Source: Candidatus Hermodarchaeota archaeon
GTDB lineage: Archaea; Asgardarchaeota; Lokiarchaeia; Sigyniarchaeales; SOKP01
Length of the DNA: 64,000 bases
Direction: 5' to 3'
Assembly: GCA_048885925.1 (NCBI GenBank)
Contig: JBHLLG010000011.1
Span: 9,062-73,061 of the forward strand
Shown here: positions 1 through 64,000 of the stretch, piece by piece
How positions within the stretch are numbered: the stretch's first letter is position 1
Layout of the letters: every line of letters begins with the position of its first letter
Notes under the pieces: model-generated
What the model saw: the letters and a program-made list of their open reading frames with translations, nothing else
Told to the model about the DNA's origin: nothing
The model's database searches: none
Position numbers and translations under genes: made by a program

Positions 1-600
1 CCTAATGTAAGTTCCTCGATGAGAGTAGATGTAAAATAGATTCAAAAATATTTCCTTTTTAACTTTTCTCCGGAATTCTTTATTGAGATATGTAGCTGAT
101 CCAAATCTTATTTTTCCCCCATTAAACATATAGATTTTTACTATTCCCTGCACCTTGATTCCCATGTATGTTTGGGTAAAATATTTGATATTATTTACTT
201 CAATCCATGAAAAGATACCTGAGCTTAAGATTTTTCGATAGTAAAAACCTAAAGGACAAATAACTAGAAATACTCTTGAAGTAAGCAAACTAAATGAAAT
301 TACTGGCAATCCGAGAATTGGAAAAGTAATGAAAAGCACAGAGCCGGGATCGGGGATGAATAAAGCAAAAAATGATACTATTACTATCACGAACATCAAG
401 ATTGTTAGAATCCAACCTCCTATATTCAATCCACCCTTTAGCACAAATATTTTACCTTTTAAGAATTCCCCAAGAATTTCTTCTTTTGTTGAGTAATTTC
501 CGAATTGATAATTCCCCTTTTTATATTTCTGATACTCTAAGAGATATTCATCTAAATTTTTAATCTCACCATATGCATCCTTAGGAATCTCTTCTGTCAT
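1..600 (-). CDS. Membrane protein (2 TM plus PH-like domain); runs off the window edge; paralog of 10175-11374
   Basis: Manual translation from ATG at 600 is open for 200 codons to the edge: MTEEIPKDAYGEIKNLDEYLLEYQKYKKGNYQFGNYST...KIFVLKGGLNIGGW...FLVICPLGFYYRK...FSWIEV...YLNKEF. It matches the repeat unit of 10175-11374. Confidence 0.8.
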   Translation of the reverse strand, partial: MTEEIPKDAYGEIKNLDEYLLEYQKYKKGNYQFGNYSTKEEILGEFLKGKIFVLKGGLNIGGWILTILMFVIVIVSFFALFIPDPGSVLFITFPILGLPVISFSLLTSRVFLVICPLGFYYRKILSSGIFSWIEVNNIKYFTQTYMGIKVQGIVKIYMFNGGKIRFGSATYLNKEFRRKVKKEIFLNLFYIYSHRGTYIR

Positions 601-743
601 TATTTCAAACTACTTTCAATACAAATTTTTTTTTTAATATATCAAAATTATTGTATTCGCTACAAGTTATTATGAAATTCGAACAGTTTTAAATTTTCGC
701 TAAAAGAACTTTTCTCTCTCAAATTAACTTTATCATTAAAAAC

Positions 744-1268
744 CTATTCAGTGAATTTCAGATATGTTAATCTTTTGCTAAAAATATTTATATTATTTTC
801 CATGTACTGGAAATACTCGAAAAGAGCTTGAAAACATATTTTTACGATATCAAAATCAGATTTCGCATCTTTTTCTCCATGAGCAATATTATGTCTAGCT
901 ATTCGAAGTTTCATGATAACTGAAAATACATTATCAGGGATATGAATTTTATAGAGATCTTTCATTAATTTTTCAATTATGTCATGAAAGCTCTGATATC
1001 GACTGTCAAATTCACTTTTGGTAATCTTTAAATCATTCATTGTCAATTTCTTAAAGAATTCTCTTGTAAATCCTTCATATAAACTGTAAAAATAAACCAG
1101 AGCCATATTTATTAAACTCTTTAATCTTATATTGTAACTCTCTTCATTGACCTTTTTATTCATTTTTTTATATTCAAGCCAATCTTTTGAATCTTTCAAA
1201 AACTCAAAAGTATGAATTATTATTTCATAATACTCTGAAATTTGGAGAGCCTTTTCTTCTATGGACAT
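744..1268 (-). CDS. HEPN-domain protein (RiboL-PSP/MAE_28990-like), putative RNase
   Basis: All-helical 174 aa with LVYFYSLYEGF and an RxxxxH motif (RHNIAH). Confidence 0.65.
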   Translation of the reverse strand: MSIEEKALQISEYYEIIIHTFEFLKDSKDWLEYKKMNKKVNEESYNIRLKSLINMALVYFYSLYEGFTREFFKKLTMNDLKITKSEFDSRYQSFHDIIEKLMKDLYKIHIPDNVFSVIMKLRIARHNIAHGEKDAKSDFDIVKICFQALFEYFQYMENNINIFSKRLTYLKFTE

Positions 1269-1567
1269 AAGATTACCTCTAAAAATTATACTTGAAGCCA
1301 GAATATGAATATGTTGAAGTTATTTAAAAGAAAAATTAATTATTAATTATTTAAGCAAGCAAGATACTGGATTATTTATTGTATCTCTCTAAATTAGCTA
1401 AAGCCTTTATGATAATCTTAAATAAGTAATTATAATTATATTACATAATTGTCAAAGATTCTCTGTATTTATACTATTTTGTAAATTTAAGAAAATAACC
1501 TTCTCTAAAACTTCTCTAAAAAATAAAAAAGAGTTAAAGATTAATTACCGTCCTTTAATACTAAATA

Positions 1568-1774
1568 TTGAAGAACTATAAAAAGAAAAAAAGTAATAAT
1601 AGATCTATCATGGAAGATAAAGAATTAAAAGAAGCGTTAGGAAAGATTGGATTAGCTATAACCTCTATAGAAAAGAATGTTAAATCAATCGAACAAATAT
1701 TAAGGATTTTTCTGGTATTTTTTATAATTACTTTGATCATTGGATTCTTCTACGGTCTATCTCTTTCAGCATAA
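1568..1774 (+). CDS. Small protein, coiled coil plus C-terminal TM helix (true start possibly ATG at 1610)
   Basis: ORF track; hydrophobic C-terminus. Confidence 0.5.
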   Translation: MKNYKKKKSNNRSIMEDKELKEALGKIGLAITSIEKNVKSIEQILRIFLVFFIITLIIGFFYGLSLSA

Positions 1775-1892
1775 TTAAAAGATCTTAAAAATATCCACAA
1801 CAATACCTAAAACTAATCCATTATTGTAAAACTTTAAATAAGTAATAAACACTAGATTTTTTTGTAATTTTTAATATTTTTGAGGGAGGAAG

Positions 1893-2738
1893 TTGAAAAA
1901 AATAGAAAAAACGATTTTGCTATTAATTCTTATTATTTTCTCTCATCTATCGATCTTTTGGGTACCTGTATTGGGAAGAAAGGAAACAAAGACGGCTGTT
2001 GCTATCGCAGATGCCACTATCGACCAGTATAACCCAAATTCTAATTATGGGGGAGGTATAAGCCTCGAAATCGGGTATTTTCTTGAATGGCTTGAAGCAT
2101 GCATCAAATTCGACTTGTCAGATAAACCAGCTAAAACAAGAAAAGCGGAATTACGGCTTGATTTTTGGTATATTGAGGCAACTACCACAGTAGAAATTTA
2201 TGATATTAGTTCAAGTTGGAATGAATATACAATAACATGGAATAATGCTCCGTATTATGGTGAATTTCTGGGAGAGTTTACAGTTTATCAAGATGGGATA
2301 TATATAATCGAAATAACAGATATTATTGAATTTGAGGCAGGTCAATGGTCAATTTGTCTAACTGCTGAGGAACAAAATTGGTTAATGCTCTCTTCAAGAG
2401 AAAGCTTCGGAGATCCTCCAAAAATAGTGTTTACCTACGAAGTAAGCGATTTACCAATTATTATTGGAGTATTGGTCGTAATTGGTATAGTTGCGGCAAT
2501 TGCCATTGGGGGATATACATATACCAAAAAACAAAAATTGCGCAAAGAAGCAATATCACCTGTAGTTCCTCAGAAAGCTACTCCTGAACAGGTAGTTAAA
2601 GAAATTCCGGGAGCAAAAAAATACTGTCCAATGTGCGGAACACCAAATCCACGAGAAGCGGCATATTGTATCAATTGTGGGGAAAAATTTCCAGAATTAG
2701 ATAATTATAAAAACCAAGACATTCTAAAGAATTTGTAA
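1893..2738 (+). CDS. Secreted, membrane-anchored DNRLRE-domain protein with cytoplasmic double zinc ribbon
   Basis: Signal peptide; ADATIDQYNPNSNYGG, KFDLS and WNEYTITWNNAP motifs; TM helix; CPMCG...CINCG; SD GGAGG. Confidence 0.75.
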   Translation: MKKIEKTILLLILIIFSHLSIFWVPVLGRKETKTAVAIADATIDQYNPNSNYGGGISLEIGYFLEWLEACIKFDLSDKPAKTRKAELRLDFWYIEATTTVEIYDISSSWNEYTITWNNAPYYGEFLGEFTVYQDGIYIIEITDIIEFEAGQWSICLTAEEQNWLMLSSRESFGDPPKIVFTYEVSDLPIIIGVLVVIGIVAAIAIGGYTYTKKQKLRKEAISPVVPQKATPEQVVKEIPGAKKYCPMCGTPNPREAAYCINCGEKFPELDNYKNQDILKNL

Positions 2739-2791
2739 TGGTTCAATTTACATTACTCTTATCTTTATAACACAAAAAATTACCAAAGACA

Positions 2792-3064
2792 ATGAGAGAA
2801 AATATAAAAAATGTATGTTTGATTTTGGCTTTAGTAATTACTGGTGTCTCACTCCCAACAAGCGTTATATCAATAATGAGTAAACCAACTCAACCAATTA
2901 CAGAAGTTAATAATTATTATTATAATAACACTGTAATTGAGAGATATAACAACACAATAATTGTATGGGTAAATAATACTGTCGTAGTGAATGAGACCAT
3001 TGAAGAGAGTGAACCAATTTCAGATAGAAGTAAACCACCAGAGAATTTTCGGCATTTGATATAG
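2792..3064 (+). pseudogene. N-terminal fragment of a secreted protein
   Basis: Signal-like N-terminus, Asn/Thr-rich, ends early; a PKD remnant follows. Confidence 0.4.
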
Positions 3065-3210
3065 ATTCATTTATCATTATAATGCAATTTTTCTCGGACT
3101 TTTTAAATAAAAAATTTAGACGTACAATTTTATAACCCCAGAGACTAGAAATTTTATAATTTTAGCTGGATCTCTTTTTTTCTTTAAATAAAAGGGGCGA
3201 AATTAAAAGT

Positions 3211-3336
3211 ATAATAGAAAAAAATCCTACTCATATTTATGAAACTATTGGAAATTTCACTGTTTCTGTAACTGTCGTTGATAGGGATGGAGATTTTGAC
3301 ATTGAAACTAAAATTGATTATATTTTAGTTAATTAA
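3211..3336 (+). pseudogene. PKD-domain C-terminal remnant
   Basis: Manual translation NPTHIYETIGNFTVSVTVVDRDGDFDIETKIDYILVN*; no evident start codon. Confidence 0.6.
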
Positions 3337-3359
3337 TAAAATAATTTCATTTTTTTTTT

Positions 3360-3995
3360 TTAAATTACTTCTTTTAGCTTTAACTCAATTTTATTACATT
3401 GAGTATTTAGATTTTTAACATTTTCTGATAGATGACTGATTTTTCTCTTTAAAGTTTTCGGTGAAGTTGTCCACATTATTTTTAACTCTGGTTTTATGCT
3501 TTCATCATAGTCCTTTTTAATTTCTTGTAAAAAATCCTTTAAATTATATAATTTTATTTTATAATTTTGATATTCATGTTTTTCTTTTTGGTTTTTAAAT
3601 TTTATATTTAATAGTTTATCCTTCTCAAGTGAAATATACATATCTTCAAGATCTCTTACCTTTTCTTCAACGAGGTTTACGTTTTTGATTAAATTGTTAC
3701 CTTGGATATTAAGATTTTTTTCGAATTTTAATGTGCTTTTTTTTTGGCTTATTTCAGACTTTCTGTTTTTTAACAATGAGAATGTAAAATAGAAAAAAAG
3801 TAAAAGACCGCTTGTAAACAATATCTCCATAATAATAATTCTAATAAAGTAGTTCTCAGGGAATTCTGAAATATTTGATATTATAAATACCTGAGCTACA
3901 ACATATAATATCAAAAAAAGTATACTTACTATCAGCCTATTTTTAAAAAATTCATCTATTTTTAGATAGTTTGATTTCTTTTTGGTTTTTCTCAT
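3360..3995 (-). CDS. Hypothetical protein, 2 TM plus coiled coil
   Basis: ORF 211 aa. Confidence 0.6.
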   Translation of the reverse strand: MRKTKKKSNYLKIDEFFKNRLIVSILFLILYVVAQVFIISNISEFPENYFIRIIIMEILFTSGLLLFFYFTFSLLKNRKSEISQKKSTLKFEKNLNIQGNNLIKNVNLVEEKVRDLEDMYISLEKDKLLNIKFKNQKEKHEYQNYKIKLYNLKDFLQEIKKDYDESIKPELKIMWTTSPKTLKRKISHLSENVKNLNTQCNKIELKLKEVI

Positions 3996-4791
3996 ATTAA
4001 TTCTCTTATATTGATTCCTTTGGAATCAATCTTTAATTTTTGAAATCTCATCTATTGTGATTCTTAAATTTGTCAGAGCATAAATTTTTCCCATAATAAT
4101 CATGCTTTTGTTTCTTTTTTAAGAATGCTTTCTTTTTTTTCCTGTTTTGTCATTCCCAATAATTATTATGATCCTACACTATAAAATTCTTTTTGTATAT
4201 TTTTTAATCAATTAAAACCTAATAGAAAAATGTTTTAAAAAAAGTTATAACTTTTCTCTTTTCTGAATATACTATTTTTTTTTAAAAAAAAAGGATTTAA
4301 AAATTTGTAACTTCACGAGCAATAGTTATTGCTTTTGGTTCACTATAACCAGTAATGTGCGTATTTGCGAAAATAAGATGTATTGTAGCGTTAAAATATA
4401 GCCTAAATAATCCTTGAACATGCTCATAACTTCCAATACAATAAAAAGCGTATTCCCTTGCGTCATCATAATTTCCTAAACCCCATTGGGTCTCAAAATT
4501 GCTTAACTGAGAATCTAAGACTGCAATAAACCACATTTCACAAAAATAAGATCCTATTATCCGAAATCTTACCTTATCTTCTTTATATAACCATTAGCAA
4601 GTTCCAATTCATCTTCTTTATCCTTTAACTCAATTTTTAATTCTTCTAAACTTCTAATAGTGGATGTGACCGTAAAAAAAAGAATTGATTTAATTTGCTT
4701 ATTTTCAAGCTCTAATGGGGATAATTAGATATATTAGAGTAACCAAATATGAGCTAATATAAATGTTTTGAGAGTACATTGGTCATATTCT

Positions 4792-7257
4792 TCAAACTTT
4801 TCGGTTCAAATAAACTAGCATCTGTAATCTAGCAACAGCATTTCGAAGGTTAGCAATAAATGCTGCAGGTTTTGCTTCCTCGAATTCTTCTAAGAAGCGA
4901 CGAAATGTCTTTGGTGTATCAAATTGATCATTGAGTTTCGATTTCTCAAGATATTCTATGAAACGTTCAATCAAAGACCTGAGGTCTTTCATCCATACCA
5001 TGAGGTTCTTGATTGAGTAAAATGGTTTTCGAAATCTTAAGGATTTTAGATTTTGAGTGACTATCAAATCAGCAGCGTCGAGACCGGACAGGACTGCAAA
5101 ATCGCGAAATGCGGCAAGTCCGATATCAATGGTTTGAGCAAGGAAATTATGGGACTTAGAAATACGCGTTTCAAACCTATATCCGATTAATTGAACTTTC
5201 CCAAGTAGTGGTTCAATATCAATGAAATAGGATTCACCAATATCTGCTGTTCCGGGCACCACACCAGTAACCACTAAAGGCACAATATTGCCTGGTTTAA
5301 TCTCTAAATTTAGGTCAATTTTTTGCGATTCACCGGGTTTTACTTTATAGTTTCGACGTCCTGGAATCTCAATTTCTATCTGCTCATACTTTAGAGTACC
5401 CAAAGCATTTACTTTCAGAGTAATTGGTAATGATTTGTCCTCCATTTCATCTGGGTATGCAATGATGATTGGGGAGAACCAAATTCTATAGCTCTGACCT
5501 GCATTGGCATTTCCATCTGCGTAGTCTCCCACTTCCAAATTTCGTTGAACCCAGTCATTATCCTCTCTTATGACTGATTCCACTTCTCTAAATCCTAAAC
5601 TGGTTATGTCTTGATCGGGTTCCGAAGGACTTCGTATCACAGCGAAGACACAACTATGGTTAGGTGTTCCATCAGGAATTTCCCATGATAATGCTACAGT
5701 TTCTGGTGCACCGGGCGAAAGGTTATCAGGGACTGGAACGGATCCCAGATAATGAATATTAGCTATTCCACCACCAGATCCAGGATGTTTAATGAAATAC
5801 TTCACTTCCATATCTCGTGGTGGTAGGTCAACAATAGCTTCAATTTTGGCATATAAGTAGTTTGTAAAGGGATTTCCGCTTACGTCATAACGGATAGGGT
5901 GTTGATGGGCTGGAGTACCATCTGCATTGGTACCTCCAGGAGTATTTGAATGACGATTCCACAAATTCGACATTGAATAGAAATTTCGCCCCGCAGGAGC
6001 AACATTAGGTTCATTGCCTATGTCCTCAGGAAAATCACGAATATAATGATTTGTGATATCATGAGTTAGACAACATGTATCAACGCTTGTTGACATTGCA
6101 GGGTTGTTGGCACTAATGCAATTGAAGTGAGTGTTCTCATCAGGATTGGCTATGTTTGGCGATCCTGATGGTACTAAAATTGAGTTTCGGTCTCCTGTCC
6201 AGTTTCCTGCCCGAACAACTCCAGGATGCATTCCATCTAATGTATGGCCTAATTCATGTGCAAGAAGATTATCATTGCCAGCATTTTGGTCTGTAATTAC
6301 TACTTTTGAGGTTGCATCACCTGAATCAGAAGCTACTCCTCCACCTTGACTGGTAAGTGCATTTCCAGCGAAGAACACCTCAATAGTATTAGGATCAGGG
6401 TCAGTATATGAGTCACGAATAGCGGTGTAACTTGAGGTGTTTTTAAGAGTGGCATCAGTTATAATGTGGATGGGTTGTACATCGAACTGGATACAGCATT
6501 TGCCCCAGATTGCATTTGCTGCATTGAACTGCCGGTTAGCTGAAACTCCTGTAGGATTGGCATCAGTGTCACTATCCCTAAATCCAACCGGCTGAATTTT
6601 CAATGTCCTGATGTTTGTTACAAGGTCTGGATGGCAAGGATTATTGAGGTTTGCTTTCCCAGTTTCTTTGGGTCCAAGTATCTTAACAAGCTCAACTGCT
6701 CTTAAATGCAGGAAAATATTCCTGATGATGCCAAGACCGCCCTCTTGATACACGAGAGTAACTTTACCATCTCCAATTTGGAATTCTCTTCCCGTTTTCT
6801 TTTGGGTTATTGTTAAAACACACAACAAGCGTCCCAAGAATCGTTCTCGAGGCGAATCAAATACGTCCTCACCGACTTGGATATATCCCATTTTCTGACT
6901 AATAAGTCGATAAACCATTCTGACATCCAAGTTTGCTTCGAGTATCCATTGACTATCTCTAAGTGAAATACTTCCGTCACCATGACCCTTAATACTGATA
7001 TGTCCTGTGGACTCATTTTGAAGCAACACACCTGAGCTTACAAGACCAAGGGAGTTTATATTCACACCTATCCTACCTTTTTCGATATGACTTGTAGTAA
7101 ATCTTAATTCACCTTTAATATCACTTCTTTGATCTAGCTTCTCTATCGTATTGATAGTTGCATCTTGTTTAATTTTGAGAATAAAAGTAGTACCCTTAGA
7201 TAATCCAAGCGTCAAGTCTAATCCTTCTTCTGAGTTCTTACTATTCCTTTCCTCCAT
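4792..7257 (-). CDS. Large zinc-dependent metalloprotease (metzincin-like), atypical base composition
   Basis: LLAHELGHTLDGMH zinc motif; SD GAGGTGG; visibly GC-richer than flanks. Confidence 0.7.
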   Translation of the reverse strand: MEERNSKNSEEGLDLTLGLSKGTTFILKIKQDATINTIEKLDQRSDIKGELRFTTSHIEKGRIGVNINSLGLVSSGVLLQNESTGHISIKGHGDGSISLRDSQWILEANLDVRMVYRLISQKMGYIQVGEDVFDSPRERFLGRLLCVLTITQKKTGREFQIGDGKVTLVYQEGGLGIIRNIFLHLRAVELVKILGPKETGKANLNNPCHPDLVTNIRTLKIQPVGFRDSDTDANPTGVSANRQFNAANAIWGKCCIQFDVQPIHIITDATLKNTSSYTAIRDSYTDPDPNTIEVFFAGNALTSQGGGVASDSGDATSKVVITDQNAGNDNLLAHELGHTLDGMHPGVVRAGNWTGDRNSILVPSGSPNIANPDENTHFNCISANNPAMSTSVDTCCLTHDITNHYIRDFPEDIGNEPNVAPAGRNFYSMSNLWNRHSNTPGGTNADGTPAHQHPIRYDVSGNPFTNYLYAKIEAIVDLPPRDMEVKYFIKHPGSGGGIANIHYLGSVPVPDNLSPGAPETVALSWEIPDGTPNHSCVFAVIRSPSEPDQDITSLGFREVESVIREDNDWVQRNLEVGDYADGNANAGQSYRIWFSPIIIAYPDEMEDKSLPITLKVNALGTLKYEQIEIEIPGRRNYKVKPGESQKIDLNLEIKPGNIVPLVVTGVVPGTADIGESYFIDIEPLLGKVQLIGYRFETRISKSHNFLAQTIDIGLAAFRDFAVLSGLDAADLIVTQNLKSLRFRKPFYSIKNLMVWMKDLRSLIERFIEYLEKSKLNDQFDTPKTFRRFLEEFEEAKPAAFIANLRNAVARLQMLVYLNRKV

Positions 7258-7751
7258 CTAATTCCACCTCTCACTATTAAGATTATTCTCATAAAATATT
7301 TACCTTATTTTTTATTGGATTACGTTATTATACATTTTAGGAAAAATTCATATTTAAAACTTTTGTCAAAGTTAAACCATTGAAAGTTCAGTTTTCAATA
7401 TCTATTCTTCCATAGTTTCTAATTATAATTATAAACTATGAATGGACTAAAGATTTGAATGGTCACAGGTATTTTATTTTTCTTTAGCAATACGATAATT
7501 TAATTAGATAAAGATACTCTACCACTCCCCTAAATGTAGATGTGTAAATGAATAATAATTTACACACACTAAGGAGATATAAACTATATATTTTCACTAA
7601 TTTTTCATTGAAATAAGACGCTGAATTTACCTTTCCATGCCAATTTCAAAAGAATTTGAGACAAACTTTATAAATTGTACCTTATGTCTCTTAAACTATA
7701 GGTAAAGACGAATCAGAATTAAATTTGAAAAAAAATAAAAAAAATAAAATT

Positions 7752-8156
7752 TTAATTAAGAAAATCAGGAAATGGAATATTAAATTCTTCACATGCTTTT
7801 TTATATTCTTTTTTAAAAAATTGATAGCTCTCTTCTGATATGTTTCTCGTTGCATTAGCTCCCGCAGCTAATATTCTATAATTAATTTCTTCAGGCACAG
7901 AAAGGCTAGCCTTTGCTCTAGCTGAATACACAGTACTTCTTTTTTCGGGAGGGAGCTCATTAACGGTTATTACACTCGCTATAACTAAAGTGTTCATATC
8001 TTCATCGTTTAAACTATTAAATGCATATATAGTACCTTCAATTTGCTGGGCTAATTGATCCAATGGTAACTGTACCATCTCTTGTGTTCGTTTACGTGCC
8101 ATTTCAATTCTCTCATCTTCGGATGCAGTAAGCATTTTTTTAAGCATTTCTTCCAT
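7752..8156 (-). CDS. Hypothetical helical protein (possible ATA start at 8168)
   Basis: ORF 134 aa; SD GAGGTGA at 8174-8180. Confidence 0.65.
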   Translation of the reverse strand: MEEMLKKMLTASEDERIEMARKRTQEMVQLPLDQLAQQIEGTIYAFNSLNDEDMNTLVIASVITVNELPPEKRSTVYSARAKASLSVPEEINYRILAAGANATRNISEESYQFFKKEYKKACEEFNIPFPDFLN

Positions 8157-8501
8157 TTTAGGATCTATTTATATCACCTCTAACTATTCTACGTCTATGT
8201 ACAAATTACAATTGTTAAATCAATCGATTATAAGGAATAAACAAAGTTTTATTCTAACTAATAAAACCATTCATTTATTTTTGAATTTAATAATATTTTA
8301 AAGGGTAATATCAACATAATGATATTTCTAAAAAAAAAACAGATTTTAATATTGACGGGTTATTCAATCTTAAAATTTTAAGAGTTTAAGACTTCTTCTT
8401 GATAGTAAGAATTATAAGAAAAAAAAATTAATTATAAATTGTAGAAGATAATTGGATTTATAAGAGAAAAGTACCCCACTGCTCTCTTTTTCCATTATTT
8501 T

Positions 8502-9389
8502 CTATAAATTACCGAAAATTTGCTCTTTATTTTTATATAACCACCGCGGGATTTCAATTTCTTGCCAGTCTTCTGATAAATTTTCAAGAATTTTGATTTG
8601 ACTTTTTGGTAACCATGTCTCCCTATTTCGTCTTGAAATAATTAGTATTGCTTTCGCAATTTCTTTTTTAATCTTAACTTGTGTCCTAATTACTTCATCA
8701 ACATATTCTTCTTTTGAAAGAATTGGTTTCATTTTATTACCCATCCATGCATAGTATTCATATGATACTTTCATTGTTTCATCAAAAGGATTTTTTGAAA
8801 TCATAATACCTGTTTCAGTTTTTACTTTATTAGCTGGAATTTTATATTTGCTATCTCGTAATTTTTTTCTTTGAAATTGCTTTAGGTATCTTAGAAAACT
8901 ATGAAGAGCCATAGTAAATGGAGTGATTGCAAAATTATATTTCTCAGACATAAAAGGGATTTGTTCTGGAACTTTATCTTCATCTCCTTTATAAATCATC
9001 CCGTTTCTTGACCATCCAGTACCTATTAGAAAGCAATCTACATTTTGAACCATTTTACCATTGATGAAAAATTTTGCTTTTTCAGTAATGAAATATCCAT
9101 AATAACGAGTTAAATTGAATGCACCTTCAATTAATTTTCCATAGTGATCTCCTGGTTTCAATTCTAAAAATCCTGCTCGAATAGTAGTCCTATTTTTTGG
9201 CAAAAAGTCCCGATCTAATATTTCGCTTTCATAATATGGATCATAAAAGAAAAGATCGGGTACTGAGCTACCCACACCTTGAGTGTGAAATTGAGGCAAT
9301 CCTAATGTATTTTTCTTATTAAGGAACGAAATAAATCCTGCTTTTTCTAAATCGCGTGTGATTATTTTAGTTAAATCCAATGTTTCCAA
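8502..9389 (-). CDS. PD-(D/E)xK nuclease-fold protein with small C-terminal WxPKSQ domain
   Basis: VPDLFF...FLELKPG motif; WLPKSQI...EIPRWL. Confidence 0.5.
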   Translation of the reverse strand: METLDLTKIITRDLEKAGFISFLNKKNTLGLPQFHTQGVGSSVPDLFFYDPYYESEILDRDFLPKNRTTIRAGFLELKPGDHYGKLIEGAFNLTRYYGYFITEKAKFFINGKMVQNVDCFLIGTGWSRNGMIYKGDEDKVPEQIPFMSEKYNFAITPFTMALHSFLRYLKQFQRKKLRDSKYKIPANKVKTETGIMISKNPFDETMKVSYEYYAWMGNKMKPILSKEEYVDEVIRTQVKIKKEIAKAILIISRRNRETWLPKSQIKILENLSEDWQEIEIPRWLYKNKEQIFGNL

Positions 9390-9664
9390 TTTTTTTTCAC
9401 TTTTTATTTTTAATTTTGATATAAAGATTTTTGTAACATTTACATTGCTAATATGTTACGTTTTGGTAGATTTGAGTTATTATACTTATTTGACAGCAAT
9501 TAAAAATAATTTTTATTAATAGGCTATTACAATCTATTTTTTAATTAAAGACCTTTTTCGCCTTAGAAGACAATTATATTTACTATTTATTAAAGTCGTA
9601 ATAATAACAATTTAAATAGGATATAAATCTAAAATCCATTTAATATATACCAACGAAATTATGT

Positions 9665-9970
9665 GTGTTGATTAACATAAAATCTAAGCAAGACCAATTT
9701 GTAGGTGTAAGATTTACAGAAAAAGAAAAAGAATTAATAGATAAGTTTATTCAAAAGAAAAATATCTCTTATAACGAATTTATTCGTGATGCCGTCTTTT
9801 CATATATTAATAATATAGAAACTGTGAAAAATAAAGTTAATATAAAAAAAATTTATTCAAATATTCAAGAATTTGAGAAAATTCTTCCTGAATTAATAAG
9901 AAAAATTCATAATTTATATAGGGAATGTGAGCAATTTAAACTAAATAAGGATGTTTATTTTATTGTGTAA
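9665..9970 (+). CDS. Ribbon-helix-helix (CopG-like) DNA-binding protein
   Basis: FVGVRFTEKEKELIDKF...SYNEFIRDAV pattern. Confidence 0.7.
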   Translation: MLINIKSKQDQFVGVRFTEKEKELIDKFIQKKNISYNEFIRDAVFSYINNIETVKNKVNIKKIYSNIQEFEKILPELIRKIHNLYRECEQFKLNKDVYFIV

Positions 9971-10174
9971 TGTTATTTATTCAAATTTCAATTCTCTAAC
10001 TATTTATTTACTAGTTTTCAATATTAAAAGTAATGAGTTATCTCATTAAGACAAAATTCGAGTACCGAGTTCACGAAATCATCAAGCGATTTGTAAATAA
10101 ATTCATTAATTTTTAGGAATCACATTGGCTAAATAAAAGAAAAGAGTGTCAAAATCTTTTTATAACTCTATGAC

Positions 10175-11374
10175 TTAATAGAAATTATGTAATTTAGCGT
10201 TAAGAGTGAATAGATTTAAGAACATATTTGCATAATTCCTTGGGAATTCTCTATTCTTATATAGATTTGATCTGAATCTTATTCTTTTATTTAATAGGAA
10301 GACGTCTACAACTGCAAGATCATTTGGATAACCGGATTGAGTGGATCTTTTAATCTTTACGACCTCATCCCATGAAAAATAGGATTTTTTACCAAAAAAG
10401 CGGTAATATACTCCCGAAGTGCTAATCACTAAAAATCTCCTTAAAACTAGAAAGAAAGGTGAACCAACAAAATACCAAATTAATAAAAAATATAGATATT
10501 CACTTATATTAAATAATCCATAGAAAGGATTTAAGAGAGAGATTATTATAACGGGGATAGACCAAATAACTAACAACAGGAGCCATATTCCAATATCAAA
10601 TCCACCTTTCAATACAAATATTTTCTTTTTTAAGAAATCATTTTGAAGCTGTATATTTGTCGTATAATTACCAAAATTATAGTTTTTTTTCTTGTACTCC
10701 TCTAAAGTAGCTTTTAATTGGTCCTTCCATGTGTCAATAATTACTATATCCGAGTCTATAGCATTATTAACTGCTTGTGGTTGCCAATTAAATATTCCTG
10801 TCTTTCTATAATCATAATAGGCAAAAAAGATATACATCAATAATGTGGCTTTACTTACAAATGATTTATTCTGCGAAATTTCTTTACATGAAAAATTGCT
10901 TGCTTCTATTTTAAGATTATCTCCGTTAGACATAGAAAGATATATTTTATTAAGAAAATAATTCATTTGAATCTCTTCCCAGTTATATCCTCTAATTCGT
11001 TGAGTTCGCATTTTATATGCAATTCCTTCGGGACCTACAATAATATAGCGTGATCTTTTGTACCACAATCCAAGACCAAAAAATATACCGCAAGGAATAC
11101 TTGAAATCTCCAGAAAAATGAGAATAAAGGATAAAAATGAATATGTTTCGAAAGTTATAAATGAAATCTGCGTGCTCAAAACGAATGAGTATGGTAATAC
11201 GATGAACCCAATTAAAAAAAATGGGGTAGTGTTTACATGACCACCAATAAAGACAATCCTTCTCCCTTTTTCTATAGATTCTCTGAGAGTATGGAGAGAT
11301 GTAATGCTATTGTATTCATAATTTCCATTTTTAAACTGTTTATATCTGGAAACATATTCATCTAGATTTTTCAT
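10175..11374 (-). CDS. Membrane protein with two tandem (2 TM plus PH-like) units
   Basis: Internal duplication: YKQFKNGNY/EYKKKNY, IIVGPEGIAY/LVISTSGVYY, YNWEEI/FSWDEV. Confidence 0.7.
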   Translation of the reverse strand: MKNLDEYVSRYKQFKNGNYEYNSITSLHTLRESIEKGRRIVFIGGHVNTTPFFLIGFIVLPYSFVLSTQISFITFETYSFLSFILIFLEISSIPCGIFFGLGLWYKRSRYIIVGPEGIAYKMRTQRIRGYNWEEIQMNYFLNKIYLSMSNGDNLKIEASNFSCKEISQNKSFVSKATLLMYIFFAYYDYRKTGIFNWQPQAVNNAIDSDIVIIDTWKDQLKATLEEYKKKNYNFGNYTTNIQLQNDFLKKKIFVLKGGFDIGIWLLLLVIWSIPVIIISLLNPFYGLFNISEYLYFLLIWYFVGSPFFLVLRRFLVISTSGVYYRFFGKKSYFSWDEVVKIKRSTQSGYPNDLAVVDVFLLNKRIRFRSNLYKNREFPRNYANMFLNLFTLNAKLHNFY

Positions 11375-11607
11375 TATTTCGACATATTTTACAAGAAATT
11401 TTAATTTATAAAAATTTACTTATTGGGTAATTTATCTTGAATTTATGAATAGAAAAGAAAAAAAATTTAATTAGATCCTTACCAATGCTTATTAGGATAA
11501 TAAAAATTGGTATTACTAAGCTAATTATGTTATAAATTACTACTTTTATATTCATGCTATCTAACTCCAAATTTCTGCTAAAATTAAAAAAATAAAAAAA
11601 AGAGAAT

Positions 11608-12948
11608 TTAGAATTTAGTTTTCCTTTTAGAGATAAATCTCCCTATAAATCCAATTATTATAAAACTAACAAGAATAGAAAAACCAATAATATAACTTAT
11701 GTAATCTGGTGGTTCTGGTGGTTCTGGTTCAACGTCCTTAATTACAATTAAGTCTTTACATGCGACATTTCCTTTACCATCTCTAACATAGAATATGATT
11801 GTGATAAGACCTTTTTCCAGATTATTCCATGCCTCTTGGTTAATTACATCAATACCATCAGCAGAAATATACTCGCCATAAGAATCCGTCCCTGTTTTGA
11901 AATTTATTAAACTAAAAGTATAATTGGTTATTCCATTATCTAATGTATACCATTGAGAAACAATACCCGAACTTAATCTTTCTACAATATAAAGATTAAA
12001 AGCTGGTGACGTTGTATTGAATATCTGATTTTCTTGAGGCTCTCTGATATGGATAGAAGGCGGTACAAAATCATCAAATATTAATGTATTATTTTCGATT
12101 ATATTACCCTCGCAATAATGACCATTCACGCCCATTTCTTTAATGCTATATTGATAATAATGAACTATATTGTCAGTAATGTTATTGAAGTCAGATATCT
12201 CAAGTTCCATGCCCGTTTCAGAATGATCTATAAGATTTCCTTTTATAATATTATAATTACTATGATCTCGTAGATATATTCCCGTGCGACCGTAATTACC
12301 TATTAAACTATTATTTATAATCTGATTATTATCTGATCTCCATATACTTATTCCGCAATCTGTATTAATTCCGATATTATTCTCTTGAATTATAATATTT
12401 TCGCAATATGCTCCTACATAAATCCCATAATCACCATTATTAAAACATGTATTATTTTTAACAATAATATTATTAGAGTAATACCATATTTCAATTCCAT
12501 TATTCTGAACATTATCATAACAGATATTATTAATTATTAAACCATTTGAGGAGTTCCTTACCCATATTCCATTTCCGCCATAACCAACTATCCAACTACC
12601 ATCTTCTTTCTTAATAGGCATCCTACCTGCTCCATGAAATATACAATCCTTTATAATAAAAAACACGTTTGAACCGTCAATTTTTAAACAATGTTCTAAC
12701 CCGTTAGTGAAATAATCGTAATCCGTATGTTCAATCTCTATATTTTCGATAATATACGGATTATTTACTGTTCCATTACCACTACACCATGATTGAGATA
12801 TGGATAAATTATACCATCCTAAATTTCCATTGATAACGAATGGATCTACTTCAATTAATCCGTTCTCGGCTCTAATCGGCTGTATAAACAAAATCATACT
12901 AAAAACTATAAGCCCTAATACTAAAATTGTTTTTCTTTTCATTTTCAC
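11608..12948 (-). CDS. NosD/CASH right-handed beta-helix surface protein
   Basis: Signal peptide, WCSGNGTVNNPYIIENI, Asn-rich GI repeats, C-terminal TM. Confidence 0.8.
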   Translation of the reverse strand: MKMKRKTILVLGLIVFSMILFIQPIRAENGLIEVDPFVINGNLGWYNLSISQSWCSGNGTVNNPYIIENIEIEHTDYDYFTNGLEHCLKIDGSNVFFIIKDCIFHGAGRMPIKKEDGSWIVGYGGNGIWVRNSSNGLIINNICYDNVQNNGIEIWYYSNNIIVKNNTCFNNGDYGIYVGAYCENIIIQENNIGINTDCGISIWRSDNNQIINNSLIGNYGRTGIYLRDHSNYNIIKGNLIDHSETGMELEISDFNNITDNIVHYYQYSIKEMGVNGHYCEGNIIENNTLIFDDFVPPSIHIREPQENQIFNTTSPAFNLYIVERLSSGIVSQWYTLDNGITNYTFSLINFKTGTDSYGEYISADGIDVINQEAWNNLEKGLITIIFYVRDGKGNVACKDLIVIKDVEPEPPEPPDYISYIIGFSILVSFIIIGFIGRFISKRKTKF

Positions 12949-13211
12949 ACTCGCATATTAATAATATAAATTTTCTTATTTTCTAGAAATTCTGATTAAT
13001 TATAATTTCTGCAAGAATTTCAAATGTCTTCTCTACATTTAACGCAATTTTTTTTTGTAATAGGAATTTATTACCTACTTTTATAAGACATTTTACCTAA
13101 TATGTATTATTTTTTTATTAAATTAAAAAAAGAAGATAATCAGGATTTATACTTTCTATTTATGAAGTTTTTTCCTGATAGATTGAATATTCTTTTATCT
13201 CAGGGTTAAAA

Positions 13212-14279
13212 TCAAGAATTTTCTCTAATAATTTTCTTAAAGTTATAACATTCAAGTTTACCATCAGGCGAGATTAGTTGGATTCTATTTCCATCTGGTT
13301 GTTCTTCAAAATCCAGTGGAACCCTAAATGACCAAGAAGGAAATACTCTTCTTTCTACGAGAGCACTACGTTCAGCTTCCTTTTTATTCTGCTCGTTTGA
13401 CCAATCTTTAATTTGCGAAATGGCTTCATCTTCATTACCTGCAAATGCAATATCCACTTTTCCTGTAGACATAGCTTTCCTCATTGCCCATCCAGCTTTT
13501 TCCGTGTTGCCCATCTTATTGTATACATCATGGAGATCCATCCATGCTTTAACGATACTAGAATCAAGTTTTAAGCCTTCTTGAATAGCATTCGCAGCTT
13601 GTTTTAATTTTCCAACTTCTGAGAGTGTAGTACCATAATGAAACCAATACGGAGGAACTTTTGAATTCAGTTTCAATGCTTTCTCAAATGCTTTTAATGC
13701 TTTTTTTAAATCACCGCTATTCTTATAGGTAATTCCAAGTTCAGCCCAGGCTTCAGCAAAATTAGGATCAATCGTTAAAGCCTGTTCATATGCTTTTATC
13801 GCTTCCTTGTATTGTCTATTTTCTTCCAATGCAGAAGCTAATTATCTCCATCCATCTAAACGATTTGGGTCAAGCTTCACACACTTCTGAAATACGTCAA
13901 TTGCGGGAATATAATCACCTTTTCCAATATATGCCATTCCAAGGGAGTACCATGGACTAGGATTATTTGCATCTAAATCGATAGCTTTTTTACTTGTCTC
14001 AATAGAGAGATCAAACTGGTTAGTCTCCATATACATATGCCCTAAATTTGTCCACACTAAGGAATTCTTAGGATTTTTCTCTATGCACTTTTTACATGTG
14101 TCGATAGCCATATCTAGCCGTCCTATAGAGCGGTAGATAGCCCCTAGAAGCATCCATGCTCCCACAAACTGTGGTTCTTCATTTATTTTCTTTTCAAGTA
14201 ATTCGAAGGCTTGATTTGTTTGCCCCGTAGACATCAATTGTTGTATTTTTTTTTGCAATTCTAATTCTTTAAAACTCAT
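13212..14279 (-). pseudogene. TPR-repeat protein interrupted by an in-frame TAA at 13842-13844
   Basis: Two TPR ORFs in the same frame: ...LDPNRLDGWR*LASALEENRQY... Confidence 0.7.
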
Positions 14280-14390
14280 ATTATTGTCTTTTAGTAGTTA
14301 TTAATAATTTGAATTAAATCAATTTTATAAAAATTTATATTTCCCTTCTAATCTCGTAAATTTTCGTATACTATACATAATCATGATTGA

Positions 14391-15155
14391 TTATGTTTCA
14401 TTATTCTTTAGGTCTCTGAGTTGAGATATGGCATGCTCACCATAGTTAATAACCAATTCAAGGAATTCTCGATATCCTGTTGCTGATGCAATATTTTCTG
14501 GTATACTTTCCTTCAACTCAGGATTATTAGTAAATCTCATGGTAATTGGCAATATTTGTCGTCTCTTACTAAATATAAACCTATAGGAAGTGAATTCTTC
14601 CATTAACTCACTAAAATGATCATATTTTTTAATAAGAGCAATAAATTTTTTCTTATTATCATCTGTTAACTCTTTGAACCAGTTAGGAAGATAAAGTGGT
14701 TCACAATATTTAAGTAGTGGATCTAACTTTTCAGTAATTTGGTTTATAAAATATCTCTCATACCATGTGTCTAAAAAAGCTTCTTGGAATTGATCCCAGG
14801 TAACCAACTCTAAATTTGTAAACTCTGATGCTTTAAATGCACCTGTTTGAAATCCAACCATACTGATAATATAACCGATATTCGCACCAATATCTGTCAA
14901 TACTGTTCTGAAACTATGAATTATTTGTTGAGGAACTCTATTTTGCCAATATTTACACTCACATATTATGATATATTTCCTTCTATCAATTATTTCTTCA
15001 GCATAAACGTCAATTTCAACTTCACCTCTTACATGTTTAATTACCTTCTCTATCTCAACAGAGAATCCACATTCTTCTAATATTTTTGCTACTTCATTTT
15101 GAAGTTCTTGCCAGTTTTTAGGTTCTTTAGATGTAATCATATGATATTTACTCAA
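14391..15155 (-). CDS. Restriction endonuclease (Mrr_cat-like PD-(D/E)xK)
   Basis: EIDVYAEE...ICECKYW; GYIISMVGFQTGA. Confidence 0.75.
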   Translation of the reverse strand: MSKYHMITSKEPKNWQELQNEVAKILEECGFSVEIEKVIKHVRGEVEIDVYAEEIIDRRKYIIICECKYWQNRVPQQIIHSFRTVLTDIGANIGYIISMVGFQTGAFKASEFTNLELVTWDQFQEAFLDTWYERYFINQITEKLDPLLKYCEPLYLPNWFKELTDDNKKKFIALIKKYDHFSELMEEFTSYRFIFSKRRQILPITMRFTNNPELKESIPENIASATGYREFLELVINYGEHAISQLRDLKNNET

Positions 15156-15437
15156 ATGTTTTTAATATTTTAATTTCAATATGGTTAATCTATTGCTTTT
15201 TCTTGCCATAATTCATTAAATGAATATTAGACTAATAATTTGCATTTATTCTCTCCTGAAAAAAAGGCATTCATGAAAAACCAAGAAATCATCTTGCAGA
15301 GGGAAGACACATAGGGATTATTTATGGGATTTATCAAATTTTTATTTGATTAACAAATTAAATTTATTCTATATCAACGTTTTTTCTTTTAATTTTATCT
15401 TTTATTAGTAAATTAGAAAAATTAGCTTCTTAAAGTA

Positions 15438-16712
15438 TTATGTAACGTCGATTGATTCCCCACACTTAGGACAAACGATCTTCTTCTTTTTAGGATCTAT
15501 ATATCGCACCACAGTGTTACATTTTCGGCAAAACGTTCCTTTAGATCCCTTATCATATTTATTTCCTATGCAAATATTAACTCGGTCTAGTTCCACATAT
15601 TCAGGAGCACTTTCCTTCATGAATCTTGTAGCAAACTCATCAGGACCATTACCCATAAGAAAATCCATTTCTTCCCGATAAATTGGCATAACTTGAAGAA
15701 AATATACTGGTTTACGTCCAATTAGCAATTCACAGAAAGTGGGAGACAATTCTTTATAAGGAAACTTAAACAAAAATGCACATAATTTAGTATTGTTAGC
15801 AAAAGGTACCGGAGGATGCCCGTTTCCAAAAGTATGCCCTATTGAGAACCATTGCCGATTTCCATGTACGTATTTAACCAATCTAAATAATTTATCGATT
15901 ACCCAGTAATATTTATCTTTTTTTACTGATTTTAGAGGTAAAGGCCAATCTGGTGATAACAACATAAACAATTCAGCACAGGTAGGTTCTGCCATTGAAG
16001 GTGCCATCATTGGATATGCACTCATACCAGAGGTAACCAACACCCCATACTTTCTGTGATCATCAGGAGGAACAATATGCAACTTTATGGGAATCTGAGG
16101 AATTTCATTATCGGTCAAAGTGTTATTAATCTTTCCAATATTGGCCTCTATATGTGTTGTAATAAATTGGGTTTCTATTTGAGATATTTTTATTTGTAAG
16201 GGATTAGCTTTTTTAAGAGCTTTTTCACGAGATATTTTACCATCGTTCATCTGTTTCACAATATCATCTTTCTGTTTTGATATTTTCAGCAATTCTGCAA
16301 GTATGGGATCAGTTTGATAAACGTTTTCCTGACCAAAGTATTCATACTTTCTGCCTTCCATCATTCTTTGGTACGATTGTAAAGAGACTAATATTGAATT
16401 TTGAGGATCATGGAATGTATGTTTATTCACATCAATTCGCTCATAAATTGTTGCCTCCGGAGCGTGAGATACTTTAAACCTAATAAACTCTCGAAATGCG
16501 CTCTTTATCGAATCTACACTTAATGCTTTTTTATTTGGAAGATCGTCAATTAAATCCGGATATGTGTAGGGAGCAAATTTAGACACAATACAATTATTTC
16601 CCTCCTTACCTTCTTTATCATCGAAGATATCGAAGTCTCTCGGATCTCCATATACACGTCTTTTTTCAAACTCTATTGCTAATTGATCGAAATCATTATA
16701 GTCGATCAACAT
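15438..16712 (-). CDS. Suppressor-of-fused (SUFU)-domain protein with C-terminal zinc ribbon
   Basis: LVTSGMS, ELFMLL, GHTF, FLQVMPIYREE; CRKC...CPKCG. Confidence 0.75.
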   Translation of the reverse strand: MLIDYNDFDQLAIEFEKRRVYGDPRDFDIFDDKEGKEGNNCIVSKFAPYTYPDLIDDLPNKKALSVDSIKSAFREFIRFKVSHAPEATIYERIDVNKHTFHDPQNSILVSLQSYQRMMEGRKYEYFGQENVYQTDPILAELLKISKQKDDIVKQMNDGKISREKALKKANPLQIKISQIETQFITTHIEANIGKINNTLTDNEIPQIPIKLHIVPPDDHRKYGVLVTSGMSAYPMMAPSMAEPTCAELFMLLSPDWPLPLKSVKKDKYYWVIDKLFRLVKYVHGNRQWFSIGHTFGNGHPPVPFANNTKLCAFLFKFPYKELSPTFCELLIGRKPVYFLQVMPIYREEMDFLMGNGPDEFATRFMKESAPEYVELDRVNICIGNKYDKGSKGTFCRKCNTVVRYIDPKKKKIVCPKCGESIDVT

Positions 16713-16960
16713 AATTTTTGTCTTTTTTATTTTTATTAAATTTCAATTAATTTTAAAACATAAAAACATTGTGAAAAAAGTTATGTTACTATACCTATAG
16801 TATATCTGTATATTATGGAGATAGGGTATTATACTGAAGATAAAGAAGTCGCAATTAGAGAAGGATTTGCGTGCTTAGATGAAGATGGAAGAGAACTTCT
16901 TGAACTTCGCTCAGGCGATCATGTATTCATCTAATTTAAGAAAATAATGGAGAATGAAAA

Positions 16961-17362
16961 ATGGCAGGATTAGACAGAATGTATGATACTCGTGGAGATA
17001 TTGAGTATTATATTGCGCACAAAATTAGGGAATTATTGGAAGAACCAATGAATGAACTACAAGATCCAAACTGGGTACAAGCGGCTACACTCTTTGAACA
17101 ATTGATATTACCCTTAGATATCTATATAGTGGAGGGGTTGCTTAATTTGGCAAATGATATTGTTAAAAAGGCAGAGGAGCATAATAATCGAGTGGTCTAT
17201 AAAGATATTTCCCCAAGGCTGTATAATCAAGTGGTAATCGATTCACCTTCTCTTGATATAAATAATTTGCCTGTGGGTGTTAATATCATAGACTATAATC
17301 ATATCATTGATAATATTAAGAAATGGATAGAGCACCAAAAAGAGCTAAAAGAAAGCCTATAA
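16961..17362 (+). CDS. Hypothetical protein
   Basis: ORF 133 aa with SD GGAG. Confidence 0.6.
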   Translation: MAGLDRMYDTRGDIEYYIAHKIRELLEEPMNELQDPNWVQAATLFEQLILPLDIYIVEGLLNLANDIVKKAEEHNNRVVYKDISPRLYNQVVIDSPSLDINNLPVGVNIIDYNHIIDNIKKWIEHQKELKESL

Positions 17363-17651
17363 AATGTAACTTAATAATTTAAAGATATTACAAATTTCTA
17401 ATTTTTCAAACTTGTGTACTTTAAATATGTTACTAGATACATATAGCAATAAAGTTGAATCTCTAATTCATGAAAGTGGAGTTGATCTCGAAAAAATCAA
17501 AAGAGAATTAAACTCATTTCCAAAATCCATCCCACCACCAGTATATAAAAGTCTCTTTATATACCCAAACCAATGTGGAACTCTTGATCCTTGTTTATGA
17601 AGATTCTAATCGCTTGTGGTGAGCAATTATTTCTTAAACATCAAGAGTTCC

Positions 17652-17861
17652 TCATCCTTTTTTCTTATCGAATGTAAATTTTAAGGCTTTTTGATTAGGT
17701 TCCATAAGTTTCCAAGATTCCTCTGTCTTTCTTTTAAATCGGATAGCCATTTTTTTCTCATAACAATAGCGACAATTGTTTGAGCATCCGAAATAACAGT
17801 TAACATTACTATCTGCCCATTCTTTTGTTCCTAAAGTAATTTTTCGAGATTTGATTTTCAT
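17652..17861 (-). pseudogene. Truncated radical SAM protein
   Basis: GCSNNCRYCY motif but only 69 aa; SD AGGTGA. Confidence 0.6.
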
Positions 17862-18056
17862 CTATTTAATTGATCACCTATTAATATAAAGAAAAAACAT
17901 AAAATAATAACTAGAGTCTAATTCTTTTTTATTTTATTATAAAATAGTCATAATAGTATAAAAAATGCAGATTTTTTTTGGGATAAGATTAAATTTCCAC
18001 AAACCATAATATAGAAGTAGCGAAAAATAAAAAAAAACAAAAAAAAGGGAAAAAAA

Positions 18057-18290
18057 ATGGAATATAAAGTATTAAGAATCTTAGTAATAATTTCAATGAT
18101 TTTTGGAGTTATTATGTTTTCTGTTTTTTTGGGTTTAATGGCTGGAGATTATCAAGGATACTATGCGCGTTCTGATGTACTTTTAATTATTATTTTTTAT
18201 TCTTGTGCGCTTTTTTCGTTATTTGCTTTTGATGTGTGTCCATTATTATATTTAAGAAAGAAAAATAAACAACAACAAAAAGTAATTTAA
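18057..18290 (+). CDS. Small 2-TM membrane protein
   Basis: Two hydrophobic segments and a basic tail. Confidence 0.5.
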   Translation: MEYKVLRILVIISMIFGVIMFSVFLGLMAGDYQGYYARSDVLLIIIFYSCALFSLFAFDVCPLLYLRKKNKQQQKVI

Positions 18291-18475
18291 AAAACCAAAA
18301 AGTTTTAACATCTAATATTTTTTATTTTTTTAATTTAGAGTCTGATTTTTTGGGTTTAAAATAAGCAATTTTAGAATAAAATTTTTTTTTGTAGTCTTAT
18401 AGACCATAAATGAAGTAGATTGATACTCCTAATAGCAAATATCCCTTTCCTTGATATTCTTTAAAAACTTCTGTT

Positions 18476-18994
18476 CTATGTGGAAGAATCTCGATATCTA
18501 TCGATAGCCTTTGTCCCTATTAGTGTTATAAACGCGCTCAGATAAATCCCAATTACACCAAAACCAGGATAATGTCCCCACCAAGAAAACGAAAAATAGT
18601 TCCATACTGATATAGTAATGATTAACAGAATGGATAATAAGTACCATGTACGCTTGACTTCTTTAAACTCTTCTTTCCCAATTCCATTCATGATAGCTAA
18701 AATAATAAGCATAATAGCACAAATCATTATTAAAATTGAACAAATTATTGAAAAGTATAAAATCCAACTATATAAACCTCCTATAGAAAACCAAGTTGGG
18801 TTGTACCCAACATTCTTATCGAGAACCAAACCCCAAATCCAAATATAAGTGTATTCTCCAGTGGGTTCATCGAGGCTGATGAACCATGCGGGTGTGGTAA
18901 GTGCTATTAAAGAAAGAACTCCACCAATAAAAGGAGCGACCCAAGAAAGATTTCTTTTTTTAGATTTCTTCTCTTTTTCAGAAATATTTTTCAC
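18476..18994 (-). CDS. 4-TM membrane protein
   Basis: Hydrophobic pattern; LIALTTPAW...WIWGL. Confidence 0.7.
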   Translation of the reverse strand: MKNISEKEKKSKKRNLSWVAPFIGGVLSLIALTTPAWFISLDEPTGEYTYIWIWGLVLDKNVGYNPTWFSIGGLYSWILYFSIICSILIMICAIMLIILAIMNGIGKEEFKEVKRTWYLLSILLIITISVWNYFSFSWWGHYPGFGVIGIYLSAFITLIGTKAIDRYRDSST

Positions 18995-19151
18995 CTTTCA
19001 TTAGATTTCTCAAGTTCAAAAAAAAATATTCGATTAATAGTCAATAAAAGGATATAATAATTCTTATACCTTTATGTAAAAAATTTAATATTATTTAAAA
19101 ATTTCTAAGGCTTCATGTTATGCATTGTACTTCCCTTTTAAATTAGGGGGC

Positions 19152-20645
19152 TCAAAAAAAGATTTCTTTCTTGACTTTTCCTTCAGTAAATTTTATCTCT
19201 TTTACACCCTCTTTCATGGCTTTTTTATTATAGAAAAACCCAATCACTATTATAACAATTGCAACGACGACAATGGGGATCACTATGGTTAATACAATTT
19301 CATGAGGATAAAGAGGGCATTTTTCTTGAGTACCTTGAATATCCTCAATATTATTACTAAAAGAGTTATTAGAGATATCATTACATTTAGATTCGTATAT
19401 CAGAATACCAATATTATTATTATTAATTATGTTCTCTTGAATAATATTGCTGTTGCTCTTGTTTAGAATTATTGCAATTTCATTGTAATTAAGGGTATTT
19501 TCTGAAATTTCATTTTTATTATTACTCTCTAAATATATCCCTAAAGAATTGTTTTTTATCTTATTTCCCGTAATAGTCATGCTATTGCTCTGACTTAGAT
19601 GAATTCCATTCCGATAATTGTAATTTGCTATATTTTCCCAAATTTTGTAAGCATCGCTCTGAAATAAATTGATTCCATCCCGATCGTTGTAATTTGCTAT
19701 ATTTCCCCAAATGTAGTTGTCATCGCTCTGAAATAGATTAATTCCATCCTGCTCATTGTAATTTACTATGTTATGTGATATTGTGTTTCCTTTACTTTCA
19801 TGAAAATCCCATAGCGATCCTCCATTATCAGAGATCATATTTCTATTGCTGGAAACTAAAATCCCATGAATTTTATTGTTATTTGCGGTGTTTTGTGATA
19901 TTTGATTTCTCCTGCTTCGAAAAATATGAATACCATAGTTATTATTGTTATTTGCGGTGTTTCCCGATACCTCATTATCCCTTCCACCCCATATGTAAAT
20001 ACCAATACCATTGAAACTTGCGTTGTTTACTGATATCTCATTATCATTATTATCAGTCCCAACACAACAGATACCAATATCATTATAACTTGCATTATTT
20101 CCCGAAATAATGTTTTTATTACTATAGGATAAAAATATCCCCTCCGAATTTTCATTAATAGCGTTTTCTAAAATAATATTATTATCACTATCCCATGAAT
20201 ATATACCATTAGAATTGAGAGTGCAATTGTTATCGACTAATATTCCATTTTCTACATGATGTAATTTAATTCCCACATCAGAATTAAATAAAATATTGTT
20301 CTCAATCTTAAAATAGACATTGGAATATTCAATTGTGATGCAATTTCCCGAACCTCCGCCATCAATTATTAAATCTTTTATGACATAAGGATCAGAATAA
20401 GTACCTGAACCCGTGCAATTTCCATCGTTTTTAAAATCTACCCACCCCGAATTATTGATGATATGAATTTTTCCTGATATCTTTGAGATTTTTAAATTTT
20501 TATTATCTAAATTAATCTCTGTGCTATATTCTGTACTTTTATAGCCATTTTTCCCATAAAAACTAAGATTATTGTTAATTAGGAGTGATAAAGCAAGCAA
20601 GATTCCTATCGTTATAGATAATGCTATTATTGAATTCGATTTCAA
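19152..20645 (-). CDS. NosD/CASH beta-helix surface protein
   Basis: CTGSGTYSDPYVIKDL; many NN-GI repeats; C-terminal TM. Confidence 0.8.
   Translation of the reverse strand: MKSNSIIALSITIGILLALSLLINNNLSFYGKNGYKSTEYSTEINLDNKNLKISKISGKIHIINNSGWVDFKNDGNCTGSGTYSDPYVIKDLIIDGGGSGNCITIEYSNVYFKIENNILFNSDVGIKLHHVENGILVDNNCTLNSNGIYSWDSDNNIILENAINENSEGIFLSYSNKNIISGNNASYNDIGICCVGTDNNDNEISVNNASFNGIGIYIWGGRDNEVSGNTANNNNNYGIHIFRSRRNQISQNTANNNKIHGILVSSNRNMISDNGGSLWDFHESKGNTISHNIVNYNEQDGINLFQSDDNYIWGNIANYNDRDGINLFQSDAYKIWENIANYNYRNGIHLSQSNSMTITGNKIKNNSLGIYLESNNKNEISENTLNYNEIAIILNKSNSNIIQENIINNNNIGILIYESKCNDISNNSFSNNIEDIQGTQEKCPLYPHEIVLTIVIPIVVVAIVIIVIGFFYNKKAMKEGVKEIKFTEGKVKKEIFF
19621..19749 (-). repeat. 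Intragenic 69-bp tandem duplication (one beta-helix turn)
   Basis: DGINLFQSD...IW.NIANYN occurs twice with near-identical DNA. Confidence 0.65.
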
Positions 20646-20910
20646 TTGATTTCATCTTGTAAACTTTATTGTACAATAATAGAATTGTTCCCTTATACAT
20701 AAAAAGATTGTGTCGTAAAATGGGGTCATATGACAAGAAAATAGTGGTAATTAATTAGAAATAGGGGTAAATTTGAACAAGAGTTTAAAGACTTTCTTTT
20801 TTAATTGAAAAAATTACCTAGCAAATACAAATTTTAAGGGAGAAATTTCACAGAAAAGTGGGACATTTTAAGACTTCACGCTTTCTTCTGCTTGTTTTTA
20901 ATAGTTTTAA

Positions 20911-21285
20911 GGAACTGGGAAGTCTTATGTTGGTAGAACTCAACGATTTCTAGGGACACCTACTTATCGTCCTTATTCTTCGATGTCTATTAGGTTTGAA
21001 GAGGAACTCGACATAGCATTTAATACTAAAAAAGCTGAATTAAGGAAGAAATATAATGAATTTTATCTAGATTCAATGGAGCTTGAGATAGTCGATATTC
21101 AATTACTTGGTAATAATTTTGATGATGATTCTATTAAGATAAAACAGTTAGAAGATTATTGGATTGATTATAGGCGAATCCAAGGGGAAAATTTATACAA
21201 TATAGCCGGAGGTGAATCTGGTGCGATATCAGCCTCTTCATCATCATCTAATATCTCGAAACTGCTTCTTCCCATAAGTTATTGA
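20911..21285 (+). pseudogene. GIY-YIG endonuclease remnant
   Basis: In-frame extension GTGKSYVGRTQRF upstream of the listed ORF; LEDYWI and YNIAGG motifs; start and GIY motif missing. Confidence 0.6.
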
Positions 21286-21533
21286 TATTTCTTTTGTTTT
21301 TATTATCCTATTTTATTATTGGAAATTCTCCTTTATATTTCAATATGGATAAGTTACTTTATGATTTTTTTTAAATATATATAAATATATATAATTGGAA
21401 TATAAATAAAGTCATCATTGTCCATGATATAGATCTTAGCATAAGATTTAAATATATTATTATATCTAGATATATAGATAAATATATTAATAATATAAAT
21501 TAAACCTAAATCAAATAAAAATAATTTCAAAAA

Positions 21534-21638
21534 ATGACTTTAAAAGAGTTATATGAAATTGTAATGACAATCATTGGACTTTCTGGTTTAGTTGCTCTAG
21601 CTGTTGTTATATTGGTTATTACAGGACTATTCGTTTAG
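21534..21638 (+). CDS. 34-aa single-TM microprotein
   Basis: MTLKELYEIVMTIIGLSGLVALAVVILVITGLFV*; coding-like island in very AT-rich DNA. Confidence 0.5.
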   Translation: MTLKELYEIVMTIIGLSGLVALAVVILVITGLFV

Positions 21639-21738
21639 ATTTTTTATTTGTAAAGATTTAGCTTATATATTATGAAATTTTTCTTTTTTAATATATATAA
21701 AATATTTATGAATCTTTAATAGATTTTAAGTTAAAAAA

Positions 21739-22155
21739 TTGCATTTGATAAATATGCTATTTCAAATATTTAATCCAGATTGGTTAGAGTCTTTAGATAC
21801 ATTCGAAGAGATTATGTGGTTTTTGCTTTTTTATCTCATATTACTATTGATAATGGCAATTTTCTTGAAAATTGCGCTCAGTTTTTTTAGTAAAGCCTCG
21901 CATACTGAATTCGGGCAAGTGTTTCTAACTTCATTTTTAATCACCATAATCTTTGCTATAGTTTTTCTGTTTTTTGGAGGTTGGCTTGGATGGTTATTAG
22001 CACTAATACTAACATGGATAATTATTAGTCTTCGACATAATACAGGATTCTTAATTGCGATAGTTATAACGGTAATTGCTTTTTTAATATATGTCCTCGT
22101 TGTTATATTAATAGGAGCATTACTTGATATAACAATTAATATCTTTCCTTTCTAA
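21739..22155 (+). CDS. Membrane protein
   Basis: Highly hydrophobic 138 aa. Confidence 0.7.
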   Translation: MHLINMLFQIFNPDWLESLDTFEEIMWFLLFYLILLLIMAIFLKIALSFFSKASHTEFGQVFLTSFLITIIFAIVFLFFGGWLGWLLALILTWIIISLRHNTGFLIAIVITVIAFLIYVLVVILIGALLDITINIFPF

Positions 22156-22295
22156 ATTTTTTATTTCTTTTTATTAATAATCTCATTCAAGGAAATCTTA
22201 GGTCTTTCATTAATAATAATTGATATTTTTTTAAGAGGAATTAAGATACGTATTTTTAAAGGGTTTTTTTGAGAATCCCAAATAATTCAAATTTT

Positions 22296-23093
22296 TCATT
22301 TAACACAAAAGATTACATGCTCTAAGGGAGTTTCGATTCTGTGTTTCCGTAAATCTTCTTTATGATTTTCTATATACAATGGATCCGCAGTCCAATTTTT
22401 CAATGCTGCAATAGCATCATTAAATTCTAAGTGAAGTCCGGTTTCTAAATATCTAACTGTAATGTCTTTAAATCCTACTTTATGCATTAGAGCGGCCAAT
22501 TCATCAGAATAAGGTGAAAACCAAGTAGGTTTTGGTAGAGATGTTTCTAAAGAATGCATATCTGCTTCAATAAATAATTTCTGTGAAATATTTTCATATG
22601 CAGAAGAATATTCAGCATGTGCCATTTGACCCTCTGTTTTCAAGACTCTATAAAATTCATTAAGAGCTTTTTCAAGCCCCACTCGATCAAGATCACAAAA
22701 TAAATCATTTGAGAAAATGAAATCAATGCTACTATTTTTAATAGCATCAAGCTCTCTTATGTCTCCTTACATAACGGTAATTAAGTTTTGAAGCATAGTA
22801 TGTTGTATTTTTTTCTTTAAAATATCTACACTCTCAGAATATGAGCCAACTGAAAGATCATAGGCTATTACTTTAAAATTTTTAATCTATTTACTAATTT
22901 TCTTAGTAAAAGGAATTCTTAGTTGACCCTCACCACATCCTACCTCAAGGATAACAGATATATCGAGATTAATGTTTTCTAAAATGAAATCTGCCAGTTT
23001 ATCACGAGTATTTATAGATATAATCCACTGAAGAATGTTCTTCCTTGTTTTATAAGGTTTTTTAAATTAAAATCCAATAATTTTGTATTTCAT
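22296..23093 (-). pseudogene. Class I SAM-dependent methyltransferase, disrupted
   Basis: Motif I ILEVGCGEGQL near 22930-22955; ALNEFYRVLK; internal stops and a frameshift. Confidence 0.7.
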
Positions 23094-23220
23094 AAGAGTA
23101 ATTAAAATGCGACAAAAAAAATTAGTTAACTAATTATGTTAATGGGATATTTTAATAACCAATTAATAGTTTTATTTAAATATAATTTCATCAAAACATA
23201 AATTGTTCATACTTAACTGT

Positions 23221-23550
23221 GTGAACGTCGAGAAGAGGTATTGTTACCTCAATACATTGGAACCGAAAGGTATTCGTAGCGATATGAAAGAAAATTGTGT
23301 GTAAAAGCGCAATTAGAACTAAAATATAAACCTTTAGGCTTATATTCGGTGTTCAATCTTACCAAATCGCAAGAATTGGAAAGGTTATCGAGAGATAACA
23401 CCATTTATAGAATAGTAAAATATTTTACAAATGGTATTTCTTTCAACGACGCCATTTGAATTATGTACTGAGTATCTCTTCATTATACGTGAAGAGAAAC
23501 AATACTGTTGCAATGAACGCCCTTAGGTTTTCAATTGCAACTTCTCGTCC
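23221..23550 (+). ncRNA. Candidate large structured non-coding RNA (~330 nt, family unrecognised)
   Basis: Terminal helix CGAGAAG/CUUCUCG, at least 8 hairpins, GAAA/GCAA/GAGA tetraloops, long-range UGAAAGAAA/UUUCUUUCA; no ORF of 60 aa or more. Confidence 0.65.
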
Positions 23551-23703
23551 CTTCTTTATTTTCTACTAAATCCCTATCATTTCATATTAGTAGAGATTTT
23601 TTCTTTTTAAAACGAAATCATTAATAATAATTAAATTCAGAAGAAAGTTTTAATTAATTTTATTATTTTTTCAATCAATAAAATTTCGAAACTTTGTTAG
23701 AAT

Positions 23704-24513
23704 TTGAAAAAGTTAACTTCCAGAAGATTTAATTTTAGGATAGATAAAATCCTCAAAAGATTGCCTGTTTTTGGTAAACTCCTTACTAGTTTATTTGGTA
23801 TCTTTGAATTGTATCTACTTGAATTATTTCGCAGAATTGACAAGAGATTTAACATCTATAGTTTTGGTATTATTAATAAATATATTTTAAGGGGGCGATG
23901 GGGAGGAAGAGTTGTTCCTTTAAATACAAATATCAGTATTGATTCAAAATTCGTCTCTTCTCGAGAAGTTCTAGAAATTCTATATCGTTCGAATGTTGCT
24001 GGGATTAGTTGGTGTTATTGTAGAGCAGTACAACGAAAATATGAAGAACCCAACTGTGAGAATCCCTTATATACTTGTATTCATCTTAGTTTTGGGAAAT
24101 CACTTTATGAAATCCCTTACAAATCATATAATCTTAAGAAAGTATCAAAAAAAAAAATTGAACGATTGTTAGAAGAATGTGATAAAAGAGGATTGATTCA
24201 TCAATTAATTTATTTTCCAAATCCGCAATTCTATTACTTAATTTGCAATTGTTGTCCATGCTGTTGCGTGGTTTTAAATAAATTTCTTAAAATTGGCGCT
24301 CCACAAATGATTAAGAGTGATTTTATAGCAAAAACAGACTTAAATACGTGTATAAGCTGTGGCACTTGCGAAAACTGGTGTTATTTTAACGCAAGATTAT
24401 TACAAAACGGAAATTTATTTTTTAATTCTAGTAGGTGTTTTGGATGTGGCATTTGTGTCTCAAAATGTCCAAATAATGCTATAATTTTAATTAAAAAAGA
24501 ATCATCCAATTAA
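23704..24513 (+). CDS. 4Fe-4S binding protein
   Basis: CYCR, ICNCCPCCC and two CxxCxxCxxxC motifs. Confidence 0.85.
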   Translation: MKKLTSRRFNFRIDKILKRLPVFGKLLTSLFGIFELYLLELFRRIDKRFNIYSFGIINKYILRGRWGGRVVPLNTNISIDSKFVSSREVLEILYRSNVAGISWCYCRAVQRKYEEPNCENPLYTCIHLSFGKSLYEIPYKSYNLKKVSKKKIERLLEECDKRGLIHQLIYFPNPQFYYLICNCCPCCCVVLNKFLKIGAPQMIKSDFIAKTDLNTCISCGTCENWCYFNARLLQNGNLFFNSSRCFGCGICVSKCPNNAIILIKKESSN

Positions 24514-24562
24514 TTTATTATAAAGAAAAGATAAGAAACATTTTAATATTATTAAAAAGTAT

Positions 24563-25042
24563 CTATTCTATTTCAGTTCCACATTTTGGACATATTTTTG
24601 CATTTTCCTCCATTTTATTTCCACAATATGGACAAAATCTGATTTCTGACCGATCTTCAAAAGGATATTCATTAGTTAAATCTGATTTTGAAGATTTACT
24701 AACTGTATGAAGTAATGAAAACAAATGAGAAAAAAGTCCAGAATACCAAGATTGCTTAAGTTTCTCCACTCTAAAAATAGTGCGTGCTAGTGGTTCTGCT
24801 TCAACTCTAATTAAAGATTGGTTTCCTTCTAATTCAAAAAAACTAATTCGAATCCGTTTTTTCCAATTTGGGTCATGACCCGTATTAGTCATCATTGTTC
24901 CTTGTTTCGCTTCAATGAATGTAGGAGGTGTTGATCTTTTAATTTTAGCTTTTCGTTGACTAGTTAACCACTGCATTGTAATTTCAAATGCTTTTTTACT
25001 ATCAATTTTAAGATTTTCCTCATAAATTACTGAAATTCTCAT
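24563..25042 (-). CDS. Zinc-ribbon domain protein
   Basis: C-terminal CPYCG...CPKCG. Confidence 0.75.
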   Translation of the reverse strand: MRISVIYEENLKIDSKKAFEITMQWLTSQRKAKIKRSTPPTFIEAKQGTMMTNTGHDPNWKKRIRISFFELEGNQSLIRVEAEPLARTIFRVEKLKQSWYSGLFSHLFSLLHTVSKSSKSDLTNEYPFEDRSEIRFCPYCGNKMEENAKICPKCGTEIE

Positions 25043-25181
25043 AGTTTAATCTTCAATTTTGCTATAATTTATATAAATAAAGCGATTTGATATAATTTTT
25101 TTCCTATTTAAATTGAAAATTTAGCGATTTAATAAAACGCATGAATAAAATAAAGAAAATTAATAAAAAAATTTAGCATTA

Positions 25182-26468
25182 TTATTTACGAATAGGTGGT
25201 TTAGTCAGAAACGCTAATATTGCAGCCGCTACTGACATAGTTCCCATTACTATAAACAAAATCAAATAACTCCCGAATGCTGTAACTAATAGATTCACAC
25301 CTACTGCGCCAATAAAACCTGCAAGACCATATGATGTAAAAACCATTCCATAGTTAGGGCCTAAGTTCTTAGCACCAAATAAGTCAGCAGTAGCTGTAGG
25401 AAATAAGCTAAAATTCCCACCAAAGCAGAAATAGATTGCACAGGTCATTATCAGAAAATAAATTTCATTGAAGTTAGTTGTAAAGTAAATAAACAATAAA
25501 ATTGCTTGTATAGAAAACATCAATAGCATTGCTTTTTTATAAGTTATTAAATCGGCCATTTTACCCCATACTATTCTTCCAAGACCATTAAATAATGCTG
25601 CTAAACTACCTATTAGTACAAAATCAGCTGTTCCAATAACATAAATAAAATTATCACCTGCATCAACTGTTTTTGCAAAGGAAGCATAAGATCCAATAAC
25701 CATTAGGCCCGATATGGCACTTAATACAAAAGTTGCCCAAAGCATCCAAAATTGAGGCAGTTTTATTGTTTTTTTTCGCTCAAATTCGAGTCCAGATATT
25801 CCACTTTTCTCTGATGGGGGTGGTGATTCCCAACCTTCAGGTTGCCAACCTTCAGGCGGGTTACTTAATGTCATTGCCCCTCCAATAATCAGTATTAAAT
25901 AAATAATTCCAAGAATGATGAACATCAAAGGAATATTTTGGGATATTGTAGAAACAAAATTGGGGTGATCAGTTTCTAGATTAGTAGGATTGGCAAGTGC
26001 CTTTATTACATAATTAAAAATGAACGAACCTGCTCCAAATCCCGCTACTGCAATTCCATTTATTAATCCTTTTTTATCTGGAAACCATTTACTTGCCGAT
26101 GCGATAGGGCATACATAACCAAATCCGATTCCCATTCCAAAGATAATACCATATGTAATTAGTAATCCAACAAAAGTGGTCATAAATGCTGACACTATAA
26201 CTCCTCCGCCCATAAAAACTCCACCAAGAATAGCAATATTTCTTGGACCATATTTTTGTTGTAGTTGTCCAGCAAAAATCATTGTTATGGCAAAGGATAG
26301 TAACCCAACACCAAATACATATACAGTTAATTCCTTTATTTCATTTAAATAGGGACTAATAAATATAGTAAGTGTCCCCCAAGAATATATTGACCCCAAG
26401 GCAAGTTGGATCAAAATAGCTCCGATAACAACAATCCAACGATTTCTAACTTTTTGTTCCTCAGACAT
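25182..26468 (-). CDS. OFA-family MFS transporter (oxalate/formate antiporter-like)
   Basis: KWFPDKKGLINGIAVAGFGAG; NGLGRIVWG; DLFGAKNLGPNYG. Confidence 0.9.
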   Translation of the reverse strand: MSEEQKVRNRWIVVIGAILIQLALGSIYSWGTLTIFISPYLNEIKELTVYVFGVGLLSFAITMIFAGQLQQKYGPRNIAILGGVFMGGGVIVSAFMTTFVGLLITYGIIFGMGIGFGYVCPIASASKWFPDKKGLINGIAVAGFGAGSFIFNYVIKALANPTNLETDHPNFVSTISQNIPLMFIILGIIYLILIIGGAMTLSNPPEGWQPEGWESPPPSEKSGISGLEFERKKTIKLPQFWMLWATFVLSAISGLMVIGSYASFAKTVDAGDNFIYVIGTADFVLIGSLAALFNGLGRIVWGKMADLITYKKAMLLMFSIQAILLFIYFTTNFNEIYFLIMTCAIYFCFGGNFSLFPTATADLFGAKNLGPNYGMVFTSYGLAGFIGAVGVNLLVTAFGSYLILFIVMGTMSVAAAILAFLTKPPIRK

Positions 26469-26669
26469 TTTTCACTTCACATCAAAAATTTAATGAGTCT
26501 AAGAATTAGTAAAAAGATAAAAAAGTTTTTCTAATATTTTAAAAATTAAATATTAAACTGTTTGATTATGTTCTCAGAATATCTCAAAGCCTTTTCCCCA
26601 ATCTAAAAAATAATTTAAGTATGATATATTCAAAAGCTTTATATAAAACATAATCTTAAATTGTAAATT

Positions 26670-27665
26670 ATGAGGTTTATTTCTGGGTTAAAAAGTCTAT
26701 CAAAAAGAATTCTATTACTGATAATTGTTATACTCTTCATTATTTCTTGGTTTTTATTCACTTTAAGCATTAATGTTATACCAAATAACACTTTTAGATT
26801 TATACTAATATCTTTTATAGGGTTCTTAGCAGGATTCGCCTTTGTACTCTTAATTTTATCGCTTTTTTTTGATATTGATAAAAGAGGAAAGGTTCTTGTA
26901 ATAATTGCACTAATTTCAACAATTCCAGTTATGTTTATTTTTAGTGGGATTATTGAATGGTTTTTTTCTTTCTGCCTAATAGCTAATCTTATTTTAACAG
27001 CTTTTTTTGCATTTAAATTTTGTAGAGACTCTTCTATAAAAGTTGATGATTATTTATATAATAAAAAAAGTTCTAGAATATTTACACGAATAATAGAGTT
27101 CTTACTTTTTGGATTATTAAATTGGTGGTTTATATCAATAACTATAAGATATTTTGCTAGTTTTAGTCAACCAGGAATTCAACGCTTAGCACAAGTCTTC
27201 TTTATTCTCTTTTTAATACATTTGACACTAATAGGTTTTGTCTTAATTAGATTACTCTTTATACAAAAACTAGCGGCTTTTATTTCCTTTTTTAATTTAT
27301 TGACATTTTTCTATGTTATTTATCTTTTAGTTAGTCTCTGGGCTGATTTCATTTTCATAGATAGTATGGGATATGATTTTTTCTCATTTTTTATTGATTT
27401 TCTTTTATTTATTTATATTATAGGTTCCATCTATGACAGGATTGATTATATTAAGAAAATACTTGTAATTTTTGGAGCAGATACAATTGCTTTATTTTTA
27501 ATTTTAATGAAACTTGTTGTTCAAGTTATTAGTATTAAGCAAGAATTCATTACATCGGAAGAATTTATTATAGGTCAGGTACAAATATTATGGATTTTCT
27601 TTGCAATATTTACTCTATTAGTTGGCATATATACTATTTTTAAACATAAAGAGGGTAAGGGCTAA
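26670..27665 (+). CDS. Polytopic membrane protein
   Basis: About 10 hydrophobic segments. Confidence 0.75.
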   Translation: MRFISGLKSLSKRILLLIIVILFIISWFLFTLSINVIPNNTFRFILISFIGFLAGFAFVLLILSLFFDIDKRGKVLVIIALISTIPVMFIFSGIIEWFFSFCLIANLILTAFFAFKFCRDSSIKVDDYLYNKKSSRIFTRIIEFLLFGLLNWWFISITIRYFASFSQPGIQRLAQVFFILFLIHLTLIGFVLIRLLFIQKLAAFISFFNLLTFFYVIYLLVSLWADFIFIDSMGYDFFSFFIDFLLFIYIIGSIYDRIDYIKKILVIFGADTIALFLILMKLVVQVISIKQEFITSEEFIIGQVQILWIFFAIFTLLVGIYTIFKHKEGKG

Positions 27666-27769
27666 TATCATTTTAATAAAATCTAAAATAATAAGTAACT
27701 TTTTTTTTATTTCATTCCTCTTTAATTTCTAGAGATATAAAAAAACAACTAAAGAAATTAATAGAGATT

Positions 27770-28012
27770 ATGAGTGAAATTGAATTAAGTCGATCAAAAA
27801 ATAGAAGGATACTATTCATTATATTTTTCTCTGTTGCTGCCTTGATAACTATAATTACCGTAATAACAGTTGTGTTTTTTAGTGCAGAGAATGGAGGAGG
27901 AACTGGATGAGGATGCATAATTTTATTTTCAAAAGTAATGAATTCTGTAAATTATCGAAATTTAACGTGGTTAAACAAACAAATGTTTAGATTTTTAATT
28001 TATTTAATATAA
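27770..28012 (+). CDS. Candidate novel 80-aa single-pass membrane selenoprotein (Sec47, GGGTG-U-GC)
   Basis: ATG 27770, in-frame TGA 27908-27910, TAA 28010-28012, followed immediately by a SECIS. Confidence 0.7.
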
Positions 28013-28013
28013 A

Positions 28014-28082
28014 TACCGAATGGAATGATGCTTGCGAATAAATTTTAGTGGCAGGAGGACCAACCTTGCAATGGTTTCGGTA
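28014..28082 (+). promoter_or_regulatory. Eukaryote-type SECIS element
   Basis: UACCGAA-UGGA-AUGA-UGCUUGCGA-AUAAAUUUUAG-UGGCAGGAG-GA-CCAACC...GGU-UUCGGUA; same architecture as the hdrA SECIS. Confidence 0.8.
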
Positions 28083-28259
28083 ATAAAAGTTGATATCAAG
28101 AAAAAGATTATGAAGTTGGTTAAATATTAAACAATTCACCTCTATTAAAATAATTTGTACTTTTATAAAATTAGAGGTTTATTCTTTTTTTTACTTTTAA
28201 ATCAAGTATAATCAAATTATAAAGTAAATATTTAAAAGATCTATGATTATTCGATAAAT

Positions 28260-28412
28260 ATGTCAGATGCAACCTTAATAGTAAATGAAAGAAAAATCCC
28301 TCTTAAAGATTTTATGCAAGAAATGCTTACAAATATCATTCTTGGTTATATTAAATCAACAAGAGGTATACCGGAAAATATAGAAACAATAAAAATTGAA
28401 ATTAATTTATAA
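28260..28412 (+). CDS. 50-aa protein resembling the MobB C-terminal domain
   Basis: MSDATLIVNERKIPLKDFMQEMLTNIILGYIKSTRGIPENIETIKIEINL*. Confidence 0.65.
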   Translation: MSDATLIVNERKIPLKDFMQEMLTNIILGYIKSTRGIPENIETIKIEINL

Positions 28413-28479
28413 ATTCTTATTTTTTTTAATTTTTTAAATATGAATTAAATCAATTCTAAAAAAAAAAGAGATTTTATAA

Positions 28480-29790
28480 TTATAATTCTTGAATTGCTTT
28501 TTGTTTGGCTAATTTTTCCTCTTCGGCTAGTTCCACTTCTCCTCTTCTAACTAAGAACATAAAAACAAGAGCAGCAATGAAGAAAAATGAACTTACTAAA
28601 AGTAAAGTATAATTACCAAGTACATCTGTTAAAGACCCCACCATAAATGGGCCTAGAATTGCAGCCATAAAACTAAAGAAATAATAAACTCCTGTATATG
28701 TTCCAATCTTTTTACTTGAAGGAGCCATCTGCCATACAATTACTATTGAATTGATATTAATGAAGGCCCAACCAATACCAGCAACAAAAAGGATTATTGT
28801 TATTACAGTTATTGTTTGAATTGAAAAACCTATAATCAACGCTGCAATGAAAATAATCAAACCGATTTTAATAGTTGTTCTTCTACCTATTTTTGAGCCT
28901 AAAATACCTGCTGGAAGTGCCGATAAAAGAAATGCGACAGCAACATACGTTAACATAAAACCAGCATCACCACGTTCCAATCCCAATACATCCATTCCAT
29001 AAACAGTAAAAAGTGCTTCTAAAGCTTGATATCCTACAAACCATGAAAATATAGCAATTAGCATAAATAATGTAGATTTATCCTCTTCTGATAGAATATC
29101 CTTAAAACTTTCAATTAGATTAGGTCTTTCTGCTTTATCTTTAATTTTTTCACCTTCAGTTCCTTCCCTTTCTAAAAGTAATTTATAACTATAGGATTCT
29201 TTTTCTTTTATGGTAAATAAAAGTACAACCAACGATAACACCATTATTATTGCAACTGCTAAAAAAGCTGCGAATAAACTTATGGGGACTAAAACTAAAT
29301 TGAAAACATATGCAATTAAAGCCCCAATTCCGCCCATAAAATTAATTACTGCATTTCCTTTGCTTCTATTAGCAGGTTTTACAAAATCAGGCATAAGAGC
29401 TACAGCTTGAGATCTATAGGAAGCCATACTTATATTAAAAAAGAACATCCATAAAAGTAATAGCCACAAAGGATCTTGTGATGAATTAATAGTCGATATC
29501 ATTACAAAGAATATAGCAGCTAAGGGAATTCCAATAATTAAATAAGGTATTCGCCGACCAAGTCGAGTACGTGTATTATCGGATATAGTTCCCATAATGG
29601 GCTGGATAAATACACCTATGATATTATCCATTGCCATCCATGCCCCAACAAGAGCATAAGAACCTAGATATTCAAAAAGAGATATATTAACTTGTGTATT
29701 ATACATTGACCAAGCTATTCCCGTTGTAAAAAAAGCTAATCCAATGAAAGCAGTTTGCTTTAAATTAAATTTTTGTGCAGATTCTGACAT
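28480..29790 (-). CDS. MFS sugar transporter (SLC45/MalT-like)
   Basis: QPIMGTISDNTRTRLGRRIPY; 12 TM. Confidence 0.85.
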   Translation of the reverse strand: MSESAQKFNLKQTAFIGLAFFTTGIAWSMYNTQVNISLFEYLGSYALVGAWMAMDNIIGVFIQPIMGTISDNTRTRLGRRIPYLIIGIPLAAIFFVMISTINSSQDPLWLLLLWMFFFNISMASYRSQAVALMPDFVKPANRSKGNAVINFMGGIGALIAYVFNLVLVPISLFAAFLAVAIIMVLSLVVLLFTIKEKESYSYKLLLEREGTEGEKIKDKAERPNLIESFKDILSEEDKSTLFMLIAIFSWFVGYQALEALFTVYGMDVLGLERGDAGFMLTYVAVAFLLSALPAGILGSKIGRRTTIKIGLIIFIAALIIGFSIQTITVITIILFVAGIGWAFININSIVIVWQMAPSSKKIGTYTGVYYFFSFMAAILGPFMVGSLTDVLGNYTLLLVSSFFFIAALVFMFLVRRGEVELAEEEKLAKQKAIQEL

Positions 29791-29940
29791 ATTTTTATGA
29801 CAAATTTTTTGTAATTAAATGATTATTTATTAAATCTTAAAGTATTTAAAAGATCTATCTAACGAATTTATCTTTAAAAAAGAAATTGTATAAAATTATA
29901 AAAGAAGCTCATTTAAGGAAAAAAAAATAAAGAATTTTAA

Positions 29941-30426
29941 CTAGAGTGAATTTGTTCTCAATTTTTTTATTGCATCTGTAAAAAATCCAAAATCCCCAAT
30001 CTCCGGTTCTTTTTCAGATTTTTTAATTCTATTAAAGTATTCTTCAATTTGTGTAAATAAAATATTTTTAAAAGAAGTAAATTGACTTATTTCCGAATAA
30101 CTATCATTTATTTCTTTACGATATAACGAATAGAACATATCTAATGATTTTTCGGCTTCATCTCTAATGTTATGTTTAATAATCTCCTTATCGAGTATAG
30201 CAACAAAAATCAGATTATATTTATAAACGACAATCATATCTACATCAAGTCCTTTGATATTTATCTCTTCAATTTGCCCTAAGTTCTCTCCAAACAAACC
30301 CAATGCCCCAACAAAAGAAGACAACAGCACTGGATTAATCTTTGTGTCTAAAATAAGATCTAATAAATATTCTCCTGACTCTTTACAAATAACAATACCT
30401 TTTAGGAGTTTAGAATCTCCAGTAAT
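29941..30426 (-). CDS. Longin/roadblock-like domain protein (probable ATT start near 30426)
   Basis: In-frame extension ITGDSKLLKGIVICKESGEYLLD...INPVLLSSFVGAL fits the longin beta-beta-alpha pattern. Confidence 0.65.
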   Translation of the reverse strand: MTGDSKLLKGIVICKESGEYLLDLILDTKINPVLLSSFVGALGLFGENLGQIEEINIKGLDVDMIVVYKYNLIFVAILDKEIIKHNIRDEAEKSLDMFYSLYRKEINDSYSEISQFTSFKNILFTQIEEYFNRIKKSEKEPEIGDFGFFTDAIKKLRTNSL

Positions 30427-30587
30427 AATAATCCCTGTTATTATTATTTTTTTATATTCTAAGTTACTTAAGTTAATTCAATTTAATAAAATCTTTTGAT
30501 ATAAAATTTTAAAATATGTATATTATCTAGAAAATAGGTATATAATTCAAGTATGATTGAAATTGAATAGAAATGTTGAAAAAGGAA

Positions 30588-31439
30588 TTATTTTTCTAAA
30601 ATTTCTCTTATTCTTTTAACAGATTCCTTAAAGGCTTTAGCTGATTTACTTTCAGGATATTTTAAGATAAATGGTAATCCTTGATCACTTTGCTGGCTCA
30701 CCTCGATTTCAAATGGTATTTTACCGAGTAATGATATATCGAAATCATTGCTTGCTTTTTCAGCACCACCAGGGGGGTATAAATCAATATATTCTCCACA
30801 GTGTGGACAATTAAAACCAGACATATTTTCAATTATACCTAAAATCTTTCTATCCATAACCATAGCCATTTTTATCGTCTTTCGAGCATCCATTAAAGCT
30901 ACTTCCTGTGGAGTTGTTACAACTATTACATTCTCATCTGGAATAAGCTGGAGTATGTCTAAAGTTTCGTCAGAGGTTCCTGGAGGTAAATCGCATATAA
31001 GATAATCAAGCTCTCCCCATTCTGCATCTCCTAAAAATTGTCTTACAGCACTCATCTTCATTGGTCCTCTCCAAATCACTGGTTCATCTGGTGAAAGAGT
31101 CAAAAATGCCATACTCATTACTTTCATTTTTAAAGGTCCATCAATAGGATAAAATCTTTTAGCTTCAGAATCTACTCTTGGTTTTAGCTCGGGGCTAATT
31201 CCAAGCATTTTTATAACATTTGGTCCAGTGATATCCACATCAAGAATTCCCACTCTTAGTCCTACACTAGCTAGACTCATAGCAAGGTTAATTGCTACTG
31301 TAGTTTTTCCTACACCACCTTTCCCTGAAATTATAACGATTTTATGTTTAATTTTATCCATATTTTTTTTAAGATTTTTTTCTCTCTCATTTATCATCAT
31401 TTCTTTTAAATCTATATCTGGAAGTTCTTGTTCTGGCAT
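30588..31439 (-). CDS. mrp: Mrp/NBP35 Fe-S cluster carrier ATPase
   Basis: SGKGGVGKT, VIWRGP, DLPPGTSD, ENMS..CPHC. Confidence 0.92.
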   Translation of the reverse strand: MPEQELPDIDLKEMMINEREKNLKKNMDKIKHKIVIISGKGGVGKTTVAINLAMSLASVGLRVGILDVDITGPNVIKMLGISPELKPRVDSEAKRFYPIDGPLKMKVMSMAFLTLSPDEPVIWRGPMKMSAVRQFLGDAEWGELDYLICDLPPGTSDETLDILQLIPDENVIVVTTPQEVALMDARKTIKMAMVMDRKILGIIENMSGFNCPHCGEYIDLYPPGGAEKASNDFDISLLGKIPFEIEVSQQSDQGLPFILKYPESKSAKAFKESVKRIREILEK

Positions 31440-31699
31440 ATTTTTTAATTACTCCAATTTAATTTATTAATTATTTAATTGTTAGTTGCTTAATTTAAGA
31501 AAAAATGTAAATTGCTTTAACTCTTTTGCTAATAATTTATGAACTTTTTCTAATTTGCAGTTATAATTTTAATTTTCATTATAGGTATTTTATAATAAAT
31601 AAACTAAAGAAATTAATAAATTTCAAAATATTATTCATTACTGGAAAGCTTATAAAATTTAAATCATTAAGGTGTTTTTGAATTCCAGTAAGTAATTTT

Positions 31700-32167
31700 A
31701 TGGAACTTTACAAATTTTTACCTAAAACCAATTGCAAAAAGTGTGGAAAACCTACTTGTATGGCGTTTGCATTAGATTTATTACAAGGAAAGGTAAAAAT
31801 AGATGATTGTACCCCCCTTTTAGAACCTAAATACAAAAAGAATTATGACACATTGAAGGAATTGATAGGTGCTGAAGAGGGAAAAGAAAAGGAGCTCAAA
31901 ATTGATGTTGATAATGATCTATGTGATGGGTGTGGAATATGCGTAACTGTATGTCCTGTAAATGCAAGGTATTGCCCTCCAACTTTAAGTGGAAAAGCAC
32001 CTGATTATCCACCAGAAAAACATCAATTATTTCAAGTTAAAGGTGGAAAATGTGAATTATTAGCAATTCAGCATTGCAGAAGAATTGAAGCGGAGGGAAG
32101 GGAAAGGGAATGCCGTGTTTGTGAGACATATTGTCCACGAGAGGCTATAAAAATAGATTATGTTTAA
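31700..32167 (+). CDS. Fe-S domain fused to FwdG-like ferredoxin
   Basis: LPKTNCKKCGKPTCMAFA plus CDGCGICVTVCP and CRVCETYCP; first gene of the fwd cluster. Confidence 0.75.
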   Translation: MELYKFLPKTNCKKCGKPTCMAFALDLLQGKVKIDDCTPLLEPKYKKNYDTLKELIGAEEGKEKELKIDVDNDLCDGCGICVTVCPVNARYCPPTLSGKAPDYPPEKHQLFQVKGGKCELLAIQHCRRIEAEGRERECRVCETYCPREAIKIDYV

Positions 32168-32185
32168 TTTTTCAGAGGTTATACA

Positions 32186-33481
32186 ATGGATCGTGTAGCA
32201 TGTAGTGGGTGTTCATTATTATGTGATGATATTTTAATTAGGACTGATGGATTATTTATAGATGAGGTAGTTGGAGCTTGTTTGAAAGGAAAAGAGCGCT
32301 TCGAGCAATGCACGGCACCAAATAGGATAACAAGCCCACAAATTAGAGTGGGAAATGAATATAAATCAGTAAAATTAGAAAAGGCGCTTGGAAAAATTTC
32401 TCAGATTCTTAAAACTTCCTCTAAACCATTGCTTTATGGATTCTCAAATTCAAGTTGTGAAGCCCAGTTAAAGGGATTGCAATTAGCTCAAAAAATAAAT
32501 GGATTTATAGATTCAAATGCAATTATCTGCCAAGGTCAAGTTCTTAATAAAGCAAAAGAGCATGGTCTAACTCTTACAACTCTTTCTGAAATTATTAATA
32601 AATCAGATTTATTTGTATTTTGGGGAGCAAATCCGGCTGAATCTATACCAAGACTCTTGAATAAAGCATTATTTTCAAGAGGTAAATTCCGAATGACTGG
32701 AAGGGAAATAAAAACCCTAATTATTATTGATCCAGTGAAAACAGCGTCTTTTAACACTATGGGTGTTCGAGATGTTGCGCTTTTAATCAACCCAAACAAA
32801 GATTATGAATTATTAGAAGCATTAAAAGAGGAGTGTTGTAAACAAGATAGTATCCCTCCAGAAGGAGTTGCTGGCCTTGATGCAGATGATATGAAAAGGT
32901 TTCTACTTCATTTATCTGGTGCTGAAAACGGTGTAATCTTTGTTGGACAAGGATTACTTAGACGTCAAAATAGTCACGATTTATTAAAAGAATTTCTAGA
33001 ATTAGTAGAAATCATTAATCAAAAGCAACAAAAAGGCCGTATTTCAGTAATATTAATGGGGGGTCATTTTAATATGAATGGATTTGACCATGTAGCACTC
33101 TCCAATTATGGAATAAATCATAGCCTTCAATTTTCTAATGGAAATGTTATAGAAAGTGAAGACACGATTGTTTCTAAAATCCAAAATGAAGATTTTGATT
33201 GTTCAATAATAGTTGGTACAGATCCAATTTCTCATTTCCCTTGGGAGTTAAGTAAAAAGTTTGCCTCAAAACCAATTATTGTGTTAGATAATAGAACATC
33301 TGGAGTAACATCACTTGCTGACGTTGTTTTACCCTCCGCGATTACTGGTATTGAGAGCAAGGGATTAGTTTATCGATTAGATCATGTACCACTCGAATTA
33401 AAAAAGATTCTTAATCCCCCATCTAATATTCTTTCGGATGAAGAATTGCTACAAAAAATAATAGAGACACTGGAGGGATGA
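32186..33481 (+). CDS. fwdB: Formylmethanofuran dehydrogenase subunit B (Cys form)
   Basis: CSGCSLLCDD, IICQG, FWGANPAES, GHFNMNG, YRLDHVP. Confidence 0.85.
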   Translation: MDRVACSGCSLLCDDILIRTDGLFIDEVVGACLKGKERFEQCTAPNRITSPQIRVGNEYKSVKLEKALGKISQILKTSSKPLLYGFSNSSCEAQLKGLQLAQKINGFIDSNAIICQGQVLNKAKEHGLTLTTLSEIINKSDLFVFWGANPAESIPRLLNKALFSRGKFRMTGREIKTLIIIDPVKTASFNTMGVRDVALLINPNKDYELLEALKEECCKQDSIPPEGVAGLDADDMKRFLLHLSGAENGVIFVGQGLLRRQNSHDLLKEFLELVEIINQKQQKGRISVILMGGHFNMNGFDHVALSNYGINHSLQFSNGNVIESEDTIVSKIQNEDFDCSIIVGTDPISHFPWELSKKFASKPIIVLDNRTSGVTSLADVVLPSAITGIESKGLVYRLDHVPLELKKILNPPSNILSDEELLQKIIETLEG

Positions 33482-33488
33482 TGATTAT

Positions 33489-33869
33489 ATGAAATTTATA
33501 CTCAATATACAGCGTAAAGTAGATTATGATCAAGCAAAAGAACTAACATTCGGAGATAACATCTCTTTGAAAGAAAAACTTGCTATAGCTATTTTAAATC
33601 CAAATGATTACAAAAAATTAAATTTAACCAAAGATACCCGAGTAAATTTGATAAGTCAATATGGTCAAGTTATAGTTTCTCCAAAGGAAGAGAAAGGAGT
33701 TCCCGAAGGTATGATCATTATGCCTGTAAGTATTTGGGCAAATAAAATAACAGGAATCGAAAAGGATCAATTAGTTTTTAAAAATATTGAAATATTGGTA
33801 GAAGCTTCAGATAAACCGATATTAACATTCCAAGAGCTAATTCAAGAAATATCTTCGAGGGTGAGATAG
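33489..33869 (+). CDS. fwdD: Formylmethanofuran dehydrogenase subunit D
   Basis: LNPNDYKKLNL...GMIIMPVSIWAN molybdopterin-dinucleotide-binding pattern; operon position. Confidence 0.8.
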   Translation: MKFILNIQRKVDYDQAKELTFGDNISLKEKLAIAILNPNDYKKLNLTKDTRVNLISQYGQVIVSPKEEKGVPEGMIIMPVSIWANKITGIEKDQLVFKNIEILVEASDKPILTFQELIQEISSRVR

Positions 33870-33871
33870 AG

Positions 33872-35527
33872 ATGGAAAAAATTATTATTAAAAATGGACA
33901 TGTATACGATCCATTAAACAATATTGGTGGAGAGATTAAAGATATTCTTATCGAGAACGGAAAGGTCGTAGATAAGTTTTCTAATGAATCGAATGTAAAG
34001 GAGATAAATGCTAAAAATAAAACAGTAATTCCTAGTGCCTTAGATATTCATACCCATATAGCTTCACACCAACTTAACTTTGTTCGATTACTTGGCTCAA
34101 AAAATCATTTATTTCAAGATTATTGGAAAGGACTTACTCTTAATCATATAGCACAGAGTTATATTAAGAATGGTTATACTTTTATTTTAGAAGCTAATGT
34201 ATTTCCTTCTTTAGCGAAAACCTCAATTTTTGATTTTCAACAACTCCCGGTTCTAGATAAGGCTATGCTTTTAAATATTAGCAATCTCTGGCAGTTAGAA
34301 TTAGAATTTCAGAATGGAAAAATTAAGGATATGGCTACATTTATACAGGATTTGCTAAGGAAAGTTAAAGCTTTTGGATTAAAAGCATATAATCCATTTG
34401 AAAATGAAGCTGAATGGAACTTCTTCTTACTAAGAGAGGATCTGACATCTAAAGGAAGATTATATAATTTCTCTGCATTAGATGTGTATGAAAATTTGAC
34501 AAAATGCGTGAATTATTTAGGATTACCCCATTCGGTTCATGCACATATTGAAGGTTATGAAACCGAACAGGCTAAAACAAACCTTTCTATTGTTCTTGAC
34601 AAAATAAACTCTTTAAATATTGAAAAGAATAGTAAATTAAAACGTTCACAGTTATTTCATTTAGCCCATGGTTCACATTATAATATTGATGGAGAAAATA
34701 CAGAGTTGCTTAAGATTATCAATAATTCTGATCGTTTTGATTTAGACCTCGGTATTATTACTTTCAATCCAATAAATCCCTTTATATCATCTGATAAACA
34801 TTTAATGAAAAAATTGAGAAATGAGGAAACAGACCATAAAATTATCCGTTATGCTGCTGAATTTGAGGGAGATAATTATTCAACTTTACGTTCCTTTAAA
34901 ACGTCCAACCCAGTTCATTGCAAAATATGGGCAAATGCTATTGAATTAGCTTTAAACATAAAAGATAAGTGGAAAATTCAGCTTACTGTTAATTATCCTA
35001 ATTATGGAGATATTAATGACATTCCTTTAGTTGCTACGTGGTTAATGAGTACAGAAGCAAGAACAAAATATATTAAGGATATGGCTCCTGAATTTTCCTC
35101 TAAAGAATTTTTAATCCAAAATGATCAAGTATTATCATTTAATGACTTTATTATTATTTCTAGGTCAAGTCCAGCAAAGTCATTGGGTTTAAGTGCGATA
35201 AAAGGAGGATTAGGTATAGGAACAGATGGAGATGTAAATATTCTAAATATAGATCTTAATGAAATCGATACCAATAAAGATTATGAGAAAGTAAGAAACT
35301 CCTTAACCAATATAGAATTTGTCATAAAAAACGGAATTGTAGTTAAAAGTGATGATAAAATCGATTTGAACTCTCATGGAAAGATTTTTTGGTCAGAGGG
35401 AACAACTGAGATTAAAGATGCATCATTTATTTTAAATAAAAAGAAAGAATTCTATCAGAAATATTATTCTATCTTCTATAAAACCTTAGAGACTTCAATT
35501 CCTAACGAACTTTTGAGGAAAGTTTGA
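33872..35527 (+). CDS. fwdA: Formylmethanofuran dehydrogenase subunit A (amidohydrolase)
   Basis: IKNGHVYDPLN, DIHTHI, GLKAYNP, LGLPHSVHAH. Confidence 0.85.
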   Translation: MEKIIIKNGHVYDPLNNIGGEIKDILIENGKVVDKFSNESNVKEINAKNKTVIPSALDIHTHIASHQLNFVRLLGSKNHLFQDYWKGLTLNHIAQSYIKNGYTFILEANVFPSLAKTSIFDFQQLPVLDKAMLLNISNLWQLELEFQNGKIKDMATFIQDLLRKVKAFGLKAYNPFENEAEWNFFLLREDLTSKGRLYNFSALDVYENLTKCVNYLGLPHSVHAHIEGYETEQAKTNLSIVLDKINSLNIEKNSKLKRSQLFHLAHGSHYNIDGENTELLKIINNSDRFDLDLGIITFNPINPFISSDKHLMKKLRNEETDHKIIRYAAEFEGDNYSTLRSFKTSNPVHCKIWANAIELALNIKDKWKIQLTVNYPNYGDINDIPLVATWLMSTEARTKYIKDMAPEFSSKEFLIQNDQVLSFNDFIIISRSSPAKSLGLSAIKGGLGIGTDGDVNILNIDLNEIDTNKDYEKVRNSLTNIEFVIKNGIVVKSDDKIDLNSHGKIFWSEGTTEIKDASFILNKKKEFYQKYYSIFYKTLETSIPNELLRKV

Positions 35528-35908
35528 GAATTTTCATTTTAAATTAACTTTTATGGTATATAAAATGAAAATATAAAGAAAAAATCAATTCTTTCTTAAT
35601 TCTCTAAATTTAAGGATATTTTTAAAATATAACTATTATTAGATTTGAAATTATTTAAATTAAATAAATATCAAATAATTCTTAGAAAGTTAAATCTTTA
35701 TACTTTTTAGTTCTTATTTTTAGTTATATTTTGAATATGTTAGAAATGGTTGAAGGCTTTAAAGATAGAGATGAAATTTTTAAAAATAGAATTATTAAAG
35801 ATGATAATGAAATTAATTTAATAGAAAGAGAAGCTATAAAAAAAATCTTATTATCTGAAATAAAGTAAAAGAATTTTTAATAAGTTATTTTATTTATTTA
35901 ACCTTAAA

Positions 35909-37111
35909 TCAGACATTGCTTTGGTAATTGTTTATAATTTGCTTTTTAAAAGATCTTACTACGATTATTATACCCAATAAAATAAAGACAATTAGGATGT
36001 TAATTATGTATCCATATATTTTAGGCTCTGTAGTGCCTTCTGGATTGCTTTTCAACAATATATTTCCATAAATATAATTATGGTTACTATTTTCTAAGTA
36101 AAACCAAGATTCAGAATTTTGAGCTATTGAAAGTGAAGAAGAAGTTGAGCTATTAGACTCCTGAAAATTATTTGATATTTCATTCCCAACACAATTTTGT
36201 TCGTTAATTATAAAATCTCCATATGGATTGGAGTAATCTGCATAATCTCCGGCAAAAACATTAAAAGTCACATAACTGTAATTAGTATCTACAAGATAAA
36301 TTCCAGTGTCAGGAAAATGTCCAAATAGAGTATTCTTTATAAAATTTCTATTGATTGTATCATTTACACTGTTATAGACAACAATTCCACTATAATGATT
36401 AATTATGGTATTATTCTCTACAATATTATCACAACTACCATTTCCATTTCCATATCCTCCTAGAGATATTCCACACCCTAGACCCACCTCTGCATCATGA
36501 TTGCTCAAGATTCTATTAAATGAAATTGTGTTATTATGACTCTCGAATAATTGTATTGATCCGCGATTATAAGTTAAATTATTATTTAAAAGAACTCCAT
36601 TCGTAGTATTATATAAGAAAATGCCAGCATTCCAATCTGCGTAAACTCCAGATTTATGTAAACTACAGTTTCTAATAATAAAATGAACTCTAGAATGCCT
36701 AATAAGTATATTAGAATAATATGAGTAATCCTTTCCTACAAATTTACCATCAATGTATACATTTTCGATTACATAAGGGTCTTCTTTAGTTCCAGTACCA
36801 TTACACCAAGGATATGCTGCTGCTGTTTCACTCCAGGTAAAATTTTTAAGTGTATCATCTATTAATATCCCTGCGATGGTTTTATATTTTTCTTCAGTAT
36901 AAAGATCTCCATAATGAGTTATATTCGTCGTCATAAAGGTTCCAGTTAAATCCCAGAAAGATGAGGTTCTTGGTTGTTTTTTTGGATAAAGATTATTTGC
37001 TGTAAGATCTTGAGGTTGGACTTCGATCGTTATAATACTTAAAATTTGCATTAAAGTAAATATAATACAAATTATTGATATTATCTTTTTAATACCGAAA
37101 ATTTTTGTCAT
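35909..37111 (-). CDS. NosD/CASH beta-helix surface protein
   Basis: YPWCNGTGTKEDPYVIENV; signal peptide and C-terminal TM. Confidence 0.8.
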   Translation of the reverse strand: MTKIFGIKKIISIICIIFTLMQILSIITIEVQPQDLTANNLYPKKQPRTSSFWDLTGTFMTTNITHYGDLYTEEKYKTIAGILIDDTLKNFTWSETAAAYPWCNGTGTKEDPYVIENVYIDGKFVGKDYSYYSNILIRHSRVHFIIRNCSLHKSGVYADWNAGIFLYNTTNGVLLNNNLTYNRGSIQLFESHNNTISFNRILSNHDAEVGLGCGISLGGYGNGNGSCDNIVENNTIINHYSGIVVYNSVNDTINRNFIKNTLFGHFPDTGIYLVDTNYSYVTFNVFAGDYADYSNPYGDFIINEQNCVGNEISNNFQESNSSTSSSLSIAQNSESWFYLENSNHNYIYGNILLKSNPEGTTEPKIYGYIINILIVFILLGIIIVVRSFKKQIINNYQSNV

Positions 37112-37202
37112 AATCCATATATTGAATTATTATCTTTTAATCGTTTTTTTCAATAATTAAACTACATCTAAAAATAAGCCTAAAATTAATTATAATTTAT
37201 TT

Positions 37203-38627
37203 TTAATAATTTAAACCCTTAAAATGCTGGACGGTTGTATACATATTTTTTCCACCCTTTCGAAGGTAATCCATAGCTTCCTCAATCCCTTCAACAGTTA
37301 AATCAAACATAGGGATAATACTTGAAATTATTTTGCGCGTCCAAGGTGCCCATTCAGGTCTAATAAGCTCTGGATTTAACCAGACTATATTGTTTTTAAA
37401 ATGATTTGCGATTTCTTTAATGTAATAAATTCCTGGTAGTTCATTTCGGTGATAATAATATATAGAGCCATATTTTTCCGTTAATTCCCAACTCGCCATA
37501 GCAGCATCCCCGACAATGACTACTTTATATTTATCATTATATTTTCTTAAAAATTCATTAAATTCAATTGCTTCATCGGGATTTCTACGAGCATTGAAGT
37601 AAAGTGATTCATAAAGGCAATTATGGAAATAGTAATATTTAAATTCGCGCCAATGAGACATATTATTGGCTGCTGAGAAGAGAAGGTTAACCAAATGAGC
37701 ATAAGGAGTCATACTTCCTCCAACATCCATTAAAAGAATCATCCTGACGTCATTTTTCCTTTTTTTATCAAATATTATTTCAATATCGCCACAATTTTTA
37801 GCAGTCTTGTCAATAGTTTTATCGAGGTCAAGTTCATCTTTCTTCCCGATTTCTTCAAGTTTTTTAAGTCTTTTTAAAGCAACCTTAATTTGTCTCGTAT
37901 CTAACACAATATCTTTTCGATAATCTTTAAAAATCCTTTTTTGAGCGATTTGTACTGCCATTCGAGCGCCAGAAGATCCACCTATTCTCATACCCATAGG
38001 ATTTTGGCCTCCATGACCAAATGGGGATGCTCCCTGTGTACCAATCCAATGATCCCCTCCATGATGCTCTTCATTTTGTTTTTCCATTAACTCCTCGAAT
38101 CTCTTTTGCATTTCTTCGAGATCAAAGAATTGGCTTATCATTTCTTGAAAATTTCCACTTAAGGCTGTCATATCAAAATTTTTTTCTAACCATTTCCAAA
38201 TTTCGTCTTTTATTTCATTTGGAGCATTAATTGCCACGAAATCACCAAATTCTGCCCCGTACTTTTTCAATAAATCATCGAGAAATTGTTCTAAATCCTC
38301 TATATTAAGATATTGCTGATATTCTCTTAAAATTATTTTTAAACCTTCAATTAACTCTGGTATTGTAATTTCTTTATTTAACCAATCCCAAATTTCCTGT
38401 TTTATATCCTCAGGGAAATTAACCATTGCCTCTTTAAAGAAGTTGGCAAATGCTATATCATAGATATCAAAATGATGTTCAGTTTTGCATAAGATTGACC
38501 GAGAGGTATAGTAGAACTCAACCATATTATGGATTAGACCCTTATCTAATGCTTCCATAAGAGTCATATATTCAGTTATACTTACAGGCAACCGTTCCTT
38601 TAGATAATAAAAGAATTCTACAAACAT
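37203..38627 (-). CDS. vWA-domain CoxE-like protein
   Basis: HHGGDHWIGTQGASPFGHGG, LLMDVGGSM, YFHNC, VGDAAM, VWLNP. Confidence 0.85.
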   Translation of the reverse strand: MFVEFFYYLKERLPVSITEYMTLMEALDKGLIHNMVEFYYTSRSILCKTEHHFDIYDIAFANFFKEAMVNFPEDIKQEIWDWLNKEITIPELIEGLKIILREYQQYLNIEDLEQFLDDLLKKYGAEFGDFVAINAPNEIKDEIWKWLEKNFDMTALSGNFQEMISQFFDLEEMQKRFEELMEKQNEEHHGGDHWIGTQGASPFGHGGQNPMGMRIGGSSGARMAVQIAQKRIFKDYRKDIVLDTRQIKVALKRLKKLEEIGKKDELDLDKTIDKTAKNCGDIEIIFDKKRKNDVRMILLMDVGGSMTPYAHLVNLLFSAANNMSHWREFKYYYFHNCLYESLYFNARRNPDEAIEFNEFLRKYNDKYKVVIVGDAAMASWELTEKYGSIYYYHRNELPGIYYIKEIANHFKNNIVWLNPELIRPEWAPWTRKIISSIIPMFDLTVEGIEEAMDYLRKGGKNMYTTVQHFKGLNY

Positions 38628-38752
38628 TAACTAGAAATTTCTAATTCATTCTCTATTAATTTAGTATAATAATTAATTAAATATAGGTTTATGTAATAAT
38701 TGTAAAAAATACTTACAGTCAAAAATTATTTATCATCAAAAATCTTGAATTA

Positions 38753-39118
38753 CTAAAACCATTGCGTCGCATCTACTTCTAATACTAAATCATTTAACGT
38801 AGCAGCTCCCACAATTTTAACTCCTGGAATTAATTCTACTTTTTCCCAACCTAACATTCTTTTTGAAGCTTCACAGACTAATATTTCAATACCCATATCC
38901 AATGTTTTATTAATCATTTCTTTCACACTAGGAAAATTGCCAAGTTTAATTCTTTCAGCCTCACCAGGCTTTAAAATTCTTAATCCTGTACCTAAATAAT
39001 AAATAGTTGCATCAAGATCCATTGCTTTAGCAGTTTGAGCTAATACTAATGGTGAATATTGTCGCTCTGGATTATCACTGGTTTGTACATATAAGATGCG
39101 TTTTTTATTTTCAGTAAT
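38753..39118 (-). CDS. DsrE-family protein (probable ATT start)
   Basis: KRILYVQTSDNPERQYSPLVLAQTAKAM...ILVCEAS...VGAAT; SD GGTGG at 39125-39129. Confidence 0.8.
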   Translation of the reverse strand: MTENKKRILYVQTSDNPERQYSPLVLAQTAKAMDLDATIYYLGTGLRILKPGEAERIKLGNFPSVKEMINKTLDMGIEILVCEASKRMLGWEKVELIPGVKIVGAATLNDLVLEVDATQWF

Positions 39119-39312
39119 AATTAACCACCTTTTAATTTATTATTTTTATATTTAATAATCAAGTTTATCAATAAATTAATGCTATAATGTTATAATATCA
39201 TCAATTAATAAATCTCGTCATTATATTTCAAAAAAAAAAGGAGGATTTATAAAAATAAAATATTGAAGATCTATTAAAAAATAAATATTATATCACCTTA
39301 TTTCATTAATAT

Positions 39313-41574
39313 TTACCTATAAATCCCTTCTGGCAATTCTTTGATAGCTTCCTTGTATGATCTGTTGGCTTTATCTGCGCCTTTTTTAATTTTTTCAATT
39401 GCTCTATCAAAATCTTCCTGATTAATTTTAATTTGTGAATAAGATTTAGGATTTAATGGGTCAATGTTAGTTTGAAAAACTCCTTTTCGAATTGCTAAAA
39501 TAGTAGCTTCCTCACATACTGCCTTTATATCAGCACCACTATAACCTTCTAATTTCTCAGCTAGTAATTCTATATTAATATCATCACTAATAGGACGTTC
39601 TTTCAAATGTATTTCAAATATTTTTTTACGTGAATTCTTATCTGGTAAAGAAATTTCAATATGTCTCCCAAATCTACCTGATCTTAATAAAGCAGGGTCA
39701 AGTAGATCAGGTCTATTTGTAGCTGCGATCAATATTACATCTTTAAGTTCTTCTAAACCATCCATTTCGGTTAGAAGTTGTGCTACAACTTGTTCTGTTA
39801 CTTTTGAATCTGAGGAATCTGAACGTCTAGATGCGATAGCATCTATTTCATCAAAGAAAATAATACAAGGAGTTGCAGATCTTGCTTTTCGAAAGGTTTC
39901 TCTTACAGCTTTTGCGCTTTCACCTACCCATTTAGATATAAATTCTGGACCTTTAACTGAGATAAAGTTAGCTTCAGTTTCATGTGCAAGAGCCTTTACT
40001 AGTAATGTTTTACCAGTACCAGGAAGCCCGAATAACAAGATACCATTTGGGGGTCTTGATTTCATATGTTTATAAAAACCAAGATAAAGTAATGGCCATT
40101 CAATAATTTCTTTTAATTGTTGTATTGCATCTTCTAATCCACCTATTTCATCCCATCTTTCTGAAGGTTGAGTAATAAAGACTTCTCTTAATGCTGATGG
40201 TTCAATAGAATTTAATGATTCAATAAAATGTTTCATTTTAATCTTTAATCGATTTAGAACTTCTTCGGGGATTGGTTTATCAAGATCAATTTCTGGAAGT
40301 ATTTCTCTAATAGCAAGCATAGCGGATTCTTTACAAAGTGATTTTATATCTGCACCGACAAAACCATGGGTTTTCTCAGCAATAAATCTCAAATTCACTT
40401 CTTCATCTAAAGGCATTCCTCTAGTATGAATTAATAAAATTTCATATCTCCCATTAGTGTCCGGAACTTTAATTTCAATTTCTCTATCAAATCTGCCTGG
40501 TCTTCTTAAAGCAATATCAATATTGTTTACTTTATTTGTAGCTCCAATAATAATAGTTTCTCCTCTGCTTTTCAAACCATCCATGAGAGATAATAATTGG
40601 GCAACTACTCGTGATTCAACTTGATTTTTACTTTCATCTCTTTTTGGTGCAATAGAGTCCAATTCATCAAGAAAAATTATTGAAGTTGCATTTTCTTTAG
40701 CTTCTTGAAAAATATTTCTAAGGTTTTCTTCACTTTGCCCAAAAAATTTACTCATAATCTCAGGACCACTAATAGTAATAAAATGAGCATCAGTTTCAGA
40801 AGCAACTGCTTTTGCAATTAAAGTCTTTCCTGTACCAGGGGGTCCATATAACAATATTCCTTTTGGAGGATCAATACCTATTCGTTCAAAAAGTTCTGGA
40901 TGACGTATGGGAAGTTCAATAATCTCTCTAATTTTCTGAATTGTTTCTTCTAATCCTCCAATATCCTCATAAGTAACTCTTTCACTTATCTTTTGGAGCT
41001 TTTTTTCTATGTCACTTATTCCTTCATATTTTACTACTTTCTTTTTTACTTCAATATAATCATGGGATGTTTCTGTAAACGAAATTTTAGTATTTAGATT
41101 AATTTTAACTGCTTCAGTTTTTGGCAAGTAATTAACAACTACCAGATCAATTCTATGCCCCATTGCGTAAAAACTAAGACTATCACCAAGTGTTACAACT
41201 CTTTTTTCTAATTTTCTTGCTAATGCTTGAGGATCACGTGGGATTAATGAATTATTTAAACCAGTAAAGATTATATTTTCAGCAAAATCAGCATTGATCT
41301 TCTTAATTTCCACGAGATCATCAATAGAGGCAGCTAAGTTTCTTCTTAAGGATGGATCCATCCTAATAATTTGCTTTCCTTTATCTTCATTTCTTCCTGA
41401 AGACAATAAAGCAACAGTAATTTTTTTTACAAAGGGATGGGAAATTCGAATTGTATCACCAACCTTTAAATTTAATTTACTTATTATACTGGGATCTATT
41501 CTTATTATTCCTCTACCCGCATCCTCTTTAAAAGCATCCTTGATCCTTAACTTATATTCCGGTGTTGTACTCAT
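39313..41574 (-). CDS. cdc48: CDC48/VAT AAA+ ATPase
   Basis: N-domain [10 protein letters not shown] plus two AAA domains ([25 protein letters not shown]). Confidence 0.95.
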
Positions 41575-41661
41575 ATAAACTCACTTCCCTTTGGTAAATT
41601 TATGGTTCATTAAATTTACAAAGTAAAATAAAAAATTATTTTGAATTAGATTGCGAGTTAT

Positions 41662-42648
41662 TTATTTTTCAAGAAGTTCCTTTGCAATTTCGAATGCATA
41701 ATTATAATCAAATACTTTCAAACCCTTTGTATTAGCAGCTTCTTTTAAAATTTGACTTTCTGAATCTGCTTTTAAACGTCCTAGAGCCAATGCTCCGATT
41801 CCAAAAATTCCTGGATAAATTTCATCATTCTTATGTTTGGGTTTAATACCATCAATACCATAAGGTGGAACCAAATTAATATCTACAACAATTTTCTTGC
41901 CATTTAATTTTTTCATTAATTCTTCATTTAAAATCTCAACACCCGCTGCAGCTAATGACCATATAATCTCAGCATTCTTTACGACATTAAATCTCTCTTC
42001 TAATTTAGGAGCAAAAACACCCTTAATTTTTATTGTTTGATCCCCTATCTCTTCATTAAGTTCTGTTACTAGTTGTTTAATGAAATATTCATTAGATTTG
42101 TCCCAAGTTTCTACTAAATAAGTATTACACCCAATTCTAGCTGCTAAAATTGCCGCTATTTGCCCCACTGGACCTGCACCGAAAATTACAACTTTCTTAT
42201 CTTTTAAATCATTAAAGCCATGCTTCTTTTTAGCTATATCTATTGTCATAGCGACTACAGCAGAAGCAGTAGTATGAGATCCTCTTGGATCAATTATCAC
42301 AGGACATTCAAAAGGAGGAACCAACGACTTTATAACAGCCTTAGCTATTTTTTCTCCTTCTTTAACATCTGAACCTCCAATAAAAAAAGTAGTAGGCGCA
42401 TTTGGTTTACGTGAAAAAATTGCATCTTGTACCAATTTAGGTACATTCTCTGCTCTCATCTTACTTATTGGTATGACAATATCAAATCCTGAATCATATG
42501 CCATATTTATATCAAATGGTGAAGCATTGTCATCTGTATCAAAGAAATAACAAATCTTATCTGAAGTATCTTTCTTTTTAATAATGATAGGGGTCAATTC
42601 TATTATCGATTTCTTTCCAAGAATGCTTTCAACCTCTCTTTCTACCAT
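41662..42648 (-). CDS. NAD(P)-dependent methylene-H4MPT dehydrogenase (MtdA/MtdB family)
   Basis: SPFDINMAYDSGFD, LVQDAIFSR, DPRGSHTTASA, GAGPVG, DINLVPPYGI. Confidence 0.8.
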   Translation of the reverse strand: MVEREVESILGKKSIIELTPIIIKKKDTSDKICYFFDTDDNASPFDINMAYDSGFDIVIPISKMRAENVPKLVQDAIFSRKPNAPTTFFIGGSDVKEGEKIAKAVIKSLVPPFECPVIIDPRGSHTTASAVVAMTIDIAKKKHGFNDLKDKKVVIFGAGPVGQIAAILAARIGCNTYLVETWDKSNEYFIKQLVTELNEEIGDQTIKIKGVFAPKLEERFNVVKNAEIIWSLAAAGVEILNEELMKKLNGKKIVVDINLVPPYGIDGIKPKHKNDEIYPGIFGIGALALGRLKADSESQILKEAANTKGLKVFDYNYAFEIAKELLEK

Positions 42649-42689
42649 AATATCAACTCCTATTTTTATAAATTTAATAAAAAAAAATA

Positions 42690-43418
42690 TTAAGAAAGAT
42701 CAACTTCTAACTCTTTTTCAAAAACTTGCTCAACTGATTCTGTTTTAATAGTTCTTTCTATTCTCACTTGTTCGATTTCAATCCCTAATTCTTCTGAAAG
42801 TTTCCCAAGTCCAATAAAATGTCGTGGATCACATATAAACATACCAATAATTTTATTCCCTTCTATTTCTCTTGCAACATTTAATATTTTCATCATCATC
42901 CAAGCTTCTCTAACTTTATATCTTATTTCATCTTCTTGAGAATCATAGTCTTGTTTTAAATATTCTTTCCATAATACAATTCTCTGAAAAATGTCATCAT
43001 TTTCAGGAATATTTTGTTTAGTTTTCATAATTTCATTTATTCTTCGCTCAAGGTTTTTAATATGGATTCTATGCTCATCTAACGTGGAAGAGAGATATAA
43101 TTCCGCATTCTCTGAAATATCTGCATAATCAAAAGGAATTTTTCGATTTTTAAATAACAATCTAAGCGGTTCATTTGAATTCATGTCATTTTTCCACATA
43201 TTTGGCCTCTCTTCTAAAGCAAATTTAGGTTTGTATTTTTCAAGGAGTACATCAATCAATTGAAGATATTCCTTAGAAATTAAATGAAGATTCCAAAAAA
43301 GATCTTCTTTTAAATTTTTAGGAATTTCAAACCACCAATCGATAGGAAATTCACTCTCTACTAATACCAATTTTAAACTTTTATTTTTTAAAGGTTTTAA
43401 TTCTAAAACTTCAGGCAT
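42690..43418 (-). CDS. Hypothetical protein, weak TraB/ChaN-like motif
   Basis: REAWM...ICDPRHFIGL; N-terminus similar to the neighbouring gene. Confidence 0.6.
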   Translation of the reverse strand: MPEVLELKPLKNKSLKLVLVESEFPIDWWFEIPKNLKEDLFWNLHLISKEYLQLIDVLLEKYKPKFALEERPNMWKNDMNSNEPLRLLFKNRKIPFDYADISENAELYLSSTLDEHRIHIKNLERRINEIMKTKQNIPENDDIFQRIVLWKEYLKQDYDSQEDEIRYKVREAWMMMKILNVAREIEGNKIIGMFICDPRHFIGLGKLSEELGIEIEQVRIERTIKTESVEQVFEKELEVDLS

Positions 43419-43443
43419 TTAATATCCCCTCTTTTTATTTTTT

Positions 43444-44061
43444 TTATAATATTATTTTTTGTATAGTATGTTTTTTATTATAAGAGATTACTTTTACACC
43501 TATTTCTCTTAAATTTTCAACAATTTGTAGACATATATCTTCACATATATCTTCTTGAACAAAATGGACAAAAAAAATGGTATCTTTTTTAAATGAGCAT
43601 GCTATATCCAACATTTTCTTGACGATCCATTGAGGTCTTAACTTTAAACTAAGAAATATCTCCTTTTCTTGAATTTCTTCACCTAACATATCGATCCAAT
43701 TTTTTAAACTTTGCCCTTTATAAGATTCTTTATTCTCCATCATTTCATATTCTTCAAACAATTCATTTTGAAACTCTTGTTTTTCAATTATCTCTTGATA
43801 TAAATATCCCATTGCATAATCAGGAATATCTACTTGAAAATAGGGAATCTTAAGTTCATTCAAGGCTAGAGCAAAAGTAGTTTTACTAAATTCTTTCATA
43901 TCAACTTGAAAATCAACTGTAACAAAATCAATATTGTTTCTTTTCAAAAATTCAACTAATTTTGAATGATCTACATTCTGAAAATATCTAGCATTTTCTT
44001 TAGAAGATACATATACAACAATTTTTTTATTTTCTATTGGTTTTAATTCTAATACTTCCAT
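43444..44061 (-). CDS. Hypothetical protein, probable paralog of 42690-43418
   Basis: MEVLELKPIENK vs MPEVLELKPLKNK; SD AGGTGG. Confidence 0.65.
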   Translation of the reverse strand: MEVLELKPIENKKIVVYVSSKENARYFQNVDHSKLVEFLKRNNIDFVTVDFQVDMKEFSKTTFALALNELKIPYFQVDIPDYAMGYLYQEIIEKQEFQNELFEEYEMMENKESYKGQSLKNWIDMLGEEIQEKEIFLSLKLRPQWIVKKMLDIACSFKKDTIFFVHFVQEDICEDICLQIVENLREIGVKVISYNKKHTIQKIIL

Positions 44062-44191
44062 TTTTAATATCCACCTTCAGAATCAATTCTTTATCAACTA
44101 AATTTATTGAATTTATAAAATGATTCATTTATTTTTCATATACAACTCTAAGAAGCGTTGTATTTACTCTAATTAAATGATGATTTGAAAA

Positions 44192-44247
44192 AGATTTAAA
44201 TAATTTGATAAGAATAATTTTAATCGATTTGACAATAAAATTTATCA
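44192..44247 (-). promoter_or_regulatory. Conserved promoter/operator block, copy 1
   Basis: 46/56 ungapped identity to 53352-53407; TGACA-N8-TATCA at 44230-44247; TTTAAA TATA-like box. Confidence 0.6.
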
Positions 44248-44796
44248 AATTTCTTTTTTGTCAAATTTTTTATTCAAGGCTAAAATTAGATTGTTTTATT
44301 TTCCCATGATTTTATAAAAAATCATACTATCTTAATTTGAATATTATTTTTATCATGAAATTAGAAAAAATTAAATTTTTTTATAATATAAGAGAAGTAA
44401 CATTGGAATGTTTGGTCTTATACTATATATCGTGTGATATATTTATTTTGTTGTTAATATTATTAGATAATATGATTGATTTATATGTATAAATCTATTG
44501 AAATTGAATAAAATGATCATTTCCATCTAGTCTAAGTAGTTTTTCCCAATTACAGGTTTTTGGATCCTTAAAATAAAAGTTAAAGTTTTTATATTTTGAC
44601 TACCATTTTAATCATGATGATAATTAAAATTCAAAAAAAACAAATAATTCATTGATAATCAAGATTGTTCATGTTCTATAAAGTTTAATCTGAAGATATA
44701 TATTCTGCTTTACTCATCCAATTATTTCCAATTTAAAGCTTTATCGTGAATGTAAAGAAAGTAATTTTTAAAATTGAAATTATAATTATTTAAAAG

Positions 44797-44979
44797 TTGG
44801 AGGGAAAAAAAACATTGGTTGAAAAGAAAAAGGAAAAAGAGTTTTGTCCTATTTGTGGGTTCATTATAGAAGAAAACGATTATATTTATAGACATAAAGG
44901 ACCTAGTGGGTATAAATGTTCTAACTGTGGATTTTTTGAGTTAATAGTCGAGAATCAATATTCAATACATCACTATTGA
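44797..44979 (+). CDS. Small zinc-ribbon protein
   Basis: CPICG...CSNCG. Confidence 0.6.
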   Translation: MEGKKTLVEKKKEKEFCPICGFIIEENDYIYRHKGPSGYKCSNCGFFELIVENQYSIHHY

Positions 44980-44989
44980 TGAAATAAAC

Positions 44990-46195
44990 TTGTTAATCTC
45001 AGAATTATCATGTAAAAATATTGGAAATTTTATTAATCAATGTTATAGTTGTAATCGTTGTGTCAATGTATGCCCCTTATCTCATTTAGGACTTTTTTTT
45101 CCAAGGCATTTAATTTCAGATTTAATATTCTCAGGATTAGAACAGGTTATAACAAATAATAATATTTGGAATTGCCTTACTTGTGGACAATGTTCAATCT
45201 ACTGTCCTATGACTCAAGAAGCTAAGGGTGTCAATATACCTGAATTAATTTTAGAGTTAAGAAAAATTTCTCTTAAAAATAATTCCGAATTAGAAAAGAT
45301 AGTAAAATGTGAAACTCATAATGATATTTTTACTTTAATTTCAAAAATTATGGCAAACAATCCTTTACATCCTGACAAATTAGGATTTCTAAAAACAAAA
45401 GGATTAAAAACTTCAAAATCAGGTGAAATTGCTTACTTTATTGGATGCCTGCCTTTAATGGATGATCTTTTTTATAAATTTGATTTCAATTATACTGACA
45501 TTCCTTCAACAATAATAAGTTTACTTAATGAAAATGGTATTGCACCAGTAGTTTTGAATGAAAAATGTTGTGGACATGATGTTTTTTGGGGCAGGGGTGA
45601 TATTGAAACGTTTACCAAACTTGCCAATTATAATGTTCAGCTTTATAAAGACGCTGGAGTAAAAACTATTATTGTTAGTTGTGCTGAAGGATTTAAAACA
45701 TGGAAATTTGATTATCCTAAAATAATAGATGATTTTGATTTTAAAGTATTGCATTTTACAGAATTTTTTCTCAATAAAAAAATTCTTGAAAATGTTAAAT
45801 TTCCTTACAATTTTAAAATTAAGGTAACTTATCACGATTCTTGTCGAATAGGACGTTTAGGAGGAAAATTGTATAATCCTCCAAGAGACTTATTAAAACA
45901 GATTCCAGGTGTAGAATTGATTGAAATGGAGTATATTAAAGATGATGCTAATTGTTGTGGTGTTTCAGCATTTGCAAATTGTAATGAGGCTACACGCTTT
46001 CTACGGCAAAATCGTATTAATGAAGCACTTAATACCGGAGCAGATTACTTAATTGTTCCTTGTCCTAAATGTCTTACACATTTCAATTGTTACATAAATG
46101 AAATTTCTTTAAATGAAGAGAATAATGAGCATAGAAATAAATTTAAAGTAATTGATTTAGCAAGTTTTATTGGAAAACTGCTAATGTTTGTTTAG
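44990..46195 (+). CDS. HdrD-like Fe-S oxidoreductase (HdrC-like plus two CCG domains)
   Basis: CYSCNRCVNVCP, CLTCGQCSIYCP, CCG, YHDSC, CCG, CPKC. Confidence 0.85.
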   Translation: MLISELSCKNIGNFINQCYSCNRCVNVCPLSHLGLFFPRHLISDLIFSGLEQVITNNNIWNCLTCGQCSIYCPMTQEAKGVNIPELILELRKISLKNNSELEKIVKCETHNDIFTLISKIMANNPLHPDKLGFLKTKGLKTSKSGEIAYFIGCLPLMDDLFYKFDFNYTDIPSTIISLLNENGIAPVVLNEKCCGHDVFWGRGDIETFTKLANYNVQLYKDAGVKTIIVSCAEGFKTWKFDYPKIIDDFDFKVLHFTEFFLNKKILENVKFPYNFKIKVTYHDSCRIGRLGGKLYNPPRDLLKQIPGVELIEMEYIKDDANCCGVSAFANCNEATRFLRQNRINEALNTGADYLIVPCPKCLTHFNCYINEISLNEENNEHRNKFKVIDLASFIGKLLMFV

Positions 46196-46252
46196 GTTAA
46201 AATAACAAGATTGGAATAAAAATTCAATAAATTTATTTAATAGCTGTGTTGT

Positions 46253-49200
46253 ATGTTAAATTTGCAGAGTAATGTTTTGGTCATTGGAGGAGGAATCTCA
46301 GGGATACAGGCATCTCTAGATCTAACCAAGTTAGGTTTTAGAGTATATTTAGTCGAAATTCAACCAACAATAGGAGGTACAATGGCCCAATTGGATAAAA
46401 TATATCCCACCCTAGATTGTAGTTTATGCATCCTTGCGCCAAAAATGGTTGATGTGTATAGAGATCCAAATATAGAATTATTTACTTATTCTTATGTTAA
46501 AAAAATTACTGGAAATGCTGGGAATTATACAATTACGGTTATAAAAAAGCCAAGATATATAAAAGAAGAGATTTGTAAAGGATGTGGTGATTGTGGAACC
46601 GTTTGTCCAGTTAGAGGAATCCCTAGCGAATTCGATACCAATTTAAAAACTCGAGGAGCTATTTATATTCCTTTTCCGTCATCAGTACCTCCAATATATA
46701 TTATCGATGATTCAAAATGTTTATATTTAAATTATCAGATATGCGGGCTTTGTGCTAAAGTTTGTACTGCAGATGCTATAGATTTTTTACAAAAATCAGA
46801 AGAAATTACATTAAATGTAGGAGCAATCATTATTGCTACAGGAAATAATCAGGAAATGCCAGAAAAATATACCAATTTTGCTGGTTCCTCTCCTAATGTC
46901 TTATCTAATATGCAATTTGAACGTCTTCTTTCTGCGAATGGGCCTACTGGAGGTCAAATCATAAGATTAGATGACAAAAAACATCCTAAATCAATTGGTT
47001 TTATACAGTGCGTGGGTTCTCGAGATTTTCATCATCTTGAATGCAAAAAATATTGTTCTGCAATTTGTTGTATGAATTCGGCAAAGGAAGCAATTGTTGT
47101 GAAGGAACATAATCCAAATATTGAATGTTATATTTTTAATACAGAAATCAGAGCAAAAGGTAAAAATTTTTATGAGTTTATTGAAAAAAGTAAGAATGAA
47201 TATAATGTTAAATATATAAATGGACATGTTTCATATATTAAAGAGAATTTAGATAATGGAAAATTAAGATTATATTATGAAGATATTGATAAAGGAAAAG
47301 TTGGAACTTTTGAAGTAGATATGGCTGTTTTAGCAAGTGCATTATCTCCGACCCCTTCGTATTATGAACTTTTAAAACAACTTAATGTAGATTGTGACGA
47401 TTTAGGATATATTCGTGAGGAAGACCTCATTTTACTTGAAAAAAAGAATGTATTTGTTTCAGGTTATTCTAAAAAACCTAATGATATCCAAATGGCTGTT
47501 GCAGAGGGTTCTGCATGTGCAGCAAAAATTAGTGAAAGATTTTATCCTTTCAGATTTCAAAATATTAAAAAGGTAGAATATCCCCCAGAAATAACAGTAA
47601 GGTTAGAGGATGACCCGCGTGTTGGTATTTTAGTTTGTCAATGTGGTATCAATATTGGAGGAATTGTTAATGTTTCTGAAGTCGTAGACTATGTTTCTAA
47701 ATTGCCCTATGTAGTACATGTCGAAGAAAATATGTATTCATGTAGTTCAGATTCACAAGAACGGATTAAAGAATTAATCATTAAATATAATCTTAATAGA
47801 TTTATAGTTGCATCTTGTACCCCTCGAACACATGAACAACTTTTTAAAAATACTCTCAGAGAGGTTGGATTAAATCCATTTTTATTTGAACTAGTAAATA
47901 TAAGAAACCAAGATTCTTGGGTTCATCAAAACGAACCTAAAAAGGCAACTAAAAAAGCCTGTGATTTAATTAGAATGTATTTAGCAAAGGTGATTAACCT
48001 AAAACCATTAGAAACCATTAAAGTTAAAGTTAAACAGTCAACTCTAATAATTGGTGGAGGCATATCAGGAATTACTGCCGCACATAATTTAGGAAATCAA
48101 GGGTTTGAGGTTTATCTTTTGGATAAGAGATCTATTCTTGGAGGCAGCGCACTTGAATTTATAGATTTATACTATATACCTATTACTAAAAATGAAATTT
48201 TACAGCAAATTAATGATTTAAAGAATAATTCTAATGTTCATATTTTATTAAACTCTGAAATTGTTGATGTTCAAGGTTATGTTGGAAATTATCATGTTAA
48301 AGTTAAAAATATACAAGAGAATTCAAAAGAACAAATCCTCAATGTAGGTACAATAATAGTAGCAACAGGAACAAAGCAAATAAAGACAGTTAAATGGAAA
48401 GAATTATCAGAACGATATCCCAAACGTGTCCTTACTCAAACAGAACTTACTGCAATAAATGATGTAGATATTCCTGAGTTTAAGGATGCTACAATAATAT
48501 TATGCGTAGATCAAAGGAGAGATGTATTTAATGACGCAGAATACATAAAAACTTATTGTTCAAATATTTGTTGTGGAGTTGCATTAAAAAATGTTGAAAA
48601 ACTATTAAATATCAATCCTAATGCCCAAATTCACATTTTATATAGAGAATTTCAATTTACAGATTTAAACGCTGAAAATCTATGTCGAGGGCTTCGGAAG
48701 AAAGCAATATATGAAAGATATCACTCTATTAATGATATCAAAATCAGTGATGAAAAAGATCACTTCCATATTATATATAAAAATATAAGCGCTCAAACAG
48801 ATATAGAGTATAATACAGATTTATTAATATTAGCTACTCCTAACGTTCCTTTTGATGATACTAAAAAATTAGCTAAATTATTAAAGGTATCCACAAATAA
48901 AGATGGATTTTTCTTAGAAGCAGATGCAAAGCTTAGACCAATAGATTTTGCCACTGAAGGTATATTTCTATGTGGAGGAGCTCATTGGCCAAAATGGATT
49001 GGAGAAAGTATAATTCAAGCTTATGGTGCTGCCGGAAGAGCAACAATAATTATGGCTAAAGGAGAAATAGAAACTGAATCTATAACTTCCTATATAGACG
49101 AGGAAAGATGTATCGGTTGTGGTAAATGTATTGAGATTTGCCCATATAATGCTATTGAATTGATAGAAAGTCGTAAAAAAATGGGTTTATACAATATAAG

Positions 49201-49366
49201 TTTAAGAAAGTCACGTATAATTAAGGCTCTTTGTAAGGGTTGCGGAGCTTGTGTTGCAGAGTGTTCAGTTGGAGCTATTGATCAGAATCACTTCAGTAAA
49301 TTTCAAATTAGCAAAATGATCGACTTATTAACTGATATTGATATAGTAGATTATGAAATTATTTAA
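46253..49366 (+). CDS. hdrA: Large HdrA-family protein with two FAD domains (Cys form)
   Basis: Two GGGISG motifs, DCSLCILAP, IQCVGSR, CSAICC, internal CQCG domain, ferredoxin domains. Confidence 0.9.
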   Translation: MLNLQSNVLVIGGGISGIQASLDLTKLGFRVYLVEIQPTIGGTMAQLDKIYPTLDCSLCILAPKMVDVYRDPNIELFTYSYVKKITGNAGNYTITVIKKPRYIKEEICKGCGDCGTVCPVRGIPSEFDTNLKTRGAIYIPFPSSVPPIYIIDDSKCLYLNYQICGLCAKVCTADAIDFLQKSEEITLNVGAIIIATGNNQEMPEKYTNFAGSSPNVLSNMQFERLLSANGPTGGQIIRLDDKKHPKSIGFIQCVGSRDFHHLECKKYCSAICCMNSAKEAIVVKEHNPNIECYIFNTEIRAKGKNFYEFIEKSKNEYNVKYINGHVSYIKENLDNGKLRLYYEDIDKGKVGTFEVDMAVLASALSPTPSYYELLKQLNVDCDDLGYIREEDLILLEKKNVFVSGYSKKPNDIQMAVAEGSACAAKISERFYPFRFQNIKKVEYPPEITVRLEDDPRVGILVCQCGINIGGIVNVSEVVDYVSKLPYVVHVEENMYSCSSDSQERIKELIIKYNLNRFIVASCTPRTHEQLFKNTLREVGLNPFLFELVNIRNQDSWVHQNEPKKATKKACDLIRMYLAKVINLKPLETIKVKVKQSTLIIGGGISGITAAHNLGNQGFEVYLLDKRSILGGSALEFIDLYYIPITKNEILQQINDLKNNSNVHILLNSEIVDVQGYVGNYHVKVKNIQENSKEQILNVGTIIVATGTKQIKTVKWKELSERYPKRVLTQTELTAINDVDIPEFKDATIILCVDQRRDVFNDAEYIKTYCSNICCGVALKNVEKLLNINPNAQIHILYREFQFTDLNAENLCRGLRKKAIYERYHSINDIKISDEKDHFHIIYKNISAQTDIEYNTDLLILATPNVPFDDTKKLAKLLKVSTNKDGFFLEADAKLRPIDFATEGIFLCGGAHWPKWIGESIIQAYGAAGRATIIMAKGEIETESITSYIDEERCIGCGKCIEICPYNAIELIESRKKMGLYNISLRKSRIIKALCKGCGACVAECSVGAIDQNHFSKFQISKMIDLLTDIDIVDYEII

Positions 49367-49378
49367 TTTGGGGGATTT

Positions 49379-49858
49379 ATGCTGATAAAAATTAAAAAAG
49401 TAAGAAATAATGAATTTGAGCCTAAGATACTTGTTTTTTGTTGTAATTGGTGTAGTTACGCTGGTGCAGACTTAGCAGGAGTCTCGAGATTCCAATATCC
49501 CCCAAACATTAGGATTATTAGGGTAATGTGTTCTAGCAGGGTTGAACCAATATTTGTTCTACGAGCCTTTAATAATGGAATAGATGGAGTATTAATTATT
49601 GGATGTCACATGGGAGATTGCCATTATATGAAAGGATTTGAATATACTCAAGATAGAATGGATCATTTAAAGAAGTTAATAAAATGTATTGGGATTGAAG
49701 CAGATCGATTTCAATTGCACTCCATTTCTGCAAGTGAAGGAAAACAATTTTCAGAATTAATTAAAGAATTCACAGAAAGAATTACAGGATTAGGAGAATT
49801 AAAAATTCCTAAAAAATCAGGAATAATTGAATTAGAATCTAATTATAAAACAAATTAA
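49379..49858 (+). CDS. mvhD: MvhD [2Fe-2S] subunit
   Basis: FCCNWCSYAGAD, RVMCSSRV, GCHMGDCHY. Confidence 0.92.
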   Translation: MLIKIKKVRNNEFEPKILVFCCNWCSYAGADLAGVSRFQYPPNIRIIRVMCSSRVEPIFVLRAFNNGIDGVLIIGCHMGDCHYMKGFEYTQDRMDHLKKLIKCIGIEADRFQLHSISASEGKQFSELIKEFTERITGLGELKIPKKSGIIELESNYKTN

Positions 49859-49872
49859 AAAGAGGAATTAAA

Positions 49873-50988
49873 ATGACTGAATTAGGGTTTCAGAAACTTG
49901 AGCAAAGCAACGTAAAAAATTTTCAGGATCTTCAGAACGAAATAATTAAAACTAATAAATGTTGTGCATGTGGAGCTTGCATAGCATATTGCGAGAGTCA
50001 AAGTTTTGATGTTATTGAGATGAACGGCTACATTCCTGAGTTTAAATCAGAAAAAAGTGTTAATAATTGTACTAAATGTGGTGTCTGTTATTATATTTGC
50101 CCTCAAACTAATATATTATTAAAAGAATTAAATGATACTTATTGTATTGAAGATAAAATTGGGCATATTTCCAAAATTTTTGCTGCTAAAACAACAGACT
50201 TAGCATTAGAAAAAGTTGGACAGGATGGAGGTGTTGTTTCGGCAATTCTAACATTTTTATTTGAAAAACATAAAATTGATGCAGCAATTGTTTCAGAATA
50301 TAATGCCAACTTTGAACCTGTCCCAAAAATTATATTTGATAAAGAAGATTTATTCAAATCAGCAGGTACACGTTATTCTATTTCTCCTCAAATATTCCCT
50401 TTAAAAAACTTATATACCATACCGCAAGAGATTCTTATGAAAAAGGAAATATTTGATATTGACCAGCTAAGAATTGCATTTATAGGAACTCCTTGCCAAT
50501 GTAGAGCAGTTAGTAAAATGAAGTTTTTATTCGTGAAACCAGCTCATGTCATTAAGTATATTATAGGTCTTTTCTGTTATGAGAATTTTATTTATTCTCA
50601 ACTATATGATATTTTACAAAGAGAAACAAAAGTTGATCCTACTAATATCAAGAAAACTTGGATAAAGAAGAATTTCTTTATTCAAACTAAGGATAATAAA
50701 GAATTTGAAATTAATATCAAAACTTTAAATGCTGCAGTTAGAAATAATTGCCTTGAATGTGATGAATTCACAGGAAGATTTACAGATATTAGTATTGGAG
50801 CATCTGGAGCTCCAGAAGGATATTCTATGATCCTAATTAGAACTGATAATGGAGAGAAAGTGATAAATAATATGCTTTCAAAAGGAATACTTGAACAATT
50901 TATTGTTCCATTTAACAAAACTATTGAGTGGAAAAATAAGAAATTAGATTGGTTTAATAAATTAATTTCTTTAAAAAACAAGCAGTAG
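49873..50988 (+). CDS. FrhB/FpoF-family F420-binding subunit
   Basis: CCACGAC, GQDGGVV, GTPCQ, GLFCYENF. Confidence 0.85.
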   Translation: MTELGFQKLEQSNVKNFQDLQNEIIKTNKCCACGACIAYCESQSFDVIEMNGYIPEFKSEKSVNNCTKCGVCYYICPQTNILLKELNDTYCIEDKIGHISKIFAAKTTDLALEKVGQDGGVVSAILTFLFEKHKIDAAIVSEYNANFEPVPKIIFDKEDLFKSAGTRYSISPQIFPLKNLYTIPQEILMKKEIFDIDQLRIAFIGTPCQCRAVSKMKFLFVKPAHVIKYIIGLFCYENFIYSQLYDILQRETKVDPTNIKKTWIKKNFFIQTKDNKEFEINIKTLNAAVRNNCLECDEFTGRFTDISIGASGAPEGYSMILIRTDNGEKVINNMLSKGILEQFIVPFNKTIEWKNKKLDWFNKLISLKNKQ

Positions 50989-51100
50989 AATCTTTATTAA
51001 CAAATATTTTTAACTTTAATAAAAATAACCAATCTTTTAATCACTTCAAATTAATTTGAACTGAAGATATAAATTCATATCAATTATTATTCTATATTTT

Positions 51101-51171
51101 TCTGAAAACCCATACGATGGGTTAGTCTCCTCTCAACTAATATTTTTTTGAGAAGATCATTCCTTTCCAGA
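51101..51171 (-). promoter_or_regulatory. Eukaryote-type SECIS element of hdrA
   Basis: UCUGGAAA-GGA-AUGA-UCUUCUCAA-AAAAAUAUUAG-UUGAGAGGA-GA-CUAACCCAUCGUAUGGGU-UUUCAGA directly after the stop codon. Confidence 0.88.
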
Positions 51172-53208
51172 TTAAGTGTGATAAGGAGCTAATGCTTCAA
51201 TCTTTTTCCAAATAAGTTCAATAGATTCAATATATTCTTCCTTATATTCAAGTTCAGTATTACAAATGCCTTTTATCTCTTCAACAATTTGTTTATCTCT
51301 ATAATATTTAAGATCAATTGCCCTAGCTGGACAGGATGATACACAAACACCACATCCTTTGCATTTCAATTCATCTATTTCTGCAATTTTATCTCCATTA
51401 ACCATTACAGCCTTGTAATTACATAATTTTTCACATCTATGACAACCAATACATAGATTTTCATTTATTTCAGCAATTATTAATTCTTGAACGATTGCAT
51501 CTTTTGATAGTAATGTAGATGTTTTACTCGCTGCAGCTAATGCTGTTGATACCGAGTATGGGATATTTTTTGGGCCAGCAGCACACCCACAAATATAAAT
51601 TCCCATATTATTAGTTTCTTGAGGTTTTAGACATCCATGAACTTCAGATAAAAATCCATTAATATCTTTACTTAAACCTAATGTCTCAATTAATTTTGTT
51701 GTATTCTTAGAAGGGATCATGCCCGTTGATAATACAACAAGATCTGTATTCATTGTTATCATATCATTTGTTAAGGTTGAAGAAGCTGTAATTTTGAGGT
51801 TTTTTGTTATTGAATCTTCTCGTATATCACCAACTTTTCCTCGAATCATCATAATCCCTGCTTCTCTCACTTTTCTATAATATTCTTCATTCCCTTTATC
51901 CCATGTACGCATATCTATATAAAAAATGGCAATATTAATATCAGGATATTCTTGTTTTAACAGTTGAGCATTCTTAAGAGCAACATTACAACATACTCCT
52001 GAACAATAAGGATTTCCTTTTAAAGATCTCGAACCAACACATTGAATCATAGCTACTGTTTCTGGGATTCTTCCATCAGAAATTCTATAGACATGACCCC
52101 CTGTTGGTCCAACTGGACTTAACATGCGCTCTAATTCTATTTGAGTAATTACATCTGGATAAATTCCATATTTATAATCATTATTTTTCATAATTGGATA
52201 TTCATCCCATCCTGTGGCAAGAATTACAGCACCAACTCTTATATCAATAAATTCTGGCACCTGTTCAAAATCAATAGCTTCTGCTTGACACAATTTTTGA
52301 CAATTTTTGCATTCTATGCACACATTCTTATCAATTATCGCAACTTTAGGTACAGCTTGAGGAAATGGTATATAGATTGCACTACGTTCACCAATACCAC
52401 GATTGAATTCATTAGGTACTGTTATAGGACATTTTGTGGTACATAATCCGCATCCTGTACACTTTTTTTCGTTAACATAACGTGGATTTTTTTGTATTCT
52501 AACATTATATTTCCCAGGAATACCACTAAATCCAATAATTTCACTATAAGTCAGAAGGGTTATATTTGGGTGTTTTGAAGCATTTACCATTATAGGGGCT
52601 AAAACTCATATAGCACAATCGTCAGTGGGATAAATTCTATCTAATTGTGCCATTTTTCCACCAATAGTTCCTTCTTTTTCGATTAGAAAAACTCTCACTC
52701 CCTGATTTGCTAAATCTAATGCAGCATTCATCCCAGCAATTCCAGCACCTATTATTAATACTGATTTCTCCACTGAAATTTTTTTATACGGAACAATCTC
52801 TAATTCTCGAGCACGATTGATACCTGCTTGTACTAATCTTATAGCTTTTTCAGTTGTATCTTTTTTATTATTTGAAGATATAAATGAGCAATGTTCACGA
52901 AAATTTACCATTTGAAAATAATATGGATTTAATCCTGCTTCAGCTAAAACTGCTCGATAAGTAGACTCATGAATTTTTGGTGTACAAGCAGCTACAACTA
53001 CTCGGTTTAAATCTAAATCCAAAATATCGTTCTTGATAAGATTTTGCCCTGGATCACTGCAAGTAAAATCATTTGCTCTAGCTATAATGATATTTGGGAG
53101 TGCTTCAACATAATCTCTAATAAGGTCACAATCAATACTGGCTCCTATATTAACTCCTCATCTGCAAATATACACTCCGATTCTTGCAATGGTCTGTTTT
53201 TCAGACAT
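51172..53208 (-). CDS. hdrA: Selenocysteine-containing heterodisulfide reductase subunit A (678 aa, Sec17 and Sec201)
   Basis: One frame from ATG 53208; TGA 53158-53160 in IGVYICR-U-G; TGA 52606-52608 in DDCAI-U-VLAP; SD GGTGA; 3' SECIS. Confidence 0.92.
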
Positions 53209-53351
53209 CTAATTCACCCTTCCAAACCTCACCAAATATTATTCTATAATAATATCTCAAGATTTTGTTTTGAGAAAAAAAACTAAATTTACATAAATGT
53301 AAGTATAATTATTTTATTGTACTTTATCCCGATTAAATAATGAATTAGAAG

Positions 53352-53407
53352 AGATTTAAAAAATCTGATAAGAATAATTATAGTCATTTTGACAAATGAA
53401 TTTGTCA
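53352..53407 (-). promoter_or_regulatory. Conserved promoter/operator block, copy 2
   Basis: TGACA-N8-TGTCA at 53390-53407; matches 44192-44247; a third site lies at 53557-53574. Confidence 0.6.
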
Positions 53408-53648
53408 TTATTATATAAAATGTATTGATTTGGTCTTTGATTTGATCTTAATCCAATATAGTGTTTACCTTTTTCTTTGTATTGTGCAAATTATCGATAG
53501 TGACAATTATGTTTTATGGGAAAACTTTTAGTCAAGATGATCATATTTATATAGTTTGACAATCATATTTATCATAGAGATCATAAAAATTATTAAAATA
53601 GTCATAATAAATTTTATGATTATAAAATTAATTTAGTGATTTTTCATA

Positions 53649-54782
53649 ATGAGGATAAAGACTTTTAAAGATTTAATTGAAGAAGTTCATAAACCAGGTA
53701 TTTGTCAAGAATGTGGGGGTTGTGTTAGTTTTTGTAATTCAATTAAATATGATGCAATTGGGTTTAAAAAGCCTAATTCACCTCCGGAGTACTTAAATGA
53801 AGATAAATGTCTTGAATGTGGAATTTGTTATTTTATATGCCCACAGACACATATTTTAGATGAGGATTTAAATAAAACTTATAATTTTTCAGATAGTACA
53901 AAAATGCCTTTAGGATTTATAGATAGTATTTACTCTTGCCAATCTTTAGATGATGAATTTTTAAAATATGGAACAGACGGAGGTGTTGTGAACTCTATCA
54001 TTAATTATTTAATAGAAAAAAATTTTATTGAAGGAGCAATTGTAGCAAAAACAACATCACCTTTTAATAGGGAATCGATAATAGCTAGAAACAAAAAAGA
54101 TTTAATTGGTGCTTCGGGTGTCAAATTAGATATAACTCCTCAGCTAGAAATTGTACAAAAGTTTCATACTTATACGAGTTCATTACCCAGTTTAAGGCAT
54201 TATAAATTTAAAAAAATAGCATTAGTAGGCACACCTTGTCAGATTTATACGATTAGATGTATGCAAGAATTAGGTATTATTCCATCTGAGAATATCGAGA
54301 TTTGTCTAGGATTATTTTGTTATGAGAATTTCTTTTTTGACAAAGAGAGGGTAGAGAAATTCGAAAAATACTTTAAGCTTAAGTTTAAAAATATTGAAAG
54401 GGTAAACATAAAGGAAAATTTAATTATCAACATAAAAAATAAGAAAAATCCTCAAAAAACTATTCATATTCCATTTGAAAAATTAACTGATTATTCACGT
54501 CCAGCTTGTAGTGTTTGTAAAGATTTTACGAATATTTACGCAGATATTTCATTTGGAGGATTAGGTTCACATGATAAATATACAACTGTAATCACACGCA
54601 CTAAAAAAGGGGAGGAATTAATCAATAAAGCGCTGCGAGCAGGTGTAATTAAAAGATTTAGATTAGATAGCTCCAATTTAAAGGATTTAAAAGAAACATT
54701 AATACAATTTACTCAGTTGAAGTTAAAGCGAACAGAAGAAAATATGAGATATAAGATGATAACAGGGAAATCGTCATCATGA
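53649..54782 (+). CDS. FrhB/FpoF-family F420-binding subunit
   Basis: CQECGGC, GTDGGVV, GTPCQ, GLFCYENF, ADISFGG. Confidence 0.85.
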   Translation: MRIKTFKDLIEEVHKPGICQECGGCVSFCNSIKYDAIGFKKPNSPPEYLNEDKCLECGICYFICPQTHILDEDLNKTYNFSDSTKMPLGFIDSIYSCQSLDDEFLKYGTDGGVVNSIINYLIEKNFIEGAIVAKTTSPFNRESIIARNKKDLIGASGVKLDITPQLEIVQKFHTYTSSLPSLRHYKFKKIALVGTPCQIYTIRCMQELGIIPSENIEICLGLFCYENFFFDKERVEKFEKYFKLKFKNIERVNIKENLIINIKNKKNPQKTIHIPFEKLTDYSRPACSVCKDFTNIYADISFGGLGSHDKYTTVITRTKKGEELINKALRAGVIKRFRLDSSNLKDLKETLIQFTQLKLKRTEENMRYKMITGKSSS

Positions 54783-54872
54783 TCTTCTATATTAAATAAA
54801 AAGTAATCATATTTAACTTAAATAGAATTTTAATCATTTTCTTAATATTTAAACTAGGGAGGGAGAAAATAA

Positions 54873-57422
54873 GTGGATATTTATTCAATATTATCTCATC
54901 CATTTAGAAGAAAAATCCTACTGCTTTTAGAAAAGGAGGGTTATATTCCTTATTCAGATTTAATGGAAAGACTTGGTTTAGATACAACTGGACAACTAAA
55001 TTTTCATCTTAAAAAGATAGGTTCATTGATAGGTAAAGACAAAAAATCGTATTATCTTACAGAAGATGGCAAACGAGTATTAAGAATTATTAGTTTGAAC
55101 AAAAGAATTTTATCTGGAGAAGATATTGATGAATACTTAGAATCTAAGGGGAGTGAAATAAGCCGAATTGGAGTAATTATTTGTAATTGTAATACCGAAG
55201 TTTCAAGTGTAATTAATATCACTGCGTTAGAGAATTATATAAATAAATTGAGAATGGTAGTTTCAGTAAAAGTTTTTGATAATTTATGTCAAGAAAAAAA
55301 TTTCAAAAAGATTATTAATTGGGTTAAAGATAATTTTTTAAATAAGATTGTAATAGCTGCTTGTTCCCCAAAAACGCACCAGCTTCTATTTGAACGAATC
55401 TTTGAAGATATTATTGACCGTGCAAATATTGAAATAGCAAACATTAGGGAGCAGTGTTGTTGGGTTCATCAAACTAAAACAAACAAAATAGATCCTTCAC
55501 TTTCATTGGAAAAATCTAAATTATTAATTGAAGCTGCAGTTGAGCGCGTAAACATTCAAAAGAAAGTAAAAGTAAAAAGAGTTGAAGTAGAAAAGAGTTG
55601 TGCTATTTTAGGTGGAGGAATTGCAGGTATTACACTCGCATTAAATTTAGCTCGAACTGGCATTAAAGTTCATCTTATTGAGAAATCGCCTACATTAGGA
55701 GGTAAAGTAGCGAGATGGCATCGAATCCATCAAATGGGTGATTGTTCAATATGTTTTATTTCAGAATTAATCAGCGAATTAACAAATCAAAAAAATATAA
55801 AAATTTATACTAATACTGAAATTGAAAATGTATCAGGAGAAGTGGGCAATTTTACTCTTCGTTTAATTAAGAAACCTCGTTTTATTGATGTGAAAAAATG
55901 CACAGGATGTAAACAATGTATTGAAGTTTGTAGTATACAAAAGCAAAATCAATTTGAATATGGTTTAACTAATCGAAAAATAATATATATCCCTTTTATT
56001 CATTCATATCCTTTCGCTCCTATAATTGATAAAGAAGATATAAATAAATGTATTAGTTGTAGAATTTGTGAACGTGCATGCGCTAATAAAGCTATAGATT
56101 TAACTCAAAAAGATGAAAAGATTGAGATTAAGGTTGGTGCAAAAGTTATTGCTATTGGATCTGATTTATACGAAGATTTAGAGGATTATCATTATAATCC
56201 CCAAAAAAATATAATAACATCTGCTGAATTTGAAAGAATACTATCTTCTGATGGCATTACTGAAGGAAATCTCTTAAGATTATCAGATAGAAAACCTTTA
56301 AATTCGATTTCTATTATCCAAGAAGTAGGTCCTTCAAAATATCTGGCACATTACTCGGAAATTTTAGCCCAAAAATATATTGAAGATATAAAAATTAGAA
56401 ATCCTGATTGTGAAGTTAATGTTTTTTATGATTTAGGTAAACTGAAAAATAAAGATGAGATTTTATTACGTTCTACTAATCCAAGATTTTTATATGCTAA
56501 CAAAATTACTATTGAAATTAAAGAAGATATAAACTATGTTGTTGCTGATAATATTGGATTTCCAAGTGATTTAATCATATTAAATCTAAAATATATCCCT
56601 AATAAAGATTTAAAAGATCTAAGAAAATATATGGATTTTACTTTAGATGATAATGGATTTATGAGCGAAGAAACATTGGCATCTGGTATTTATGGTATTG
56701 GTACAATTTTTGGACCATTGGATTATAATTCTACAATTTCAACCGCTAACAATTGTGCATTAAAAATTATTTCATTATTATCGAAGGATCATCTAATTGC
56801 AGAGTTTAGTGGAATTGAAATTAATGAAAATAAATGTGGTTTGTGTGGATTATGTCTTAAAATTTGTCCTTATAATGCGATTACAATAGAATCAGATAAA
56901 ATAAGTGTAGATAAATTTAAATGCAAGGGATGTGGTACATGTGCTAGTATTTGCTCTACCAATGCAATAGATTTAAATATCGACACATCTGAAAAAATAT
57001 TATCCACAATTGAAGTTTTTTCAAAATTTAGAGCAAGTCCAAAAATTATTGCTTTCTGTTGTAGTTCTTGTGGATACGCTGCTGCTGATGATGCCGGACT
57101 TAAGAAAATCTCATACAATCCAAATACTTTTATCATTCGAGTTCCATGTACAGGAAGGATTGATACTAATTTTATAATTAAATCATTTGAGCTTGGATTC
57201 GATGGAGTAATGGTTGTTGGTTGTAGACAAGATGCTTGTCGTTACATTGATGGAATTGAAAAAATAGGAAACAAAATTAGATTATTAAAGGATATATTAA
57301 CACCAAAATATAAAGATCGAATATTACTTGAACATATGAATGCAGTAGAGGGTGTAAAATTTGCTGAAATCGCTAATAGCTTCTTTAATAAATTAAAGGA
57401 GGAGGTAAAATATGAAGCGTAG
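54873..57422 (+). CDS. ArsR-type HTH / HdrA / MvhD fusion protein
   Basis: LSHPFRRKILLLL...GQLNFHLKK...YYLTEDG; ICNC, ACSP, GGGIAG, ferredoxin motifs; C-terminal FCCSSCGYAAAD...RVPCTGR...GCRQDACRY. Confidence 0.85.
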   Translation: MDIYSILSHPFRRKILLLLEKEGYIPYSDLMERLGLDTTGQLNFHLKKIGSLIGKDKKSYYLTEDGKRVLRIISLNKRILSGEDIDEYLESKGSEISRIGVIICNCNTEVSSVINITALENYINKLRMVVSVKVFDNLCQEKNFKKIINWVKDNFLNKIVIAACSPKTHQLLFERIFEDIIDRANIEIANIREQCCWVHQTKTNKIDPSLSLEKSKLLIEAAVERVNIQKKVKVKRVEVEKSCAILGGGIAGITLALNLARTGIKVHLIEKSPTLGGKVARWHRIHQMGDCSICFISELISELTNQKNIKIYTNTEIENVSGEVGNFTLRLIKKPRFIDVKKCTGCKQCIEVCSIQKQNQFEYGLTNRKIIYIPFIHSYPFAPIIDKEDINKCISCRICERACANKAIDLTQKDEKIEIKVGAKVIAIGSDLYEDLEDYHYNPQKNIITSAEFERILSSDGITEGNLLRLSDRKPLNSISIIQEVGPSKYLAHYSEILAQKYIEDIKIRNPDCEVNVFYDLGKLKNKDEILLRSTNPRFLYANKITIEIKEDINYVVADNIGFPSDLIILNLKYIPNKDLKDLRKYMDFTLDDNGFMSEETLASGIYGIGTIFGPLDYNSTISTANNCALKIISLLSKDHLIAEFSGIEINENKCGLCGLCLKICPYNAITIESDKISVDKFKCKGCGTCASICSTNAIDLNIDTSEKILSTIEVFSKFRASPKIIAFCCSSCGYAAADDAGLKKISYNPNTFIIRVPCTGRIDTNFIIKSFELGFDGVMVVGCRQDACRYIDGIEKIGNKIRLLKDILTPKYKDRILLEHMNAVEGVKFAEIANSFFNKLKEEVKYEA

Positions 57423-58170
57423 ATTTATAATAATGTCTTTAACGTCATGTAGTGGATGTATCTCAACTCTTATGTCCTTAGACATTTTCCCCCAATTCTT
57501 AGAAAGAACAAGGATATCGTATTTTAACTTTATTTCAGATATAGATGAGATTGATGATTGTGATATTGCTCTGATAGAAGGGTGTATATCCGAAGAAACA
57601 CAAATCCCAATACTTCAGAAGATAAGAAAAGTTGCAAAAAAGGTATATGCGCTAGGAACATGTGCTAGTTTTGGTGGAATTTTAAGTCTTTCAAATACAA
57701 AAACAGCAATACCAATCTCCAATTATGCTGAAATTGATGGAATTATTCCAGGGTGTCCTCCTCCTTCAAAGCTTCTTGGAAATTGTATTATTAAATTGGT
57801 TGAGAATAAAGAGATTACGTTAACTGAAAAAAATATGTGTGCAACTTGCCCAATCCGAGAAAATTTGGGAATTAATAGCCAAATTAATATATCTAAAATT
57901 AATCCAAATCCAGAAGAGATTAGCTTAGATGAAGAGGTTCCTAAATGCTTTTTAAAAAACGGTATTTTGTGTTTAGGTCCAATTACTAGAGATGGATGTG
58001 AACATAAATGTATAACAATAGGACTGCCTTGTGAAGGATGTATGGGCTCGGTATCAAAAGACTTTACTTCAAATCTTATTAATTATTTAAGTTTGATAAA
58101 ATTATCAAAAGAGTTAAAAAGTTATACAGGTATTTTTTATCGATTTTCAAAACCAAAATTTAGAGGGTAA
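57412..58170 (+). CDS. mvhG: Group 3 [NiFe]-hydrogenase small subunit
   Basis: CSGC, GTCASFGG, PGCPP, CLGPITRDGC. Confidence 0.8.
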   Translation: MKRRFIIMSLTSCSGCISTLMSLDIFPQFLERTRISYFNFISDIDEIDDCDIALIEGCISEETQIPILQKIRKVAKKVYALGTCASFGGILSLSNTKTAIPISNYAEIDGIIPGCPPPSKLLGNCIIKLVENKEITLTEKNMCATCPIRENLGINSQINISKINPNPEEISLDEEVPKCFLKNGILCLGPITRDGCEHKCITIGLPCEGCMGSVSKDFTSNLINYLSLIKLSKELKSYTGIFYRFSKPKFRG

Positions 58171-58174
58171 AAAA

Positions 58175-59479
58175 ATGTTGAAAGTAGTTGACATTTGTCA
58201 ACGTGTTGAGGGTCATGGAGAAGTAAAAATATTAGTTCAAAATGATGAAATTTCATTAGTGAATTTTGAATTTGATGTATATCGGGGATTTGAAAATTTT
58301 TTAATAGGAAAGCAATTACTAGATATTCCGAAAATAGTTTCGCGAATATGTGGACTTTGTTACGCTTCTCAAGCAATTGCAAGCTGTAAAGCAATAGAAG
58401 ATATTTATAACATTAAGGTTTCAAATCAAAATATTCTTTTAAGACGTCTTTTAATGATAGGAGAATTAATAAAATCTCATTCAATGAATTTTTTCTTCCA
58501 AAATTTACCAGATCTCTTAAAAATTTTTAATATTAGTCAAAATTTGTTATCTCCTTATGAATTAGTAAAATATAATCCTCAATTAACAACCAATTTATAT
58601 GAATTAATCAAAATTGGAAATGAAATAAATGAATTATTTGGTGGTAGATCTGTTCATTTGCTTTCACCAATTCCAGGAGGTATTATCTATTCTCCTTCAC
58701 AAAAAAACATTACATTGGCTAAAAGAAATTTACAAAAATCACTGGTTAATTTAGAATGGATAATAGAAAAAGTAATTGAATTATTTGCTGATCAGATTCC
58801 TCCAAGAGAATTTGAAATACCAAATTATATATCTTTAGGATTAACTAATAATGGAAATTATGATAGATATTTAGGTTCTTTAAGACTTAAAGAAAATAAT
58901 AAAAACGTAATTGAATTTGAAAAACAAAAATATTCTTCTTACTTTGGTAAAGAAATTGATTTACGTGGAATTGATTTTTATTTCAAAAATAAAAGGAATG
59001 TAATTGTTGGTCCATTTTCTCGTTTTAATATTGTTGAGAACTATGGAATTGAACAAATTAGTACTTCTTTTGAATCCTTTGAAAAAAGGTGGAAAAATAA
59101 TATCCTATTAACGAATTTTATACGTTTAATAGAAATGTATATCGAATCTTATCAAGGGATACAAATTTTAGATGATCCTTGTTTATATGTTAAAGAAAAA
59201 CTTCCATCCTTAGATTCAATTAAAAAATCTGATGGAATAGGTCTTATTGAAGCGCCAAGGGGGATATTACTCCATCATTACCACCTTAATAAAAGTAATG
59301 TTATTGATCGAGTTAAACTTTTTGTTGCTACAGAGTTCAATATTCCTGTTATTAACCATATGATTACAAATTATGCTCAAGAACTATTTGAAAAAACAGA
59401 TGACATTAATTTGGTAAAAAAAAATATTCAGATGATAATTAGAGCCTTTGATCCTTGTATTTCTTGTGCTACACACTAA
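58175..59479 (+). CDS. mvhA: Group 3 [NiFe]-hydrogenase large subunit
   Basis: RVEGHG, L1 RICGLC, EAPRG, L2 DPCISCATH. Confidence 0.85.
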   Translation: MLKVVDICQRVEGHGEVKILVQNDEISLVNFEFDVYRGFENFLIGKQLLDIPKIVSRICGLCYASQAIASCKAIEDIYNIKVSNQNILLRRLLMIGELIKSHSMNFFFQNLPDLLKIFNISQNLLSPYELVKYNPQLTTNLYELIKIGNEINELFGGRSVHLLSPIPGGIIYSPSQKNITLAKRNLQKSLVNLEWIIEKVIELFADQIPPREFEIPNYISLGLTNNGNYDRYLGSLRLKENNKNVIEFEKQKYSSYFGKEIDLRGIDFYFKNKRNVIVGPFSRFNIVENYGIEQISTSFESFEKRWKNNILLTNFIRLIEMYIESYQGIQILDDPCLYVKEKLPSLDSIKKSDGIGLIEAPRGILLHHYHLNKSNVIDRVKLFVATEFNIPVINHMITNYAQELFEKTDDINLVKKNIQMIIRAFDPCISCATH

Positions 59480-59686
59480 AATTAATTCTTATTCATTTTT
59501 TAAACCAAAATGTATTAATGAATGAAGTTCGCTTGAATCTGCTTTTCCCGAATTTGTTTCGTTGATATGGCTTTATGATAATACTTCATTCGACAAATTT
59601 ATAAATATTATACGACATATATTAAATGAAGAGATATAATCTAATTAATTAAATAGAAAAAAATCAAAATTGAATATTATTCGAAT

Positions 59687-61042
59687 ATGTTAGAAAATGA
59701 AAAAGAAGGACAACTTAAGTATATTCATCTGAAAGATTTAGGAACTGTGTTAAAAAATGAAATTTATGAAATACTCGAAGAGAATTTGATAGCCGAAACA
59801 AATCCATTTGAAATGGCAAAAAAGCAAATTGATATAGTCGCCGAAAAGATGAGATTAAATAAGAATTTAAGAAAATATCTTAAAAGAGTTGAAAGATGCT
59901 TAATTGTAACAGTTCCAATAAAATTAGATGATGGAAGTCTCGAGATATTCGAAGGTTATAGAGTCCAACATTCAACCGTTCGGGGTCCTGGAAAGGGAGG
60001 AATTAGATTTGCTCCAAATGTTAATCTTGATGAAGTTAAAGCATTAGCCACTTGGATGACATGGAAATGTAGCTTACTAAATCTACCTCTTGGAGGAGCA
60101 AAAGGAGGGATATGCGTCGATCCTTCAAAATTATCAAAGGGTGAACTAGAAAGGTTAACCCGAAGATATACCGCAGAAATTATAAACATTATAGGTCCTG
60201 ATATGGATATTCCTGCACCAGATATTAATACAGATCCTCAGATAATGGCTTGGATAATGGATACTTATTCTATGAATAAGGGAAGATCCGTTCCAGGGGT
60301 AGTAACAGGTAAACCGCTAGAAATAGGAGGTTCAGTTGGAAGAGAAACTGCAACTGGAATGGGATTATTTTATGTTCTAGAAGCTTTATGCAGTAAAATT
60401 AAAATAGATTTAAAATCCCAATGTATTGTTGTACAAGGATTTGGTAATGTTGGGGGAAATATCGCTAAAATTTTATACGAGAAAGGTTGTAAAGTAATTG
60501 CTGTATCAGACATTAGTGGTGGGTTATATTGTGAAAAAGGATTAAATATTAAACAGTTATTAGATTGGAGAGATAAAGGTAAATATTTAAAAGATTTTCA
60601 AAAAAAGGATTATGAAATTGTTGATAATGAATATATTCTTACACTTAAATGTGATATTTTGATTCCATCTGCAATTGAAAACCAGATAAGACATTCAAAC
60701 GCTTATAAGATCAATTGTAAAGTTGTATTAGAAGGTGCTAATGGGCCAACTACTCCAGAGGCAGATGAAATTTTAAACGAAAGAGGGATAATTGTAGTTC
60801 CAGATATACTTGCCAACGCAGGAGGAGTTTGTGTCTCTTATTTTGAGTATATACAAGATATTCATAGTTACTTCTGGAAATTAGAAAGAATTAATCAAGA
60901 ATTAAAGAATATTCTTGTTAATGCATTTGAAGAAGTTTATAATTTATCATTAGAACAGAAAACAACGCTACGAATAGCCTCATATATGATTGCTATTTCA
61001 AGACTAGCAAAAGCAATTGAATTAAGGGGTATTTTTCCGTGA
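59687..61042 (+). CDS. gdhA: Glutamate dehydrogenase
   Basis: GPGKGGIRF, MTWKC, GGAKGG, VQGFGNVG, EGANGP, NAGGV. Confidence 0.93.
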   Translation: MLENEKEGQLKYIHLKDLGTVLKNEIYEILEENLIAETNPFEMAKKQIDIVAEKMRLNKNLRKYLKRVERCLIVTVPIKLDDGSLEIFEGYRVQHSTVRGPGKGGIRFAPNVNLDEVKALATWMTWKCSLLNLPLGGAKGGICVDPSKLSKGELERLTRRYTAEIINIIGPDMDIPAPDINTDPQIMAWIMDTYSMNKGRSVPGVVTGKPLEIGGSVGRETATGMGLFYVLEALCSKIKIDLKSQCIVVQGFGNVGGNIAKILYEKGCKVIAVSDISGGLYCEKGLNIKQLLDWRDKGKYLKDFQKKDYEIVDNEYILTLKCDILIPSAIENQIRHSNAYKINCKVVLEGANGPTTPEADEILNERGIIVVPDILANAGGVCVSYFEYIQDIHSYFWKLERINQELKNILVNAFEEVYNLSLEQKTTLRIASYMIAISRLAKAIELRGIFP

Positions 61043-61115
61043 ATTAGATCTAAAATATTACCATAAAAAAAGAAATTAAACCGAAAAAAGTAGCTCTTTT
61101 TACAACTTAAATATT

Positions 61116-62009
61116 TTATTTTTCTTTTTTAGTCTTAAATTTTATTTTGTTTGTCATTTTAAAAATATCTATAAAACTTGAAACGTGTATTGGTAATAGG
61201 ATTCCATCTAAAGTTTTAATTTCTTCGTTGATAAATCTCCAAAGATTTTTTTCATCTTTAGCAATCATTTTCAATAATAAATTATAATCACCAGTGGAAG
61301 ATACAACTAATTGTATTTCATCATATTTGGAGAGTTTTCTAGCAATATCGTCTAATTTTAAAGGATCTACAGAAAGACCCAGAATAGCCATAGATTCATA
61401 TCCTACTTTAAAAGGATCTACAAATGTGTCGAATTTTTTTATAATCCCGTCTTTGACCATGTTTTGTACGCGATTATGAATGGTACTAGCAGCCAAATTC
61501 ACTTTTTTACTTAAATCTTTATAAGAGATCTTATAATTTTCTTGTAGAAAATTAAGAATTTCTTTATCTTTTTCATCAAATTGTACTTTTAGGATCCTGT
61601 CTATTACTTTTTCTGTTTCAATTTTTTGTCGTTCAATAGCATATAAAATTGCTCGTATCAAACTAGGTCCATTCAGTTCATCCTTTACAATATAGTCCTG
61701 AGCGCCCTTCTGAAGAGATCTTAATGCGAAATCCTTATCATCTAATCCAGTTAAAATTATTATAGGGATGGTGTTAGTAAAATTTAAGACTCGTTCTAAG
61801 GTAGATTCTCTATCGCTATCAGGTAGAGTTAAATCTAATAAAATAATGTCAAACTTTTTAACTTTAAGGCGATTCAGACTTTCAGAAAGCCTAGGATTTG
61901 ATTCCAAATCAAATTTGAATTCTTCAGAGCTTTTTAATAATTCTTTGATAAGACGCACATCAGCGTTATTATCTTCAATTAAAAGGATATTAAAGCTTTT
62001 TTTTCCTAT
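61116..62009 (-). CDS. Response-regulator receiver fused to an Lrp/AsnC transcription factor (probable ATA start)
   Basis: NILLIEDN...LLDLTLPD...QDYIVK plus FDEKDKEIL...STIHNRV; SD GGTGA at 62016-62020. Confidence 0.85.
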   Translation of the reverse strand: MGKKSFNILLIEDNNADVRLIKELLKSSEEFKFDLESNPRLSESLNRLKVKKFDIILLDLTLPDSDRESTLERVLNFTNTIPIIILTGLDDKDFALRSLQKGAQDYIVKDELNGPSLIRAILYAIERQKIETEKVIDRILKVQFDEKDKEILNFLQENYKISYKDLSKKVNLAASTIHNRVQNMVKDGIIKKFDTFVDPFKVGYESMAILGLSVDPLKLDDIARKLSKYDEIQLVVSSTGDYNLLLKMIAKDEKNLWRFINEEIKTLDGILLPIHVSSFIDIFKMTNKIKFKTKKEK

Positions 62010-62352
62010 ATCAATTCACCAGAAAATAATTTTTATGAATAGGATCAAAATTAAGATTTTTTCAACTCTTTGTTACTTATTCTGAATAATATTCATTTTA
62101 ATATTTATAATTATTTTAATATTAACTCAAATAGAATATATTTTTTGCTGAATTATTAAAGGAAACAAAACAAATGATCAACCATTATATAAATTGAAAT
62201 CTCAATTTGTCGATTAAAAATATTTTTATTTTTGTTCGATAAAATTTATTTTATATTGGACAATATTCTTAATAATGAATTATTTATCCTAAGATATTCT
62301 CCTATTCTTTTTTAAATATTTAAAATAAAGATTATTTAATATATCAAGAGAA

Positions 62353-63420
62353 GTGTTTGAAATGAACTTGAAATTTAGGGAAGAAAGAACAAGAATGTTG
62401 ATTATTTTAATTTTGATGCCAATTTCATTCTTTTTAATATACTACTTCGAAATAATTCTCAGAACATCTATTTTAGTAGCACATTTTTTTTATTTTCCTT
62501 CAATCCTTGCATGTTTATGGTGGAAAAGAAAAGGTTTATTTATTCCTGTTTTTTTAGCAGTAATTTTAATTATTTTTAATATTATCCCTGAAGATGGGAT
62601 TTTTAATTTAGAGCTAATTAATAATTTTTTAAGAGCATTCTCATTAGTAATAGTAGGGTTAGTAGTATCTTTCCTATCTGAACAAATTTCAAAAAGAGAA
62701 ATTGAATTTAATGAAATTATGGAAGATTTAAAGCGTTCAAATGAGGATTTGCAGCAATTTGCCTATGTAGCTTCACATGACCTACAAGAACCTTTAAGAG
62801 CAATCGTAAGCTTCTCTCAACTTTTAGAAGATAAATATCAGGATAAATTAGATAAAGATGGTAAAGAATTTATTCACTTTATTACAGATGGAGCAAAAAA
62901 CATGAATACTCTTATTAAGGATCTATTATTATATTCAAGGATTACAACACATGCTCAACCTTCAAAATTGACTAATCTTGAACAGATTTTAAAAGGAGCA
63001 TTGTTTAATTTACATGAATCAATAAAAGAAAGTGGTGCTGTTATAACTCATGATGAAATGCCAGTACTAAAAGTTGATAAAACTCAATTTATTCAATTAT
63101 TTCAGAATTTACTTAGTAACGCTATAAAGTTTCGAAGGCAAGAACCACCTAAAATACATATTGGAGTAAAGAAGGTTAATGATGAGTGGTTATTCTCATT
63201 TACAGATAATGGTATAGGAATTGAATCAAAATTTTTTGATAAACTTTTTAATATTTTTTACAGATTACATACTAAAGAGGAATATCCAGGTACAGGGATA
63301 GGGTTACCTATATGTAAGAAGATAGTCCAACGTTATGGTGGAAAAATTTGGGTGAACTCTGAATTTGGGAGAGGTTCAACATTCTATTTTACAATTTTTC
63401 CAGAAAAAAATAAAGATTAA
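62353..63420 (+). CDS. Membrane sensor histidine kinase
   Basis: FAYVASHDLQEPLR, NLLSNAIKF, DNGIGI, GTGIGL. Confidence 0.92.
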   Translation: MFEMNLKFREERTRMLIILILMPISFFLIYYFEIILRTSILVAHFFYFPSILACLWWKRKGLFIPVFLAVILIIFNIIPEDGIFNLELINNFLRAFSLVIVGLVVSFLSEQISKREIEFNEIMEDLKRSNEDLQQFAYVASHDLQEPLRAIVSFSQLLEDKYQDKLDKDGKEFIHFITDGAKNMNTLIKDLLLYSRITTHAQPSKLTNLEQILKGALFNLHESIKESGAVITHDEMPVLKVDKTQFIQLFQNLLSNAIKFRRQEPPKIHIGVKKVNDEWLFSFTDNGIGIESKFFDKLFNIFYRLHTKEEYPGTGIGLPICKKIVQRYGGKIWVNSEFGRGSTFYFTIFPEKNKD

Positions 63421-63432
63421 TTATATACTATT

Positions 63433-63879
63433 ATGAATGATAATAAAAGAGTAAAAGCAAAAATCTTACTTGTTGAAGATAATGCTGCAGATATTCGTTT
63501 AATTCAAGAAGTTCTTCGAGAAAGCAAGGTTGTAAGTAGTTTAGATGTAGTAAGAGATGGTATTGAAGCTATTGAATTTCTGAAAAAGAGAGGTAAATAT
63601 TCTAATGTAAATAAGCCAAATCTGATCCTTTTAGACTTAAATTTGCCAAAGAGAAATGGTTTTCATGTATTGAAAGAAATCAAGAAAGATGAAGAACTGA
63701 AGCGAATTCCAGTAGCAATTTTGACTGTTTCTGATGCTCAAGAAGATTTGATTAAAGCTTATGATCTTCATGCTAATTGTTATATAATTAAACCTTTAGA
63801 AATGAAGCAATTTTATAAAATCGTTAATTCAATAGTGAATTTTTGGTTTATTACAGTAAAACATTTTGAAGATGAATAA
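63433..63879 (+). CDS. Single-domain response regulator (Rcp1-like)
   Basis: LLVEDN, LLDLNLPK, ANCYIIKP. Confidence 0.92.
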   Translation: MNDNKRVKAKILLVEDNAADIRLIQEVLRESKVVSSLDVVRDGIEAIEFLKKRGKYSNVNKPNLILLDLNLPKRNGFHVLKEIKKDEELKRIPVAILTVSDAQEDLIKAYDLHANCYIIKPLEMKQFYKIVNSIVNFWFITVKHFEDE

Positions 63880-64000
63880 ATAGAAAATAAAATAAAACCA
63901 TTATTGACGATTTTTTTATTATAATTATCGCTAAGCAATTTTTATTGAACTTGTAGATTTGTATATATCTAAAAAGTTTGATACATGAATTTGAGGTTTT

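Follow-up and report, generated by a model that had tools for sequence, protein, structure and literature searches.

A probable stand-alone gene for a compactly folded non-coding RNA outside Rfam in a Loki-type Asgard archaeon

Positions 23221–23550 of the window, that is, the whole 64,000-nt stretch of DNA from a Candidatus Hermodarchaeota archaeon that was analysed, were originally predicted to hold a multibranched structured RNA of about 330 nt. Is this locus an RNA gene in its own right, and what could such an RNA do? The letters of the segment match the description given in that prediction. The interval 23205–23560 (+ strand), a stretch without protein genes, is very probably a stand-alone, single-copy gene of a compactly folded non-coding RNA of about 320–345 nt, which represents a family outside Rfam. 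The best explanation as a whole, with a probability of roughly 0.5, combines such a gene with a putative role of its RNA as the trans-acting scaffold of a lineage-specific particle.

Fold, strand and conserved structure

The + strand of the locus folds with an energy of −100.7 kcal/mol, compared with −64.5 ± 5.2 kcal/mol for 100 dinucleotide shuffles (z −6.93), and none of the shuffles was as good. The − strand folds as well as the + strand in the shuffle test (z −8.61), so folding energy alone cannot choose between them. The strand is indicated by the paired alignment columns, where 199 GU/UG cells against 39 AC/CA cells identify the + strand as the RNA strand, in agreement with the original argument from G-U pairs. 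The computed GC content of the RNA is 34.5% (about 35% had been counted by hand) versus 29.1% for the whole window. Three local open reading frames (42–54 codons) are intact in just 3, 1 and 3 of 19 homologues; judging by these reading frames, broken in most homologues, the RNA appears to be non-coding.

BLASTN finds a single full-length copy of the RNA (70–80% identity) in 18 of 59 relatives, all of the same genus. RNAalifold returns a multi-branch fold from the 19-sequence alignment. The reference alignment, A2, was made from the 19 sequences by MAFFT and trimmed to the two strands of the closing helix P1, and its structure was derived by ribosum-scored alifold. It comprises 108 pairs in 15 helices, and 94.4% of the cells are paired, compared with 38–44% when the partners are slid by 1–3 columns. 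Changes on both sides occur in 33 pairs, a number attained by none of 500 shuffles, which give 16.7 ± 2.5, so that the Asgard homologues supply the covariation that had been suggested as a check. For 32 model-aligned sequences including the short type described below (A5), 94.3% of the cells are paired and 49 pairs change on both sides versus 24.4 in shuffles (0/500); for 27 long-type sequences including a second genus (A7), the values are 93.4% and 47 versus 21.9 (0/500). Because A5 and A7 were fitted to the model, their pair counts are biased in its favour; A2 is free of this bias. Overall, 93–94% of the cells pair in 19–32 homologues against 37–46% with slid partners. The sequences are close kin, and the shuffle controls therefore overstate significance. 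The conserved RNA structure is real. The z-score, the covarying 108-pair fold and the Rfam result given below uphold the prediction of a multibranched RNA of unrecognised family, and the supported structure contains 10 of the 11 helices originally listed.

The two ends of the RNA pair, as predicted, in helix P1 (CGAGAAG, 23229–23235, with CUUCUCG, 23541–23547). Five of its seven pairs are invariant in the 32 sequences and likewise in the 27. Since the other helices covary, this invariance points to a constraint on the P1 sequence itself, beyond pairing. Inside P1, helix P2 is formed by GGUAUUGUU (23237–23245) and AACAAUACU (23498–23506). It covaries: among the 32 sequences one pair is G-C in 15 and A-U in 14, another is U-A in 17 and G-C in 11, and a U-A pair becomes A-U in the second genus. 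The 5' strand of P3, UCAAUACAUUG (23249–23259), pairs with 23462–23471; 4 of its 11 pairs change on both sides, one being C-G in 17 sequences and U-A in 14.

The next element is the small hairpin ACC-GAAA-GGU (23262–23271), which was also foreseen; its loop is of the GNRA type in most members, and four species have AACC-AUC-GGUU instead. The 5' strands of P4a, P4b and P5 (23273–23293), with partners at 23437–23459, close the head domain and correspond to helices 5–7 of the A2 structure. The predicted long-range helix UGAAAGAAA/UUUCUUUCA (23285–23293 with 23437–23445) closes a five-hairpin head and is also present in the minimum-energy fold. The head of the long type (23293–23435) consists of hairpins H1–H5 (23293–23314, 23315–23355, 23358–23383, 23384–23399 and 23400–23435), helices 8–13 of A2, which are 92–99% paired, each with both-sided changes. 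The originally proposed hairpins AAUUGUGU/GCGCAAUU (23293–23314), AAUAUAAACC/GGCUUAUAUU (23323–23346), CCAA.UC-GCAA-GA.UUGG (23358–23383) and GUUAUC/GAUAAC (23384–23399), as well as the long stem 23400–23435, are all retained in it.

On the 3' side, the hairpin P6 (UCUCUUCA/UGAAGAGA, about 23475–23497), likewise recovered, changes on both sides in all five modelled pairs in the 32 sequences, and its size differs between the genera. P7 (GUUGCAAUGAAC GCC CUUA GGU UUUCAAUUGCAAC, 23507–23540) had been proposed as a GUUGCAA/UUGCAAC hairpin. Its inner seven pairs were tested and are supported, with 88–93% of cells paired and both-sided changes in 2–6 pairs; the outer stem is read by eye. The GAAA/GUAA and GCAA loops are kept as GNRA in the family; for the predicted GAGA loop, most relatives have AAAC.

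The local hairpin GAGGUA-UUGU-UACCUC, proposed in the same list, can form in 15 of the 19 long-type sequences. It is broken in G035, G008, G012 and all the short-type members, and its strands belong to the covarying long-range helices P2 and P3, so it was rejected as a conserved pairing. Tertiary pairs and pseudoknots were sought by a scan of all column pairs in the 19 kin sequences; the top signals outside the structure are scattered single columns and are phylogenetic noise.

Promoter, transcription and genomic context

A promoter module consisting of (C)GACAAAAA, TAATAA, TTAATAG and TTTAAATA precedes the RNA in every member examined, with the G of GTTCA exactly 22 nt further on. Here the distal motif CGACAAAAA lies at 23110–23118 (+). 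It is found upstream of the TATA box in most members with both head types and whatever the upstream gene, and its spacing is longer in the window genome. The elements TAATAA (23153–23158) and TTAATAG (23163–23169) are kept in sequence and spacing in the long, short and second-genus members. The TATA box TTTAAATA (23175–23182), originally noticed as a TATA-like element, is conserved and replaced by TTTATATA in a few members. The fixed 22-nt spacing, together with the usual archaeal distance from TATA box to start, gives a predicted transcription start at G 23205.

From this position the RNA would begin with the leader hairpin P0 (GUUCAUACU-UAAC-UGUGUGAAC, 23205–23226). P0 shows some compensating changes, is doubled in the short type and is absent in G013 and G026. 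In the two species lacking it, the 22-nt spacer after the TATA box leads directly into GTCGAGAAG or GUCGAGAAG. Two copies of the distal motif, CGAC(A/G)AAAA, precede the promoter in L016 and L020, the loci of these two species.

A search of the 3.9-Mb window genome for the combined module TAATA..TTAAYAG..TTTAWATA gave this one occurrence and no other, and the promoter of the genome's SRP RNA gene is without the module. At the other end, P1 is followed by UCCCUUCUUU and a T-rich tract (23548–23565), matching the U-rich tract originally noted. All types share this arrangement of 1–3 bases, CC and a U-run after P1. Archaeal transcription terminates at oligo-T, and on this general knowledge the tract is a probable terminator.

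The window genome has one copy of the RNA gene, and so does each relative that has it, with the exception of a tandem pair in G024. Dispersed copies, which had been named as the mark of a MITE, are absent from its own genome and from the relatives. The G024 pair (contig C76; L063, 1501–1743 and 2013–2255) consists of two short-type copies 270 nt apart, each with its own TATA box and leader.

The neighbourhood varies between groups. In close long-type members a small membrane protein is encoded upstream and a zinc-ribbon protein downstream on the opposite strand; short-type members have another conserved neighbour pair, and divergent long-type members share neither. Synteny is stable within each group, the long and short groups do not share any neighbour cluster, and the divergent long-type and short-type members have no neighbour in common with the window locus. 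Between the membrane-protein gene and the RNA, the window has a SAM-methyltransferase-like gene (22296–23030, −) with in-frame stops TAG (22887–22889) and TAA (22767–22769). It is probably a pseudogene, as an intact homologue of 246 aa in L010 has ordinary residues at these positions.

Parts of the stretch are present in 13 RNA-labelled runs from 7 studies. Contigs from the RNA libraries of four studies cover 23230–23522, 23231–23521, 23246–23453 and 23340–23547, the last ending with the 3' strand of P1; each differs from the window by one letter, and the same four libraries hold further contigs from diverged relatives. This coverage, which had been proposed as a check, fits transcription in nature, bearing in mind that such contigs cannot show strand, ends or level and may derive from contaminating DNA. 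The flanks 22800–23209 and 23579–24000 gave no contig in the four libraries, which is no proof either way, given the filtering of the contigs and the use of this stretch in choosing the runs. The contig ends at 23225–23231 and 23521–23522 probably arose where the assembly graph branches, at sequence in common with relatives, and are not taken as RNA ends. One contig carries a loose end of 20 letters, presumably an adapter end, directly before 23226, 3 nt 5' of P1. It is a weak hint that some molecules might begin 3 nt before P1 with the leader hairpin removed. The promoter module, the single copy, the RNA-library contigs and the missing Rfam match together support the independently transcribed, undescribed large RNA that the original prediction envisaged.

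The trunk, its heads and their distribution

The family is built of two parts. The trunk (P1, P2, P3, P6, P7 and a short CC-U-rich 3' tail) is almost fixed in sequence across the family. The window member has this trunk, with CGAGAAG/CUUCUCG and the CC-U tail, and 22 nt ahead of its predicted start lies the promoter TAATAA..TTAATAG..TTTAAATA; its head is of the long type, with five hairpins closed by P5. In the short type (about 241 nt), P1, P2, P3, P6 and P7 are kept and the 174 head positions are replaced by about 99 nt of unrelated hairpins, several of them capped by UUCG. P2, P3 and P6 covary between the head types in the 32 sequences. Members from the second genus are about 350 nt long; their P6 and P7 are enlarged, and P2 and P0 show compensating changes. 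G123 has a composite of 635 nt: within a single trunk it combines modules of the short type and additional hairpins with the five-hairpin head of the long type. An alignment of the 3' trunk only (A4, MAFFT) had inconsistent registers in P6 and P7 and was not used; the local ends of the covariance model R1 already span foreign heads.

Taken together, these variants could represent a natural plug-in RNA chassis, in which a near-invariant trunk with a dedicated promoter carries heads that can be exchanged or joined in series (241, about 322, about 350 and 635 nt). This reading is possible and considerably more doubtful than the gene itself.

R1, built from A2, has 323 positions and 108 pairs, and its E-values are rough owing to a shortened calibration. 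The window member, one of the sequences from which the model was built, scores 291.6 bits. Among the relatives, 23 of the 35 further genomes from the genus have the RNA according to R1, as opposed to none of the 24 from other families. When the phylum was sampled evenly, the family gave 12 positive genomes out of 25: 4/4 from this genus, 8/12 from the second genus and 0/9 from four other genera. No match was obtained in 125 genomes from 26 other families of the phylum. The 12 genomes of the genus without the RNA according to R1 include two rated 100% complete. A laxer re-search gave nothing significant in five of these 12 or in five genomes of the four sister genera (best E-value 0.09 in the latter). 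The RNA is thus either not essential to the lineage or diverged beyond the reach of the model in these genomes.

About 186,000 species genomes were searched with a strict 27-nt pattern from the 3' trunk. The 11 loci matched all carry Asgard labels (Promethearchaeota or Promethearchaeia, one Hodarchaeota), and 9 metagenome contigs match as well. The pattern matched nothing in a viral contig collection, which is a weak test for so strict a pattern. A 13-nt tail pattern gave 12 one-mismatch matches in five RNA-less genomes of the genus, i.e., the control level; the six inspected lie in apparent coding sequence and are without a P1 partner. The family, as found, is restricted to two genera of one Loki-type Asgard family. 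In G017, which also has a short-type copy, two adjacent weak trunk-like R1 matches (22.7 and 17.4 bits; L068, 1501–1825, G017:C86, −) may be a very divergent paralogue or chance.

The RNA family is uncatalogued. None of the 4227 families of Rfam 15 matched the whole window at the gathering score, and at E up to 10 the region 23000–23800 gave five chance-level microRNA/sRNA matches (best 23.5 bits against a gathering score of 59). Four short-type loci searched at E up to 1 gave none. The cmscan check proposed with the original prediction thus leaves its novelty standing. The covariance models of OLE, ROOL, GOLLD, raiA, HEARO and other large non-coding RNAs of Rfam matched neither the window nor the short-type loci. 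No published description of such an RNA was found in the full-text literature, supplements lying outside the search.

Proposed function and its alternatives

The proposal is a trans-acting RNA that forms the core or scaffold of a particle peculiar to this lineage. The invariant trunk would serve as a handle for a constant partner, either a protein or the processing/stabilising machinery. A trunk read by such a partner would explain why the sequence of P1 is conserved while every other helix covaries. The head modules would be self-contained units and, through conserved loops and internal loops, GNRA loops included, would engage a second partner or one another. A trans-acting RNA is suggested by its own promoter, the lack of a linked gene, the invariant closing helix with a U-rich tail and the conserved internal and GNRA loops. 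The exchangeable and concatenable heads and the patchy, lineage-restricted spread also point to a trans-acting RNA, one that is useful and non-essential. No protein gene travelling with the RNA was found among the neighbours. The scaffold role, with the trunk as constant handle and the heads as modules, is putative; it is favoured over its rivals at somewhat less than an even chance.

A comparable layout is known from Y RNAs and YrlA, which also have a sequence-conserved terminal stem formed by both ends, a U-rich 3' tail and a variable distal 'effector' module. The present RNA differs in being 3–6 times larger and in having no Rfam match. No match to the TROVE/Ro60 domain (PF05731) was found in the 95%-complete window genome, and control genomes did match; a Y RNA/Ro60 particle was rejected on the absence of this protein.

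Catalysis or self-assembly without protein fits the same data. If the RNA were a ribozyme, its active site, for self-processing or for the cleavage or ligation of another RNA, could lie in the conserved trunk junctions, with the head as a stabilising periphery, as in RNase P and group I introns. A near-invariant core, a variable periphery and GNRA loops are the pattern of large ribozymes, and the present RNA conforms to it; the loose contig end before 23226 might also mean that the leader is removed. However, no ribozyme or intron model matched, and no pseudoknot or tertiary covariation was resolved in the 19 kin sequences. Moreover, the leader hairpin is plainly missing in two species, and a single contig end carries little weight. 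A ribozyme is accordingly regarded as unlikely.

Defined homo-oligomers formed by the RNA without protein, with contacts provided by trunk and head as in ROOL, GOLLD and raiA, are likewise improbable. Such assembly would suit a large RNA with many helices and several GNRA loops that is confined to one lineage and lacks a linked protein gene, and the multiplication of modules within one molecule (G123) and the tandem gene pair could be read in the same way. Against it stand the lack of a conserved self-complementary loop, none being seen by eye in the alignments, and the lack of Rfam homology to ROOL, GOLLD or raiA. OLE, ROOL, GOLLD and raiA are large ornate orphan non-coding RNAs of bacteria and phages; a published account deals with naturally ornate RNA-only complexes revealed by cryo-EM (10.1101/2024.12.08.627333, PMC12286853). 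The RNA studied here resembles them: it is several hundred nucleotides long and has many covarying helices, it is limited to a narrow lineage, it forms a transcription unit of its own, and its function cannot be deduced from the neighbours. It differs in being archaeal (Asgard), in its lack of a match to their Rfam models, and in its construction from a trunk and exchangeable heads of two combinable types.

A remnant of a mobile element or virus, a domesticated RNA, or the guide or decoy RNA of a defence system could account for the patchy occurrence within the genus, the different genomic contexts of the divergent long, close long and short groups, the tandem duplication and the modular recombination of heads. 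But each genome has one copy, with none dispersed, and synteny is stable within groups. When the neighbouring reading frames were clustered, none beside the RNA was recognisable as a nuclease, transposase, reverse transcriptase or CRISPR gene, and the 27-nt pattern has no viral contig against 11 genome loci, all Asgard. This origin is held to be rather improbable, more so than catalysis or self-assembly.

The original prediction offered, as another option, a leader of the downstream 4Fe-4S gene, which would make the RNA a cis-acting element or riboswitch. In the window the next + strand reading frame (23704–24513) does encode a Cys-rich 4Fe-4S-type protein, which is the immediate neighbour in the window genome only. 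In the relatives the next gene differs and is often on the opposite strand, and the 4Fe-4S homologue is 1.1–3.4 kb away or absent; even here the reading frame lies at least 150 nt from the RNA, with the T-rich tract in between. The variation of neighbours between members shows that the RNA is not a leader of this gene, and the option is given very little credence.

Least probable of all is a very divergent housekeeping RNA (RNase P RNA, SRP RNA or a tRNA-/tmRNA-like RNA): the length of about 320 nt, the closing helix of the two ends, the multi-branch shape and the silence of the RNase P model in the 95%-complete own genome would suit it, but in 20 of the 23 relatives with the present RNA a canonical RNase P RNA is encoded elsewhere as well (E 1e-24 to 1e-40), the SRP RNA lies on another contig, ARAGORN is negative and the RNA is absent from most of the phylum. 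The archaeal RNase P RNA model (RF00373) gave no match in the window at the gathering score, none at 23000–23800 at E up to 10 and none in the own genome (181 contigs). The model finds canonical RNase P RNA in 40 of 60 relatives, including 28 of 35 of the genus (E about 1e-24 to 1e-40); in G006, for example, it lies at C1:1529701–1530023 and the present RNA at C1:1972642–1972966. Because relatives hold both RNAs, the own genome most likely lacks the contig with RNase P RNA through an assembly gap, and RNase P RNA was rejected as an identity of this locus. Like archaeal RNase P RNA, the present RNA has about 320 nt, ends paired in a closing helix, a multi-branched shape, GNRA loops and a conserved core with a variable periphery; unlike it, it has no model match, no P4-type long-range pseudoknot that could be found, and a lineage-restricted instead of universal occurrence. 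A separate observation concerns G016:C66, where two RNase P RNA matches stand head to tail (15325–15647 and 15651–15981; 130 and 91 bits, both above the cut-off), which may be a tandem duplication.

SRP RNA was rejected in the same manner: that of the window genome is at C1:322149–322451 (L001; 73 bits, E 3e-16), and RF01857 is silent at the present locus. The original statement that RNase P and SRP signatures are absent therefore stands. At 73 bits, the SRP RNA of this genome lies below the Rfam gathering score of 96.5 and would be missed by standard annotation. ARAGORN found no tRNA or tmRNA gene in 23000–23800, and the CC lies 1–3 nt after P1 without a fixed discriminator position; with ARAGORN negative and the CC variable, a tRNA/tmRNA was rejected too.

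Large, intricately folded RNAs are rare, and nearly all of those studied proved to have fundamental or unexpected roles. To our knowledge, very few are found in archaea beyond RNase P and SRP RNA. For Asgard archaea, the closest prokaryotic relatives of eukaryotes, the full-text literature searched yielded no description of one. The covariation-supported structure, the defined promoter and the presence in environmental RNA libraries provide handles for experiments, and the natural variants (long, short, composite, with or without the leader hairpin) already separate the trunk from the head. At 240–350 nt the RNA is also a compact target for structural biology. If the chassis reading is true, the archaeal relatives of eukaryotes would have, in this family, their first native class of large ornate RNAs, and this class could be a ribozyme, an RNA-only assembly or a flexible scaffold like the scaffold RNAs of eukaryotes. 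For work on enrichments of Loki-type archaea, the RNA is a candidate for an abundant transcript, and its partner could lead to a particle specific to the lineage.

What the first reader, a model, noticed from the sequence alone, without database searches (positions are those of the whole stretch)
27770..28082. Candidate new selenoprotein: 80-aa membrane protein with G-U-G-C and its own SECIS
Seen: MSEIELSRSKNRRILFIIFFSVAALITIITVITVVFFSAENGGGTG-U-GCIILFSKVMNSVNYRNLTWLNKQMFRFLIYLI*. It has a basic N-terminus, one TM helix, a Gly-rich linker, UGA at codon 47 and Cys two residues later. Two bases after the TAA begins an element matching the hdrA SECIS position for position: GGA-AUGA, 9-nt stem, 11-nt AxAAAUxUUAG loop, 9-nt stem, GA, CxAACC side hairpin, closing helix. 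The stem sequences differ but still largely pair. No other UGA-interrupted gene is adjacent to explain this SECIS. Established: Lokiarchaeota use eukaryote-like 3' SECIS elements, and the archaeal selenoproteins I know are soluble redox or Sec-pathway enzymes (HdrA, VhuD, VhuU, FruA, FwuB, FdhA, SelD). Inference: a previously unannotated membrane selenoprotein, loosely reminiscent in layout of eukaryotic SelK/SelS; homology is not shown.
Basis: partly seen in the sequence, partly recalled or inferred. Interest (0 to 1): 0.93.

Follow-up and report, generated by a model that had tools for sequence, protein, structure and literature searches.

The report
New membrane-anchored selenoprotein family in Asgard archaea
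This is a real small gene for a membrane-anchored protein whose only invariant residue is a selenocysteine, followed by its own selenocysteine-insertion RNA signal; it is conserved across many related Asgard archaeal genomes and matches none of the archaeal selenoprotein families found in the literature searched.

Summary
Window 27770-28012 (+) encodes an 80-aa protein with UGA at codon 47. A Lokiarchaeota-type SECIS follows at 28015-28081.

Orthologues in 34 other genomes read in detail all keep the in-frame TGA. The 46 best rows of a 160-genome class search all contain a TGA. In a 24-sequence alignment only Met1 and Sec47 are invariant.

The SECIS fold shows compensatory changes in 15 of 19 pairs. 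A covariance model finds it beside 28 of 33 further TGA-bearing copies and beside 0 of 5 look-alike genes without TGA.

The tail after the UGA is under purifying selection (dN/dS 0.47), but six of the 35 members lack it.

Predicted layout is a basic N-terminus inside the cell, one transmembrane helix, a Gly-rich linker, then Sec outside. A Cys usually sits two residues away (U-x-C or C-x-U).

No Pfam or NCBIfam family matches. The published Asgard selenoproteome papers list only soluble families.

I read it as a new, Asgard-restricted membrane selenoprotein family. Its function is inferred: a redox or soft-metal centre at the cell surface. Homology to eukaryotic SelK/SelS is not shown.

The parts
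27734..27745 (+). TATA-like box (GATATAAAAAAA) about 30 nt before the ATG; candidate archaeal promoter giving a near-leaderless mRNA
   Evidence: Read. Orthologues also have AT-rich TATA-like runs 30-40 nt upstream, but in a 29% GC genome this is weak. Inferred.
27770..28012 (+). Coding sequence of the 80-aa selenoprotein, including the TAA stop
   Evidence: Syntenic orthologues in the same genus.
27770..27808 (+). N-terminal segment (residues 1-13), acidic then basic; predicted cytoplasmic
   Evidence: Across 35 members the N-terminal segment has a mean of 4.7 K/R, against 0.09 in the linker after the helix. Orientation follows from the positive-inside rule (established knowledge).
27809..27880 (+). 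Single transmembrane helix (about residues 14-37)
   Evidence: Best 19-residue Kyte-Doolittle window averages 3.0 across members. AlphaFold2 puts one helix at 3-40, with the highest pLDDT (73-85) in residues 11-40.
27881..27907 (+). Polar Gly-rich linker (SAENGGGTG)
   Evidence: A mean of 3.2 Gly in the six residues before Sec across 35 members. Coil 41-48 in the model.
27908..27910 (+). UGA = selenocysteine codon 47
   Evidence: One of only two invariant columns (with Met1) in the 24-sequence alignment. TGA is present in all 46 best rows. TGA closes only 14% of long frames in this genome.
27908..27916 (+). U-G-C motif (Sec47, Gly48, Cys49)
   Evidence: In 35 members Cys lies at +2 in 21, at -2 in 6, at +3 in 1 and at +4 in 1; 6 have none. 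In 15 members of other genera there are 13 U-x-C and 2 U-C-stop.
27917..28009 (+). C-terminal tail (residues 50-80), amphipathic and not hydrophobic enough to span the membrane; dispensable in some lineages
   Evidence: The frame stays open for 20 or more codons after the UGA in 26 of 35 members, against 2 and 14 of 35 in the other frames. Pooled dN/dS is 0.47, Fisher p 1.6e-5. Best 19-residue hydropathy averages 0.81. The tail is two residues or fewer in L009, L011, L027 and L028, and 7 residues in L022 and L063.
28015..28081 (+). Lokiarchaeota-type SECIS: closing helix, kink-turn (GG-AAU-GA / GA-CC), 9-bp stem, 11-nt A-rich loop ending in AG, and a side hairpin
   Evidence: 92% of cells paired; 15 of 19 pairs with compensatory change; 0 of 500 shuffles as good. 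Model R1 scores it 87.8 bits in the whole genome. Its features match the published lokiSECIS description (PMC4989117, passages).
26670..27665 (+). Upstream neighbour: 331-aa polytopic membrane protein with no Pfam family; syntenic within the genus only
28260..28412 (+). Downstream neighbour: conserved 50-aa ORF of unknown function; syntenic within the genus only
51098..51174 (-). Comparison element: the SECIS of hdrA (hdrA 51172-53208, Sec at codons 17 and 200)

Best explanation
This is a real gene of a previously undescribed family of small (44-86 aa) membrane-anchored selenoproteins. The family is confined to one class of Asgard archaea (Lokiarchaeia-like, 29% GC genome).

The mRNA carries a Lokiarchaeota-type kink-turn SECIS directly after the stop codon. 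This directs the Sec-specific elongation machinery to read the UGA 117 nt upstream as selenocysteine (inferred by analogy with hdrA and vhuD of the same genome).

The protein is predicted to sit with its basic N-terminus in the cytoplasm. One helix spans the membrane, and a short flexible Gly-rich linker presents the selenol just outside the membrane. The selenol is usually two residues from a cysteine (U-x-C or C-x-U).

I think the Sec/Cys pair most likely works as a surface-exposed selenenylsulfide redox centre: about 45% given that it is a selenoprotein. Soft-metal binding is next at about 25%, and the remainder is unknown. The amphipathic tail is an accessory that several lineages have lost. 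Shown here: gene, conserved UGA, SECIS and coding conservation. Inferred: Sec insertion itself, topology and chemistry.
For: UGA conservation. The in-frame TGA is present in all 35 members read (34 genomes of the genus plus one of another family). It is also present in 20 further members of other genera and paralogues. The 46 best rows of the 160-genome class search all contain a TGA. TGA closes only 14% of long frames in this genome. Met1 and Sec47 are the only invariant columns.

Sec/Cys interchange. One member has two Sec codons (U-P-C-U), and the second aligns by eye with the Cys of a close relative's U-T-S-C. One database protein, P0041, has Cys in the Sec column (E 2.8e-4, tentative).

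SECIS. 92.1% of cells are paired, 15 of 19 pairs show changes on both sides, 0 of 500 shuffles reach this, and slid controls give 33-52%. In the own genome model R1 finds only hdrA or hdrA-vhuD elements (4) and this one at E <= 5e-11. On loci not used for the model it hits 28 of 33 TGA-bearing copies at 52-87 bits. It hits 0 of 5 look-alike membrane-protein genes without TGA. The element meets every published lokiSECIS feature.

Coding past the UGA. The frame stays open for 20 or more codons in 26 of 35 members, against 2 and 14 of 35 in the other frames. Pooled dN/dS is 0.47 after the UGA and 0.36 before it, with Fisher p 1.6e-5 and 1.6e-11.

Sec trait in the genome. SepSecS is above its cut-off, SelD has an in-frame TGA, and the HdrA/VhuD genes have several in-frame TGAs.

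Public protein sets. They hold the family only as fragments cut at the UGA or with W at that position.

Topology.
Against: There is no transcript, ribosome or peptide evidence.

The single-sequence fold of the SECIS is no better than shuffles (z -0.43), and 2 of 9 upper-stem positions are mismatched in the window copy.

The tail is weakly conserved. Three of 10 pairs have a tail dN/dS above 1 (1.25, 1.25, 3.62), and six of 35 members end 1, 2 or 7 residues after Sec. What matters may therefore be little more than an anchor plus Sec.

Six of 35 members have no Cys near Sec, which weakens an intramolecular selenenylsulfide as the universal mechanism.

Only one uncertain Cys homologue was found. 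Gene neighbourhood is not conserved between genera, so context gives no functional hint.

tRNA-Sec was not confidently found (best RF01852 hit 34.1 bits against a gathering score of 47; ARAGORN finds none). PSTK was not found above its cut-off.

Five of 33 independent copies (two lineages) are not hit by model R1 and carry only a variant hairpin judged by eye.

The AlphaFold2 model has low confidence (mean pLDDT 66).
Confidence: 0.82

Rival explanations
1. It is a genuine selenoprotein, but the selenolate (with the neighbouring Cys) is a soft-metal or metalloid ligand at the membrane surface (for example Cu, Zn, Ni, Cd or Hg capture, sensing or hand-over) rather than a redox centre.
For: U-x-C and C-x-U resemble C-x-C metal sites (recalled). 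The 2026 review's table lists U-x-C in an SO_0444-family Cu/Zn efflux transporter, and Sec in putative mercuric transport and metal-binding proteins (PMC13188914, passages). Members without any Cys (6 of 35) could still offer a selenolate ligand, possibly as dimers. The genus-level neighbours are transporters (MFS) and an unknown polytopic membrane protein.
Against: No metal-related gene is conserved next to it across genera. There are no His/Met/Asp ligands conserved around Sec. No match to any metal-binding family.
Confidence: 0.22
2. The UGA is simply the stop codon of a roughly 46-aa membrane peptide, and the downstream element is an unrelated kink-turn RNA.
For: Gene callers terminate there: most database entries are 39-54 aa. 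Some members have almost nothing after the UGA. No expression data exist.
Against: TGA at this position in 55 of 55 members read, in a genome where TGA closes 14% of long frames. The element has the same architecture as those after hdrA and vhuD, and occurs with TGA-bearing copies only (28 of 33 against 0 of 5). There is purifying selection and an open frame after the UGA. Cys is conserved next to the UGA on either side.
Confidence: 0.05
3. The short ORF is mainly a selenium-sensing leader. Sec-dependent read-through or termination at the UGA regulates the mRNA or the downstream 50-aa ORF, and the peptide itself matters little.
For: The UGA-to-SECIS spacing is held at 95-119 nt in 30 of 35 members, even where the tail is lost. 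Within the genus a highly conserved small ORF follows.
Against: The neighbour is not conserved in other genera, while the gene plus SECIS is. The helix, Gly linker and Cys partner are conserved at the protein level, with dN/dS 0.36 before the UGA. A T-run follows the SECIS before the next ORF (no terminator by the bacterial-type scan).
Confidence: 0.05
4. It is a precursor of a secreted or modified selenopeptide (RiPP-like, as in bacterial selenobiotic/selenobacteriocin peptides), with the hydrophobic segment acting as a leader or signal.
For: Small size, a Gly-rich region around Sec, and a variable C-terminus. A bacterial Sec-containing peptide family with an SGUG motif is listed in PMC13188914 (passage).
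Against: No maturase or transporter is conserved next to it in any genus. No hit to TIGR04081 or any other NCBIfam model at E <= 1 in 10 members. The hydrophobic segment has the length and flanking charges of a signal-anchor, with no cleavage-type motif noticed.
Confidence: 0.04

Closest known systems
Lokiarchaeota selenoprotein genes with a 3' lokiSECIS (HdrA, VhuD, VhuU, Prx-like; Mariotti et al. 2016, PMC4989117)
   Same: Same recoding apparatus: AUGA, 9-bp stem, 11-nt A-rich loop ending in AG, then GA, placed right after the stop codon. The same genome uses it for hdrA and hdrA-vhuD.
   Different: The protein is unrelated to those soluble redox enzymes. It is a roughly 80-aa single-pass membrane protein with no Pfam or NCBIfam family. 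Mariotti's SECIS-first scan reported no family beyond those four (passages).
Eukaryotic SELENOK / SELENOS (Pfam PF10961, PF06936)
   Same: Layout: small, one N-proximal transmembrane helix, Gly-rich segment, and Sec near the C-terminus. The short members here end in U-G, U-G-G, U-S-G or U-C. SelK/SelS details are recalled, not tested.
   Different: No sequence match at E <= 1 in 10 members, or at E <= 0.01 for the window protein. The linker from helix to Sec is only about 8-17 residues. Predicted orientation puts Sec outside, not in the cytoplasm. Most members carry a 24-33 residue tail after Sec. Homology is not shown.
VhuU, the small (about 50 aa) Sec-containing hydrogenase subunit of archaea
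   Same: A very small archaeal selenoprotein that gene callers easily miss (mentioned in PMC11291895, passage).
   Different: VhuU is the C-terminal piece of the [NiFe] large subunit, with Sec as a Ni ligand (recalled). The family here has a transmembrane helix and G-rich U-x-C, no hydrogenase match, and no hydrogenase neighbours.
Thioredoxin reductase C-terminal G-C-U-G redox tail, and C-x-C redox motifs (recalled)
   Same: A Sec with a nearby Cys on a flexible Gly-containing segment near a C-terminus, able to form a small selenenylsulfide ring.
   Different: Here it is not attached to any catalytic domain, the spacing is U-x-C or C-x-U rather than C-U, and it is tethered to the membrane.
FeoB-associated Cys-rich membrane protein (Pfam PF12669)
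   Same: A tiny protein consisting of one helix followed by a Cys/Gly-rich tail.
   Different: There is only a sub-threshold hit (E 0.07, 13.8 bits against a cut-off of 27), and only for the Cys-containing candidate P0041. No Sec, bacterial, and no feoB is nearby here.
Bacterial selenoproteins with U-x-C or UGC motifs listed in PMC13188914 (Trx-like Sec.2, SO_0444 Cu/Zn efflux family, UGC-containing TlpA, DUF1573)
   Same: Same local motif (passages).
   Different: These are larger proteins with defined domains. None of their models matches members of this family.

Membership tests
lokiSECIS (Mariotti 2016) | AUGA immediately before the stem | tested here: met
   Invariant ATGA in 24 of 24 aligned elements; window 28025-28028.
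lokiSECIS (Mariotti 2016) | 9-bp stem and 11-nt apical loop | tested here: met
   Helix 3 (9 pairs, 90.7% of cells paired, 8 pairs with compensatory change). The loop is 11 nt in 23 of 24. The window copy has 7 of 9 standard pairs.
lokiSECIS (Mariotti 2016) | A-rich start of the loop; last loop position G, usually preceded by A | tested here: met
   Invariant A30-A32 and a nearly invariant G at the loop end. The window loop is AUAAAUUUUAG.
lokiSECIS (Mariotti 2016) | GA directly after the stem (kink-turn core) | tested here: met
   G48 and A49 are invariant. GG/CC pairs flank a 3-nt bulge (helix 2, 95.8% paired). One member (L048) has AA, as the paper reports for VhuU.
lokiSECIS (Mariotti 2016) | Lies just 3' of the stop codon of a gene with an in-frame UGA | tested here: met
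   It starts 2 nt after the TAA. Co-occurrence is 28 of 33 with TGA against 0 of 5 without.
lokiSECIS (Mariotti 2016) | Supports Sec insertion in vivo | not testable with these tools
   No RNA holder was listed and no proteomics was available.
Selenoprotein (general bioinformatic criteria) | In-frame UGA conserved among orthologues | tested here: met
   55 of 55 members read; 46 of 46 best rows.
Selenoprotein (general bioinformatic criteria) | Coding conservation downstream of the UGA | tested here: met
   Not met in the 6 short members, where Sec is C-terminal or nearly so.
Selenoprotein (general bioinformatic criteria) | Cys-containing homologues aligned with Sec | tested here: inconclusive
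   One candidate (P0041, E 2.8e-4) has Cys in the Sec column. There is a Sec/Cys swap at position +3 between L048 and L012. Cys-rich look-alikes in other classes were not shown to be homologous.
Selenoprotein (general bioinformatic criteria) | Genome encodes the Sec machinery | tested here: inconclusive
   SepSecS found. SelD with TGA found. PSTK not above its cut-off. tRNA-Sec below the gathering score. EFSec was not searched. Other Sec genes with SECIS are present.
SELENOK / SELENOS | Sequence match to PF10961 or PF06936 | tested here: not met
   No hit at E <= 1 in 10 members, nor at E <= 0.01 for the window protein.
SELENOK / SELENOS | Sec within the last three residues of a long disordered cytosolic tail | tested here: not met
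   Sec lies within the last three residues in only 4 of 35 members (L009, L011, L027, L028). The linker is 8-17 residues and Sec is predicted outside. The SelK/SelS features themselves are recalled.
VhuU / [NiFeSe] hydrogenase large-subunit C-terminus | Hydrogenase large-subunit homology and a Ni-ligand Sec motif | tested here: not met
   No NiFeSe hydrogenase Pfam hit. The motif here is G-rich U-x-C after a transmembrane helix.
Selenobiotic / selenobacteriocin peptides (TIGR04081) | Match to the family model and an adjacent radical-SAM maturase | tested here: not met
   No NCBIfam hit at E <= 1. No maturase among the neighbours.
FeoB-associated Cys-rich membrane protein (PF12669) | Match above the Pfam gathering score | tested here: not met
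   Only P0041 hits, at 13.8 bits against a cut-off of 27.

The most novel reading that the evidence does not exclude
The family is a true evolutionary relative, an archaeal forerunner, of the eukaryotic SelK/SelS type of membrane selenoprotein (transmembrane anchor, Gly-rich segment, Sec at or near the C-terminus). If so, a membrane-tethered selenol of this design existed in Asgard archaea before eukaryogenesis, together with the eukaryote-like SECIS.
Probability: 0.07. Interest if true: 0.93.

Novelty: new variant of a known kind. Interest (0 to 1): 0.78.

Why it matters
Archaeal selenoproteins are few. The 2026 review counts 11 families (PMC13188914, passage), and as far as I recall all are soluble redox or Sec-pathway enzymes.

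The Asgard surveys either searched by homology to known families only (PMC11227280, section 6) or ran a SECIS-first scan that reported nothing new (PMC4989117, passages). This would be a twelfth family. It would also be the first membrane-anchored one, the first found through the lokiSECIS itself, and the first specific to Asgard archaea without a known Cys-family parent.

It shows that gene callers systematically truncate or misread such genes. A covariance model of the lokiSECIS can recover them, and already points to a second paralogous type (C-K-R-U).

The conserved 95-119 nt spacing, kept even where the tail is lost, bears on the proposed minimal UGA-SECIS distance for this SECIS type.

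Tried and rejected
Rfam. There were no matches at gathering in the whole window. At E <= 10 on 27900-28200 there were only two irrelevant bacterial sRNA hits. Existing SECIS models do not see this element, as Mariotti et al. also reported for theirs.

Single-sequence folding. It was not informative.

Neighbourhood as a functional clue. Synteny (MFS | 331-aa membrane protein | gene | 50-aa ORF | MFS) holds within the genus. It is absent in 12 loci of other genera, where the neighbours are an FGGY kinase, a TrmB regulator, PGK, a PIN protein, a methyltransferase and a TIM-barrel protein. I dropped the idea of an operon partner.

TAA-containing hits. L070 and L071 are a different small helix-plus-Gly-run protein without Sec or SECIS. 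L081, L083 and L084 are spurious frames.

Hits outside the class. Of the four I fetched, L103, L104 and L106 are helix-plus-Cys-rich proteins without TGA and without an R1 hit, and L105 is an unrelated longer protein (it was not given to R1). Their homology to the family was not established.

Structure. AlphaFold2 gave a low-confidence model, so I ran no fold search.

Expression. The look-up of sequencing runs listed no RNA holder, so nothing can be said on expression.

tRNA-Sec. ARAGORN on the whole genome returned only 13 tRNAs and none for Sec, and none on L090. The RF01852 hit is below gathering.

Not run. EFSec was not searched. Complex prediction was not used, because the full-length reading is not a table-11 protein and no binding claim is made.

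Supplements. Supplementary tables of PMC11227280 (Table S3) and PMC4989117 (Table S1) could not be opened. Candidates listed only there would not have been seen.

Literature. Four searches found no paper describing a membrane or small helix-anchored archaeal selenoprotein. Subscription-journal papers are outside that library.
Full report
THE OBSERVATION

U is at codon 47 (27908-27910), Cys is at codon 49, and the stop is TAA.

Two bases after the TAA begins an element with this order of parts:
- a closing helix (CCGAA at 28016-28020 paired with UUCGG at 28076-28080);
- GG-AAU-GA (28022-28028);
- a 9-nt arm, then an 11-nt loop AUAAAUUUUAG, then a 9-nt arm;
- GA-CC;
- a small side hairpin.

An exact pattern drawn from it occurs only twice in the window: here, and directly after hdrA on the other strand. 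That hdrA (51172-53208, -) has Sec at codons 17 and 200.

Thermodynamic folding of the single copy is unremarkable (z -0.43) and Rfam does not recognise it. The element had to be judged by comparison with related copies.

RELATED COPIES

A six-frame search of 60 relatives with the protein found hits carrying exactly one in-frame TGA in many genomes of the same genus. I cut out 24 of them and later 11 more. This gave 35 members from 35 genomes.

All share the same plan: an acidic-then-basic N-terminus, one very hydrophobic helix, a polar Gly-rich linker, and the TGA. In the 24-sequence alignment the only invariant columns are Met1 and the Sec column.

A profile search of 160 genomes of the class found matches in 91. 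By genus this was 45 of 52 in the window's genus, 29 of 42 in a second genus and 4 of 5 in a third, plus 3 of 3 genomes in another family. The 46 best rows (E <= 1.2e-7) all contain a TGA.

Fifteen members from other genera and five further copies again have the TGA after a Gly-rich linker.

Rows with a TAA and no TGA turned out to be either a different helix-plus-Gly-run protein, in genomes that also have a true copy, or spurious frames.

Across 399 genomes of the phylum there are matches outside the class in only 9 genomes, all without stops. Of the four I read, three are helix-plus-Cys-rich proteins and one is an unrelated longer protein.

In this 29% GC genome TGA closes only 14% of long frames. 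Its universal presence at this position is therefore not what an ordinary stop codon would show.

THE RNA ELEMENT

I aligned 23 family elements with the hdrA element. The structure I wrote down is a closing helix, a two-pair stem below a 3-nt bulge, tandem G.A/A.G, a 9-pair upper stem and a side hairpin.
- It is paired in 92.1% of cells.
- 15 of 19 pairs show changes on both sides.
- None of 500 shuffles reaches this, and sliding the partner columns drops pairing to 33-52%.
- RNAalifold independently recovers the same helices.

The features match what Mariotti et al. describe for the lokiSECIS: AUGA, a 9-bp stem, an 11-nt loop that starts A-rich and ends AG, then GA, placed close to the stop (PMC4989117, passages).

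A covariance model (R1) finds five strong hits in the window's own genome: three hdrA-vhuD operons, the window's hdrA, and this gene. Only 150 of 6564 first-look candidates were scored. The SelD gene, which has an in-frame TGA, was not hit. That agrees with the literature's statement that SelD uses a different SECIS type.

On loci not used to build the model, R1 hits 28 of 33 TGA-bearing copies at 52-87 bits. It hits none of 5 look-alike genes without TGA. The five misses belong to two lineages whose downstream hairpin keeps AUGA...GA and shows compensatory changes by eye, but has different flanks.

TRANSLATION PAST THE UGA

- After the UGA the frame stays open for 20 or more codons in 26 of 35 members, against 2 and 14 of 35 in the other two frames.
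- In most members the stop lies a few bases before the SECIS.
- Over 10 pairs of close orthologues, pooled dN/dS is 0.36 before the UGA and 0.47 after it.
- Synonymous changes are in significant excess in both parts (Fisher p 1.6e-11 and 1.6e-5, pairs treated as independent).
- Three pairs have tail values above 1.
- Six of 35 members have a tail of only 1, 2 or 7 residues (U-G, U-G-G, U-S-G, U-G-C-x5). Another genus ends U-C.
- Even in those members the UGA-to-AUGA distance is kept. It is 95-119 nt in 30 of 35 members, with 47, 47 and 74 nt as the short exceptions.
- One member closes its tail with a TGA right at the SECIS. This fits the minimal-distance idea in PMC4989117 (passage).

THE SEC NEIGHBOURHOOD

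Among the 35 members Cys is at +2 in 21, at -2 in 6, at +3 in 1 and at +4 in 1. Six have none within four residues. The 15 members from other genera are 13 U-x-C and 2 U-C-stop.

One member reads U-P-C-U. Its second Sec aligns by eye with the Cys of a close relative's U-T-S-C.

One database protein, P0041, aligns a Cys with the Sec column. This is tentative.

WHAT THE PUBLIC DATA HOLD

A profile search of 1.84 billion representative proteins found 45 clusters at E <= 0.001. Of the 14 I fetched, seven stop at the UGA position, six full-length ones carry W there (TGA read as Trp by a caller), and one is the Cys candidate P0041. By length, most of the other hits are 39-54 aa.

None of 10 members, nor the window protein, matches any Pfam or NCBIfam model near its cut-off. 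There is no SelK, SelS, hydrogenase or selenobiotic model among even the weak hits.

HOW IT PROBABLY WORKS

Expression (inferred). The gene is its own unit. It has a TATA-like box about 30 nt before the ATG, then the ORF, the SECIS and a T-run. The kink-turn SECIS recruits the still unidentified archaeal SECIS-binding factor and the Sec elongation factor to the UGA 117 nt upstream, as for hdrA and vhuD. The genome has SepSecS and a Sec-containing SelD. tRNA-Sec and PSTK were not confidently found, in a genome estimated 95% complete.

Protein (inferred). The N-terminal flank has a mean of 4.7 Lys/Arg and the linker 0.09, so by the positive-inside rule the N-terminus is inside and Sec is outside. 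The helix averages 3.0 on the Kyte-Doolittle scale. The tail averages only 0.81, so it is amphipathic and not a second span. AlphaFold2 (mean pLDDT 66) gives helix 3-40, coil 41-48 containing Sec, and two low-confidence helices.

Chemistry (inferred). A selenol 8-17 residues beyond the membrane on a Gly hinge, nearly always with a Cys that may lie on either side, suggests a selenenylsulfide redox couple at the cell surface. Soft-metal binding is the main alternative. Members without Cys may act as dimers or as single selenolate ligands.

Gene context does not help. Synteny is strict within the genus but absent elsewhere.

COMPARISON WITH WHAT IS KNOWN

The recoding signal is a member of the published lokiSECIS class, and every defining feature that could be tested is met. 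The protein is not a member of any described family.

The Asgard survey of more than 400 genomes searched only for homologues of known families. It reports seven families, all soluble (PMC11227280, sections 6 and 13). Mariotti's SECIS-first scan reported only HdrA, VhuD, VhuU and Prx-like (passages). The 2026 review counts 11 archaeal families (passages). Its table of 119 prokaryotic families, as far as the passages I saw show, has no small helix-anchored protein of this kind.

The short members ending U-G or U-G-G are strikingly similar in plan. But there is no sequence match, the linker is much shorter, and the predicted orientation is opposite.

VERDICT

- Genuine selenoprotein gene of an undescribed family: about 0.8-0.9.
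- Outside-facing redox centre: about 0.45 given the first point.
- Homology to SelK/SelS: about 0.07.

There is no expression evidence either way.

Noticed in passing
window 51098-53208 (-): This hdrA has two Sec codons (17 and 200) and its own SECIS directly after its stop, with no vhuD behind it. The three other hdrA copies in the genome are followed by vhuD and share one SECIS placed after vhuD. Mariotti et al. describe HdrA as always in tandem with VhuD.
   Followed up: partly
window 28260-28412 (+): A 50-aa ORF with no Pfam family is 62-84% identical in most loci of the genus and sits directly after the selenoprotein gene. It is more conserved than the selenoprotein itself (about 35-45% identity). 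Function unknown. It was not found next to the gene in other genera.
   Followed up: partly
window 26670-27665 (+): A 331-aa polytopic membrane protein with no Pfam family is syntenic upstream of the gene across the genus (46-63% identity).
   Followed up: partly
L107 (G023:C63), about 300-640: A second type of helix-anchored selenoprotein. It has a similar N-terminus and helix, then a charged linker with C-K-R-U, and an R1-positive SECIS (52.7 bits) that overlaps the end of the reading frame. This suggests further hidden membrane selenoproteins.
   Followed up: partly
L048 (G098:C124): This member has two in-frame TGA codons (G-G-G-G-U-P-C-U). Its SECIS has AA instead of GA after the stem, as reported for VhuU.
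   Followed up: partly
L042 (G104:C35): The tail of this member is closed by a TGA lying at the foot of the SECIS, while the upstream TGA is the Sec codon. This is consistent with a minimal UGA-SECIS distance.
   Followed up: no
L103, L104, L106 (genomes of other classes of the phylum): These are small proteins with a basic N-terminus, one helix, then repeated C-x3-C motifs and a hydrophobic end. They have no TGA and no SECIS. They might be Cys-only relatives or merely similar in composition.
   Followed up: partly
L070, L071 (G120:C134, G118:C17): A small helix-plus-Gly-run protein (a run of seven Gly, ending in TAA) with neither Sec nor SECIS. It coexists with true family members in the same genomes.
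   Followed up: partly
G000:C8:83730-83804 (L090): The best tRNA-Sec candidate (RF01852, 34.1 bits, below the gathering score of 47) lies about 80 nt upstream of the SepSecS gene. ARAGORN does not call it.
   Followed up: partly
G000:C42:5914-6783 (L088): SelD has one in-frame TGA and is not detected by SECIS model R1, in line with the distinct SelD/SPS SECIS type described in the literature.
   Followed up: no
P0003-P0047 (public protein clusters): Gene callers either cut these genes at the UGA (39-54 aa products) or read TGA as Trp. The family is therefore present in public protein sets only in wrong forms.
   Followed up: yes

Follow-up and report, generated by a model that had tools for sequence, protein, structure and literature searches.

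A winged-helix domain fused to HdrA and MvhD in Asgard archaea points to a [NiFe]-hydrogenase complex that may regulate its own genes

Why should an electron-transfer subunit of a hydrogenase carry what looks like a repressor domain? The question arose from a 64,000-nucleotide stretch of a Candidatus Hermodarchaeota genome (the window), in which an earlier note, made from the letters alone, had seen a helix-turn-helix domain fused to HdrA and MvhD next to hydrogenase genes and had proposed a repurposed HdrA that reads electrons and controls transcription. Our analysis suggests that the complex probably switches genes by hydrogen or redox state through predicted DNA binding, because a repressor-type winged helix-turn-helix (wHTH) sits on HdrA-MvhD and a conserved palindrome lies at the module's own promoter. 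The features are collected in Table 1.

Table 1. Coordinates of the fusion gene, its domains, neighbouring genes and operator-like sites in the window
Feature	Position	Strand	Basis or remark
wHTH-HdrA-MvhD fusion ORF	54873-57422	+	849 aa, ORF map
wHTH domain, aa 1-80	54873..55112	+	Pfam DUF7347, AF2 models, Foldseek
Acidic linker, aa 81-97	55113..55163	+	pLDDT, charge
HdrA body, aa 98-716	55164..57020	+	PDB alignments, invariant Cys and Gly columns
Lost [4Fe-4S] cluster site, aa 483-497, QEVGPSKYLAHYSEI	56319..56363	+	
MvhD domain, aa 717-849, [2Fe-2S] adaptor	57021..57422	+	Pfam FlpD, PDB MvhD chains
mvhG, [NiFe] hydrogenase small subunit	57412..58170	+	Pfam Oxidored_q6; best PDB match 5ODC_E
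mvhA, [NiFe] hydrogenase large subunit	58175..59479	+	last residue is the His of DPCISCATH
L1 motif RICGLCYASQ, Gln66 for conserved His	58343..58372	+	
frhB-like gene (FrhB_FdhB_N/C + 2x[4Fe-4S])	53649..54782	+	Pfam, NCBIfam
TTTATATA box of operon promoter	53546..53553	+	sequence read
Proximal operator-like palindrome TGACAA-N6-TTATCA	53557..53574	+	one mismatch to TGACAA-N6-TTGTCA
Perfect palindrome TGACAA-N6-TTGTCA	53390..53407		repeat D1, in 77-85-nt cassette facing minus-strand Sec-HdrA
Third operator copy	44230..44247		in second cassette copy, ahead of minus-strand operon
Sec-HdrA, divergent, two UGA codons	51172..53208	-	translation with TGA=U

The ORF map agreed with the earlier note in placing the wHTH, a full HdrA and MvhD in one protein, whose gene starts with GTG preceded by GGGAGGG, overlaps mvhG by 11 nt and is followed, after mvhG, by mvhA. 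HdrA chains 8RVU, 5ODC and 7BKB aligned to aa 94-716 of the fusion, and no match in the whole-protein search of PDB sequences covered aa 1-93. The HdrA body comprises an N-terminal cluster domain, an FAD/thioredoxin-reductase domain, an inserted ferredoxin and a C-terminal ferredoxin; Pfam identified the NAD_binding_8/FAD motif at aa 245-284 as well as the ferredoxin domains. The MvhD part was matched by Pfam FlpD/MvhD at aa 725-843 (E 3.3e-34) and by PDB MvhD chains at aa 722-842 (E about 1e-24).

The fusion is found well beyond this assembly: it occurred in 79 species-level Asgard genomes (79 genomic loci) of the Loki-, Hel-, Jord-, Sigyn- and Borr-type lineages. Wherever the contig includes the N-terminus (76 loci), the wHTH was present; mvhG lay downstream in 72 and mvhA in 70 of the 79, and PF24038 was carried by 107 of the best 120 protein clusters listed (hand count). 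The junction (55130-55170) was bridged without indels or joints by contigs of runs X3, X6 and X8, which come from three studies. An assembly artefact as the source of the fusion is ruled out by the 79 loci together with these contigs. The frhB-like gene is the operon's first gene in this lineage only, and 18 of 76 loci have it directly 5' of the fusion.

DUF7347 matched aa 2-73 (E 2.8e-11, 43.9 bits against a cut-off of 27.6), HTH_24 fell slightly below its cut-off, and the closest PDB sequence was the putative ArsR protein 1Y0U. The AF2 model (pLDDT 87.5) showed helices at 2-7, 10-22, 27-34, 39-52 (the recognition helix) and 64-80, with a beta-hairpin wing at 53-62. By Foldseek, the top matches of this model were ArsR/HxlR/MarR repressors (TM 0.55-0.69, E 5e-3 to 3e-2), including NolR-DNA 4OMY, YodB, CadC, HxlR-DNA and MarR-type proteins; as modelled, the domain thus looks like a repressor domain. 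Its 881 relatives include short HTH_5/HTH_20-type proteins. Judged from the alignments, the wHTH is under strong constraint, conserved to the same degree as the catalytic domains (mean pairwise identity 0.73, versus 0.61-0.77 for the other domains). Ten recognition-helix residues (T39, G40, Q41, L42, N43, F44, H45, L46, K47, K48) and five of the wing (K55, K58, Y60, G66, K67) showed little or no variation among 72 sequences. The mean net charge is +5 for the wHTH and -3.2 for the linker, which is predicted to be disordered (pLDDT <50 at aa 87-94).

Is there a candidate target for such a domain? The proximal palindrome lies 92 nt 5' of the frhB-like start codon and 3 nt after the TATA box, and this operator-promoter cassette is conserved: a TGACAA-N6-TTGTCA site with at most two mismatches was found in 69 of 76 operon-upstream 300-nt regions, and the remaining 7 held no such site. 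Among the controls, random pieces had one in 85 of 1520 cases and shuffles in 28 of 1520. The TTTATATA octamer is the consensus at -11..-4 from the proximal operator in 56 loci, in columns outside those used to choose the operator sites. The earlier suggestion that nearby palindromes are candidate targets thus gains support from the conserved TATA-abutting site. In this genome (3.9 Mb), the perfect palindrome is the only zero-mismatch site, and of the nine sites with no more than one mismatch, three are in the Hdr neighbourhood described here. Since the upstream region of the divergent Sec-HdrA gene holds an operator cassette, this gene probably belongs to the same regulon. The third copy precedes genes for a 205-aa protein, its 242-aa paralogue and an MtdB-like protein. 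In most other loci, the gene divergent from the fusion operon is a homologue of the 205-aa gene, whose product resembles an N-terminal domain of MtdB-like dehydrogenases, not a DNA binder. No further neighbour is conserved, and a rival regulator is thus not apparent around the module.

Across the 53 module-bearing genomes, 36 of 77 exact matches shared a contig with mvhA, at a distance of no more than about 15 kb (hand tally). Genomes lacking the module gave 19 exact-pattern matches in 27 genomes, versus 24 control matches in 80 genomes, and most of those inspected by eye were apparently inside coding sequence. Where Q41 is substituted in the Sigyn and Borr lineages, the canonical site is lost as well; the covariation is not clean, because locus L057 carries K41 yet keeps its sites. 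What ties the palindrome to this wHTH is co-location alone.

The earlier note had further read the central cluster ligands of HdrA as lost and the FAD motif and ferredoxin clusters as kept, and the comparisons bore out both readings. Where 8RVU HdrA has C-x-G-S-R ... C-S-x-x-C-C, a motif also kept by the window's own Sec-HdrA paralogue, the fusion has the Cys-free IQEVGPSKYLAHYSEIL. Among 72 sequences, this stretch contained no Cys in 40, one in 25, two in 5 and four in 2. The four missing Cys are ligands of the thioredoxin-reductase-domain cluster, which feeds HdrC/HdrB according to PMC9012536 and PMC13580544. With this cluster gone, the fusion HdrA would be unable to pass electrons to HdrBC and, as far as its residues indicate, is uncoupled from that branch; a search within 7 kb of the module met hdrB in none of the 79 loci and hdrC in one. 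The other cluster Cys of HdrA (C104, C106, C139, C164, C291, C294 and eight in the inserted ferredoxin) are invariant, and the same holds for the cluster Cys in the C-terminal ferredoxin and in MvhD.

The Gln that the earlier note had pointed out in place of the usual L1 His of MvhA was recovered by alignment, in which Q66 (next to C59 and C62) faces the His of 7T2R_D and 5ODC_F. Of 70 orthologues, 66 have Gln at this position and 4 have His, as do the two paralogous large subunits of this genome. The C-terminal extension is absent in 60 of 68 orthologues; in this protein the chain ends in DPCISCATH. By sequence, MvhA matches group 3 enzymes best and not group 2b, and the His of its N-terminal RVEGH motif is kept. 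We take this position to be Asp15 of HoxC, of which a variant named D15H is known. Both the Gln (PMC5665086) and the missing extension (PMC10073562) are given as hallmarks of bacterial H2-sensor hydrogenases in these papers, the former of which adds that the Gln "seems not to be involved in H2 sensing".

When did the wHTH join the enzyme? The Borrarchaeum loci, L169 and P0145/P0165 combine the wHTH with all four Cys, and the Borrarchaeum loci and L169 also have His at L1. Going by these sequences, the fusion is older than both the cluster loss and the His-to-Gln change, so the wHTH was added to a canonical-looking enzyme and not to a 'repurposed' one, as the earlier note called HdrA. The strict conservation of the ferredoxin-side clusters argues against a pure sensor; because of it, and because 7 of 53 module-bearing genomes had no other [NiFe] large subunit with the query used, the complex is probably also an enzyme.

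Based on these observations, we tentatively propose that the module is a self-regulating, redox- or H2-responsive hydrogenase-flavoprotein with predicted DNA binding, a reading that we hold at somewhat under an even chance. The three genes would encode a soluble [NiFe] hydrogenase, MvhA-MvhG, wired via MvhD to an HdrA flavoprotein that is cut off from HdrBC and still linked to ferredoxin-type partners. An HdrA dimer would offer two winged helices, on flexible acidic linkers, to TGACAA-N6-TTGTCA at the module's own promoter and at the divergent Sec-HdrA and 205-aa/MtdB-like operon promoters. Binding there would block recruitment of RNA polymerase. The wHTH is attached to the HdrA N-terminal domain, part of the redox-gated 'mobile arm' in methanogen Mvh-Hdr complexes, and because of this position the DNA-binding domains may be under redox control: H2 (via MvhAG) and ferredoxin would set the redox state of the flavin and clusters, which would alter the geometry or availability of the two domains, and the regulon would be de-repressed or repressed. 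Here we infer three things: binding of the wHTH to the operator, its dependence on redox state or H2, and the direction of regulation.

Alternatively, the wHTH may be a structural or docking module that holds the FrhB-like protein, a ferredoxin or a second protomer in a purely catalytic complex, with the palindrome bound by an unlinked factor. This has a precedent in BamF, the MvhD-type adaptor of the HdrA-like class II benzoyl-CoA reductase complex, whose wHTH makes a protein-protein contact to BamI (bioRxiv 10.64898/2026.04.10.717634). It would also fit the presence of the fusion in lineages with four-Cys HdrA and His-type MvhA, the conservation of all ferredoxin-side clusters, and an invariant recognition-helix surface that suits a protein interface equally well as a DNA interface. 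We nevertheless regard docking as rather unlikely: the AF2 model leaves the wHTH on a low-confidence linker, not packed on the body, the domain is basic with best structural matches that are all DNA-binding repressors, the FrhB-like partner is far rarer than the ever-present wHTH, and a rare operator clusters at the promoter of the module itself.

A complex devoted to H2 sensing, with negligible turnover and acting as an archaeal regulatory-hydrogenase analogue that signals directly to DNA without a histidine kinase, would have no need of the invariant inserted and C-terminal ferredoxin clusters. The two hallmarks in MvhA, the loss of the HdrBC-directed cluster with no hdrB nearby, and the presence in 46 of 53 module-bearing genomes of a further, mostly Vhu-type [NiFe] large subunit to which catalysis could fall speak for such a sensor; we consider it unlikely in view of the genomes with this large subunit only, the FrhB-like redox partner co-transcribed in one lineage, the group 3 affinity of MvhA and its RVEGH His. 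Finally, the wHTH might simply be an autorepressor that binds the operator independently of redox state and sets the dosage of an ordinary ferredoxin-linked hydrogenase. A separate gene would suffice for that, with no need for fusion to a 770-aa redox protein, yet the fusion is kept in 76 of 76 loci, and the proposed regulon reaches other redox genes (Sec-HdrA and the MtdB-like operon). These points make plain autorepression very improbable, even with an operator at the module's own promoter and a fusion that predates every sensor-like change.

How does the proposed self-regulating hydrogenase-flavoprotein compare with known systems? With MvhAGD-HdrABC of methanogens (PDB 5ODC, 8RVU, 9SW2-9SW6) it shares the HdrA domain order, the FAD, the N-terminal cluster, the Cys pair (C291/C294 in the fusion), both ferredoxins and the MvhD, MvhG and MvhA subunits; it differs in the N-terminal wHTH, the HdrA-MvhD fusion, the lost HdrC/HdrB-feeding cluster, the L1 Gln and the missing C-terminal extension. 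HdrA2 of Methanosarcina (NF040770), also an HdrA-MvhD fusion, was the best NCBIfam match (aa 98-843; 575.8 bits against a cut-off of 1100). To our knowledge, HdrA2 lacks a wHTH, and mvhG and mvhA do not come after its gene. SurR of Thermococcales is an ArsR-like archaeal wHTH and redox switch that controls hydrogenase operons; unlike the Asgard wHTH it stands alone, with a CxxC disulfide switch, and is not a domain of a hydrogenase complex.

In PutA of enterobacteria, a flavoenzyme with a DNA-binding domain, the flavin redox state controls DNA binding. RbkR, the archaeal riboflavin kinase/regulator, is a wHTH-fused enzyme whose operators came from comparative genomics and were validated afterwards (PMC5397151), and like the proposed Asgard fusion it joins an enzyme to a DNA-binding domain that regulates its own pathway. 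The enzyme families of both are unrelated to the Asgard case, a multi-subunit hydrogenase-flavoprotein in which the signal would be H2/ferredoxin redox. BamF likewise places a wHTH within an MvhD/HdrA-type electron-bifurcation complex; there it is internal to the adaptor, whereas the Asgard wHTH is N-terminal, basic, flexibly linked and accompanied by a conserved operator. HoxBC with HoxJ/HoxA (group 2b; Cupriavidus necator) shares the L1 Gln and the lack of a C-terminal extension with Asgard MvhA, which has no sequence affinity to group 2. The proposed role is the same, turning H2 into a transcriptional signal; however, only 6-8 of 79 loci have a histidine kinase or response regulator close to the Asgard module, whose output would be a DNA-binding domain inside the electron-transfer subunit itself.

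The 849-aa open reading frame was found to carry a winged helix-turn-helix (wHTH) domain, an HdrA body and an MvhD domain on one polypeptide, and Pfam domains and PDB alignments agreed on this fusion, which an earlier note had proposed. Pfam located the archaeal winged helix DUF7347 at residues 2-73 (E 2.8e-11; PF24038, 43.9 bits against a cut-off of 27.6) and FlpD/MvhD (PF02662) at residues 725-843 (118 bits against a gathering score of 22.3), and also identified an FAD Rossmann motif and two ferredoxin-type domains. Among PDB sequences, HdrA chains matched residues 94-716 (E about 1e-104) and MvhD chains residues 722-842, and no chain covered residues 1-93. Judged by the names of matching proteins and contigs, the window comes from a Lokiarchaeia-type Asgard archaeon (Promethearchaeota). 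The gene lies in an AT-rich window (G+C about 29%), overlaps mvhG and is followed by mvhA, just as the earlier note had it; that note was right in each particular that we checked. The junction between wHTH and HdrA was also bridged without indels by contigs from runs of three studies.

Genes and candidate operator sites of the module and its surroundings (window positions unless another contig is named)
Feature	Position	Strand	Remarks
Site with up to two mismatches to the operator pattern	17148-17165
242-aa protein	42690-43418	-	paralogue of the 205-aa protein
205-aa protein	43444-44061	-
Operator site	44230		ahead of minus-strand operon of the 205-aa protein, its 242-aa paralogue and an MtdB-like gene
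Sec-HdrA (selenocysteine HdrA paralogue)	51172-53208	-	two in-frame TGA, U17 and U201 if read as selenocysteine
Operator site, perfect palindrome	53390		facing the Sec-HdrA gene
Operator site	53557		92 nt before the frhB-like start; 3 nt past the TTTATATA box
frhB-like gene	53649-54782	+
Fusion, 849-aa ORF	54873-57422	+	GTG start, preceded by GGGAGGG
mvhG	57412-58170	+	11-nt overlap with the fusion ORF
mvhA	58175-59479	+
Glutamate dehydrogenase gene	59687-61042	+	after mvhA
Receiver-AsnC/Lrp-type HTH	61116-61958	-	just downstream of the module
Membrane histidine kinase	62353-63420	+	just downstream of the module
Single-domain response regulator	63433-63879	+	just downstream of the module
661-aa protein (L104)	902-2887	-	contig C2 of the same genome
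Module relative (L169)	958-4865		metagenomic contig; higher G+C
mvhA-like fragment	G055:C30:64388-64834		related genome
mvhA-like fragment	G029:C130:23655-24116		related genome

The FAD motif and the ferredoxin clusters are kept, which bears out what had been read from the sequence. G247-G249-G252 of the fusion is invariant and, like the N-terminal cluster cysteines and the DCxxC pair, aligned with 8RVU and 5ODC, and the MvhD cluster cysteines C730, C733, C759, C784 and C789 are invariant as well. Among 32 diverse members, no variation was seen in the N-terminal cluster ligands C104, C106, C139 and C164, the DCxxC pair (D290-C291-x-x-C294), the eight cysteines of the inserted ferredoxin, and the ligand sets of the C-terminal ferredoxin and MvhD. 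The central cluster ligands, reported earlier as lost, were indeed absent: the HdrA of 8RVU and the window's Sec-HdrA read C-x-G-S-R ... C-S-x-x-C-C, and the fusion has no cysteine there, with zero at residues 478-500. Across 72 sequences, this stretch held no cysteine in 40, one in 25, two in 5 and four in 2. The absent cysteines map to the thioredoxin-reductase domain, whose cluster is described as the exit toward HdrBC by Chadwick et al. (PMC9012536) and is named HA4, on the path from FAD to HdrB, in a 2026 Mvh-Hdr-Fmd paper (PMC13580544). From their position in the domain, together with these two papers, we infer that the four absent cysteines would be the HA4 ligands. Neither hdrB nor hdrC is among the genes of the window's operon, and tblastn with the genome's own HdrB and HdrC as queries identified hdrB within about 7 kb in none of 79 orthologous loci and hdrC in one, consistent with loss of the HdrBC-directed cluster. 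The fusion cannot be classed as a canonical HdrA, since it lacks one defining cluster as well as the HdrBC partners and its NCBIfam scores fall under the curated cut-offs (HdrA2, 575.8 against 1100; hdrA_Methbact, 402 against 1300; hetero_SS_HdrA, 380 against 1400).

Structure modelling of the N-terminal domain alone with AlphaFold2 gave a confident wHTH (pLDDT 87.5) of topology H-H-H-H-beta hairpin-H, and the full-length model reached a pLDDT of 85.6, with a linker below 50 at residues 87-94. The top Foldseek matches in the PDB were all DNA-binding regulators (NolR with DNA, YodB, CadC, HxlR with DNA, BigR, HlyU, SmtB and MarR-type), at TM 0.55-0.69 and with weak E values of at least 5e-3. 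The fold matches ArsR/HxlR/MarR repressors and the DUF7347 profile scores above its cut-off. In 72 full-length sequences, the mean pairwise identity of the wHTH was 0.73, compared with 0.61-0.77 for the catalytic domains, with near-invariance both along the recognition helix (T39-K48) and at the basic residues of the wing; the mean net charge was +5 for the wHTH and -3 for the linker. A homodimer prediction with two copies of residues 1-96 scored 0.36 against a mark of 0.42 and was given no weight for or against a dimer. We identified 881 relatives of residues 1-96 among 1.84 billion representatives, most of them proteins of 90-450 aa with one or two HTH_5, HTH_20 or DUF7347 domains, together with a few divergent fused forms, of which the proteins P0145 and P0165 are complete; MvhD is missing from P0160 and P0122. 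This genome holds just five DUF7347 matches. One protein of the genome, the 661-aa product of L104, carries an N-terminal DUF7347 wHTH ahead of a long unannotated body and may be a second enzyme-regulator fusion.

The concern that the fusion might be unique to this assembly proved unfounded, as scanning one genome per species gave 79 loci, labelled Promethearchaeota/Lokiarchaeia, Helarchaeota, Jordarchaeia, Sigynarchaeum and Borrarchaeum, with some Thor-, Hod- or Odinarchaeota. The match began at residue 1 or 2 in all 76 loci with the N-terminus on the contig. Among 8000 candidates scored, 2696 were relatives of the full-length fusion, and by our count PF24038 was present on 107 of the best 120 clusters listed (67-100% identity); the rest of these 120, at 793-821 aa, probably have miscalled starts. 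mvhG followed the fusion in 72 of the 79 loci and mvhA in 70; most loci lacking them end at a contig edge, and the locus L043 was left out. The frhB-like gene lay immediately upstream in only 18 of 76 loci and is therefore a lineage-specific addition. Of 80 sampled genomes from the same class, each at least 85% complete, 53 carried the module's mvhA; 46 of these had another large subunit, nearly always Vhu-type aligning to residues 6-407, and in the remaining seven the module's was the sole large subunit found. A metagenome scan with P0145 alone gave no match, and a scan with the alignment A5 gave 79 loci, nearly all ordinary HdrA beginning at about residue 95, with the contig L169 as the sole further wHTH-fused relative. 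In L169 the HdrA frame is split by two frameshifts, and TTGTCAA half-sites lie upstream. The available part of the Prometheoarchaeum MK-D1 gene table (supplementary file 1) gives an MvhA-HdrB-HdrC-MvhG hydrogenase only and no fusion module, so this organism does not help in telling enzyme from sensor. Two genomes related to the window's also carry decayed-looking mvhA-like fragments, 39-44% identical to the middle of MvhA and with 7-9 stop codons. Glutamate dehydrogenase genes accompanied the module in 8 of 79 loci (72-80% identity in seven and 42% in L059), and were downstream on the same strand as in the window in L014, L021, L030 and L038.

The closest solved relatives of the module's MvhA were 7T2R_D, the large subunit of the bifurcating NiFe-HydABCSL, and 5ODC_F, an MvhA, and all its NCBIfam matches were far under their cut-offs (VhuA, 165.8 bits against 800; ShyA, 172 against 700). 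The four Ni-Fe cysteines are intact (C59 and C62 in L1; L2 within the terminal DPCISCATH), and Gln66, four residues past the second L1 cysteine, replaces the His of both 7T2R_D and 5ODC_F, in keeping with the earlier reading of intact Ni-binding cysteines and Q for the usual H. Of 70 orthologues, 66 have Gln at this position and the other 4, from Jord- and Borrarchaeia, have His, and the genome's two other large subunits, one Vhu-type by hdrCB and one 3b-type, have His. In 60 of 68 orthologues MvhA stops exactly at the DPCxxCxxH His, and extensions of 5-11 residues were confined to Hel-, Jord-, Sigyn- and Borr-type loci. Gln66 presumably corresponds to Gln67 of HoxC in L1. Gln in place of the L1 His is a hallmark of H2-sensing regulatory hydrogenases according to PMC5665086, which in the same part states that it "seems" uninvolved in H2 sensing itself, and a HoxC without C-terminal extension is given as another hallmark in PMC10073562. 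Searching the literature for Q67H together with hydrogenase returned nothing. The best PDB and NCBIfam matches were group 3 enzymes and not group 2, mvhG and the MvhD domain adjoin mvhA as in the group 3c context, and a histidine kinase lay within about 7 kb in just 8 of 79 loci. Judged by sequence, the module hydrogenase is not a group 2b sensor, nor would it be a typical 3c enzyme, because the L1 His is missing.

Lineages differ in which of these features they combine. Borrarchaeum loci and L169 have the wHTH, all four HA4-type cysteines and His in L1, and P0145, P0165 and P0160 likewise have the wHTH with all four cysteines. In Jordarchaeia the cysteines are lost and the L1 His is kept; in Loki-, Hel- and Sigyn-type loci the cysteines are lost and L1 has Gln. 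By this pattern the wHTH came first: the DNA-binding domain was gained by a canonical-looking Mvh-HdrA, after which the HdrBC branch was lost and the sensor-like active-site features were gained. The C-terminal extension of MvhA was the last to vanish.

We identified three TGACAA-N6-TT(G/A)TCA sites in the window. With at most one mismatch, the 3.9-Mb genome holds nine sites, against about 17 expected from composition, and the window's three are among these nine. Of 76 orthologous loci, 69 had a site with at most two mismatches in the 300 nt ahead of the operon's first gene. As controls, 85 of 1520 pieces of 300 nt drawn at random from these loci had such a site, as did 28 of 1520 upstream regions after shuffling. 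When 56 proximal sites were aligned, TTTATATA appeared at -11 to -4, in columns not used in choosing the sites. Archaeal transcription begins roughly 25 nt past the TATA box, so a protein on the operator would cover the region of the start, as repressors usually do. The conserved palindrome at the module's own promoter is indirect evidence that the wHTH may bind DNA sequence-specifically as a dimer. In the 80-genome sample, exact matches numbered 77 in the 53 module-bearing and 19 in the 27 module-less genomes (control, 24 in 80), a modest difference; the closeness of matches to mvhA was the stronger signal: by hand tally, 36 of the 77 share a contig with mvhA and are no more than about 15 kb away. 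Among the module-less genomes, G018 keeps the cassette and seemed to be without the fusion, but the contig breaks off shortly after the frhB-like gene, at the place expected for the fusion, which makes this genome uninformative as a control; G032, G055 and G003 also lack the 205-aa target gene, and as a negative control for the operator they therefore have no power. Residue 41 of the recognition helix is Ile in Sigyn-type and Lys in Borr-type loci, both without the canonical site, yet the locus L057 has Lys and keeps operator sites. The window has only one other site within two mismatches of the pattern.

The divergent neighbour of the operon is, in most loci, a homologue of the 205-aa protein. 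We considered this protein as an alternative regulator and rejected it, as it has no Pfam family and its Atlas model is not DNA-binder-like; the model is similar to an N-terminal portion of MtdB-like dehydrogenases and to TraB/GumN folds. On the N-terminal part of 578-aa Mpt_N-bearing Bathyarchaeota proteins it gave a TM of 0.81 by query, and the protein may be a detached domain of methylene-H4MPT dehydrogenase. The 205- and 242-aa paralogues, the latter also without a Pfam family, have a common MEVLELKP-type N-terminus and head the operon with the MtdB-like gene. In Sec-HdrA, the second in-frame TGA falls in the DCxxC pair. Downstream of the module, the receiver-AsnC protein is another local DNA binder; homologues of this protein, the histidine kinase and the response regulator were found no more than about 7 kb from the module in 6, 8 and 2 of 79 loci, and are therefore not core.

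We tentatively favour a reading in which the complex is a self-regulating hydrogenase-flavoprotein, whose HdrA-dimer wHTHs would bind palindromes in a manner altered by redox state. The two wHTHs of the dimer would occupy the palindrome at their own and neighbouring promoters, H2 via MvhAG-MvhD and ferredoxin via the inserted ferredoxin clusters would set the redox state of HdrA, and that state would change DNA binding. The most plausible route would be through the N-terminal domain to which the wHTH is tethered, and which swings with the mobile arm in methanogen enzymes. What was observed is the anatomy and its conservation; that the domain binds, that binding follows redox state and in which direction it acts are inferred. 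In BamF of BCRII, a wHTH serves as a contact between proteins; by this analogy the domain might be a docking module and the operator be bound by another factor, which is possible, if on the unlikely side.

Were the complex a dedicated, low-turnover H2 sensor, it would have little need of the ferredoxin side, but every ferredoxin-side cluster is strictly conserved, one lineage has an FrhB-like partner, and no other large subunit was found in 7 of 53 genomes. These points indicate that the complex still moves electrons, and we regard a dedicated sensor as unlikely. That the fusion is a redox-independent autorepressor seems very unlikely. The boldest reading would make the module the first archaeal H2 sensor, with a new H2-signalling logic: a [NiFe] hydrogenase that has converged on the Gln and the missing C-terminal extension of bacterial regulatory hydrogenases would reduce an HdrA flavin-iron-sulfur module uncoupled from HdrBC, whose redox-gated arm bears the wHTH. 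We consider this unlikely as a whole. In these closest archaeal relatives of eukaryotes, H2 partial pressure weighed against the ferredoxin pool would then directly repress or de-repress genes of the Wood-Ljungdahl pathway and of Hdr electron flow, and neither a kinase nor a second messenger would take part.

H2 transfer has a central place both in Asgard physiology and in syntrophy models of how eukaryotes arose, and to our knowledge almost nothing is known of H2 sensing or gene regulation in these archaea. The module offers a concrete and widely conserved candidate, with a DNA-binding domain, a predicted 18-bp operator beside the TATA box and a small candidate regulon of the module itself, Sec-HdrA and the MtdB-like C1 operon. 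It also corrects annotation, since these fusions carry the label 'hydrogenase iron-sulfur subunit' or that of 'heterodisulfide reductase subunit A' and yet lack the cluster that leads to HdrBC, and metabolic reconstructions of the locus as MvhADG-HdrABC are therefore probably wrong for this module. Within open PMC papers and bioRxiv, neither a wHTH-HdrA fusion nor DUF7347 was found to have been described, and the relevant part of a survey of archaeal fusions (PMC11237513) mentions just HdrA-HdrA and HdrA-MvhD fusions.

Compared with known systems, the module shares the L1 Gln and the lack of a C-terminal extension with group 2b regulatory hydrogenases, but does not have their group 2 kinship or, in most loci, a nearby counterpart of their PAS-histidine kinase partner, and it would be akin to HoxBC-HoxJ-HoxA in purpose. 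PutA is a bifunctional enzyme-regulator, and RbkR is another (PMC5397151). The module would work most like enzyme-regulators of this RbkR/PutA type, in that the enzyme polypeptide bears a DNA-binding domain and the module's promoter an operator, on which that domain presumably acts.
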